A stretch of DNA of 40,000 bases from Roseomonas genomospecies 6 (GTDB lineage Bacteria > Pseudomonadota > Alphaproteobacteria > Azospirillales > Azospirillaceae): assembly GCF_008365375.1 (NCBI RefSeq), contig NZ_QOKW01000029.1, positions 44,366-84,365 of the forward strand, in the 5' to 3' direction. The notes beneath the pieces were generated by a model. That model saw only the letters and a list, made by a program, of their open reading frames with translations. It was not told where the DNA came from and made no database searches. Within the stretch, counting starts at the first letter, position 1; every line of letters starts with the position of its first letter. This document shows positions 1-40,000 of the stretch, piece by piece. A program made the position numbers and the translations under genes.

Positions 1-1
1 C

Positions 2-145
2 GAGCACGTCACGGATACGGCCCGGCTCCTCGACTATTCGGTCATGACCACGCCGGGGCTGGTCATCGACGAGACGCTCAAGATGTCCGGCCGGTTGCCG
101 CGCCGCGAGGAAATCGTCGCATGGCTGAAGGAAGGCGCCCGTTAG
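2..145 (+). CDS. 3' fragment of a thioredoxin-fold redox-active disulfide protein (TM0996/MTH895-like); the gene starts left of the window
   Basis: Frame 2 reads EHVTDTARLLDYSVMTTPGLVIDETLKMSGRLPRREEIVAWLKEGAR*, with TAG at 143-145. The G/YxVMxTPxLVIDxxxxxxGRxPxxEEIxxWL tail is typical of the small thioredoxin-like proteins found in ars/permease loci. Recalled from memory. Confidence 0.55.
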   Translation, partial: EHVTDTARLLDYSVMTTPGLVIDETLKMSGRLPRREEIVAWLKEGAR

Positions 146-452
146 GCCGGGTCTCGGGAAGCAGTATACGCCTCGGCTGATGACGGCCCCGATCGGTAGC
201 GGTCCTCGGGATGAGGCGACGGCGGCAAAAGCGCCGAGCATCCGTTCCGAGTGAGCGGCGGACGCCGGTGTTCCCGGCTTCTTGCCGGCCAGGGCCACCG
301 GCCAGACGGTGATCGGAGTTCAGCCCTGAGCGGCCATCGCCAACGGCGTGTTCAGCCGTGGCCACGCTGCGGTGTGCACGATCCGTGGCCGCAGCCTCCG
401 ATGGAGATGACGGAACGCGATCGCTGGTCGCCCTTGCCATCCACCCTACGCT

Positions 453-473
453 TGGTCAGTGTGCACACGACCA
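453..473. promoter_or_regulatory. Near-perfect palindrome upstream of arsH; candidate operator
   Basis: TGGTCaGTGTGCACACGACCA. The core GTGTGCACAC (459-468) is a perfect 10-bp palindrome, about 30 bp upstream of the arsH ATG at 501. Confidence 0.25.
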
Positions 474-500
474 GCCAAGAGGACGTTCCGCGAGCTCTGA

Positions 501-1274
501 ATGACCGACTTCGAAACACCCGGGAGCGATGCCTTTCCCAGCTTGGACGAGCAATTCCTCGACGTCCCGGACCTGGGAAAGCTCGCTCCGGAGCGCCCAT
601 CGACGCACCCACCGCGCATCCTGCTGCTGTACGGTTCGCTCCGCGAGCGCTCCTACAGCCGCTTTCTCGCCGAGGAGGCGGCCCGCCTGCTGCGCCGCAT
701 GGGCGCGGAGACGCGGATCTTCGATCCGCGCGACCTGCCGCTGCCGGACAGCGTGCCCGCCGACCATCCCAAGGTGGTGGAATTGCGGGCACTGTCGCAG
801 TGGTCGGAGGGACAGGTCTGGGTGAGCCCGGAACGCCACGGCACCATCACCGGCATCCTGAAATGCCAGATCGACTGGCTGCCGCTGGAGAGCGGCGGTG
901 TCCGGCCGACGCAGGGGCGGACGCTGGCGGTGATGCAGGTGTCCGGCGGCTCGCAGTCCTTCAACGCGGTCAACGCCATGCGGGTGCTGGGACGCTGGAT
1001 GAGGATGGTGACCATCCCGAACCAGAGCAGCGTGCCCAAGGCGTTCCAGGAGTTCGACGAGGCCGGGCGCATGAAGCCGTCGCCCTACTACGACCGCGTC
1101 GTGGACGTCATGGAGGAACTCTACAAGTTCACGCTGCTCGTCCGCGACCGCAGCGACTACCTGACCGACCGCTACAGCGAGCGCCGCGAGGCAGCGCGCA
1201 AGGCCGCGAGCGAGGCCGCGAGCGAGGCGCAGACCTTGGCGGCCGCCGCGATGAGTGGCGAGACGAACGCGTAG
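501..1274 (+). CDS. arsH: ArsH, NADPH-dependent FMN reductase of arsenic-resistance loci
   Basis: 257 aa. Long blocks match ArsH as I know it: [92 protein letters not shown]. Confidence 0.9.
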
Positions 1275-1407
1275 CGCTCCATCCCGGGCGGCGCGGACGC
1301 CGTCGCTGGCGGCGCCCTGGACGGTCGCGGGACGCACCCGGTCGCAGGCCCATATGGTGCGGTCTTTCGAGAAGTATCGAAATAAGCCTTGACGGGCGAA
1401 CCGCTCC

Positions 1408-1437
1408 TTGTTATTCCGATATTCATCGAAATAACAA
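1408..1437. promoter_or_regulatory. Inverted repeat TTGTTATT-N14-AATAACAA in an AT-rich patch upstream of the flavoprotein gene
   Basis: The 8-bp arms lie at 1408-1415 and 1430-1437. ATCGAAATAA also occurs as a direct repeat at 1376-1385 and 1425-1434, and a TTGACG hexamer lies at 1389-1394. Confidence 0.3.
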
Positions 1438-1509
1438 CGGCGGTCGCGCCGGACGGCCCCGGCGGTGCAGCCAGCACCTTGAGTCGGCGTTCGGAACCCC
1501 TCTGCGCCC

Positions 1510-1533
1510 TATAATTACGGTATTCGCCGTAAT
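1510..1533. promoter_or_regulatory. Consensus TATAAT hexamer overlapped by the inverted repeat ATTACGG-N6-CCGTAAT; candidate promoter/operator
   Basis: TATAAT lies at 1510-1515. The IR arms lie at 1514-1520 and 1527-1533, about 50 bp upstream of the CDS at 1581. I could not find a convincing -35. Confidence 0.3.
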
Positions 1534-1580
1534 ACGGTATCAGGGAAAGCGTCTCGCCTCGGCAACCCAAGGGGAGAAGG

Positions 1581-3029
1581 ATGATGACGAGCAGCACGCT
1601 TCCCGTTGTTGTGATCGGAGCCGGACCGGTGGGGTTGGCCGCTGCGGCGCACCTGCTGGCCCGCGGGGTTCCCCCGCTGGTGCTCGAGGCGGCGAGCGAG
1701 GTCGCGGCGAACATGCGCGACTGGGGCCATGTCCGCCTCTTCTCGCCGTGGCGCTACAACATCGACACGCAGGCCCGGTCGCTTCTGACGGGCTCCGGCT
1801 GGACGGCTCCGGACCTCGACACCATCCCGACCGGCCGGGAGGTTGTCGATCGGTATCTCCGGCCGCTGGCGGCGCTGCCCGAGATGGCCTCCCGGCTCCG
1901 GTTCGGCCACCGCGTCACGGCCATCAGCCGCCAACACATGGACAAGGTGAAGACCGGCGGCCGCGACGCGTCGCCTTTCCTGCTTCGCGTCGAGACGCCG
2001 GATGGGGAAACCGAGATCCTGGCCGCCGCCGTCCTCGACGCCTCCGGCACGTGGTCGACGCCGAACCCCATGGGCGCCAACGGCCTTCCGGCCATCGGGG
2101 AGACGGCTCACGCCGCTCGAATCCTCTACGGCATCCCGGACGCGACCGGGGGCCAGCGCAGCCGGTACGCGGGCAAGCGGACGGTCGTGGTCGGCTCCGG
2201 TCACTCGGCCGCCAACAGCCTGTTGGACCTGGCGCGCCTGGCCGGGCAGGAGCCGGGGACCGAGGTGGTGTGGGCCGTGCGCGGCACCGACCTGCGCCGG
2301 GCCTTCGGCGGCGGCGAGGCCGATGCCCTGGCGGCGCGCGGCGCCCTCGGTGCGGCGCTGCGGACCCTGCACGCCAGCGGCAGACTGGACGTGGTGAGCG
2401 GCTTCCGGGTGGCGACGGTCGCGACGGAAAGCGGCAAGCTGGTGCTCGTCGGTGCCGACGGTCGCCGCATCGAGAACCTCGACGAGATCGTCGTCGCGAC
2501 CGGCCAACGACCCGATCTGGCGCCCCTGCGGGAGCTCCGGCTGAAGCTGGACCCCTGGCTGGAATGCAGCGAGGCGCTCGGGCCGCTCATCGACCCCAAC
2601 CTGCACAGTTGCGGCACCGTCCGGCCCCACGGCGTGCGTGAACTCTCCCATCCGGAGGCGGGGTTCTACACCGTCGGAATCAAGAGCTATGGCCGCGCCC
2701 CGACGTTCCTGATGGCGACCGGGTACGAACAGGTGCGCTCGATCGCCGCCTTCCTGGCCGGGGACATCCAGGCTGCCCACGACGTGCAACTGGACCTGCC
2801 GGAGACGGGCGTGTGCAGCAGCGATCTGGGGCCAGAGCCACTGGCGGCGGCAGCGGGGAAGTGCTGCGGCGGCCCCGCCCCCGCGTCGGCCGACGCCTGC
2901 TGCATGGAGGATGCCGCCAGGAAGTCCGCGGGCGCGGTGGGCTGCGGCTGCGGGTCGCCTGCGGCCCGGGCCGGGGGCCAGATCGGCAAGCCCGCGATGC
3001 CGGGCTGCTGCGGGTCGAGCCTCGCATGA
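1581..3029 (+). CDS. FAD/NAD(P)-binding pyridine-nucleotide-disulfide-type oxidoreductase (ArsO-like) with a Cys-rich C-terminal tail
   Basis: 482 aa. It has an N-terminal GxGxxG motif (VVVIGAGPVGLAAAAHL) and a second dinucleotide motif (VVVGSGHSAANSL). RBS GGGGAGAAGG lies upstream. The last ~75 aa carry 9 Cys in VC, CC, CC, CGC and CC clusters. Confidence 0.7.
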   Translation: MMTSSTLPVVVIGAGPVGLAAAAHLLARGVPPLVLEAASEVAANMRDWGHVRLFSPWRYNIDTQARSLLTGSGWTAPDLDTIPTGREVVDRYLRPLAALPEMASRLRFGHRVTAISRQHMDKVKTGGRDASPFLLRVETPDGETEILAAAVLDASGTWSTPNPMGANGLPAIGETAHAARILYGIPDATGGQRSRYAGKRTVVVGSGHSAANSLLDLARLAGQEPGTEVVWAVRGTDLRRAFGGGEADALAARGALGAALRTLHASGRLDVVSGFRVATVATESGKLVLVGADGRRIENLDEIVVATGQRPDLAPLRELRLKLDPWLECSEALGPLIDPNLHSCGTVRPHGVRELSHPEAGFYTVGIKSYGRAPTFLMATGYEQVRSIAAFLAGDIQAAHDVQLDLPETGVCSSDLGPEPLAAAAGKCCGGPAPASADACCMEDAARKSAGAVGCGCGSPAARAGGQIGKPAMPGCCGSSLA

Positions 3030-3170
3030 CCGCGACGGCAAAGGCCGGGGCGGCGATCGCCCCGGCCCCCGGCCCGCTGCGGACCCGCCTCATCGCCGGT
3101 CTCGGGTTGTCGCAGATCGTTTCCTGGGGCACGCTGGTCTACAGCTTCCCGCTGCTGGCGGAGCCGACCA
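3026..3170 (+). pseudogene. Probable 5' remnant of an MFS-type transporter gene
   Basis: ATGA overlaps the upstream stop (ATG 3026, TGA 3027-3029). The first ~47 codons (MTATAKAGAAIAPAPGPLRTRLIAGLGLSQIVSWGTLVYSFPLLAEP) look like an MFS N-terminus plus TM1. After that the frame becomes R/P/T-rich, with no further TM segments before its stop at 3538. Confidence 0.35.
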
Positions 3171-3639
3171 TGCGGGCGGCGCGCGCGCCATGGACGGACG
3201 CCGGAACCGCGCCGGAACCGACCACAGCAGTCCACGCAAGAAGCGCCACTGACGCCGAGCCCTTTAACGGTTCACGGTATCCCAAACGGACCGTGACGCG
3301 GCGCGGCGGCGGCCATTCCCGGTCAAACGCCGTTACCCGACGCCATTTGTCCGTTCCTCAGACCCGCCGCCCGGGGGCCTCCCTGCGCGGCATCCGTCGT
3401 CCGTGCCCCTGCCCCTGCCCCGTCCGCGCGATTGAGCCGCTGCCGCGTCGGTGGTACACAAGCCGCAAGGTCACTGGAGGCCTTTCCCCGCCTGCGTTTG
3501 GCGGTTGTGATGGGCTGTCCCGCCCCATCCGCCACTGAGCTTCGGGGCCTCGGGCGCGAACAGACCTCGTAAATCCATACGAGCGTAACGCTTCCTTCAA
3601 AACACTGTGCTTCTTTGAAGCATCGGGCATGGAGGCGGC

Positions 3640-4536
3640 ATGCGGATTTTGGTGGTGGACGATTCGCGCGTGGCGCGCACGGTGCTGTGCCGGCAACTTG
3701 AGGGCTTCGGCCATCAGACGGCTTTCGCCACGAGCGGTGCGGAGGCGTTGGACCGCTGCCGTGCCGAGCCCTTCGATATCGCGTTGGTGGACTTCCGCGT
3801 CGGCGATATGGAAGGCGTGGAGGCGTGCTGGCACCTGCGCGCGGCGCAGAGGGAGAGGCACCTTTACCTCATGCTGATGATTCCCGGCAGCATCACCAAC
3901 CAGTTCTTCGAGGTGGTGGAGAACGGGGCCGACGAGTTCCTTCGCAAGCCGTTGGACTTGACGTGGTTGCGTGCCCGGTTGCTGGCCGCTTCCCGCGTGG
4001 TGGATATGCAGCGCCAGTTGGAACGCCTTGCAACCACCGACTCCCTGACCGGTGCGCTGAACCGCGGTCGCTTCATGGTTCGGGCGGGAGAGGAGGTGGC
4101 CCGGGCGCAACGTCACGGCCAGCCGCTGTCGGCAATCATGCTGGACATCGACCACTTCAAGAAGGTCAACGACACCTACGGCCACGCCACCGGCGACGAA
4201 GCGATCCGTGCCGTCGTCCGCGTCTGCCGCTCGATGGTGCGCGGCGCGGACGTGCTGGGCCGCCTGGGCGGCGAGGAGTTCGCCATCCTGCTGCCCGACA
4301 CGCCGCCTCAGGGCGCGGCGCAACTGGCCGAGCGACTGCGCCGGCTGCTGGCGGAAGCCGAAGTGCGCATGCCCGGCGGCACGGGCGCGGCTTTGACGAT
4401 CACCGTCAGCATCGGCGTCAGTGCGCTGCGGCCAGGAGAAGGAGCGGTCAGTGCATTGCTGGCGCGCGCGGACGAGGCGTTGTACCGCGCGAAGAATGGC
4501 GGGCGGAATCGGGTGGTGTGCGACGCGGCGGTGTAG
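3640..4536 (+). CDS. Response regulator with REC receiver and GGDEF diguanylate cyclase output
   Basis: 298 aa. REC: MRILVVDDS...ALVDFRVGDM...LRKPLD. GGDEF: LTGALNRGRF, DIDHFKKVNDTYGHATGDEAI, active-site RLGGEEFAILL, ALYRAKNGGRNR. RBS GGAGG lies upstream. Confidence 0.9.
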   Translation: MRILVVDDSRVARTVLCRQLEGFGHQTAFATSGAEALDRCRAEPFDIALVDFRVGDMEGVEACWHLRAAQRERHLYLMLMIPGSITNQFFEVVENGADEFLRKPLDLTWLRARLLAASRVVDMQRQLERLATTDSLTGALNRGRFMVRAGEEVARAQRHGQPLSAIMLDIDHFKKVNDTYGHATGDEAIRAVVRVCRSMVRGADVLGRLGGEEFAILLPDTPPQGAAQLAERLRRLLAEAEVRMPGGTGAALTITVSIGVSALRPGEGAVSALLARADEALYRAKNGGRNRVVCDAAV

Positions 4537-4635
4537 GCGGGTTGCGGCCTTCCGTTCCACGGTCAATCAACGATTCGAACCGCGCCGGCTTGTCGGCACG
4601 CCCTTGCGCCTGGCGCTCGCGGCGAGAGCGGTCTC

Positions 4636-4854
4636 TTACGCGCCCTGTTGCTTGAACCGCTTGCCCACCGTGCATTTGATGCGCTGAAGCTCGTACTTGG
4701 GATGGTCGTTGATCCACTTGGCGCTCTCGATCTGACCGGCGATCGGGCAGCTTGACATGGTCAGGGGTTCGTCGTCGGGGACCATCGGGCTCACCGTCCG
4801 GCACTGGGTCGGATCGGACGCCAAGCAGAAAATCATCGACAAGGTAACAAGCAT
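4636..4854 (-). CDS. Small (72 aa) 4-Cys hypothetical protein; paralog of 6380-6574
   Basis: Internal ATG at 4854 with GGAG 8 nt upstream. Sequence: MLVTLSMIFCLASDPTQCRTVSPMVPDDEPLTMSSCPIAGQIESAKWINDHPKYELQRIKC... It shares the CLAxxPxQC...C...Wxx(D/E)HPK(Y/W)xxxRx(K/R)C pattern with the second copy. Confidence 0.55.
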   Translation of the reverse strand: MLVTLSMIFCLASDPTQCRTVSPMVPDDEPLTMSSCPIAGQIESAKWINDHPKYELQRIKCTVGKRFKQQGA

Positions 4855-5235
4855 CGGGCGCTCCAAAGTGCTACGGCACACATCTGCCAAGGTCGAATGG
4901 ATCGGTTTCAGCAAGCCGCATGCCATGCCCATGACAGGGATAGGATGACGGGAAATCGGCTGCCCAAAAATGAGCCAAGCGACACACTCGCCGTTTTATT
5001 AGGCATCAATGGTTAAGCAATGCCTAAACGGCGGCAGCATGAGGGGCCGGAGGTGTAGGCGATCAACCAGAAGAACCGCGCGCGCCGAAGGGTTGCCTGC
5101 GCTACCCTGAGAAGCTCCGACCGCAGGCTTCCGGGGCGGCTGCGGTCCGGAAACTCGGCGCCTTCCGCAGCGATCCCGATTTATTTCGGGAACTTCAAGC
5201 CTTGCCCACCGGCGCTTGCAGGAGGGATCGGCACC

Positions 5236-6318
5236 GTGGAACCCATCCAGAGCGATCCAACCGGCGAACCAACCGCCCGGCACCGTCCGCCCGTCCATCT
5301 GCGCCCGCTCGGCTTGCTGCCGCACGGATTGTCCCTGCCCCACGCGCGCCCCTTGGCCGGCGGATGGCTCAGTTTCGACCGGTGCGAGGTTGCTCACCGA
5401 AACGGCAAGTTCGTGGAACGCCGTATCGTGGGGTTGGACGACCATCGCCATTGGGCCGTCGGGATGCGGACTCTGCTCGACCGGTTGTCGGCACCCCGCC
5501 CCGCCGTCGGAGGGCTGTCGCTCAACCGGCCCCGCATCATGGGAATTCTCAATGTCACGCCGGACAGCTTCTTCGATGGCGGGCTTCATGCCGACGAGGA
5601 GCGCGCGGTCGAGCATGGCCTTGCCATGATGAACGACGGCGCGGACATCATCGATGTCGGAGCGGAGTCCACCCGCCCCGGCGCGCGGCCCATTCCGGCG
5701 GAGGAGCAGATGCGCCGGGCCATCCCCGTGCTCGCGCGTCTGGTCCGTCACGGGGCGATCGTTTCCATCGACACCCGCAGCGCCGCCGTCATGCGTGCCG
5801 CGCTGGACGCCGGAGCGACGATTCTCAACGACGTCTCGGCGCTGAGCCACGATCCGGACTCCCTCGGCGTCGCCGCGACCTCCACCGCGACCGTGGTTCT
5901 GATGCACATGCGCGGCGTTCCGGAGACCATGAACGCGGCCCCGGCCTACGTGGACACGGCGTTGGACGTCTTCGACGAGATCGAGCATCGCCTGCATGCC
6001 TGCGAAGGGGCGGGGATTCCGCGCGGTCGCATTCTCGTCGATCCGGGCATCGGCTTTGCCAAGACGATGACGCAAGGCGCATCGGTCGCCCGTGCGCTGT
6101 CCCTTTTCCATGGCACCGGTTGCGGGGTGCTGGTCGGCTTCTCGCGCAAGGGGCTCGTCAAGCGATGGGCCGACGGAACCGGGCCTGACGAGCGGCTTTC
6201 CGGCTCGCTCGCGGCGGCTTTGGCCGCATTCTCGCAAGGGGTGCAGATCGTGCGCGTCCATGACGTCGCGGCAACGGCGCAGGCGCGCGATGTCTGGGAA
6301 GCGTTCACATCCCGATGA
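5236..6318 (+). CDS. folP: Dihydropteroate synthase
   Basis: Motifs: IMGILNVTPDSFFDGG, DIIDVGAESTRPGA, SIDT, ILNDVSAL, VLMHMRG, ILVDPGIGFAKT, SRKG, VRVHDV. The N-terminal LRPLGLL...LAGGWLSF extension is common in alphaproteobacterial FolP. The GTG start at 5236 is tentative. Confidence 0.85.
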   Translation: MEPIQSDPTGEPTARHRPPVHLRPLGLLPHGLSLPHARPLAGGWLSFDRCEVAHRNGKFVERRIVGLDDHRHWAVGMRTLLDRLSAPRPAVGGLSLNRPRIMGILNVTPDSFFDGGLHADEERAVEHGLAMMNDGADIIDVGAESTRPGARPIPAEEQMRRAIPVLARLVRHGAIVSIDTRSAAVMRAALDAGATILNDVSALSHDPDSLGVAATSTATVVLMHMRGVPETMNAAPAYVDTALDVFDEIEHRLHACEGAGIPRGRILVDPGIGFAKTMTQGASVARALSLFHGTGCGVLVGFSRKGLVKRWADGTGPDERLSGSLAAALAAFSQGVQIVRVHDVAATAQARDVWEAFTSR

Positions 6319-6379
6319 GGCTCATGGGACGGTCATCATACCGGCGGCGGCTGAGCGGCATCTCCGAACGCCGTCCGCA

Positions 6380-6574
6380 TCAGGCCCCGGGCTGTTCGCA
6401 CCGCCACTGACGAACGTTCCATTTGGGATGTTCCATCAGCCAATTCACGACATGGGCATAGCTGTTGCGCGTGCACGCGATCGATGTCGGAAACCGCTCG
6501 ATGGACGATGGACGCTCGATTGCGCATTGGTCCGGCTGCATGGCCAGACATATCACCAGAACCAGTTCAAACAT
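6380..6574 (-). CDS. Small (64 aa) 4-Cys hypothetical protein; paralog of 4636-4854
   Basis: ATG at 6574 with AGGAAG upstream. Sequence: MFELVLVICLAMQPDQCAIERPSSIERFPTSIACTRNSYAHVVNWLMEHPKWNVRQWRCEQPGA. Cys spacing and the HPKW motif are conserved with the first copy. Confidence 0.55.
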   Translation of the reverse strand: MFELVLVICLAMQPDQCAIERPSSIERFPTSIACTRNSYAHVVNWLMEHPKWNVRQWRCEQPGA

Positions 6575-6710
6575 GGATCGCTCTTCCTGTACGGGATGCC
6601 GGTCGCCAAGGCCGATGGAGACCGGAACAACGCTGTCAACAGGCGGCGCCGTGTTTTTCGTCGGCGAGGCGAAACACAAACCGGTCCTTGTTGCGCCGCC
6701 CTGAGCCACG

Positions 6711-6740
6711 CTGCTTTGCAGCAAATATTGCTGCTTTGCA
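6711..6740. promoter_or_regulatory. Direct repeat CTGCTTTGCA x2 enclosing the hairpin/IR GCAGCAA-ata-TTGCTGC
   Basis: Repeat copies lie at 6711-6720 and 6731-6740. The 7-bp arm IR lies at 6718-6734. The site sits at the GC-to-AT transition between the minus-strand small ORF and xoxF. Confidence 0.3.
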
Positions 6741-6879
6741 CAACAAAAACTCCGAAACTGAAAATAAATAAGCCAAAAAATTTCATTTCAAAGGATTATC
6801 TACTTACCTCCTATTTGCGAGTGCTTGCGACGAAAACTGCGATAAGCAGACTGTTTTGCGTTTTCTATTCGGCAGAGCC

Positions 6880-6908
6880 TTGACGAGAACATGGTCCCAA
6901 TATAGCAT
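6880..6908 (+). promoter_or_regulatory. Candidate sigma70-type promoter for xoxF
   Basis: TTGACG (6880-6885), then either a 15-nt spacer to TATAGC (6901-6906) or a 17-nt spacer to TAGCAT (6903-6908), inside the AT-rich stretch. Pattern match only. Confidence 0.3.
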
Positions 6909-6932
6909 TAAGTCCCAATTTAGCGCCACGTC

Positions 6933-6954
6933 TTCTGAATTTTTCAATTCAGAA
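6933..6954. promoter_or_regulatory. Perfect inverted repeat TTCTGAAT-N6-ATTCAGAA downstream of the candidate xoxF promoter
   Basis: The 8-bp arms lie at 6933-6940 and 6947-6954 and are exact reverse complements. The geometry is operator-like. Confidence 0.35.
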
Positions 6955-7011
6955 AGAGTCATTTCGCGCAACAACGCCCGTTTGCATTCGGTACTGCGCC
7001 AACAAGCACGA

Positions 7012-7043
7012 ACCCATTGGATTTGGGACCCATTGGTTTTGGG
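7012..7043. promoter_or_regulatory. Tandem 16-bp direct repeat ACCCATTGG(A/T)TTTGGG x2, 35 bp upstream of the xoxF ATG
   Basis: Units at 7012-7027 and 7028-7043 differ at one base. This could be a response-regulator half-site pair or a 5' UTR element. Confidence 0.4.
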
Positions 7044-7077
7044 GTTAACAAAAAGCGCCACCACGGGAGGGATCGTC

Positions 7078-8961
7078 ATGAAGGTATTGTCTCGATGGCT
7101 TCTGGCGTCGGTCGCAATCGTTGCTGCCGGTTCCGTTTCTGCGAACGACAGCGTTATGAAGAATGAGGCGAACCCGAACAACTGGGCGTCTCAGCTCGGC
7201 AACTATGCCGGACAGCGTTACAGCCCGCTCGACCAAATCAACACCGGCAACGTCAAGGACCTTCAAGTCGCCTGGTCTTTCTCGACCGGAGTTCTGCGCG
7301 GCCACGAAGGCGGTCCGATCGTCGTCGGCGATGTGATGTACATCCACACGCCTTTCCCCAACAAGGTCTTCGCTCTGGATTTGAACAATCCCGGGCGCGT
7401 CATCTGGAAGTATGAATCGGTCCAGGACCCGACCGTCATCCCGGTCATGTGCTGCGACACGGTCAACCGCGGCGTTGCGGTCGCGGACGGCAAGGTCTTC
7501 CTGGCGCAGGCCGACAACACGCTGGTCGCTCTCGACGCGAAGACCGGCAAGGAACTTTGGAAGGCCAAGAACGGCGATCACACCAAGGGCGAAACCCTGA
7601 CGGCGGCCCCGCTGGTGGTCAAGGACAAGGTCTACGTCGGCATCAGCGGCGGCGAGTTCGGCGTGCGCGGGCATCTGACGGCCTATGACACGAACAGCGG
7701 CAAGATGGTGTGGCGGGCCTTCTCGACCGGCCCCGACACCGACGTGAAGATCGACCCGCAGAAGACGACGATGATGGGCAAGCCCATCGGGCAGAAGGAT
7801 CTCGGCGTTTCCACATGGCCGGGCGAGGAATGGAAGCGGGGCGGCGGGACGACCTGGGGCTGGTACACCTACGATCCGGCGCTCAACCTGATCTATTACG
7901 GCACCGGCAACCCGGGCACCTGGAACCCGGTCCAGCGGGCCGTCGACAACGACCGGAACAAGAGCGACAACAAATGGTCGATGACCATCTTCGCGCGCGA
8001 CCCCGAAACCGGTGAGGCAAAGTGGGTCTACCAGAAGACGCCCTTCGACGAATGGGACTTCGATGGCGTCAACGAGAACATCCTGGCCGACATTCCCATC
8101 AACGGCCAGACGCGCAAAGTCCTGGTCAACTTCGACCGCAACGGCTTCGCCTACACCCTGGACCGTGAAACCGGCGAGTTGCTCGTCGCGCAGAAGTTCG
8201 ACCCGACGGTCAACTGGGCGACCGACGTCGACATGAAAACCGGGCGTCCGAACGTCGTCGACAAGTACAGCACCTTCGCCAACGGCGAAGACAAGAACAC
8301 CGCCGCCGTCTGTCCCGCCGCCCTCGGCACGAAGGACCAGCAGCCGGCGTCCTTCTCGCCGGACACCGGGTTGTTCTATGTCCCGACGAACCACATCTGC
8401 ATGGATTACGAGCCCTTCTCGGTCTCCTACACCGCCGGTCAGGCCTATGTCGGCTCGACGGTCTCCATGTACCCGACGCCGAACTCGCACGGCGGCATGG
8501 GCAACTTCATCGCCTGGGACGCGGCGGCCGGCAAGATCGTCTGGTCGCGGCCGGAGCGCTTCGCGGTGTGGAGCGGCGCCCTGTCCACCAAGGGCGGCGT
8601 GGCTTACTACGGGACACTCGAAGGCTATCTCGTCGCCGTCGACATGAAGGACGGCAAGGAGCTGTGGCGGTTCAAGACCCCGTCCGGCATCATCGGCAAC
8701 GTCAACACCTACACGCACAACGGGAAGCAGTATGTGGCCGTCCTGTCCGGCGTCGGCGGCTGGGCGGGCATCGGTCTCGCCGCCGGCCTGACCCAGGAAT
8801 CCGGGGCGAACCAGTGGCACCAGGCCGTCCATCCCGGACGGACGGGAGGCACGGGGGTGTCGACCGCCGGTCTGGGCGCGGTCGGCGCCCACCAGTCGCT
8901 GGGCGAGTATACCCAGCTCGGCGGGGTCCTGACGGTGTTCCACATCCCGGACCAGAGGTGA
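7078..8961 (+). CDS. xoxF: XoxF-type lanthanide-dependent PQQ methanol/alcohol dehydrogenase
   Basis: ATG at 7078 with GGGAGGG RBS and signal peptide [22 protein letters not shown]. It has the vicinal-disulfide motif [10 protein letters not shown] and [11 protein letters not shown], with Asp where MxaF has Ala (DYAG). No mxaI-like small-subunit gene follows. Confidence 0.92.
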
Positions 8962-8972
8962 TCGGCAGACCT

Positions 8973-9000
8973 GCCCCCGGTGCCGCAACGCACCGGGGGC
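8973..9000 (+). terminator. Perfect 10-bp stem hairpin just after the xoxF stop; partial terminator or mRNA stabiliser
   Basis: GCCCCCGGTG-ccgcaacg-CACCGGGGGC, followed by ttcgctttcc. It lies 12 nt after the TGA at 8959-8961. Confidence 0.45.
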
Positions 9001-9006
9001 TTCGCT

Positions 9007-9051
9007 TTCCGGCCCACACTCTTCCGGCCCACACCCTTCCGGCTCACACTG
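9007..9051. repeat. Tandem 15-bp repeat x3 between xoxF and the cytochrome gene
   Basis: TTCCGGCCCACACTC / TTCCGGCCCACACCC / TTCCGGCTCACACTG, head to tail. Confidence 0.85.
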
Positions 9052-9084
9052 CGGCCCGGCGTCCGGGCGAGGATTTCGACACAC

Positions 9085-9522
9085 ATGAAACGCAGACTTG
9101 GCTTGCTGACCGGCATGCTGACCGCGGGCACCGTCGTCTGTTTCGCCGCTCTGGCGGAGGACAAGCCCGTCACCGCGGACGGGGTGCCGACCTACATCGT
9201 CAAGGACGGTCAGGTGGACAGGGGAACCTACAACGGCTATCGGCGCTTCCACGCGACCTGCCACACCTGCCACGGCTTCGACGCATCGGGATCGTCCTTC
9301 GCTCCCAGCCTGACGGACTCCCTCAAGCGCATCGGCTATGACGAGTTCAAGGAGGTCGTCGTCAACGGCCGCCAGAACCAGGGCGCCACCGGTGACCGGG
9401 TGATGCCCTCCTTCGGCCTGGACCCGAACATCATGGAGCATCTGGACGACATCTACCGCTACCTGAAAGCGCGCGCGGACGGCGCGCTGCCCGGAGGGCG
9501 TCCGCAACGCCTCGGCGGTTGA
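9085..9522 (+). CDS. xoxG: Periplasmic mono-haem c-type cytochrome in the XoxG position
   Basis: 145 aa with signal peptide MKRRLGLLTGMLTAGTVVCFAALA and a single CxxCH (HATCHTCHG). VMPSFG probably supplies the Met ligand. It is shorter than classical cytochrome cL and resembles the small 'methanol metabolism-related' cytochromes. Confidence 0.65.
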   Translation: MKRRLGLLTGMLTAGTVVCFAALAEDKPVTADGVPTYIVKDGQVDRGTYNGYRRFHATCHTCHGFDASGSSFAPSLTDSLKRIGYDEFKEVVVNGRQNQGATGDRVMPSFGLDPNIMEHLDDIYRYLKARADGALPGGRPQRLGG

Positions 9523-9545
9523 TCCGGCAGACGGGAGGCACATTC

Positions 9546-10865
9546 ATGGCGGCGATGCGCAGAGGCGTTCTTTCCGTCGCGGCTGCGGCCGCGGTGCTTG
9601 CCGGCACCGCGGCCCCGCCGGCCCTGGCCGTCGAGGTGACGGACCGGGAATCCGTGCGGGTCTGCGCCGACGGAAACCTGCTGCCCTACTCCAACGAGAA
9701 GCTGGAAGGCTTCGAGAACGAGATCGCCCGGCTGATCGGGGAGGACCTGAAGAAGCCGGTGACCTATTACTGGTGGCCCCAGACCATCGGCTTCGTCCGC
9801 AACACGCTGCGCGCGCGGCAGTGCGATCTCGTGATGGGCACGGCGTCCGGCGAAGAGCAGATGCAGAACACCAACCCCTACTACCGGACCGTCTACGCTC
9901 TGGTCTACCGTACGAAATCGGGCATCCAGGCGGAGACCGTGGGCGACCCGTCCCTGAAGGACGCCCGCATCGGCGTCGTCGAGAAGACTCCCGCGGTCAA
10001 CCTCCTGCGGCGTTACGGCATCATCCGGACCGAGCCCTACCAGCTCAACACGGACACGCGCACGAACAACCCGGCCCGCGACGCCATCGCGGACGTGGCC
10101 GCCGGGAAGACCGACGCCGCGGTGATCTGGGGACCGATCGCCGGCTATTTCGCCGCCCAGCAGGCGGAACCGCTGACCGTCGTGCCGCTGGTCAAGGAGC
10201 CGCCGACGGCCCGGCTGCAATTCAACATCTCCATGGGCATCCGCGCCGACGAACCGGAGTGGAAGCACTGGCTCAACGACTTCATCAAGCGCCGCCAGGA
10301 CGACATCGATCGCATCCTCCTGCGTTATCACGTCCCGATCATCGGACCGGACGGCGCGCTCAAGACGGCCGCCGCCCTGGAGCCGCCGGACTACCGGATG
10401 GACCATTACCGCGCCCCGACCCCCGCCGGCCTGTCCGGCGCGTCCACCGTGACCCTGGCGGAATTGCGCGGGTTGATCGAACGCTTCCCGGACACGCGGC
10501 TGATCGACGTGATGCCGGCGGCGCCGCGCCCGGCGGACCGACCCGCTTCGGCGGTGTGGGTTCCTCCGCCCCGCCGCAGCCTGCCGGGGGCGGTCTGGCT
10601 GCCCAACGTCGGCTACGGCAGCCTGTCCGGCGACCAGGAACGCTATTTCCGCGCCGGGCTGGAGGCGCTGAGCAAAGGGAACCGGGAGCCCCGGCTGGTC
10701 TTCTTCTGCGAGCCGGACTGCTGGATGTCCTGGAACGCCGCGAAGCGCGCCGTGGAGTGGGGCTATGGCAACGTCTACTGGTATTCCGACGGCGCCATGC
10801 GGTGGCAGGAGGCGGGCTACGCGCTGGAGACGGTTCAGCCCTTCGCCGGCGGCGCCTCGAACTGA
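9546..10865 (+). CDS. xoxJ: XoxJ/MoxJ-like periplasmic binding protein fused to a C-terminal PQQ-associated CXXCW (rhodanese-like) domain
   Basis: ATG at 9546 with GGGAGG RBS and a signal peptide ending PALA. The N-terminal ~285 aa are MoxJ-like (VRVCADGNLLPYSN, DLVMG, WGPIAGYF). From ~10377 the sequence reads YRAPTPAGLSGASTVT...LPGAVWLPNVGYG...VFFCEPDCWMSWNAAKRA...GYGNVYWYSDG, which is the CXXCW family signature. Confidence 0.8.
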   Translation: MAAMRRGVLSVAAAAAVLAGTAAPPALAVEVTDRESVRVCADGNLLPYSNEKLEGFENEIARLIGEDLKKPVTYYWWPQTIGFVRNTLRARQCDLVMGTASGEEQMQNTNPYYRTVYALVYRTKSGIQAETVGDPSLKDARIGVVEKTPAVNLLRRYGIIRTEPYQLNTDTRTNNPARDAIADVAAGKTDAAVIWGPIAGYFAAQQAEPLTVVPLVKEPPTARLQFNISMGIRADEPEWKHWLNDFIKRRQDDIDRILLRYHVPIIGPDGALKTAAALEPPDYRMDHYRAPTPAGLSGASTVTLAELRGLIERFPDTRLIDVMPAAPRPADRPASAVWVPPPRRSLPGAVWLPNVGYGSLSGDQERYFRAGLEALSKGNREPRLVFFCEPDCWMSWNAAKRAVEWGYGNVYWYSDGAMRWQEAGYALETVQPFAGGASN

Positions 10866-10894
10866 GCGTGTGCCGTCCTGAATCGAGGTGGCCT

Positions 10895-11515
10895 TCAGTC
10901 CAGGCGGGCGGCGATGACGCGCGCGATGCGGCCCGCCTTCCGTTCGATCTGGACCGGCTGGTCGCACAGCGCCGTCTGATGGCGCCGCCGTTCGTCGAGG
11001 ATGCGCCGACGCCAGGCGATGTCCTCCCGCAGGACCGCCGCCTCGGGGGCATCGGCGGGAAGCCCGTTGAGGCGGGTCAACGCCTTGTCGATGCTGTCGA
11101 GCAGGTCGCGCTGCTGGTGGGCATAGCGCCGGATGGCCGCGATGGCTTGGCCGCGCTCCTGGTTGAGCGCGTCGAAGGCACCGGCGAACAGGGCGGTAAG
11201 GGCCGCGTTGCGGTCCGCCCCGGTCTTCGTCCCACTGGCTTCCAGTTGATCGGCGAACCGGTCGATCACCGCCTGTTCCTGCTCCGGATCGAGCCGGCGG
11301 TTGAGGACCTGCTTCAGAACCGGTTCGACGCCGGGAATGTCGCGCCAGTCCCCCTCCCTCCCCTCGATGGGCTCGCCGGGCCAGATCTGGCCGGACGACA
11401 GGGCCGGAACCAGGACCTGGACGCAGGGCCAATCCGGATCGCCGCCCCCGGCGGCACCCGCCGGGACGGCCCCCAGGATGAGGAATGCGGCGACGAGAGC
11501 GGAGTGGTGACGCAT
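10895..11515 (-). CDS. Exported hypothetical protein (206 aa), helix-rich, 2 Cys
   Basis: ATG at 11515. Signal peptide MRHHSALVAAFLILGAVPAGAAG, then DPDWPCVQ... I recognise no family. It is divergent from the DUF3280-led operon. Confidence 0.6.
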   Translation of the reverse strand: MRHHSALVAAFLILGAVPAGAAGGGDPDWPCVQVLVPALSSGQIWPGEPIEGREGDWRDIPGVEPVLKQVLNRRLDPEQEQAVIDRFADQLEASGTKTGADRNAALTALFAGAFDALNQERGQAIAAIRRYAHQQRDLLDSIDKALTRLNGLPADAPEAAVLREDIAWRRRILDERRRHQTALCDQPVQIERKAGRIARVIAARLD

Positions 11516-11573
11516 GGTACGATTCTGCAGGACGTCGGGCCGGTCTGCCCATCCGGTCATTCGGATAAGGCCG

Positions 11574-12080
11574 ATGGAATTCGTCCTGGCGGCGGCCCTG
11601 CCGCTGGCTCTGCTGCTGGCGTCCCCCGCCCCGGCTGCGGCGGAGACGCCGGTCAAGGTGATGGTCTTCGACGTCGAGCTGGTCGACACCAGCCAGGAGG
11701 GTCCCGATCCGGACCATCCCGGAAGGCTGGAGCGGGTGACGGCGCTCCTGCGCGACGGGTTGAGGGATGGCGGCTTCGAGGTGACCGCCGCACGCGACAG
11801 CGCCATCGCCGCGGAGCTTCCGGCGACGCTGCGCCAGTGCAACGGATGCGAACTCGACCTGGGGCGCCGGGCGGGCGCGGATGTCGTGGTGACGGGATTC
11901 ATCCATAAGATCAGCACGCTGATCCTGAACATGCAGATTATAATGCGCCGAAGCGGAGACGGCGGCATCGTCGCCGTCGGAAACGCGGACATCCGCGGCG
12001 ACAACGAACGGTCATGGCGGCGCGGTGTCGAATGGCTGCTGCGTCACCGTCTTCTCGCCGCACCGCCGTCCGACCGGTGA
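11574..12080 (+). CDS. Exported DUF3280/DUF2380-like protein
   Basis: ATG at 11574 with signal peptide MEFVLAAALPLALLLASPAPAAA. It has VFDVELVDTS, the CNGCE motif, GFIHKISTLILNM and DIRGDNERSW, which match my memory of that family. Confidence 0.65.
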   Translation: MEFVLAAALPLALLLASPAPAAAETPVKVMVFDVELVDTSQEGPDPDHPGRLERVTALLRDGLRDGGFEVTAARDSAIAAELPATLRQCNGCELDLGRRAGADVVVTGFIHKISTLILNMQIIMRRSGDGGIVAVGNADIRGDNERSWRRGVEWLLRHRLLAAPPSDR

Positions 12081-12142
12081 CGCATTCCGAAGCATCCGAG
12101 GCGGGGGAACCGACCTTCGCCCGACACGGGGAGGAGGATCGC

Positions 12143-12565
12143 TTGGCCGACGACGCTTTGCTCTCCGATGTGCCGTACCGCCCGGCGGCGAGCCGCCTCC
12201 GGTACTACGACATCACCCTGCGCGATTACGTGGACCGGTTCAGGATCGGGGTCTGGGACCAGGAGAAGGGGCGCACGCAGCGCGTCCGGATCAACGTCTC
12301 GCTGACGCTCCCCTGGCCCGACCGCCCGATGACCGACAACCTGGACGAGGTGCTGTCCTACGATTTCCTGATCGACGGCATCCGCGCCCTGCGCGACGGC
12401 GCGCACGTCCACCTCGTCGAGACGCTGGGCGACCGGATACTCGCCCTGTGCTTCGCCAACCCGAACGTGGTGCGGGCTCGGGTCCAGGTGGAGAAGCTGG
12501 ACGTCGTGCCGGAATCCGGCGGCGTCGGCGTGGTCATCGAGCGTTCCCGTCCAGAGGGATCATGA
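12143..12565 (+). CDS. Dihydroneopterin aldolase (FolB)-like protein of the H4MPT cofactor cluster
   Basis: FolB-like pattern: IGVWDQEKGRTQRVRINVSL...DEVLSYDFLI...LVETLGDRI...V.VEKLD. TTG at 12143 is preceded by GGGGAGGAGGA. An alternative GTG at 12077 overlaps the upstream TGA. Confidence 0.7.
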   Translation: MADDALLSDVPYRPAASRLRYYDITLRDYVDRFRIGVWDQEKGRTQRVRINVSLTLPWPDRPMTDNLDEVLSYDFLIDGIRALRDGAHVHLVETLGDRILALCFANPNVVRARVQVEKLDVVPESGGVGVVIERSRPEGS

Positions 12566-13218
12566 GCAGCGCGCCGCTGTGGGTGGTGAAGCTGGGCGGC
12601 AGCCTGTGGCGCGCCCCGGAACTGCGGCGCTGGCTGGAGATTTTGGCCGCGGCGCGGCGCCTGCGGGTCGTGGTCGTCCCCGGGGGCGGCCCCTTCGCCG
12701 ACGCCGTGCGCGACGCCCAGCCGGCGCTCGGCTTCGGCGACCGCGCCGCGCACCGCATGGCGCTGCTGGCGATGGAGCAGTACGGGACCGCGCTGGCCGA
12801 CCTGGAGCCGCGCCTGACGCCCGCCCGCACCCCCGCCGACCTGCGCGGCCTGCCCAGCCCGACCGTCTGGATGCCGCTTCCCCTGGCCGATGGCGCCGAC
12901 GTGGCCGAAAGCTGGGACGTCACGTCCGACAGTCTGGCGGTCTGGCTGGCCGGAGCGCTCGGCGCCGCCTGCGCGGTGCTGGTCAAATCCGCCGCCCTGC
13001 CGGATGCGGCCACCCCGGTGTCCCGCCTCGTCGCGGACGGCGTGGTCGATCCGGCGCTGCCGGACCGCCTGGACCGTTTCGGCGGAACCGTCTGGTGCGT
13101 GTCGAAGGACGATCACCGGCGCTTCGCCGAAGCGCTGGACCAGGGCAACCCGTGCGGCACCCGCCTGACCGGGGCCGTCGATGGGCAGGACTCCGATGGC
13201 CAGGCCCCCGATGGCTGA
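12562..13218 (+). CDS. Amino-acid (Asp/Glu/uridylate) kinase family protein of the H4MPT/methanofuran cluster
   Basis: ATGA overlaps the upstream stop. Motifs: VVKLGGSL, VVVPGGGPFAD, WDVTSDSLA. Confidence 0.75.
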   Translation: MSSAPLWVVKLGGSLWRAPELRRWLEILAAARRLRVVVVPGGGPFADAVRDAQPALGFGDRAAHRMALLAMEQYGTALADLEPRLTPARTPADLRGLPSPTVWMPLPLADGADVAESWDVTSDSLAVWLAGALGAACAVLVKSAALPDAATPVSRLVADGVVDPALPDRLDRFGGTVWCVSKDDHRRFAEALDQGNPCGTRLTGAVDGQDSDGQAPDG

Positions 13219-14578
13219 GCATCCAAAACACGTCCTGTTCCTGACCGGCGCGTTGGCCGAACCGCGCCTGCGCCGCGTGCTCGCCGCGCTGGAGCCGCTG
13301 GATTTCCGGGCCACGGTGGTCAATCTCGGCATCAAGGTCGCGGCGCTGGCGACGACGGAGATCGTGCTGCGCCGCCTCGCCTCGACCGAAGGGGCCGACC
13401 TCGTGCTTCTGCCGGGCCGGTTCCGCGGGGACCTCGACCGGCTGTCCGCCCATTTCGGCGTGCCCTTCGAGCGCGGCCCCGACGAGTTGGAGGATCTGCC
13501 CCAGCATTTCCGGCGTCAAGCCGCCCCGGTCGATCTCAGCCGCCACCGCACGGGCATCTTCGCCGAGATCGTCGAGGCGCCGCTGCTCGGCGTGCCGGCC
13601 ATCCTGGAGCGCGCCGCCCGGTTCCAGACGGACGGGGCGGACGTGATCGACCTCGGATGCCTGCCCGAACATCCCTTCCCCCATCTGGAGGAGGCGGTGA
13701 CGGCGCTGCACGACGCCGGCCATACGGTCAGCGTCGATTCCCTCGATCCCAAGGAGCTTCTGCGCGGTGCGGCGGCGGGCGCCTCCTACCTGCTGAGCCT
13801 GACCGAAGCGACGGCCTGGGTCGCCCGCGAGACGGACGCGGTGCCCATCGTCATCCCCACCACGCCGGGCGATCTCCCGTCGCTGTACCGGGCGCTGGAC
13901 GCGATCCGCGCGGAGGGCCGACGCTGCATCGCCGACCCGATCCTGGAGCCGATCCATTACGGCTTCACCGACTCCCTGCTCCGCTACCGAGAGGTCCGGG
14001 CGCGCCATCCCGATCTGGAAATCCTGATGGGTGTCGGCAACGTGACCGAACTGACGGACGCCGACACGCCGGGGATGGTCGCGCTGCTGATGGGCATCGT
14101 GTCGGAACTGCGGATCGACCATATCCTGGCGGTGCAGGTCAGCCCCCATTGCCGCCGGACCATCCGCGAGTTCGACGCGGCGCGACGGCTGTTCTTCGCC
14201 GCATCGGAAGTCGGCGCCCTGCCCCGCAACTTCGGCGATGCCCTGCTCTGCCTGCGCGACCGCAAGCCATTCGTCAGCACGCCGGAGCAGGTGACGGACC
14301 TCGCCGCCCGCATCCGCGACCCGAATTACCGGATCGAGGTGACGGAGCAGGGCATCCATATCTACAACCGTGACGGGCATCATGTGGGCGACGACCCCTT
14401 CGCCCTGTTCCCGCACATCGACGTCCGCGGCGATCCGGGGCACGCCTTCTACTTGGGGGCGGAGCTGTCGCGCGCGCAGATCGCCTGGCAACTCGGCAAG
14501 CGCTACAGCCAGGACGGCGAACTGCGCTGGGGCGTTGCGGTGGACGCGCCGGACGAGGACGGAGGGCGCAAGACGTGA
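13211..14578 (+). CDS. Dihydropteroate synthase-like (pterin-binding) protein with N- and C-terminal extra domains
   Basis: ATG at 13211 overlaps the upstream gene by 8 nt. The central GADVIDLGC...VSVDS...IADPILEP...MGVGNVTELTDADT matches the pterin-binding barrel pattern. This gene is conserved in bacterial H4MPT clusters. Confidence 0.8.
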   Translation: MAEHPKHVLFLTGALAEPRLRRVLAALEPLDFRATVVNLGIKVAALATTEIVLRRLASTEGADLVLLPGRFRGDLDRLSAHFGVPFERGPDELEDLPQHFRRQAAPVDLSRHRTGIFAEIVEAPLLGVPAILERAARFQTDGADVIDLGCLPEHPFPHLEEAVTALHDAGHTVSVDSLDPKELLRGAAAGASYLLSLTEATAWVARETDAVPIVIPTTPGDLPSLYRALDAIRAEGRRCIADPILEPIHYGFTDSLLRYREVRARHPDLEILMGVGNVTELTDADTPGMVALLMGIVSELRIDHILAVQVSPHCRRTIREFDAARRLFFAASEVGALPRNFGDALLCLRDRKPFVSTPEQVTDLAARIRDPNYRIEVTEQGIHIYNRDGHHVGDDPFALFPHIDVRGDPGHAFYLGAELSRAQIAWQLGKRYSQDGELRWGVAVDAPDEDGGRKT

Positions 14579-15168
14579 CCTTCATACGGGAAACCATCGT
14601 CACGAGCTGCGATGCGGCGGGCAACGTCCATGTCGCGCCTATGGGCGCCACGGTGACGGAGACCGGCTATGTCCTGGCCCCCTTCCGCCCGTCGCGCACG
14701 CTCGACAACCTGCTCGCCACGCGCTGCGCCGTGGTGAACTTCACCGACGATGTCCGGGTGTTCGCCGGCTGCGTCACCGGGCGGCGGCGCGACTGGCCGA
14801 CCGTCCCGGCGGAGCGCATCCGCGGCAGCGTGCTCGCCGGAGCGCTGGCGCACGAGGAGGTGGAGGTGGTCGTGGTGGAGGATGACGGCCTGCGCCCCCG
14901 CCTGGACTGCCGCCCGGTGCATCTCGTCACCCACCAGCCCTTCCGCGGCTTCAACCGGGCGCAGGCGGCGGTGGTCGAAGGGGCGATCCTGGTCAGCCGC
15001 CTGCACCTCCTCCCGCCCGGGAAGATCGACCGCGAGATGGAGTATCTGTCCATCGCCATCGGGAAGACCGCCGGTCCCGTGGAACGGGAAGCCTGGGGCT
15101 GGCTGCTCGACCGCATCGCCGAACACCGGGCGCGAGAACACCGAGCGGACGGGGGAAGCGCGTCGTGA
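14575..15168 (+). CDS. DUF447-family protein (H4MPT/methanofuran-linked)
   Basis: GTGA overlaps the upstream stop. 197 aa: ETIVTS..G..HVAPMG....LAPF..S.T..NL. Position and pattern match the DUF447 genes of methylotroph clusters. Confidence 0.7.
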   Translation: MTFIRETIVTSCDAAGNVHVAPMGATVTETGYVLAPFRPSRTLDNLLATRCAVVNFTDDVRVFAGCVTGRRRDWPTVPAERIRGSVLAGALAHEEVEVVVVEDDGLRPRLDCRPVHLVTHQPFRGFNRAQAAVVEGAILVSRLHLLPPGKIDREMEYLSIAIGKTAGPVEREAWGWLLDRIAEHRAREHRADGGSAS

Positions 15169-15965
15169 CCCGGCTGCTGGCGAGCGTCGCAACCCTTGAT
15201 GAATTGGCCGTCGCCGCGCGGGGCGGGGCGGACATCCTGGATTTGAAAGACCCTAAGGCCGGAGCCCTGGGCGCATGGCCGCTGGACGGCATCGCCCACG
15301 CCGTGGCCGCAGCCCGCCTGTGGCCCGTCCGCCCGCCGCTGAGCGCCACCGTGGGCGACCTGCCCATGGACCCCGCGGCGGTGACGGAACGCGTGGCCGA
15401 CACCTGGGCCTGCGGTGTCGATTACGTGAAGATCGGGCTGTCGCCGGACGGCGATCCGGCGGGCTGCGTGGCCGCGCTGGCGCCGCAGGCGCGGCGGGGC
15501 GCCCGCATCGTCGCGGTGTTGTTCGCCGACCAATGGGACGACGCCAACCGCCTGCTTCCCGGCGTCGCGCGGGCCGGCTTCGCCGGGGCCATGCTCGACA
15601 CCGCCGGAAAGGGTGCGGGAGGATTGCTGCGGCACAAGACGCCCGACGAGTTGGCGCGCTTCGTGGAGCAGGCGCGCCGCCTCGGCCTGCTCACCGGTTT
15701 GGCCGGTTCGCTGAGGCTGGAGGACATCCCGGCGCTGCTGCCGCTCGCCCCCGACTATCTGGGCTTCCGCACGGCGCTTTGCGCCGGCGCGGACCGGGGC
15801 GGCGCGCTGGACCCGACCGCGCTCGCCGCGATCCGCGACGCCATTGCATTCGACATTGATCCCTCTCCCGTCTCGGGAGAGGGTGCCTGCGAAGCAGGCT
15901 CTCGCGCTGGCTGGAAGCCAGCGCTGACGCGGCAGGCGGACCTTCGGTCCGCCGAGAGCGGGTGA
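15165..15965 (+). CDS. mfnB: (5-formylfuran-3-yl)methyl phosphate synthase (MfnB, DUF556)
   Basis: GTGA overlap. Motifs: LLASVATLDELAVAARGGADILDLKDP, DYVKIG, AMLDTAGKGAGGLL, GLAGSL. The last ~35 codons run into the REP-like element at 15861 and are probably not ancestral. Confidence 0.8.
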   Translation: MTRLLASVATLDELAVAARGGADILDLKDPKAGALGAWPLDGIAHAVAAARLWPVRPPLSATVGDLPMDPAAVTERVADTWACGVDYVKIGLSPDGDPAGCVAALAPQARRGARIVAVLFADQWDDANRLLPGVARAGFAGAMLDTAGKGAGGLLRHKTPDELARFVEQARRLGLLTGLAGSLRLEDIPALLPLAPDYLGFRTALCAGADRGGALDPTALAAIRDAIAFDIDPSPVSGEGACEAGSRAGWKPALTRQADLRSAESG

Positions 15966-16060
15966 GGGTCGCACGAGAATCAAGGCGCTGAGCCGTGCCA
16001 ACACCCTCACCCTTCCCGCGCGTTGCGCGGGCCCCTTCCCTCTCCCGGGGCGGGAGAGGG
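15861..16060. repeat. REP-like nested-palindrome element (long form) at the convergent junction
   Basis: CCCTCTCCCgtctcGGGAGAGGG + TGCCTGCGAAGCAGGC + GGTGAGGGT...ACCCTCACC + CCCTCTCCCggggcGGGAGAGGG. Extra internal hairpins: GCGCTGGCTggaAGCCAGCGC, GGCGGACCttcGGTCCGCC, CCCGCGCgttGCGCGGG. The architecture matches 18503-18622. Confidence 0.75.
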
Positions 16061-16090
16061 TATGTTGAACGCGATTACCGGGACGAGCGT

Positions 16091-16528
16091 CTATTGCCCC
16101 GACCCCTGCTTCGGCGGCTCGGACGTGTTGTTGCCCCCCTGCGAAACGGAGCCGCCGCCGATGGTGCCCTGCCGCTGCCCAGCCAGGGAGTTGTCCGGCA
16201 GCGCACCCGACGTACCGCCGGAAGCGCCGCCAGTGGCGCCGGGAGCCGTGGAACCGGACGTGGAACCGGACGTGCCGCTCTGCGCGCCGCCTTGGGTGGT
16301 CGTGCCGCCGATGGTGCCCTGCCGCTGTCCGGGCAAGGAGTTGTCCGGCAGGGCGCCGGTCGATGGGCTGGTGCTTTGGCTGCCGGTTCCCTGGGTCGCG
16401 GCGCCACCCGTCGTGGATTGGGCCGTCGTGGATTGGGCCGTCGTGGACTGGGCGGACGCCGGAACCGTCGCGGCGGCCACGGCCAGGGCCAGCACGGACG
16501 CGCCGGCCAGGATGTGCAGTTGATTCAT
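16091..16528 (-). CDS. Secreted low-complexity Ser/Thr/Gly/Gln-rich repeat protein (145 aa)
   Basis: ATG at 16528 with GAGGA RBS. Signal peptide MNQLHILAGASVLALAVAAATVPASA, then QSTTA x3 (15-nt tandem repeat at 16409-16453) and two copies of GALPDNSLxGQRQGTIGG. Third-position GC is high in this frame. Confidence 0.6.
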   Translation of the reverse strand: MNQLHILAGASVLALAVAAATVPASAQSTTAQSTTAQSTTGGAATQGTGSQSTSPSTGALPDNSLPGQRQGTIGGTTTQGGAQSGTSGSTSGSTAPGATGGASGGTSGALPDNSLAGQRQGTIGGGSVSQGGNNTSEPPKQGSGQ

Positions 16529-16569
16529 GGGACAAATCCTCGCTTGGTGTTGGGAGATCGTGACGGCAC

Positions 16570-16752
16570 TCACCGCTCGTCCTTCGCGCTCCGGTTCCGG
16601 CGCGATGCCTCCCCCATGTGCCCGATGTCGTCCTTCGCCTGCTTGTCCCGCCCGGCGTCCTGCGGTTCGTCCTTCTTGAAGTCCTGCTTGCTGCCGAGAA
16701 CGCTCTTCTCGCCGCGGGGCTGGTCCTGATCCTTGTCGGATTTTGCGGTCAT
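16570..16752 (-). CDS. Small (60 aa) highly charged D/K/Q-rich hypothetical protein
   Basis: ATG at 16752 with strong GGAGGA RBS. Sequence: MTAKSDKDQDQPRGEKSVLGSKQDFKKDEPQDAGRDKQAKDDIGHMGEASRRNRSAKDER. There is no signal peptide, and third-position GC is high. Confidence 0.5.
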   Translation of the reverse strand: MTAKSDKDQDQPRGEKSVLGSKQDFKKDEPQDAGRDKQAKDDIGHMGEASRRNRSAKDER

Positions 16753-16839
16753 GACGTTTTCCTCCACCCGACCCGCCCGGCGGGATGACCGGACGGTCGT
16801 CTCATCCGTCAACCGGAGGTCGCCCGCCGCGGTTCCGAC

Positions 16840-17655
16840 TTACCCCTGTTCCGCCGGGCCGCCGCGGCGGGCCCAGAAGCCACGCCCCGGATCGTAGGCG
16901 AGGATCGCCGCCCCCAGGAACAGGGCGAGGCAAGCGGCCACGGCCAGGAAGGCCGTGCCGTTGAATTGCAGGTACAGCGCGAAGCGGATCAGCTCGACGG
17001 CCTGCGTGAAGGGGTTGACCTCGGCGATCCAGGCGAGCGTCGGGCTGCCCTCGCGGATGCGCCACAGCGGGTAGAGCGCCGAGGAGGCGAAGAACATCGG
17101 GAAGATGACGAAGTTCATCACGCCCGCGAAATTCTCCAATTGCCGAATGAAGGAGGACAGCAGAAGGCCGAGCGCCCCCAGCATCAGCCCGCTCAGCACC
17201 AAGGCCGGCAACACGGCGAGGTAGCCGAGTTCGGGCGGCTGGACGTTCCAGAGGCGGGCGATGGCGAAGAAGACGTAGACCTGGGCGATCGACACCAGCA
17301 CGCCGGCCAGCAGCTTGCAGACCAGCAGGTACCAGCGCGGCAGCGGGCTGACCAGCAGGGTCTTCATGCTGCCCGTCTCCCGGTCGTAGACCATGGACAG
17401 CGAACTCTGCATGCCGTTGAAGAGCTGGATCATGCCGACCAGCCCCGGCGTCACGTAATCCTCGTACAGGATGTAGGTCTCGTAGGGCGGAATGATCGAC
17501 AGGCCGAGCACCGCGCGGAAGCCCACCGCGAAGATGCCCAGCCAGACCAGCGGTCGCACCAGGGCGGCGAAGAACCGCTCGCGCTGGTGCACGAAGCGCA
17601 GCCCCTCGCGGACGATGATCGCGCGCAGGCACCGCCAGTAGAGCGTCGCGTTCAT
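16840..17655 (-). CDS. ABC-2 type permease of the PQQ-dehydrogenase-associated (PedC/LutF-type) transporter
   Basis: ATGA overlaps the ATPase stop. It has about six hydrophobic segments and an ABC-2 pattern (NPFT..VE.IR). Confidence 0.85.
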   Translation of the reverse strand: MNATLYWRCLRAIIVREGLRFVHQRERFFAALVRPLVWLGIFAVGFRAVLGLSIIPPYETYILYEDYVTPGLVGMIQLFNGMQSSLSMVYDRETGSMKTLLVSPLPRWYLLVCKLLAGVLVSIAQVYVFFAIARLWNVQPPELGYLAVLPALVLSGLMLGALGLLLSSFIRQLENFAGVMNFVIFPMFFASSALYPLWRIREGSPTLAWIAEVNPFTQAVELIRFALYLQFNGTAFLAVAACLALFLGAAILAYDPGRGFWARRGGPAEQG

Positions 17656-18446
17656 CCCTGCACCCCCGTCTCCGTCAGCCGCGCGAAGGCTTGACCCAAG
17701 GTCGCGGAACCGGTGGCGGCGCACAGTTCCTCCACCAGCCCGGCGGCCAGCACGCGCCCGCGGTGCAGCACCACCACGCCGTCGCCGTCGCGCGCCTCGT
17801 CGATCAGATGGGTCGCCCAGAGCACGGCCAGCCCCCGTTCCCGGCAGAGGTCGTGCACATGGTCGAGCACCTGCCGGCGCAGCTCAATGTCCAGCCCGAC
17901 GGTCGGCTCGTCCAGCAGCAGCAGGCTCGGGCGGTGAAGCAGCGCGCGGGCGATCTCCACCCGCCGCCGCTGCCCGCCCGACAGGGTGCGAACCCGCTCG
18001 TCCGCGCGCTCGGCCAAGCCGATGCGGGCCAGTTCCTCACCCGCCCGCGCCTCGATCTCGGCAGGCGCCAGACCGTGCAGCCCGCCGTGGTAGCGCAGGT
18101 TCTGGATGACGGTCAGGTCCGGGTCGAGCGTCGGCTGCTGGAACACCACGCCGATGCGCGCCAGCGCCTGGGTGGGGTGCCGGCGCATGTCGAAGCCGAA
18201 GACCCGGATGCTGCCCCGGCGGGTGTTGTAGATCCGCGTGATCAGGGAGAACAGCGTCGTCTTTCCGGCTCCGTTGAGCCCCAGCAGCACGGCGAACCGC
18301 CCCGCGGGAATGCCGAACGACACGTCGTCCAGGACCGTCCGCTTCCCGAAGCTGTGGCTCAGCCCCTCGACCGCCAGGACCGGGTCCGCGACGGGCTCGC
18401 CGGAAATGGCGCGCGGATCGGAAGCCGCCGTTTCGAAACAGGCCAT
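17652..18446 (-). CDS. ABC transporter ATP-binding protein (PedB/LutE-type)
   Basis: Walker A GLNGAGKTT, signature LSGGQRRR, Walker B LLLLDEPTVGLD, H-loop ATH. Confidence 0.9.
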   Translation of the reverse strand: MACFETAASDPRAISGEPVADPVLAVEGLSHSFGKRTVLDDVSFGIPAGRFAVLLGLNGAGKTTLFSLITRIYNTRRGSIRVFGFDMRRHPTQALARIGVVFQQPTLDPDLTVIQNLRYHGGLHGLAPAEIEARAGEELARIGLAERADERVRTLSGGQRRRVEIARALLHRPSLLLLDEPTVGLDIELRRQVLDHVHDLCRERGLAVLWATHLIDEARDGDGVVVLHRGRVLAAGLVEELCAATGSATLGQAFARLTETGVQG

Positions 18447-18502
18447 GCCGTCTCCATCGCCGGGAGATTGGTGCGTTCGCTTAAATAGCCCTCATTAATT
18501 AG

Positions 18503-18622
18503 CCCTCTCCCCCCTGGGGAGAGGGTGCCCGCGAAGCGGGCGGTGAGGGGGTTGCGCTTTTGCCGGACGCACCAACACGCGCAACCCCCTCACCCTAACC
18601 CTCTCCCCGGAGGGGAGAGGGG
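18503..18622. repeat. REP-like nested-palindrome element (compact form) inside the transporter operon
   Basis: CCCTCTCCCccctGGGGAGAGGG + TGCCCGCGAAGCGGGC + GTGAGGGGGTTGCGC-N21-GCGCAACCCCCTCAC + CCCTCTCCCCggaGGGGAGAGGG. It lies between the beta-propeller stop (18640) and the ATPase start (18446). Confidence 0.8.
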
Positions 18623-18639
18623 ACATTGCCCTCCCCCGC

Positions 18640-19620
18640 TCACGGCTTGACGATCACGCCCCAGGGCGCGCCGCCGACCGCGATCGACTTCACGACCCGT
18701 CCGCGCTCCAAATCCATCACCGACATGTCGTTGCTGACGCCGTTCGTCGAATAGAGGCGCTTCTCGTCCGGCGACAAAGCCAGGTTCCAGACCCGCTGGC
18801 CGACGAGATGGTAGCGCTTCACCTCGTAGGTCTTGGCGTCGATCTCGGCCACCCGGTTGGCGGGGCCGAGGGCGACGAAGGCCCGGTTCCCGTCGCTGGT
18901 GAGCTGGATGCCGACGGGCTGGATCGACTCGCGCGGGACGCCCTGGACGGCGAAGGCGATCTTGTGCACGACCTTGCGCGACGCCGCGTCGATGATGCTG
19001 ACGGTCCCGCCGATCTCCGACGACACCCAGACGAACCGCCCGTCCGCCGTGAACTGCGCGACACGCGGGCGCGCATCGACCAGAACGTTGTCGATGATCT
19101 TGTGCGACTCCGTGTCGATGAAATGCGCCATGTTGGTCGTCTCGGACGTGTTCACCAGAAGCTTGCCGTCCGGGCTGACGCCCATGCCTTCCGGCTCGAC
19201 CCCCACCTGGATCTCGCCGACGATCTTCTTGGTTGGGATGTCCACCACCGAGACCATGTTGTCGTCCTCGTTGGCGACGTAGAGCCGGTGCCCCTGCGGG
19301 TCCAGGACGAACAGCTCCGGATCGGGGCCGGACGGCAGCCGGTCCACGACTTTCTGAGACGCCACGTCGATGACGTCGATCCGGTTGTCGTCGCCGACGC
19401 AGACGAAGATTTGCGTCATGTCCTCGTTGAAGGTGATGCCGCGGGGCCGGCGCCCCACCTTGATCGTGGCGACCACCTCCAGCTTGCCGCCGTCCACCAC
19501 CGAGACCGTGTTGCTCTTCTCGTTCGACACGAAGATCGTGTCCGCCTGCGCGGACGAAGCAACGGCGAAGCCCAGCAACGCCAAGGCGCCGATCCGGGCG
19601 GTTCCTCCAATCGACAGCAT
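18640..19620 (-). CDS. YVTN-repeat beta-propeller protein (PQQ-catabolism-associated, PedA2-type)
   Basis: ATG at 19620 with GGGAGGG RBS and a signal peptide ending SAQA. Repeated units: VSVVD...P.G....DG..LYV.N. Confidence 0.85.
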   Translation of the reverse strand: MLSIGGTARIGALALLGFAVASSAQADTIFVSNEKSNTVSVVDGGKLEVVATIKVGRRPRGITFNEDMTQIFVCVGDDNRIDVIDVASQKVVDRLPSGPDPELFVLDPQGHRLYVANEDDNMVSVVDIPTKKIVGEIQVGVEPEGMGVSPDGKLLVNTSETTNMAHFIDTESHKIIDNVLVDARPRVAQFTADGRFVWVSSEIGGTVSIIDAASRKVVHKIAFAVQGVPRESIQPVGIQLTSDGNRAFVALGPANRVAEIDAKTYEVKRYHLVGQRVWNLALSPDEKRLYSTNGVSNDMSVMDLERGRVVKSIAVGGAPWGVIVKP

Positions 19621-19657
19621 GATGTTCCCTCCCATGTACGGCCCTTGCGCGGGCCTT

Positions 19658-19691
19658 GTTTTCAGCGATTCCGGGTTTTCAGCGATTCCGG
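19658..19691. repeat. Tandem 17-bp duplication covering the stop codon of the substrate-binding protein gene
   Basis: GTTTTCAGCGATTCCGG x2 (19658-19674 and 19675-19691). The functional TGA (tca, 19679-19681) lies in the second copy. Confidence 0.8.
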
Positions 19692-20866
19692 CACCGGCTT
19701 TCGGGCCGGTCGTCGCCGAGCGTGTCGAGTTCCGAGAACTGGTGCAGGAAGCCCGGCTGCGGCGACACCGAGACGAGCACCCGCGGCCCGGCCAGCAGCA
19801 CGGGCTGCCGAAGCTGCCCGTCCCAGTCGCGGAAGGTCAGCCCCTGCCCCTTGAAGGCCGGCAGCGCGAAATCCGGGCCGCGCACGAAGGCGGCCAGCGC
19901 CGCCGGGTCTGCGGAGCGGGTGCGTGTCGCGGCCTCGCCCACCGCGCGGACCGCCATCCAGGCGGTGTAGTCGCGTGGGCGCATCCAGCGCCCGGCCTGC
20001 CGCTCGAAGCGGCTGTGGATCTGCGTCGCCCCCCACTGCTCGTGCACCCGCGACCACGCCGTCGGGACGAGCCCGTGGGTGCCGGCCACCGGGCGGGGCA
20101 GCCATGTCTGGTAGAGGAGATACTCGCCGAACCCGTCCGCCTCGTCGGCGACGACCAGCACGTCGTGCTCGGCGCCCTGGGTGAAAGTGAGAATCTCCGA
20201 CTGGACGGTCACGTGGCCGGTGTCGACGCGGCGGTTCGCGTCCTCGAAGGTCCAGCGCTTCTCCTCCACGATCCGGGCGCGGTAGCGTTTGGCGGCGGCG
20301 CGGATCGCGTCGGCGTAGGCCGCGTCCTCCGGCGTCCGCCCAACCACCAGCAGCCAGTTCATCCACTTCCGCGACGTCAGATACTGGGCCAGCGCATCCG
20401 CCTGCATCCGCCGGCTGGGCGTCAGGTGCAGCAGGTTGGCGCGGCAGCGCTCGTTGCGCAGGCCGTCATCCGGCGCGCGGGTGTTGAAGACCAGCATGTC
20501 GCCCGCCTCCGGCGCCGCCGCCGCGGCGAGCAGCGCGTCCTCCCTCAGGTCGGCGACGAGCAGGCGGATTCCCTGCCCGGCGAGGTCGCGCACGGCGTCC
20601 TCGACGCGCCCGTCCTCCGGCACCGTCACCTCGACCAGTTCGAAGCTCTGGCCGAGGAACCGTCCGGTCGTGTTGTTGTCGGCGATGGCGAGGCGGGCGC
20701 CCTGCACCCCTTCGTCCTCCGACACAGGTTCGAGGAAGGTCTGGGGAATCCGCGGCTCCTCCGCGCGGGTCAGGTAACCGATCCGGATCACCATCGGGTC
20801 GGCGCCCCAGGCGGGCATGCCGGCCAGGAATGCCCAGGCGACGATCAGAAGGGGGGCAACCCTCAT
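19679..20866 (-). CDS. Periplasmic substrate-binding protein of the PQQ-alcohol-dehydrogenase-associated ABC system (PedA1/LutA-type)
   Basis: ATG at 20866 with GGAGGG 6 nt upstream. Signal peptide MRVAPLLIVAWAFLAGMPAWG. Type-I (LivJ-like) binding-protein pattern: IRIGYL...ADNNTTG... Confidence 0.8.
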   Translation of the reverse strand: MRVAPLLIVAWAFLAGMPAWGADPMVIRIGYLTRAEEPRIPQTFLEPVSEDEGVQGARLAIADNNTTGRFLGQSFELVEVTVPEDGRVEDAVRDLAGQGIRLLVADLREDALLAAAAAPEAGDMLVFNTRAPDDGLRNERCRANLLHLTPSRRMQADALAQYLTSRKWMNWLLVVGRTPEDAAYADAIRAAAKRYRARIVEEKRWTFEDANRRVDTGHVTVQSEILTFTQGAEHDVLVVADEADGFGEYLLYQTWLPRPVAGTHGLVPTAWSRVHEQWGATQIHSRFERQAGRWMRPRDYTAWMAVRAVGEAATRTRSADPAALAAFVRGPDFALPAFKGQGLTFRDWDGQLRQPVLLAGPRVLVSVSPQPGFLHQFSELDTLGDDRPESRCRNR

Positions 20867-20956
20867 CACAGACCCTCCGGTGCGCTCGGCGGGAAGCCTC
20901 GGTCAGGCGAGACGATCTCAGATTGTGGCTTGGCAGCGCCGGACACGCCATGCCTT

Positions 20957-21715
20957 CTAAAGGATGAGCACTTCTCCGATCCCCTCCACCGAACGGTCGC
21001 CGACGAGGCGCCGGGCACGGGTGCCGGTGGCCGGGAACCCGGCGGGCCACGCCCCTTCATCCATCAGTTCCTTCCGCATCAGCTCCAGGAACAGCCAGTC
21101 GTTCAAGCCGCCGTCGACGAAGCCGGACGGAACGGCCTCCGGCGCTCGCGACAGCAGGATGGACCCGCGGCGCATGGCCTGCCCCAGGCCGGGACCGCAA
21201 GCGGCACCGACGACGATGGTTCCCGCGATCATCCGGGCGCCGCACAGGCTCCCCACCCGCCCTTGGACGGCAATCAGCCCCCGCCGCATCCGCTCGCCCA
21301 CGCGGTCCCCGGCGTTGCCTCCGACGACGACGGAGCCCCCGCTCATGCCGCGCGTGCCGCCGGCCAGCGGTGCTCCCAGAAAATCTCCGGCATCCCCGGC
21401 GATGCGCAGGCGCCCGCCGGCCATCTCGGCGCCGGCGAAGGCGCCGCAATCCCCCTCCACCAGGATCTCCCCCGCCGTCATACCCGCTCCCACCCCGTCG
21501 AGCGCGATGCCGCCGGGCCGCAGGATCAGGGCTCCGGAAGGGCCGCCGTCCTGCAAGGTGAACAGAGTGTCCAGCCGATGGCGGCGGCGCCCGCGGACCA
21601 GCATCAGCCCGGCCAGCGCCTCCCGCCCGCCCTCGGCGAGCCGTTCCGGAAGCACGCCCGTCATGTCGATGGGCGGACCGTCCGGATCGCGGGGGATGAG
21701 GATGACGCCGCTCAT
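20957..21715 (-). CDS. fhcC: Formyltransferase/hydrolase complex subunit C (formylmethanofuran dehydrogenase subunit C homolog)
   Basis: Repeated G-rich beta-helix motifs: G.I.VEGD.G...G..M.GG.L.I.GDAGD, GG.VVV.GNAGDR.G..MRRG.I. Confidence 0.9.
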   Translation of the reverse strand: MSGVILIPRDPDGPPIDMTGVLPERLAEGGREALAGLMLVRGRRRHRLDTLFTLQDGGPSGALILRPGGIALDGVGAGMTAGEILVEGDCGAFAGAEMAGGRLRIAGDAGDFLGAPLAGGTRGMSGGSVVVGGNAGDRVGERMRRGLIAVQGRVGSLCGARMIAGTIVVGAACGPGLGQAMRRGSILLSRAPEAVPSGFVDGGLNDWLFLELMRKELMDEGAWPAGFPATGTRARRLVGDRSVEGIGEVLIL

Positions 21716-22626
21716 GCCATCACCTCATGCAGGCGGAACTGGTAGCGGCCGAGCTTGCCGCCGTAGTTGCCGGCGGTGACCGACACCACCCCTCCGGCGG
21801 CGCCCAGCCCTACGACGGCGGCGATGCCCGCACGCATGGCGGCGGCGACCGCCTCCGCGCTGACGCCGTCGATCACCAGTTCGAGGATGGATTCCACGCC
21901 TTCGGGCACCAGAGACGCGGGCGCCGCCGCCCGCAGGGTCGGGCAGAAGGCCGTGTTGGTTGAGGCGATCAGCCCCTTGTACTTGCCGCCGATCTTGGAG
22001 CCGGAGCGGACCACCCCGCCGGGAAAGGGAAGGATGGCCCCCGGCAATTCGCGGATCGCCATGACCGCCGCCTGCGCCGCCGCCAGCCCGGCACGGCGGT
22101 CGGCGGCCAGGATGATGAAGTTGCCGCCGCCGACGCCGTCCACCGTCCCGGTGGCTGCCTCGCACAGGAACTCGCCGTCCATCACCGGAATGCGCCAGTA
22201 ACGCCGGGTGCCGACCCGCTTGGCGATCTGCCAGCCGTCGCCGAAGTAGCGCAGTGCGTTGCCGAGCGGGATTGTCTGCCCGCTTCCCGGAGCCCCCTCC
22301 CGCAGCCCCGCGTAGCAGGCCGTCCCCGGACAGGTCATCACGCATTGCCCGACGCGGCGCGCCACCTGCTTCGCCAGTTCCGCCTTGGACATGGCGAACA
22401 GCAGCACCGCGGCGCCGGGGCGGGCGTCCGGTGTCTCGCCCGGCGGCAGCGGGCGCTCCATCGCCGCTTCGCAGCCGCAGGCGATGACCGAGGTGGCGAA
22501 GCCCGTCATGCTGACCACCGCCGCCTGGACCCAGGCCGGGGTGTCGGCGGTGACGATCAGCCGCGTGCCGAGCATGGGGAAGGCTTCGGCAAAGGTGTCC
22601 TCGATGTGGACGCCGTTGAGCCGCAT
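21712..22626 (-). CDS. fhcD: Formylmethanofuran--tetrahydromethanopterin formyltransferase homolog
   Basis: ATG at 22626 shares one base with the fhcA stop (TGATG). Starts MRLNGVHIEDTFAEAFPMLGTRLIVTA, followed by the Ftr-like core. Confidence 0.9.
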   Translation of the reverse strand: MRLNGVHIEDTFAEAFPMLGTRLIVTADTPAWVQAAVVSMTGFATSVIACGCEAAMERPLPPGETPDARPGAAVLLFAMSKAELAKQVARRVGQCVMTCPGTACYAGLREGAPGSGQTIPLGNALRYFGDGWQIAKRVGTRRYWRIPVMDGEFLCEAATGTVDGVGGGNFIILAADRRAGLAAAQAAVMAIRELPGAILPFPGGVVRSGSKIGGKYKGLIASTNTAFCPTLRAAAPASLVPEGVESILELVIDGVSAEAVAAAMRAGIAAVVGLGAAGGVVSVTAGNYGGKLGRYQFRLHEVMA

Positions 22627-24287
22627 CAGAATGCCCCCGGCTGGCAGGCGTGGCGGATCAGGCCGTTGCCGCTCCGGATCTCGTCCTCCGCGATGCGGAA
22701 ATGCGTCAGCCGCTGGCCCATGCGCTCGTCGAAGCGGCGCGTCATCCACGCCTCGATCTTGGGGTCATAGGCGGGTTCCACCACATGCGTGCGCCCTTGA
22801 ACGAACGCCACGATCACACCGTCGCGGACGATCAGCCGCCCGTCCTTGAAGACGAGGTCCGGCGTCTCGAACATGGCGCGGCGGTCCGCCCGGTCGGTGT
22901 AGACGGTGATGTCCGCGACCGCCCCCGGCCCGAGATGGCCGCGGTCCGTCAGGCCCAGGATGCGGGCCGGGGCGGCGCGGGTCATGGTGGCGATCTCGCC
23001 CAGCGAATATTCGCGCGTCAGCGACCCGAGAATGGTGTGCTCCGGCAAAGCCGGGTGCAGGTCCGCCAGCTTGGCGAGGCGGTAGTCGCGGTCCATCAGC
23101 AGGCGGATCAGCTCGGGGTAGCTGGTGAAGGGGGCGCCGTTCGGGTGGTCGGTGGTGAGGAAGATGCGCCAGGGGTCCTCGATCAGCAGGAACAGCTCCA
23201 GCCCGATGGCCCATTGCAGCGCGTTGACGAAGGCCTTGTCGCGGTAGCGGAAGGGCACGACGCCGCAGCCGGCGTCGCATTCGATGTCCATCATCACCCA
23301 TTTCTTCGGGTGGGCGAGCCCGGCGTTGCGCATCTGCGCCATGGTGTCGGCGGACGCGGTCACCGTCTGGCCGAACATGATCTGCCCGACGTCCACGGAG
23401 ATGTTGGGCCGGCGGTTGACCGCCTCCGCCACGCGCGCGGCGGCGGAGGAGAATTTCCGGTCGCCCTCCGCTCCGTAGGCGTGGAACTGGACGTGGGTAA
23501 GGTGGAGCCGCAGGCCCTCCACCGCCGCGATGCTGTCGAGCGTCGCCTCCACATTGCCCGGAACGCCGAGGTTGAAGCCGTGCAGATGCAGCGGGTGCGG
23601 GATGCCCAACCGCTGCACCGCCCCGGCCAGCGCCGTGAGGATGCGGCGCGGCGTGATGGCGTGGAAGGGGCCGGCCTCGTCCACGTCCAGGCGGCGCCGG
23701 TTGTACTTGAAGGCGTTGATGCCGCCGGGATTCACCGCCTTGACGGCAAGGCTGCGCGTGGCGTTCAGCATGAAGCCGACGTAATCGGCCACGGCCTCCT
23801 CCCCCGCGCCGGAGGCGAGAAGCTCCAGCAGCAGGTCGTCGTTGCCCAGAACCAGATAGCCGCCGGTGTCGATCAGCGGGATGTCCGCCATCTCCAGATG
23901 CGCGTGGCGGGCGTTGCTGGGCAGCATCGCCGGCTCGAAGGCCGCCGTGTAGCCCATCCGGGCGTAGCGGCAGCCCGTGGCGTGGGTGGAGGGGGTGGCG
24001 ATGCCACCGCCGCAGCCGCAGGGGTCTTCCATGGCGACCGCCGCCGCGCGATGCTCCTCCGCCATCAGCAGACGCGCGATGTTGACCTTTCCGCCAGCGA
24101 TGTGGCTGTGGATGTCGATGGCGCCGGCCATCACGATCCGCCCCGACAGGTCGTGCACCTCGTCCGGCGTGGCGCCGGGTCCGGGGTCGGCGACGATCCG
24201 CCCGTCCTGGACGAACAGGTCGCCCACCGCGCCGTCGCGCCCGTTGGCCGGATCGTGGATGCGCCCCCCGGCAAGTTTGGTCAGCAT
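22626..24287 (-). CDS. fhcA: Fhc complex subunit A (amidohydrolase-fold, formylmethanofuran dehydrogenase subunit A homolog)
   Basis: 553 aa. Motifs: MLTKLAGGRIHDPANG, MAGAIDIHSHIAGGKVN, LHLHGFNLG, THVQFHAYG. Confidence 0.9.
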   Translation of the reverse strand: MLTKLAGGRIHDPANGRDGAVGDLFVQDGRIVADPGPGATPDEVHDLSGRIVMAGAIDIHSHIAGGKVNIARLLMAEEHRAAAVAMEDPCGCGGGIATPSTHATGCRYARMGYTAAFEPAMLPSNARHAHLEMADIPLIDTGGYLVLGNDDLLLELLASGAGEEAVADYVGFMLNATRSLAVKAVNPGGINAFKYNRRRLDVDEAGPFHAITPRRILTALAGAVQRLGIPHPLHLHGFNLGVPGNVEATLDSIAAVEGLRLHLTHVQFHAYGAEGDRKFSSAAARVAEAVNRRPNISVDVGQIMFGQTVTASADTMAQMRNAGLAHPKKWVMMDIECDAGCGVVPFRYRDKAFVNALQWAIGLELFLLIEDPWRIFLTTDHPNGAPFTSYPELIRLLMDRDYRLAKLADLHPALPEHTILGSLTREYSLGEIATMTRAAPARILGLTDRGHLGPGAVADITVYTDRADRRAMFETPDLVFKDGRLIVRDGVIVAFVQGRTHVVEPAYDPKIEAWMTRRFDERMGQRLTHFRIAEDEIRSGNGLIRHACQPGAF

Positions 24288-25558
24288 GCGGGGGCCTCCT
24301 GCGGCAGGGCGGCGGCGATGGCCTTCAACACGGTCGCGACATCCGGCAGGCCACGGTCGATGAGGCCCCGCGCGCTCAGGGCGACCACCGTGTCGCTGCG
24401 GAAGACATGGCCCGGATGGTCGATGCCCGGCGTGCCGACGGGAATGAACACCGCCGGTTCCTCAGGGAAGGCCGTTCCCGGCGGGGCCAGCGCGACGACG
24501 GTCTTCCCCGCCGGAAAGCCGGGCACCTCGGGCCGGAAGGCGGAAATCCAGAGAAGGACGTCCGCCACCTCCGCGTAGCGCGCCCAATCGAAGCGGTAGG
24601 GATCGTGCAGCGGCGCCCCACCGGCCAGCGAGGTCCGCAGCGGCACGCCGAACCGCCATGTGCAGACCTGATTCACGCCGACCACGTTGTCGTACCCCGC
24701 GAGCGGCAGACCGGCGCAGCGGCTGTGCCGGTTCACGTCGCGCACGAGATGGACCAGCCGTTCCACCGTCAGATCCGCGTGCGGCCCCGTAAGGCCGGAG
24801 GCGGCCCACGCCACGACCGCGTAGCGCGCCTTGAGCAACCGCTCCGCCAGGGCGGCGACGTCGCCCGCAGCGACGCCCGCGGCACCCGAGGCGCGGGACG
24901 GATCGGGCAAGGCCGCGGCCAGCGCCGCCGCAATGTCCCCGATCCTCGCGGGATCGCCGGGCAGCACCGTGACGGGAAGGTTCGCCAGGGCGGCGCGCGT
25001 GGTGTCCAGCGGTTCGCCGCACAGGAACACCACCTCCCGCGAGGATGGCGTCTGGAAGGCCGGCATGGGCACCACCCAGCGCTCGAAAACGCGCGGGTGG
25101 AGCGCCGCCGGGTCCGGCCCGGCCACCAGAAGCAGGTCACAGCGGTTGCGCAGTTCGGCCAGGGTCGTCGCGATCCAGCCCGTGCGCTGAAGCACCGCCA
25201 GATTGCGGTACAGCCCGTCCGACAGCGCGTGATCGACCACCGCCCCCACCCGCGCGGCGAGCGCCAGCGCCGCCCGCGCCCCATCGACGTCGGTGCCCAG
25301 CCCGGCCACCAGCGGCGCGTCGGACGCAGCCAGCGCGGCTGCGGCGGCCCGCACCGCCTCGTCCAACGAGACCGCGCCACCCGCGACGCGCGGCGGCTCG
25401 GCGGGCGGTGTGCGGGAAAAGCGTTCGCGCGCGACCGGGCAGTCGGTGGAGCGCACCGCCAGTCCGGAAGGCGGCTCCTCCTCAATGGTCAGGTCGTCGC
25501 AGCCGAGGCCGCAGAACGGGCACACCACATCGCGATGGATGACGGAATCGCTCGCCAT
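24281..25558 (-). CDS. fhcB: Fhc complex subunit B (formylmethanofuran dehydrogenase subunit B homolog)
   Basis: 425 aa. N-terminal VVCPFCGLGCDDL. It overlaps the fhcA start by 7 nt. Confidence 0.9.
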   Translation of the reverse strand: MASDSVIHRDVVCPFCGLGCDDLTIEEEPPSGLAVRSTDCPVARERFSRTPPAEPPRVAGGAVSLDEAVRAAAAALAASDAPLVAGLGTDVDGARAALALAARVGAVVDHALSDGLYRNLAVLQRTGWIATTLAELRNRCDLLLVAGPDPAALHPRVFERWVVPMPAFQTPSSREVVFLCGEPLDTTRAALANLPVTVLPGDPARIGDIAAALAAALPDPSRASGAAGVAAGDVAALAERLLKARYAVVAWAASGLTGPHADLTVERLVHLVRDVNRHSRCAGLPLAGYDNVVGVNQVCTWRFGVPLRTSLAGGAPLHDPYRFDWARYAEVADVLLWISAFRPEVPGFPAGKTVVALAPPGTAFPEEPAVFIPVGTPGIDHPGHVFRSDTVVALSARGLIDRGLPDVATVLKAIAAALPQEAPAC

Positions 25559-25568
25559 GCCGGTGCCG

Positions 25569-25946
25569 TCAGTCGTACTTGATGTAGGCGAAGCGCAGAT
25601 CGTCCCTGGGCGTTCCCTCCAGCGCGCCGCCCTCCCGGGCGGGCTGCCATTGGACGACCTCCTCGATCTTGCGGGCGAGTTCGAAGTCCTTGTCGGTGAT
25701 GCCCTTGGCCGTGTGGGTCTTCAGCCGCACCTCGACCCAGGCGTAGGAGACGGTGAGGTCCGGATGGTGCCACGCGGCCTCGGCCAGATGGCCGACCGCG
25801 TTGACCACCATCAGGGTGCCCTTCCAACTGTTCGTCTTGTACTTCCGGCGAATCCAGCCGTCTTCATACCGCCACCGCGGCAGTATTTGCTGCAACCGCT
25901 CAACGATCTGCGCATCGGAATAGGTGGTTTCCTGAACCGCGGTCAT
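25569..25946 (-). CDS. Pterin-4a-carbinolamine dehydratase (PCD/DCoH)-like protein of the H4MPT cluster
   Basis: 125 aa. AWHHPDLTVSYAWVEVRLKTH is the PCD core pattern. It is the first gene of the minus-strand fhc array. Confidence 0.75.
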   Translation of the reverse strand: MTAVQETTYSDAQIVERLQQILPRWRYEDGWIRRKYKTNSWKGTLMVVNAVGHLAEAAWHHPDLTVSYAWVEVRLKTHTAKGITDKDFELARKIEEVVQWQPAREGGALEGTPRDDLRFAYIKYD

Positions 25947-26079
25947 GTCTTCCTCCCCGAAGTGACCGAACAGTCCTCACCCCGAAGAGGTATATACTAT
26001 TGGATCGGGGTCTTTTTTTGACACAAGATTATCATGATTGAAAAAACGACGCAACTTTCCTTGAACGAATGAGGTTCTC

Positions 26080-27075
26080 ATGCCTCTCGGCGTCGACGAA
26101 GCAAGGGAGGTGCGGGTCACGGCTCCCGCGCGGCTTCATCTGGGTTTCCTCGACATGAACGGCGGTCTGGGCCGGCGGTTCGGCAGCCTGGGGCTGACGC
26201 TCGACGGGATGGCGACGACCGTCCGGGTGCGCCCGTCCGACCGCCTTTGCGCAAGCGGCCCGTCGGCGGAGCGTGCGCTGAAGGCCGCGCGGGCGGTCTG
26301 CGACCGCTTCCGCTGGCCCACCCGTGCCGAACTGACGGTGGAGGAAGCCATTCCCGAGCATGTCGGGCTGGGCTCCGGAACGCAGCTCGGCCTCGCGGTC
26401 GGCACCGCCCTGGCACACCTGCACGGACGGCCCCTGACGGTCCGCCGGCTCGCCGCGGAGCTTGAGCGCGGCGCCCGCTCCGGGATCGGGATCGGCGCCT
26501 TCGAGAACGGCGGCGTCATCCTGGACGGTGGCCGGGGGGCCGGCGACGATCCGCCGCCCATCCTCGCGCGCCTGCCCTTTCCGGACTCCTGGCGCGTCCT
26601 GCTGATCCTCCACCGGGACGGCCAGGGGCTGCACGGCACCGCCGAGGTCCAGGCCTTCAAGGCGCTGCCACCCTTTCCGGCGGAGCGGGCGGGGCATCTG
26701 TGCCGCCTGATGGTCATGGCCGCCCTTCCGGCGCTGATCGAAGGCGACGCCGACCGCTTCGGGCAGGCCGTGGGCGAGATGCAACGCACCGTGGGCGACC
26801 ATTTCGCCCCGGTTCAAGGCGGACGCTTCACCAGCCCGCTGGTGGCCGACGCACTGGCATGGCTGGAGGCCGAGGGCATTCCCGGCGTCGGACAGACGTC
26901 CTGGGGACCGACCGGCTTCGCCATCGTCGGCGACTCCCGCCGCGCCGAGGCCCTGCTGGCGGAGGCGAGGCGCCGCTGGGCGGGGTCGTCGCTGGACTTC
27001 CGCCTGACCCGTGGCCGCAACGACGGCGCGACGCTGGAATCCACCACCGGACGGGTGGCGCTGCGGGCCTCCTGA
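26080..27075 (+). CDS. mptG: Beta-ribofuranosylaminobenzene 5'-phosphate synthase (GHMP-kinase fold)
   Basis: Motifs: VTAPARLHLGFLDMNGGLGRRFGSLG, IPEHVGLGSGTQL, SGIGIGAFENGG, GQTSWGPTGFA. Confidence 0.85.
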   Translation: MPLGVDEAREVRVTAPARLHLGFLDMNGGLGRRFGSLGLTLDGMATTVRVRPSDRLCASGPSAERALKAARAVCDRFRWPTRAELTVEEAIPEHVGLGSGTQLGLAVGTALAHLHGRPLTVRRLAAELERGARSGIGIGAFENGGVILDGGRGAGDDPPPILARLPFPDSWRVLLILHRDGQGLHGTAEVQAFKALPPFPAERAGHLCRLMVMAALPALIEGDADRFGQAVGEMQRTVGDHFAPVQGGRFTSPLVADALAWLEAEGIPGVGQTSWGPTGFAIVGDSRRAEALLAEARRRWAGSSLDFRLTRGRNDGATLESTTGRVALRAS

Positions 27076-27106
27076 ACCCCTCATACGACCAAGCGGGAGG
27101 CGCGCG

Positions 27107-28003
27107 ATGGCCGCACCCTACGTTCTCCACATGCTGACTCCGCTGAAGCACGTCAGCCCCTTCGACGTCAACATGGCGGCGGACGCCGGCATGGGCCCCC
27201 TGTTCCCCTACACCGGCGTCACGCCGGAGGAGGTTCCCGGCATCACCCAGGACGCCATGTTCTCCCGCGACCCGGCCAACGCGGTGCGGACCGGGCTGTT
27301 CATCGGCGGGCGCGACGCCGTGGTGGCGCTCGACATGATGGAGGCGGCCCGCAAGGCCATGTTCCCGCCCTTCACCATTTCCGTGATGGTCGACCCCTCC
27401 GGCGCCTTCACCACGGCGGGCGCCATGGTCGCCGTGGTGGAGCGCGCCCTGCGCCGCAGCCGGCCCGACGGGATCAAGGGGGTGAACGTGCAGGTCTTCG
27501 GTGCGACCGGCGTGGTCGGCGGGATCGCCGGGGTGATCGCCGCCCTGGCCGGAGCCCGCGTCACGCTGGTCAGCCACCGCGGCCTGTCGGGCGTGGAACC
27601 CAAGGCCGCCGAGTTCCGCCGGCGTTTCGGGGTGGAGTTGCACTGCGCCGACGCTCCCGACGACGCGGCCAAGGAAGCGCTGCTCGCCGATGCGGAGGTG
27701 GTGTTCGGCTGCGGGCGGGCGGGCCTGCAAATCCTGTCGGCGCGCAACCTCGCCGCGGCGGGCCGCCTGATGGCCGCGGCGGACATCAACGCCGTTCCCC
27801 CGCCGGGGATCGAGGGGGTGGGCGCCAAGGACGACGGCGCGCCGCTTCCCGGCGGGCGCGGTGTCGGTGTCGGCGCGCTGGCCATCGGCGCCGTCAAGTT
27901 CCGGGTCCAGCACGCCCTGCTGATGCGCCTCGCCGTGGCGGAGAAGGCCGAATATCTGGATTTCCGCCATGCCTACGATGCCGCCCGCCGGATCGCCGGC
28001 TGA
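27107..28003 (+). CDS. mtdB: NAD(P)-dependent methylene-tetrahydromethanopterin dehydrogenase
   Basis: ATG at 27107 with GGGAGG RBS. Motifs: VLHMLTPLKHVSPFDVNMAADAG, FIGGRD, and the Rossmann motif VFGATGVVGG. Its position between mptG and mch favours mtdB over mtdA. Confidence 0.78.
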   Translation: MAAPYVLHMLTPLKHVSPFDVNMAADAGMGPLFPYTGVTPEEVPGITQDAMFSRDPANAVRTGLFIGGRDAVVALDMMEAARKAMFPPFTISVMVDPSGAFTTAGAMVAVVERALRRSRPDGIKGVNVQVFGATGVVGGIAGVIAALAGARVTLVSHRGLSGVEPKAAEFRRRFGVELHCADAPDDAAKEALLADAEVVFGCGRAGLQILSARNLAAAGRLMAAADINAVPPPGIEGVGAKDDGAPLPGGRGVGVGALAIGAVKFRVQHALLMRLAVAEKAEYLDFRHAYDAARRIAG

Positions 28004-29090
28004 AAAGCCGGACATCGTCGTCGCGGCCTTGTCGGCACGGGCGCTGGCCGCCGCTGCCCGGCGCGCCGGACGGCGCCCGGCGGCCATCGACCTGTTCGCC
28101 GATCTGGACACCCGCCGGCTTGCGGCCCCCTGCCTCCGGATGTCTCCCGGCGGACTCCTCGACGCCTTGGAGCGGGCGGAGCTGCGCGGCCTGCCGCTGG
28201 CCTGCGGCGCCGGATTCGAGGACGACCCGGCCCTTCTGGAGCGCGTCGCGGCGGATCGCCCCCTGCTCGGCAACCGGGCCGATGTGGTGGCGCGCGTGAA
28301 GGACCCGTTCCACTTCGCCGCGGCGCTGGACCGGCTGGGCATCCCTCATCCTCCCGTCGCGCGGGCGCTGGACGGGCCGCCCGGCGACCATCTGCTGAAG
28401 CGGATCGGCGGCAGCGGCGGCGGTCACATCACCCCAGCATGGACGGCGGAGGCCCCGCCGGGCTGGTACCTCCAGCGCCGCGTCGCCGGTCATGCCGTGT
28501 CGGTGCTCTTCCTTGCGGACGGAAGCCGGGCCGTTCTCGTCGGGCTGAGCCGGCAATGGACCGCGCCCACCACGGAAAGCCCCTACCGCTACGGCGGGGC
28601 CGCCGGGCCTTGGCGTTGTCCGGAACGGCTGACCCGGACCCTGCCCGACATGATGAACCGGCTCGTGGCGGCTTTCGGGCTGGTCGGGCTGAACAGCGCC
28701 GATTTTCTGGTGAACGGGCCGGACCTCCATCTGTTGGAGATCAACCCGAGACCGGGGGCGACGCTGGACGTCTTCGACCGTCCGCCGATGCCGCCGCTGT
28801 TCGGCCTTCACCTGGACGCCTGCGCCGGACGCCTGCCCGACCTCCTGCCCGCACCGTGGGGGTGCCGGGCGGCGGCGGTGCTCTACGCCGACGCTCCCAC
28901 ACGGATCGGAACCGGCACGCGCTGGCCCGCCTGGGCCGCCGACCGTCCCGCGCCACCGGCCATCATCGCGCACGGCGAGCCGGTCTGCACGGTTCTGGGC
29001 GATGGGCCAAGCGCCGGCGCGGCGCGGCGCCACGCCGAGCGGCGGCGGCGGCAACTGGCGGCCCTTGCCGCGATGGAGATGCAATCATGA
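27969..29090 (+). CDS. ATP-grasp family protein of the H4MPT/methanofuran cluster
   Basis: Motifs: [13 protein letters not shown]...[43 protein letters not shown]. The start (27969 or 27978) overlaps the mtdB end. Confidence 0.7.
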
Positions 29091-30076
29091 CCACCAACAC
29101 CTCTGCTGACCCACGCCCGAGCCTTGCGGCGCTCGCGGCACCGCTGGTCGAACGGCTGGTGGCCAACGCCGCCGTGCTGCGCCTCGGCATCCGGCACGTC
29201 GGCGGAGCCTGCGTCGTCGATGCCGGGATAGGCCATCCGGGCGGGCTGGAGGCCGGGCGGCGCATCGCCGAACTGTGCATGGGCGGCCTTGGGCGGGTGA
29301 CGCTGGGCGCGGTGCCCGGCTCTCCGTTCTGGCCGTTCGGCGTCACGGTCCACAGCGCCCAGCCGGTGCTGGCCTGCCTCGGCAGCCAATACGCCGGCTG
29401 GAGCCTCAGCCACGGCAGCGGCAAGGACGTCTTCTTCGCGCTGGGCTCCGGCCCCGGCCGCGCGCTGGCCCGGCAGGAGGCTCTGTTCGACGAGTTGGGA
29501 TACCGCGACACCGCCGATACGGCGGCCTTCGTCATGGAGGTGGCGGCGGTGCCGCCCGCCGAGCTGGTCGCCCGCATCGCCTCCACCTGCGGCATCGCCA
29601 CGGAGGGGCTGACGCTGGTCCTCACCCCGACCCAGAGCCTCGCCGGGACCACCCAGGTGGTCGCCCGCGTGCTGGAGGTCGCCCTGCACAAGCTGCACGC
29701 CCTCGGCTTTCCGCTCGACCGCGTCATGGACGGCGTCGGCATGGCGCCGCTTCCGCCGCCGGGCGGCGGATTCCTCACCGCGATGGGCCGCACCAACGAC
29801 GCGATCCTCTACGGGGGCACGGTCCATCTGCACGTCACCGGCCCGGACGGCGAGGCGGAGGATCTGGCGCGCCGCCTGCCATCCTCCGCCTCGCGGGACC
29901 ATGGGCGCCCCTTCGCGGAGGTCTTCGCGGCGGCGAAGGGCGACTTCTACGCCATCGATTCCATGCTGTTCAGCCCGGCGCGCGTGATCGTCACCGCGCT
30001 GGACAGCGGGCGCAGCTTCCATGGCGGGAACCTGGACCAGACCCTCGTGGAGCGCTCGTTCCGCGATGTCCGGTGA
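29087..30076 (+). CDS. mch: Methenyltetrahydromethanopterin cyclohydrolase
   Basis: ATGA overlaps the upstream stop. Motifs: [63 protein letters not shown]. Confidence 0.9.
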
Positions 30077-30980
30077 GCACGCCGCCCTGATCCTCACCGA
30101 ACGGCCCGATTGGCACACCCCTCGCCTGGTCCGCGCCATCGAGGCGCGCGGCCTGCCCTGCCGCTGTGTCCCGCCACGGCGCTGCGGGATCGCGGCGGGC
30201 TACACGGCGACCGGGCTGCTGATCCCCGGCTTCGAGGACGCGCTGCCGGCGGGCGTGTTCGTCCGCGCGGTGGGTCAGGGCAGCTTCGAGCAGGTGACGC
30301 TGCGCCTGGGCGTGCTCCACGCGCTGCGCGGCCTCGGGGTGCCGGTCTACAATGACGCCCGCGCCATCGAACGCTGCGTGGATAAGAGCATGACGAGCTT
30401 CCTGCTGGCCCGCGCCGGCCTGCCGACCCCGCCCGCCCTCGCCGCGCAGGACGCCGAACCGGCCCGGCGCATTCTGGACCACGCCCCCGATCAGGTGCTG
30501 AAGCCGCTGTTCGGCGCGCAGGGGCGCGGCCTGCTGCGGCTGGACGGGCCGGAGGTTCTGCCCGACGCCGAACAGGTCGCCGGGGTCTACTACCTCCAGC
30601 CCTTCATCCCGCCGCGGACGGAGGGCGCGTGGCGGGACCGGCGGGTGTTCGTGGCGGGCGGACGGGCGGTCGCCGCGATGAACCGGCATGGGCGGAGTTG
30701 GGTCACCAACGTCCACCAGGGCGCTTCCTGCGAGGCCGCTCCCCACGACGACGAGGCCGCCGCTCTCGCCGTGCACGCCGCGCGGGTGGTCGGCGCCGGC
30801 TATGCCGGTGTGGACCTGATCCAGGACCGCGAGGGCCGCTGGCTGCTGCTGGAGGTCAACAGCATGCCGGCGTGGCAGGGGCTGCAACGGGTCAGCGCGG
30901 TGGACATCGCCGACGCCCTGGCTGCCGATTTCGTCGAAAGGGTGGGCACGCATGATCGACTGGGCGCCGATACCCCCTGA
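30066..30980 (+). CDS. mptN: RimK-type ATP-grasp ligase (tetrahydromethanopterin:alpha-L-glutamate ligase-like)
   Basis: ATG at 30066 overlaps mch by 11 nt. Motifs: [41 protein letters not shown]...[11 protein letters not shown]. Confidence 0.72.
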
Positions 30981-31815
30981 CCACAAATCCGGGATGGCCG
31001 GCGCCTACCGCGCCGCCTGCCATCTGGAGTTGCGCGCGCTGAAACCCGGCAACGTCCACATTCACGGGGACGGCCACGGCATGACCGTCGCCCAGTTCGC
31101 CGCCAGCGCCGACGCGACCGCGCCCATCCTCGCGCAGCCGGGGCTGAGCGTCGGGGAGCGGATTTTCCAGGCGGTGGCCGCCACGCGGACGGTCGCCGGC
31201 TGCAACACCAACCTCGGCATCCTGCTGCTGGCCGCCCCGCTGGCCCAGGCCGCGCAGATTGAAGGCGGCACCCTGCGCGAGCGGCTGGAGCATGTTCTTG
31301 CAAGCCTGACCGTGGCCGACGCGGAGCTTACGTTCCGATCCATCGCGTTGGCCGAACCCGCCGGTCTGGGCCGTGTGGAGGGAGCGGACGTGCACACCCC
31401 GGCGCGGGTGACCCTGCTCGCCGCCATGCGGGAGGCGCAGGACCGCGACCGCATCGCCCGGCAGTACGCGACGGGCTTCGCGGACGTCTTCGAAACGGGC
31501 GTGCCGTTCCTCCGGCGGTGGCTGGACGCGGGTGCAAGTTACGAGCACGCCACGGAGCGGCTCTTCATCGAATTCCTCGCCACCACGCCCGACAGCCATG
31601 TCATCCGAAAATACGGGCGGGAGCGTGCTGAATGGTTACGCTCCCGAGCTTCGGAATTGAGAGAAAACACGGGGCCGGATCGTGCATTCACGCTAACGCG
31701 ATCGCGCTTGGCGGAACTGGACAGGGAACTCAAATACAATGGCGTCAACCCGGGAACGACCGCGGATATTGTCGTGGGTTGCCTTCTTGCGTTCTGGCTC
31801 ATGCAATCGCCGTAG
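30952..31815 (+). CDS. CitG/MdcB-like triphosphoribosyl-dephospho-CoA synthase family protein of the H4MPT cluster
   Basis: Motifs: [36 protein letters not shown]. Confidence 0.72.
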
Positions 31816-31889
31816 CCGCCCGACATAACGGAAGCTCTTCGAAAAGACGCGCTCCGCGAAGAGCGCCGACAACGCTAGGGAGAAAGGTC

Positions 31890-32417
31890 ATGCCGATGTG
31901 GGGAGGACAGTCCACCAAGATCAACCGCGTGCTCGTCGGTGAATCGCTGGTCGGTGATGGGAACGAAGTGGCCCACATCGACCTCATCATGGGACCGCGC
32001 GGCAGCGCCGTGGAGACGGCGTTCTGCAACGCCCTGACCAACAACAAGGACGGTTTCACGTCCCTGCTCGCCGTCGTCGCGCCCAACCTGATGTGCAAGC
32101 CGGCCACCATCCTGTTCAACAAGGTCACCATCAAGGGTGCCGAACAGGCGGTGCAGATGTTCGGCCCCGCCCAGCACGCCGTCGCGAAGGCCGTGGCCGA
32201 CTGCGTGGCCGAAGGCACCATCCCGCAGGAGGAGATCGACAACATCTTCATCTGCGTCGGCGTCTTCATCCATTGGGAAGCCAAGGACAACGCCAAGATC
32301 CAGGACTACAACTACCGCGCCACGAAGGAAGCCATCGAACGCGCGGTGGCGAGCTTCCCCAGCGCGCAGGATCTGATGAGTCAGAAGGACAAGGTGAAGC
32401 ACCCCTTCGCCGCGTGA
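31890..32417 (+). CDS. fae: Formaldehyde-activating enzyme
   Basis: ATG at 31890 with AGGGAGAAAGG RBS. Motifs: [59 protein letters not shown]. Confidence 0.92.
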
Positions 32418-32422
32418 CCGGC

Positions 32423-33151
32423 TCACCGGGCCAGGGCCTCCAGCGCCGCGCCGTCGATGCGGCCGTCGTGCAGCGCCGTCGCCACCAGGGCGCCGGCGCT
32501 GCCGCGCGCCGCAAGCTCCCGAAGGTCGTTGCCGTCGCGCACGCCACCGGCGGCGAACAGGCGCGCCTGCGGGTTGGCCCGCCCGACCTCCGCAAGACGG
32601 GTCCAGTCCGGTCCCTCGCCGGACCCGACGCGGGCGAGGGTCATGGCGATGACCCGGTCCGGCCACAGCTCGGCGCGCTCCAGCAGGTCCGGAGGCCCGA
32701 CGAACCGGTCGCGGAAGTCGAGCGAGAGGATCACGCGCGTCCACGCCGCGGGATCGGCCTTCAGCGCCGCCAGCGGTTCCAGCCCCTCCAGCCCCTCGCT
32801 GCCGAGCACGGCATCGCCCAGCCCCGACGCGACGAAGCCGCGCACCGAATCCGCGCTGCGGAACCCGCCGTCCACCCAGAAGCCGGTCTCCGGAAAAGCC
32901 GCCTTCAGCCGCGCCAGCGCCGCCCGGTTGTCCCCCGCCCCTTCGATGGCGTCGAGATCGGCCGCATAGACGGTTCGGAACGGATGCAGGCCGAGAAGCC
33001 CGCCGACCACATCCACCGGATCGTTGCCGGCGCACAGCGACGAGCGCAGCGGCGGGTAGCGGCCCCGCTCGCCGCGGCGCGCGTGAACCACCCCGCCACC
33101 CCTCAGGTCGATCACCGGAACGACGTGGAACAGCTTCCCCTCCCTTGGCAT
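32423..33151 (-). CDS. HisA/HisF-family (beta/alpha barrel) protein of the H4MPT cluster
   Basis: 242 aa from MPREGKLFHVVPVIDLRGGGVVHA... with GGVR near the C-terminus. The start was set by ORF-track frame arithmetic; my manual base count at this line differed by 1 nt. Confidence 0.72.
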   Translation of the reverse strand: MPREGKLFHVVPVIDLRGGGVVHARRGERGRYPPLRSSLCAGNDPVDVVGGLLGLHPFRTVYAADLDAIEGAGDNRAALARLKAAFPETGFWVDGGFRSADSVRGFVASGLGDAVLGSEGLEGLEPLAALKADPAAWTRVILSLDFRDRFVGPPDLLERAELWPDRVIAMTLARVGSGEGPDWTRLAEVGRANPQARLFAAGGVRDGNDLRELAARGSAGALVATALHDGRIDGAALEALAR

Positions 33152-33167
33152 CTCCTTGGCGGACGGC

Positions 33168-34181
33168 ATGCGCATCCTGGTCTGTGAATTCGTGACCGGC
33201 GGCGGCATGCCGCCGGACGCCCCCATCCCCGCCAGCCTCGCCCGCGAAGGCGACCTGATGCTCCGCGCCCTGGTCGCCGACCTGCTGGAGGTGCCGGGAG
33301 TGGAGGTCACGGTCACGCGCGACGCCCGCCTGCCGCCGCTGCCTCCACAGACATGGTCGGCGCCCGTCCGCAGCATAACCGTCACCGACCCGCGCGAGTC
33401 CTGGACCCTTTGGGAGCATCTCGCCCGGGAAGCGGAAGCCGTGTGGCCCATCGCTCCGGAAACCGACGGCGCGCTGGAGCGCTTCAGCCGCATGGTCGAG
33501 GCCGCCGGGCGCCGCCTTCTCAACAGCCGCGCCGACGCGGTGGCCGTCGCGTCCAGCAAGGCGGCGACCGCCGCCGCCCTGTCCGAAGCCGGGCTGCCTG
33601 TCGTGCCGGTCCGGCGGGTCGGCACCCTCGGCGCGGGTGGACCGCCGTGGGACGGCCCCTGGGTCGTCAAGCCGGACGACGGGGCCGGATGCATCGAGAC
33701 CCGGCTGATCCACGACCGCTCCGAATGGGACCGGTGGCGCGGCATGGCCGACCGCTCCGGCTTCGTGGTGCAGCCCTTCCAGCCCGGCACGCCCGCCAGC
33801 CTGTCGATGCTCTGCCGCGACGGGCGGGCATGGCTGCTGACCGTCAACCGCCAGACCATCTCGCTGCACGACGGCTCCTTCGCCTATGGCGGCGGCATCG
33901 TCGGCGGGATGGTGCCGTCGCCGGCCCTGTCCGGACTCGCGCAGGGCGTCGCGGCGGCGCTGCCCAGCCTGTTCGGCTACGTCGGCGTGGATGTCATCGC
34001 CAGGCCCGGCGGGCCGATGATCGTCGAGATCAACCCGCGCCTCACCACATCCTATGCGGGGCTGCGGCGCGCGACCGGACTGAACGTCGCGGCGGCGGTG
34101 CTGGATCTGGCGCGCGATCCGCCCGTCCCGCCGAAGCCGGTGGAGCGCACCGAACCGGTCCTTTTGACGCTGGAGGGGTAA
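33168..34181 (+). CDS. ATP-grasp ligase (MfnD-like) of the methanofuran/H4MPT cluster
   Basis: Motifs: MRILVCEFVTGGG, VVKPDDGAGC, GYVGVDVI...IVEINPRLTTSY. It is divergent from the HisA/F-like gene, with a spacer of only about 16 nt. Confidence 0.7.
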   Translation: MRILVCEFVTGGGMPPDAPIPASLAREGDLMLRALVADLLEVPGVEVTVTRDARLPPLPPQTWSAPVRSITVTDPRESWTLWEHLAREAEAVWPIAPETDGALERFSRMVEAAGRRLLNSRADAVAVASSKAATAAALSEAGLPVVPVRRVGTLGAGGPPWDGPWVVKPDDGAGCIETRLIHDRSEWDRWRGMADRSGFVVQPFQPGTPASLSMLCRDGRAWLLTVNRQTISLHDGSFAYGGGIVGGMVPSPALSGLAQGVAAALPSLFGYVGVDVIARPGGPMIVEINPRLTTSYAGLRRATGLNVAAAVLDLARDPPVPPKPVERTEPVLLTLEG

Positions 34182-34184
34182 CGC

Positions 34185-35231
34185 ATGGAGAGCGGCGGGC
34201 TGATCGGGCTGGACATCGGCGGGGCGCACCTGAAGGCGGCTCTGTTCGACGAGGCGGGGACTCTCCGCGATCTCGGTCAATGGCCCTGTCCGCTCTGGCA
34301 GGGCCTCGACCGGCTGGAAGCCGCCGTCGGGGCGGTGCTCGCCCAATGGGGTCTGCCGCGACGGGCCGCCGCGACCATGACCGGCGAACTGGCCGACCTG
34401 TTCGACGACCGCGCGGACGGCGTGCGCCGCATCGCCGTGGCGATGCGCTCCGCCCTGCCCGCGGCAAGCCTCACCCTCTTCGCCGGCCCCCGTGGACTGG
34501 TGCCCGCCGAAGCCGTGCCGGACTGCGCGGGCGCGGTGGCCTCCGCCAACTGGTACGCCACGGCGCTGGTGGCCGCCGGGGCCGGAGACGGACTCCTTCT
34601 GGATGTCGGAAGCACCACCACCGACATCGTCCCGCTGGTCGGCGGCGGCCCGCGCCACGCCGGCTATTCCGACGCGGAGCGGCTGGAGAGCGGGGAGTTG
34701 GTCTACACCGGCATCGTGCGCACCCCGGTCATGGCGGTCGCCCGCGCCGTTCCCCACAACGGGCGCTGGCGCACGCTGATGGCGGAGCTGTTCGCGACCA
34801 TGGCCGACGTCCACCGTCTGACCCGAACGCTGCCGGAGGGCGCCGACCAGCACCCCACGGCGGACGGGCGAGACCACGGCATCGAGGCCAGCGCACGGCG
34901 GCTGCTGCGGATGGTGGGCGACGACCTGGAGCCGGGCGGTCTTCCGGCGGCCTGCCGCCTCGCCCGCCATCTCGCGGAACGCCAGCTCCGGCAGATCGAG
35001 GACGCGCTCGACCAAGTGCTGTCCCGGGACTTGGCGGCGGACTCCCCGCCCCTCGTGGGAGCCGGGGTGGGCCGCCTCCTGGTGAAGCGTCTGGCCGAGC
35101 GCCGGGGGACGGCCTATCGGGACTTCGAAGCCCATCTGCCGGTTGCGCCGGATTTGCGGGAGCGCGCCGGGTGGTACGCGCCCGCCGTCAGCGTCGGCTG
35201 GCTGGCCCTGCATCATGCTCCCTTCTCCTGA
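34185..35231 (+). CDS. Hydantoinase/oxoprolinase-related 'H4MPT-linked C1 transfer pathway' protein
   Basis: Motifs: IGLDIGGAHLKAA, MTGELADLF, LLDVGSTTTDIVP, ELVYTGIVRTPV. It begins 3 nt after the upstream stop. Confidence 0.75.
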   Translation: MESGGLIGLDIGGAHLKAALFDEAGTLRDLGQWPCPLWQGLDRLEAAVGAVLAQWGLPRRAAATMTGELADLFDDRADGVRRIAVAMRSALPAASLTLFAGPRGLVPAEAVPDCAGAVASANWYATALVAAGAGDGLLLDVGSTTTDIVPLVGGGPRHAGYSDAERLESGELVYTGIVRTPVMAVARAVPHNGRWRTLMAELFATMADVHRLTRTLPEGADQHPTADGRDHGIEASARRLLRMVGDDLEPGGLPAACRLARHLAERQLRQIEDALDQVLSRDLAADSPPLVGAGVGRLLVKRLAERRGTAYRDFEAHLPVAPDLRERAGWYAPAVSVGWLALHHAPFS

Positions 35232-35327
35232 GATTGACGGTGCGCCGCACAAACACCTTTGCCCGATTGCTGCACCCTTCGGCGCGGCCCCATACTCGCT
35301 CAAATGGACAAAATGCAGGAACGGACG

Positions 35328-36302
35328 ATGGCTGGCACGGCCGCGTTCCTCCGAACGCCCGCCCCCACGGCGTTGGCCCGCATTTGGGTGTTGGGCATCT
35401 GGCTATCGGGCGTCTGGCTGTTGTGGGCAGCACCCGCGCAGGCCGATCCATTGCCCATGTTCGAAGTGGCGCCCGGCATCTTCGTGCATGCGGGCCGCCA
35501 TGAGGAAACCGATCCCGGCAACGTGGGCGACATCGCCAACTGCGGGTTCATCGTGGGTGACGACGCGGTCGCCGTGATCGACACCGGCGGCTCCCCAACG
35601 ATCGGGCGACGGCTGCGCGAGGCGATCCGGGTCCGCACCGACCGGCCCATCCGCTATGTCATCAACACCCACATGCACCCGGACCATGCGCTGGGGAACG
35701 CGGCCTTCCTGCCCGACCAGCCGGATTTCGTGGCGCACCACAATTTCCAGGCGGCCCTGATGGCGCGCAGCGGCCATTACCGGAAGTCCTTCGAAGCGGC
35801 GGTCGGGTCCGAGGCGGCCGGAGAGGTGCAATTCCTCCCGCCGACCGTCGTTGTATCCGACCGTATGGACCTCGACCTGGGGGCGCGCGTTCTGGAGCTG
35901 GTCGCGCACCCGGTGGCGCACACGGACAACGACCTGACGGTGCTCGACCGGTATACCGCGACGCTGTGGACCGGGGACCTGCTGTTCATGGATCGGGCGC
36001 CGGCCATCGACGGTTCCGTCCTCGGCTGGCTCCGCCTGTTGGATACGCTGGCTGCGGAACCGGCGGCGCGCGTGGTCCCCGGACATGGACCGCCCTCGGC
36101 CCCTTGGCCGGACGCGGCGGCCGATCTGCGCCGCTACCTGAACCAGATCGTCGCCGGTGTCCGCTCGGTCCAGGCTGCTCACGGAACCATGCAGCAGGCG
36201 GTCGACACGGTCGCCTCCGACGAAGCTCCGCACTGGCGGCTGTTCGATGCCTACAACCCGCGCAACGTGACGGCGGCCTTCGCGGAATTGGAATGGGAAT
36301 GA
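35328..36302 (+). CDS. Exported metallo-beta-lactamase-fold hydrolase (matches the 'quinoprotein relay system zinc metallohydrolase' context)
   Basis: HxHxDH motif as NTHMHPDH, later HTDND and PGHG. The N-terminus has a hydrophobic signal or anchor (IWVLGIWLSGVWLLWAAPAQA). In-frame alternative starts exist at 35304 and 35313. Confidence 0.78.
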   Translation: MAGTAAFLRTPAPTALARIWVLGIWLSGVWLLWAAPAQADPLPMFEVAPGIFVHAGRHEETDPGNVGDIANCGFIVGDDAVAVIDTGGSPTIGRRLREAIRVRTDRPIRYVINTHMHPDHALGNAAFLPDQPDFVAHHNFQAALMARSGHYRKSFEAAVGSEAAGEVQFLPPTVVVSDRMDLDLGARVLELVAHPVAHTDNDLTVLDRYTATLWTGDLLFMDRAPAIDGSVLGWLRLLDTLAAEPAARVVPGHGPPSAPWPDAAADLRRYLNQIVAGVRSVQAAHGTMQQAVDTVASDEAPHWRLFDAYNPRNVTAAFAELEWE

Positions 36303-36316
36303 AACGGGAGGACAAC

Positions 36317-37147
36317 ATGACGGCATCGCACCGGATCATCTCCGGGCCGGCAACGGCCGCGCTGGCGGGAGCGGCTTGGCTGTGCCTGGGCGCCGGAACC
36401 GCTCTGGCGGCCTCGCCTCAGGAAGAGCGCTGGGACATGCTGCGCGACATGTATTTCTCCGGCCGTACGGTCGAGGACGCCGGACCGCTCCTCAGCCTGG
36501 AGGCGCCCAAGCGCGCCAACGACGCGGCGGTGGTTCCCGTCCGCATCGTGACCGCTCCCGGTGCCGGCATCCAGGTGACCGCGGTTCATCTGATCGTCGA
36601 TGGCAACCCGGTGCCGCTGGCCGCAACCTTCCGCTTCGCCCAGGGCGACAGCCCACAGACCATCGACACCCGCTTGCGGGTCGACGCCTACACGAACATC
36701 ACCGCCGTCGCCGAGACCGGCGACGGACGGTTGCTCCGGACCGTCCAGTTCGTCAAGGCGTCCGGGGGATGCTCGGCTCCGGCCCTGAAGAACGCGCAAC
36801 TCACCGTCGCCCGCATGGGCAAGATGAAGCTGAACCTGCCCGACAGCATCGCCGCCGGAAAGCCGATGACCGCGCAATTGCTGATCAGCCACCCCAACTA
36901 CACCGGCATGCAGTATGACCAGCTCAATCACTACATCATCCCGGCCCACTATGTGAAAAGGATCGCCATCCGCTACAACGGAGCGCCGGTGCTTGACGTG
37001 CAGTCCGACATTTCGTTGAGCGAAGACCCCAGCATCCATTTTTCCCTGGTGCCTGACGAACAAGGCACGCTGGAGGTCATCGCCGAGGATTCGAACGGAC
37101 GCATCTTCAATGAGAGCTGGCCGATCCGGGCCAACTCCGGTTCGTAG
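36317..37147 (+). CDS. SoxY-SoxZ fusion carrier-like protein (quinoprotein dehydrogenase-associated)
   Basis: ATG at 36317 with GGGAGGA RBS and a signal peptide ending ALAAS. The SoxY-like half ends at VKASGGCSAP (Cys codon 36770-36772). The SoxZ-like half contains LLISHPNYTGMQ and IPAHYV. Confidence 0.8.
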   Translation: MTASHRIISGPATAALAGAAWLCLGAGTALAASPQEERWDMLRDMYFSGRTVEDAGPLLSLEAPKRANDAAVVPVRIVTAPGAGIQVTAVHLIVDGNPVPLAATFRFAQGDSPQTIDTRLRVDAYTNITAVAETGDGRLLRTVQFVKASGGCSAPALKNAQLTVARMGKMKLNLPDSIAAGKPMTAQLLISHPNYTGMQYDQLNHYIIPAHYVKRIAIRYNGAPVLDVQSDISLSEDPSIHFSLVPDEQGTLEVIAEDSNGRIFNESWPIRANSGS

Positions 37148-37164
37148 GGGGAGAACCGGACCGG

Positions 37165-37506
37165 TCAGAAGCACTTCAGGTCGGCGGCGACCTGAACCTG
37201 CCGGAACTCGTCCAGCAGATCCTTGATCCACCCGACGTCGCGCATCAGCGAGGCGCGCTCGCCGGGGGCGTCCTGCATGCCGCGCGCGGTCTCGACCGCG
37301 ACGTAGCTGTCGTAGGGGAAGTGCGCGGCAATCTCGTCGATGCTGCACGAACACTTGCGCACGACGTCCGGACCCTGGCCATTGGACACCATGCAACCCA
37401 GGACATAATCGACGCGGGCTTGGGTGGGATACCCCTCCTCGGCCTGCGCCGTGCCGAAGCCGACCAGAGTCGCGACCAGCACAACCGGGACAACAGTTCT
37501 CTTCAT
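37165..37506 (-). CDS. Exported 4-Cys hypothetical protein (113 aa)
   Basis: ATG at 37506. Signal peptide MKRTVVPVVLVATLVGFGTAQA. The mature part has C..(12)..C.C and a C-terminal ...LKCF. It is convergent with the SoxYZ-like gene, 17 nt apart. Confidence 0.55.
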   Translation of the reverse strand: MKRTVVPVVLVATLVGFGTAQAEEGYPTQARVDYVLGCMVSNGQGPDVVRKCSCSIDEIAAHFPYDSYVAVETARGMQDAPGERASLMRDVGWIKDLLDEFRQVQVAADLKCF

Positions 37507-37713
37507 CGGATCAAGCCCAAACCGTTCTGCGCAGATGCGCGCCATATGGTGCGGCGATCCGGCAATCCGGCTCAAGCACGCATTCGGAGACCACCGCCCG
37601 ACGATTTCAAAGGAGGACGAGGCATCCCGCAACAAACCATGATAATAAATGCACTCTTACATCAAATACTCCATACTCATTTTCCATCTGGCTATCCATA
37701 AGTATCATGGCTG

Positions 37714-37741
37714 TTGCATGACTGGGCCAGTAGGCTATCTT
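37714..37741 (+). promoter_or_regulatory. Candidate sigma70-type promoter for pqqA
   Basis: TTGCAT (37714-37719), a 16-nt spacer, then TATCTT (37736-37741), in an AT-rich patch about 60 nt upstream of pqqA. Pattern match only. Confidence 0.35.
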
Positions 37742-37800
37742 AAGAGGGCAGGAACCACCGACCACCCTCCTCATCCATTGGAGATCTGAGGGAGCGCATC

Positions 37801-37881
37801 ATGAAGACTTGGCGCAAACCGAAAATCCACGAAATCGCCGTCGGCACCGAGATCAACGCCTACGCCTGCGCCCAACTCTGA
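37801..37881 (+). CDS. pqqA: PQQ precursor peptide PqqA (26 aa)
   Basis: Not in the ORF track because it is too short. Sequence: MKTWRKPKIHEIAVGTEINAYACAQL*, with the conserved W-x-x-P, E-x-x-x-Y (EINAY) and RBS GAGGGAG 6 nt upstream. Confidence 0.85.
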   Translation: MKTWRKPKIHEIAVGTEINAYACAQL

Positions 37882-37922
37882 CGGCAACGCACCATCGCAC
37901 GAGCATGTCCGCGACCGACTTT

Positions 37923-37960
37923 CCAGCGGCAGCGGGTCGCCTCGGCCCCGCTGCCGCTGG
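37923..37960 (+). terminator. Perfect 14-bp stem hairpin between pqqA and pqqE; attenuator or processing-protection structure
   Basis: CCAGCGGCAGCGGG-tcgcctcggc-CCCGCTGCCGCTGG. There is no T-tract after it, so it is probably a partial terminator or stabiliser, as described for other pqq operons. Confidence 0.5.
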
Positions 37961-38020
37961 ACGTTCCCCGCCGTGCCGATGAATGATCGACGATTTGGGT
38001 GAAGGAGGATTCCCGGCGCC

Positions 38021-39106
38021 ATGGCCGTGCCCGATCCGCCCTACGCCGTTCTGGCCGAGCTGACCCACCGCTGTCCGCTCGCTTGTCCCTACTGTTCGAA
38101 CCCGCTGTCGCTCGACGCGAAGACCGGTGAACTCGACACGGACAGTTGGAAGCGCGTGCTGGACGAAGCCGCCGAAATCGGGGTTCTGCAAATCCACTTC
38201 TCCGGCGGCGAGCCTTGCGCGCGCACCGACCTGGAAGCGCTGGTGGAGCACGCCACCCAGGCCGGGCTGTACAGCAACCTCATCACCTCCGCCGTCACGC
38301 TCGACCGCCGCCGGTTGGACCGCCTGAAGGCGGCAGGCCTCCAGCATGTGCAGATCAGTTTCCAGGACACGCGCCCGGAGGGGAACGACCGCGTCGCCGG
38401 TTTCCCGGGCGCCCACGAACGCAAGCGCCTCGCCGCCCGCAGCGTGGTCGAGGCGGGTCTTGCCCTGACGGTGAACGCCGTCGTGCATCGGCACAACATC
38501 GATCACGCCGACGAATTCTTCGACCTCGCCTTGGATTTGGGTGCCGGCCGCATCGAGGTCGCCAACGTGCAGTATTACGGATGGGGGCTGCTGAACCGCG
38601 CTGCCCTCATGCCGACGCGCGACCAGCTTCTCCGCATGGACGCCGTCGTCCGGGAGCGGATGGCCGGGCTTTCCGGGCGTCTGGTCGTGGACTACGTCGT
38701 ACCCGACTATTACGCCCGCCGGCCGAAGGCCTGCATGGGCGGATGGGGGCGGCGCTTCATGAACATCACGCCATCCGGCAAGGTCCTGCCCTGCCACGCC
38801 GCCGAGACCATCCCCGGCCTTGCGTTCGAGACGGTGCACGACCGACCGCTCGGCGCCATCTGGCGGGACTCTCCGGCTTTCGAACGGTTCCGCGGGACGG
38901 GTTGGATGCCAGCCCCTTGCCGGGATTGCGACCGCCGGGAGATCGACTGGGGCGGATGCCGCTGCCAGGCGCTCGCGATTGCCGGAGACGCCGCCGCCAC
39001 CGATCCCGTGTGCGAATTGTCGGCCGATCACGCGCGCGTCGTCGCGCTTGCCGAGGACGAGTCGGGGCGCGGGGACGAGCCTTTCGTGTATCGGCGGCAC
39101 GCGTAG
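38021..39106 (+). CDS. pqqE: PQQ biosynthesis radical SAM/SPASM enzyme PqqE
   Basis: Motifs: VLAELTHRCPLACPYCSNP (CxxxCxxC), SGGEP, NLITS, QISFQD, ANVQYYGWGLLNR, PDYYARRPKACMGGWG, LPCHAA, and SPASM PCRDCDRREIDWGGCRCQA...DPVC. Confidence 0.92.
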   Translation: MAVPDPPYAVLAELTHRCPLACPYCSNPLSLDAKTGELDTDSWKRVLDEAAEIGVLQIHFSGGEPCARTDLEALVEHATQAGLYSNLITSAVTLDRRRLDRLKAAGLQHVQISFQDTRPEGNDRVAGFPGAHERKRLAARSVVEAGLALTVNAVVHRHNIDHADEFFDLALDLGAGRIEVANVQYYGWGLLNRAALMPTRDQLLRMDAVVRERMAGLSGRLVVDYVVPDYYARRPKACMGGWGRRFMNITPSGKVLPCHAAETIPGLAFETVHDRPLGAIWRDSPAFERFRGTGWMPAPCRDCDRREIDWGGCRCQALAIAGDAAATDPVCELSADHARVVALAEDESGRGDEPFVYRRHA

Positions 39107-39145
39107 CCGGGTCAGCACGACCAGGAGAAAAGGCGATTTCCGAGG

Positions 39146-40000
39146 TCAGGCCGGGCGCGACGGATCGAAGCGGACGAACCACTGTCCCATGCCGTCCGGC
39201 GCCGAGGCGTCGTAGTGAAGCGACGACAGACGCAGACGGCCGGCACTGCCCAGTTCGGGACCCGTCGCCATGGTGTGGAAGCTCTCGCCACCCATGAGAC
39301 GGTGCACGATCGTCAGGTAAAGCCGCGACAGCACCCCGTCTCGCAGTGTGGTCGACAACATGCGGGGGCCGGCCAGCAAGTACACGCTGCGGAAACCAAG
39401 CCTGCCGAGTTCCCGAACCAGTGGTGCCCCCTCCACAAACGCACCGTCTCCGGCGATGATGACCGGATAGCCGCGCGCGCGCAGCGCTTCGACCCGGTCG
39501 GGCGGCGCCTGCCGGCCGGTCGCGATCAGGACGCGCTGGCCCGCCCGGACGACGGACTCCGGCATCGGAAAGTCGAGGCTTGCGCTTGCGATCACGACGG
39601 AGGGCTGAGCGGACAGGCCTTTCTCCTTCCTCCAGCGCGGAAGGTCGCGCCCCCCGTCGCGTGTTCCGATCTGCAGGACATCATCCAGCCTCCCCGCCGC
39701 GAGGTCCCGCAGGTACCCCCCATGCGTGACGAAGCAATCGGCTTGTGCCTGCAATTCCAGGAACAGGCGAAAGTCGTTCTCGTTGGTGATCTCGACCGGA
39801 AGATGGCTTGCCCCGGTGCGCTGATCCTGCAACGCGATCCGCCCATCCAGGCTGCCGACGAAGCTCGCATAGACGAACGGCGCTGCGGCACTTCCGAGAG
39901 TGTGCACCGCATCGGCCAGATACAGTCCGGCCAAGGCCACGTCCTTGATCGGAGCGGGGAAAAGCCTCAACACGCGCGCAGCCATCCCCAACGATAGCAT
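39146..40000 (-). CDS. RibD C-terminal domain / DHFR-like reductase; possibly dihydromethanopterin reductase (DmrA)-like
   Basis: Motifs: FVGSLDGRIAL, NENDFRLFLELQAQADCFVTHGGY, VIASASLDFP, LLAGPRMLSTTL, LYLTIVHRLMGGE. An ATG sits exactly at the window edge (39998-40000), with an alternative ATG at 39985. The true start may lie outside the window. Confidence 0.68.
   Translation of the reverse strand: MLSLGMAARVLRLFPAPIKDVALAGLYLADAVHTLGSAAAPFVYASFVGSLDGRIALQDQRTGASHLPVEITNENDFRLFLELQAQADCFVTHGGYLRDLAAGRLDDVLQIGTRDGGRDLPRWRKEKGLSAQPSVVIASASLDFPMPESVVRAGQRVLIATGRQAPPDRVEALRARGYPVIIAGDGAFVEGAPLVRELGRLGFRSVYLLAGPRMLSTTLRDGVLSRLYLTIVHRLMGGESFHTMATGPELGSAGRLRLSSLHYDASAPDGMGQWFVRFDPSRPA

Follow-up and report, generated by a model that had tools for sequence, protein, structure and literature searches.

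Three neighbouring genes in the Azospirillum methanol-oxidation island, on a chromid, appear from their families and genomic company to encode periplasmic accessory proteins of the lanthanide- and PQQ-dependent methanol dehydrogenase (XoxF) system. Among methanol dehydrogenases, lanthanide enzymes of the XoxF type are the most widespread; their accessory and maturation factors are known only in part. The genes lie in a 40,000-nucleotide stretch of DNA from Roseomonas genomospecies 6 (contig NZ_QOKW01000029.1; hereafter the window) and encode a hydrolase of the metallo-beta-lactamase (MBL) fold, a single-chain SoxYZ-like carrier, and a small protein with four cysteines (the 4-Cys protein). We regard the gene identities of this module and its linkage to XoxF as close to certain. 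The coordinates and features that an earlier note on this DNA had given for the three genes all proved exact (Table 1). GC3 is 0.85 in all three chosen frames, and this value together with the homologue numbers given below indicates that the ORFs are real genes, not chance frames.

Table 1 Features of the window discussed in the text, in order of position.
Feature	Positions	Strand	Basis
XoxF-type PQQ methanol/ethanol dehydrogenase, lanthanide-type by motif	7078-8961	+	TIGR03075, 744 bits (cut-off 480)
XoxJ-like periplasmic binding protein fused to rhodanese-like CXXCW domain	9546-10865	+	TIGR03871 (288 bits) and TIGR03865 (194.8 bits) in one ORF
MBL-fold exported hydrolase, SoxH-like, 324 aa	35328-36302	+	TIGR04559 and Pfam Lactamase_B
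SoxYZ-like single-chain carrier, 276 aa	36317-37147	+	TIGR04557; Pfam SoxY and SoxZ
Cys152 codon TGC in KASGGCSAP, putative carrier thiol	36770-36772	+	Alignment to SoxY carrier Cys
Exported 4-Cys protein, 113 aa, predicted all-helical	37165-37506	-	Family alignment, AF2 model
Divergent AT-rich spacer between 4-Cys gene and pqqA	37507-37800	.	Read from sequence
pqqA, 26 aa, MKTWRKPKIHEIAVGTEINAYACAQL	37801-37881	+	ORF list; syntenic gene annotated pqqA in RefSeq Azospirillum plasmids
PqqE-like radical SAM/SPASM protein, directly 3' of pqqA	38021-39106	+	Pfam Radical_SAM (1.1e-22) and SPASM (3.5e-08)

The profile searches proposed in the earlier note bore out its reading of an MBL-fold protein followed 14 nt on by a SoxY-SoxZ fusion, in NCBIfam as in Pfam, and the two names that it had given for the pair are the best NCBIfam matches, both above their curated cut-offs; both names already stand in the RefSeq annotation of Azospirillum. 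The hydrolase scores 388.6 bits against TIGR04559 (cut-off 280) and only 184.9 bits against TIGR04558, the paralogous family 1, below that model's cut-off of 300. By these matches it is classed as a 'quinoprotein relay system zinc metallohydrolase 2' rather than a member of family 1. Pfam Lactamase_B also matches (6.6e-24). The protein begins with a signal-like segment that ends in AQA, and its HxHxDH metal motif is intact (THMHPDH, residues 114-120; codons 35670-35687); H198, the region of D230, and H253 are further candidate His/Asp metal ligands. Its closest solved relative is the chlorothalonil dehalogenase 6UXU (E 1e-16); a match to GloB is weak (E 4e-4) and is outscored by beta-lactamase and dehalogenase relatives. 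The 14 nt that separate the hydrolase from the fusion ORF (36303-36316) contain the sequence GGGAGGA.

The fusion matches TIGR04557 at 239.2 bits (cut-off 140) across profile positions 1-225 of 226, with Pfam SoxY covering residues 46-152 and SoxZ residues 177-267. An NCBI protein named for the SoxYZ-like carrier family is 100% identical to it, and there are 3730 homologues. By its profile match it is an ordinary member of the quinoprotein dehydrogenase-associated SoxYZ-like carriers. In the AF2 model both domains are predicted with pLDDT above 90, and each half finds its counterpart in the SoxY or SoxZ chain of 2OX5 and 2OXH (TM about 0.8 for the SoxY half on Paracoccus SoxY and about 0.9 for the SoxZ half on SoxZ). 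We rejected membership of the canonical Sox system on cut-offs, architecture, and context. The fusion reaches 62.9 bits against the true-SoxY model TIGR04488 (SoxY_true_GGCGG; cut-off 125) and 56.6 bits against the true-SoxZ model TIGR04490 (SoxZ_true; cut-off 76). There is no free C-terminal GGCGG arm on a separate SoxY subunit; the cysteine is followed by SAPALKNAQ and then by the SoxZ domain, all in one chain. No soxAX, soxB, or soxCD was found among the window genes scanned with NCBIfam.

The cysteine between the two domains aligns with the GGC carrier cysteine of Paracoccus pantotrophus SoxY (2OX5), and on this alignment Cys152 is taken as homologous to the swinging-arm cysteine of SoxY. 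Its conservation, which the earlier note had asked to be checked across orthologs, is complete: all of the 120 top matches contain K-A-[AS]-G-G-C-S-A-P, which is also invariant in our alignment A3, the cysteine is kept in each of the 117 locus-derived homologues whose sequence spans the linker, and GGC[SA]AP is universal among the fusion homologues examined. The same note had described this residue as buried in the linker. Instead, the structure model places it in an exposed, flexible loop: residues 151-160 are the sole low-confidence, loop-like stretch (mean pLDDT 56), lying between two well-predicted domains, and the low pLDDT suggests that the GGCSAP loop is flexible.

The 4-Cys gene was confirmed as convergent on the fusion gene across a 17-nt gap (37148-37164), where we found no notable Rfam match and no terminator-like site. 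The protein has a signal-like N-terminus, and its cysteines are Cys38, Cys52, Cys54, and Cys112. The earlier note could place it in no family. That holds as far as names go: Pfam and NCBIfam give no match to the protein even at E<=10, and a profile search of PDB sequences (A2) gives none at E<=10. It does not hold that the protein is an oddity, for it has 92 close homologues and 2220 with a distant profile, and its family comprises 757 or more clusters at 50% identity. The conserved motifs are YPTxARVDYVxGCM, KCSCSID, and a C-terminal CF; the C-S-C is invariant, and all four cysteines are retained in 150 representatives wherever the region aligned. As no aligned representative lacks any of the four, no co-loss was seen that would point to a disulfide pairing. 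The AF2 model (pLDDT 84.9) has five helices, and a Foldseek search of PDB folds with it returned nothing below E=1. One UniRef homologue is named as a Rap1a type VI immunity protein; we rejected this label, which found no support in Pfam (33 family members including that homologue, E<=10, with no Rap1a or other match), PDB sequences, or folds. We found no literature on the family, and the published descriptions of the hydrolase/carrier pair that we found do not mention the gene.

Around these genes, the window holds further genes of the methanol-oxidation island. The pair lies behind the H4MPT genes, next to pqqA, and 27 kb from xoxF; in Azospirillum the formaldehyde-oxidation genes (H4MPT, fae, mch) precede it on the same strand. 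The sole sigma-70-like match in 34900-38100 falls at 37681-37708, within the spacer between the 4-Cys gene and pqqA, which is probably a shared promoter region of the two; plasmid p2 of A. brasilense has the same divergent layout. The window XoxF carries the vicinal pair MCCD and the motif DEWDFDG, with an extra Asp two residues past the catalytic Asp, the motif on which we class it as a lanthanide-type enzyme. The earlier note had listed a separate CXXCW protein at 10377-10865. The domain is present (CEPDCW, 10707-10724) and is not a gene of its own; it forms the C-terminus of the XoxJ-like ORF, whose binding protein falls in the MoxJ_2 subfamily. A. brasilense RefSeq has a single 438-aa CDS at this position, and in Aerophototrophica the two domains are fused too. 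We found nothing in the literature on xoxF expression in Azospirillum.

To see how far this company is kept elsewhere, we surveyed the 10-kb neighbourhoods of 80 species loci seeded with SoxYZ-like carriers. An MBL homologue lies directly 5' of the carrier gene, on the same strand, at 61 of the 80. A XoxF-type dehydrogenase lies within 10 kb at 38/80, a co-occurrence far beyond chance, of the kind that the earlier note had asked for, and some PQQ-system gene at 54/80. The neighbouring dehydrogenases have the lanthanide-type Asp in 47 of the 47 cases with a readable motif and the vicinal Cys pair in 54 of 57; by this motif, the module is linked in the sampled loci to lanthanide-type enzymes. 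A 4-Cys homologue is present at 57/80 loci and directly convergent at about 40, an adjacency that spans Alpha-, Beta-, and Gammaproteobacteria. The 23 loci that lack a 4-Cys gene within 10 kb show no recurring substitute small Cys protein; the only shared feature, confined to Methylococcales, is a downstream rpiA-like gene with a Bcp-type peroxiredoxin.

Metagenome loci seeded with the 4-Cys protein give a similar picture from the other side: 55 were usable, with a convergent SoxYZ-like gene at 30 and a PQQ-system gene at 43. In Methylocapsa and Massilia, xoxF lies directly 3' of the 4-Cys gene; other positions are beside a YVTN propeller or a PedC permease. These positions indicate a large, unnamed, and widely conserved family that travels with XoxF clusters and appears to track XoxF itself, not the SoxYZ-like carrier alone. 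In Massilia the 4-Cys gene follows a gfa gene, and one 4-Cys locus, L148, has glycosyltransferase surroundings. Viral carriage, considered as an independent test of linkage, yielded one viral contig with a SoxYZ-like gene and no 4-Cys match.

What might the module do? We tentatively favour, as a serious possibility that falls short of being probable, a cycle in which Cys152 is loaded with sulfur and unloaded in the service of XoxF, by analogy with SoxYZ and SoxB. The carrier thiol would alternate between a free and a covalently loaded state, and the adduct would most likely be sulfur-based, a persulfide or thiosulfonate, because the carrier is homologous to SoxYZ and a rhodanese-like domain is always nearby. 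The site of loading would be the XoxF system, with the rhodanese-like CXXCW domain fused to XoxJ, or XoxF itself, as the agent, and the zinc hydrolase would unload the carrier as SoxB does SoxYZ. The purpose would be to keep the XoxF active site, with its strained vicinal Cys-Cys ring and lanthanide-activated PQQ, clear of sulfur adducts. The 4-Cys protein would probably be a helical partner, held by a two-disulfide staple and docked to either XoxF or the carrier. A review of the ped cluster suggests a role in maturing disulfides or in shielding PQQ from sulfur nucleophiles (PMC12997753), and thiosulfate, in work cited there, inhibits growth of Hyphomicrobium on methanol and not on formate.

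Several observations count against such a load/unload cycle. The canonical partner genes soxAX, soxB, and soxCD are missing from the NCBIfam scan of the window; the solved structure closest to the MBL protein belongs to a hydrolytic dehalogenase rather than to a thiosulfohydrolase; and the set is not always complete, with no MBL gene within 10 kb at 10/80 loci and no 4-Cys gene at 23/80, while solitary SoxYZ-like fusions also occur. For many hosts of the module, we know of no handling of reduced sulfur. RB-TnSeq phenotypes of the P. putida homologues are minimal, in cultures that contained no rare earths (PMC12997753). Assembly of MxaFI in E. coli needs MxaJ alone (PMC12276312), and the module is therefore dispensable for basic maturation.

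A redox relay is the alternative that we would take most seriously, although we consider it unlikely. Here oxidising equivalents would travel through the XoxJ CXXCW domain, the carrier cysteine, and the CxC of the 4-Cys protein to make or restore the Cys-Cys ring of XoxF, during the time that XoxJ keeps the enzyme open to receive PQQ and lanthanide. The fusion of a Cys-bearing domain to the chaperone speaks for this, as do the vicinal cysteines of the window XoxF and its counterparts in the neighbouring loci and the invariant C-S-C of the 4-Cys protein. MxaJ, the homologue of XoxJ, is a chaperone for PQQ insertion and disulfide ring formation that holds MxaF open, and the ring forms in the MxaJ-bound, PQQ-loaded state (PMC12276312); enzyme maturation or redox control is also what the ped review prefers (PMC12997753). 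Yet a zinc hydrolase has no obvious job in a pure thiol-disulfide relay, and the carrier has one cysteine only, and is therefore unable on its own to resolve a mixed disulfide. In addition, Ca-type enzymes with the same ring work in species that lack the module (PMC12997753), and the methanol dehydrogenase assembles in E. coli without it (PMC12276312).

In another reading, with a smaller chance of being right, the 4-Cys protein is a dedicated partner of XoxF, such as a transient small subunit or a factor that delivers lanthanide or PQQ, and the SoxYZ-like carrier serves XoxF as a thiol substrate bound to protein. The part of SoxAX in oxidative sulfur loading would fall to XoxF with XoxG, and that of SoxB to the SoxH-like hydrolase. 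A published parallel is ThdT of Advenella kashmirensis, a XoxF homologue that acts upstream of SoxB and SoxCD by coupling glutathione to tetrathionate (Pyne et al, 2018, as summarised in bioRxiv 10.1101/683490). The likeness lies in a XoxF-type PQQ protein and Sox-type proteins acting on the same thiol-bound sulfur intermediate. The difference is that the thiol is glutathione and the hydrolase SoxB, and that the summary given there does not implicate a SoxYZ-like fusion, a SoxH-like MBL protein, or a 4-Cys protein. The same source reports that a xoxF knockout of Paracoccus thiocyanatus had no sulfur phenotype. If this reading were true, there would be a PQQ- and lanthanide-dependent, Sox-like periplasmic pathway, of which ThdT would be a glimpse.

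Capture of aldehydes is less likely again. The carrier thiol would react with formaldehyde or another aldehyde from the dehydrogenase to form a hemithioacetal and then a thioester, which the MBL protein would hydrolyse as glyoxalase II does; such a route would parallel, on a protein, the glutathione-dependent formaldehyde pathway. The HxHxDH motif, of the glyoxalase-II type, and the weak GloB match fit this, as do the formaldehyde-oxidation genes ahead of the Azospirillum pair and the gfa gene 5' of the 4-Cys gene in Massilia. It leaves the constant rhodanese-like partner unexplained, however, and does not account for the homology of every component to sulfur-transfer proteins; the relatives that score above GloB are a further difficulty. 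We know of no precedent for aldehyde capture by a carrier of this type, which also counts against it.

That the pair belongs to lithotrophic thiosulfate oxidation, as a remnant or variant of it, with its methylotrophy neighbours incidental, is very improbable: the Pfam SoxY and SoxZ domains are clear and JGI labels many homologues 'sulfur-oxidizing protein SoxY', but the scores below the true-SoxY and true-SoxZ cut-offs, the lack of a free GGCGG terminus, the lack of soxAX, soxB, and soxCD in the window, and the PQQ-system neighbours at 54 loci all stand against it, and the literature on such pairs concludes likewise. We give hardly any credence to the view that the 4-Cys ORF stands beside the pair by accident (as a Rap1a-like type VI immunity gene, for instance) with no functional tie to carrier or XoxF, for although one UniRef name, an orientation convergent to the pair (with which the gene is therefore not co-transcribed), the lack of a PQQ gene in view at about a fifth of 4-Cys-seeded loci, and the glycosyltransferase surroundings of L148 could be read in that way, the Rap1a searches were negative throughout, the convergent adjacency recurs in three proteobacterial classes, and the alternative sites of the gene adjoin the YVTN propeller, the PedC permease, or the 5' side of xoxF.

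Similar pairs have been described. Two papers (2024, 2026) place the hydrolase/carrier pair beside PQQ dehydrogenases, and PP_2677/PP_2678 of P. putida, META1p1703-1705 of M. extorquens, and the 'SoxYZ-S2/S4' of lucinid symbionts share with the window the order of hydrolase then carrier, the GGCSAP loop, and the setting in a PQQ-dehydrogenase island. What is the window's own is the position relative to the H4MPT genes, pqqA, and xoxF together with the convergent 4-Cys gene; we see no essential difference. The canonical SoxYZ/SoxB system of P. pantotrophus (2OX5, 4UWQ) has in common the SoxY and SoxZ folds, the GGC carrier cysteine, and a metallohydrolase partner gene. It differs in using two polypeptides with a free GGCGG C-terminus, whereas the window has one chain with the cysteine in an internal loop, and in having a SoxB-type hydrolase, SoxAX, and SoxCD where the window has the MBL-fold, SoxH-like hydrolase and neither SoxAX nor SoxCD. 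Compared with MxaJ, the window XoxJ bears the extra C-terminal rhodanese-like domain; MxaJ has no homology to the MBL, fusion, or 4-Cys genes.

To our knowledge, the hydrolase/carrier pair has stood in family catalogues for years with no function assigned, and, as the earlier note had supposed, we found no biochemical characterisation in the literature on it. What is new here is a third periplasmic protein, unnamed and widely conserved, that accompanies the pair and xoxF; further additions are the link, in the loci sampled, to lanthanide-type enzymes and the physical joining of the rhodanese-like partner to the XoxJ chaperone. The result is a defined set of four proteins that can be tested in the tractable hosts Azospirillum brasilense and P. 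putida. If the module guards or repairs the PQQ and Cys-Cys site against sulfur compounds, the reported disturbance of growth on methanol by thiosulfate would have its explanation, and such a protective role, if true, would also be relevant to the engineering of methanol and alcohol oxidation.

The three open reading frames claimed in the earlier note, for a metallo-beta-lactamase (MBL) hydrolase, a SoxYZ-like fusion and a four-cysteine (4-Cys) protein, all lie on the sequence as it laid them out. A gap of 14 nt containing the ribosome-binding sequence GGGAGGA separates the MBL and fusion genes; the fusion and 4-Cys genes converge with 17 nt between their stop codons, in which we found no terminator-like site. 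These frames are genes and not chance, since third-position GC is 0.85 in all three and each has many homologues. NCBIfam and Pfam scans of the ORFs in the window show that the region is a methylotrophy island, which also encodes XoxG, a DUF3280 protein and a PedABC-like transporter with a YVTN propeller. The genes fhcCDAB, those for H4MPT/methanofuran biosynthesis, fae and mch precede the MBL-carrier pair, which is followed by the convergent 4-Cys gene, pqqA and a PqqE-like gene.

Positions of the three genes under study and of island genes discussed with them
Feature	Position	Strand	Remarks
XoxF	7078-8961	+	vicinal Cys pair and extra Asp of lanthanide-type enzymes
XoxJ-like protein fused to rhodanese-like CXXCW domain	9546-10865	+	
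DUF3280 gene	11511-12080	+	Pfam 6.7e-35
MBL gene	35328-36302	+	324 aa; signal-like N-terminus ending AQA
THMHPDH motif of MBL protein	35670-35687	+	
SoxYZ-like fusion ORF	36317-37147	+	276 aa
Cys152 codon TGC	36770-36772	+	within KASGGCSAP
4-Cys ORF	37165-37506	-	113 aa; signal-like N-terminus, four Cys
pqqA	37801-37881	+	after convergent 4-Cys gene

The 4-Cys gene and pqqA share a 294-nt AT-rich divergent spacer (37507-37800) in Azospirillum, which explains why G+C dips to 0.64 at 36-38 kb and in which the region's only sigma-70-like match lies (37681-37708). A PqqE-like radical SAM/SPASM gene directly follows pqqA (the two together at 37801-39106, +), with no pqqB, pqqC or pqqD between the two or afterwards within the window; the next gene (39146-40000, -) is RibD_C-like. 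At the same site, A. brasilense MTCC4038 has an orphan pqqA only. The genes at 501-4536 (arsH, a flavin monooxygenase-like gene and a PleD-like response regulator/diguanylate cyclase) appear unrelated to the island, which begins near 5 kb. The DUF3280 protein recurs in five XoxF/SoxYZ-like neighbourhoods (L001, L004, L168, L169, L174) and is another uncharacterised accessory gene of this system.

The identities proposed for the hydrolase and the carrier were borne out. The MBL protein scores 388.6 bits against TIGR04559, quinoprotein relay system zinc metallohydrolase 2 (cut-off 280), and falls well under the cut-off of the sister family TIGR04558. The fusion scores 239.2 bits against TIGR04557 (cut-off 140), and Pfam finds SoxY (46-152) and SoxZ (177-267) domains in it; it scores under the cut-offs of both the true SoxY and the true SoxZ models. 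An NCBI protein already named SoxYZ-like carrier matches it at 100% identity. RefSeq Azospirillum megaplasmids carry the syntenic trio (relay metallohydrolase 2, SoxYZ-like carrier, 'hypothetical protein'), then pqqA; accordingly, the window comes from a chromid of Azospirillum, and both named genes are ordinary members of catalogued families.

The pair is already catalogued, annotated in Azospirillum and discussed in print as a PQQ-dehydrogenase companion of unknown function; what the window contributes to these families is one ordinary member. A 2026 review of the ped cluster describes a rhodanese-like (PP_2666), a SoxYZ-like (PP_2677) and a SoxH-like protein (PP_2678) as conserved along with lanthanide/PQQ enzymes, names the M. 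extorquens homologues, reports that RB-TnSeq phenotypes were minimal when the medium lacked rare earths, and offers two hypotheses: that the vicinal disulfide is formed with their help, or that PQQ is shielded from sulfur nucleophiles (PMC12997753). A 2024 study named the fusions SoxYZ-S2 and SoxYZ-S4, found soxH, PQQ-ADH, xoxF and fdh as neighbours, and suggested that they protect methanol dehydrogenase from thiosulfate (PMC11237559). In Hyphomicrobium, the ensemble was assigned to alcohol catabolism, not sulfur oxidation (PMC11582611).

Relatives of the fusion occur in at least 591 loci, counting one genome per GTDB species; we analysed the best 80 with 10-kb flanks. The MBL gene is present in 70/80 and lies directly upstream on the same strand in 61/80. 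The suggested co-occurrence with xoxF and pqq genes is well above chance: 38 of the 80 loci have an XoxF-type dehydrogenase within 10 kb and 54 a PQQ-system gene of some kind, against roughly 1-2% by our estimate for a few-megabase genome with a handful of such dehydrogenases. The lanthanide-type Asp is present in 47/47 neighbouring dehydrogenases with a readable motif, in a sample biased to proteins related to the Azospirillum one. In several lineages, Nitrospirillum and Stellaceae among them, the gene immediately upstream of the MBL gene is PqqE-like.

Other arrangements were also seen. Three Methylococcales loci (L045, L047, L073; about 10780-12090) carry the MBL-SoxYZ-like pair without a 4-Cys gene; next on that strand come an rpiA-like gene and one for a Bcp-type peroxiredoxin (YFYPKDDTPGCT). 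The fusions at loci L167 and L168 are solitary, genes for MBL, 4-Cys and PQQ dehydrogenase proteins all being absent within 8 kb; one adjoins ABC transporter and MTTB/GST genes and the other motAB. The viral collection (IMG/VR) yielded one contig with a fusion relative (L170, IMGVR_UViG_3300027741_000121; 45% identity) and no 4-Cys homologue.

The GGC of the fusion aligns with that of P. pantotrophus SoxY, which contains the swinging-arm Cys (phmmer against PDB). The motif K-A-[AS]-G-G-C-S-A-P is found in 120/120 best homologues, down to 45% identity, and is invariant in a diverse 34-sequence alignment, as are SHPNxxGxQxDQ and DISxSxxP in the SoxZ half. Among 121 fusion homologues recovered from genomic and metagenomic loci, all 117 that cover the linker keep the Cys; one paralogue has the variant linker GQGACAAP. 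On contig L161, the second of the SoxYZ-like paralogues there (16181-16858, -) has a variant loop, KTSGQGACAAPPG, that keeps the Cys in an altered GGC context. In the AlphaFold model (pLDDT 83.9), two confidently predicted beta-sandwich domains superpose on SoxY (TM ~0.8) and SoxZ (TM ~0.9) of 2OX5/2OXH. Between them, residues 151-160 form the sole low-confidence internal stretch (mean pLDDT 56), so that in the model Cys152, which the earlier note had called buried, is not buried but lies on a flexible interdomain loop. It is tethered there at both ends, whereas the swinging-arm Cys of canonical SoxY is free-ended.

The 4-Cys protein had seemed unplaceable, and it does lack a named family: neither NCBIfam nor Pfam matched any of the 33 members tested, even at E<=10, the family profile matched no PDB sequence, Foldseek of the model returned nothing below E=1, and we found no literature on it. 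It nevertheless belongs to a real and sizeable family: 92 close homologues, 2220 clusters in a distant-profile search and, at 50% identity, 757 clusters, of which 516 score <1e-10. Members are named 'hypothetical protein' at source, apart from one UniRef record labelled 'Rap1a immunity protein domain-containing', which Pfam, PDB-sequence and fold searches do not support. Wherever the region aligns, 150 representatives keep C38, C52, C54 and C112 together with P27, T28, Y34, G43 and D57. The model has five helices (pLDDT 84.9, >90 over the mature part); C38 is on helix 1, C52 and C54 are on helix 2, and helix 5 carries C112 at its end, a placement from which we infer two stapling disulfides. 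The only apparently genuine domain fusion seen is a 342-aa homologue, P0337, with a signal peptide, a Trypsin_2 protease (56-183) and a complete 4-Cys domain at its C-terminus (241-339).

A family HMM finds a 4-Cys copy in 57/80 SoxYZ-seeded loci, about 40 of the 57 directly downstream of and convergent to the SoxYZ-like gene; Skermanella and Aerophototrophica match the window exactly. Convergent pairs span Azospirillaceae, Geminicoccaceae, Stellaceae, Rhizobiales, Methylophaga, Arenicellales and Methyloversatilis. When the search started from the 4-Cys protein instead, 55 metagenome contigs extended far enough downstream; 30 of these show a convergent SoxYZ-like gene and 43 have one or more PQQ-system genes. 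When no carrier gene adjoins it, the 4-Cys gene is found immediately upstream of xoxF (in Methylocapsa acidiphila, in Massilia, where it overlaps a gfa gene, and in several contigs). It precedes fdh-xoxF in Methylomarinovum, sits between xoxJ and the carrier gene, with no MBL gene, in two betaproteobacterial MAGs, and elsewhere stands beside a YVTN propeller, PedC permease or cytochrome c. A minority have unrelated contexts, such as glycosyltransferase genes (locus L148). The family thus tracks XoxF clusters, convergent pairing with the carrier being the commonest arrangement and not the sole one. On two Halomonas-like contigs (L002, L003), a gene for a 132-aa cytochrome c follows the 4-Cys gene 12 nt on, on the same strand; ped-like ABC transporter genes adjoin and no SoxYZ-like gene is in view.

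The CXXCW protein that the earlier note placed separately at 10377-10865 proved to be part of a single 439-aa ORF with the XoxJ-like binding protein. Its CEPDCW motif (10707-10724) has three residues between the cysteines and so is not C-x-x-C-W. At this position, the RefSeq annotation of A. brasilense has one 438-aa CDS, and Aerophototrophica has a 436-aa fusion; in Skermanella, the two are separate, overlapping genes.

A mechanism can build on several points: the homology, conservation and loop location of the carrier Cys; a hydrolase whose metal motif is intact; hydrolase and carrier genes that are tightly paired; three genes that are all linked to XoxF clusters of the lanthanide type; and the XoxJ-rhodanese-like fusion. 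The carrier would cycle between a free thiol and a covalent adduct, probably sulfur-based, being loaded via the CXXCW domain or via XoxF and unloaded by the hydrolase, as SoxB does on SoxYZ; the purpose would be to keep the XoxF active site functional. We put this load-and-unload chemistry forward tentatively, as a reading that could easily prove wrong. ThdT, an XoxF homologue, is reported to couple glutathione with tetrathionate ahead of SoxB and SoxCD (summarised in bioRxiv 10.1101/683490). MxaJ, the homologue of XoxJ, is the chaperone on which PQQ insertion and disulfide ring formation take place (PMC12276312). The main rival, a rather unlikely one, is a thiol-disulfide relay by which the Cys-Cys ring would be formed or mended while the enzyme is bound to XoxJ; the XoxJ-CXXCW fusion and the CxC motif agree with it, but it does not account for the hydrolase. 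Capture of an aldehyde followed by glyoxalase-II-like hydrolysis is improbable, a genuine Sox remnant highly so, and a 4-Cys protein that is merely an unrelated neighbour is the hardest of all to credit.

We could find no description of three things: the 4-Cys family with its conserved linkage to the carrier and xoxF; neighbours that are, in this sample, exclusively lanthanide-type; and the XoxJ-CXXCW fusion, read as a physical link from a sulfur-type module to the dehydrogenase chaperone. These observations sharpen the question of function and make it testable, without answering it.
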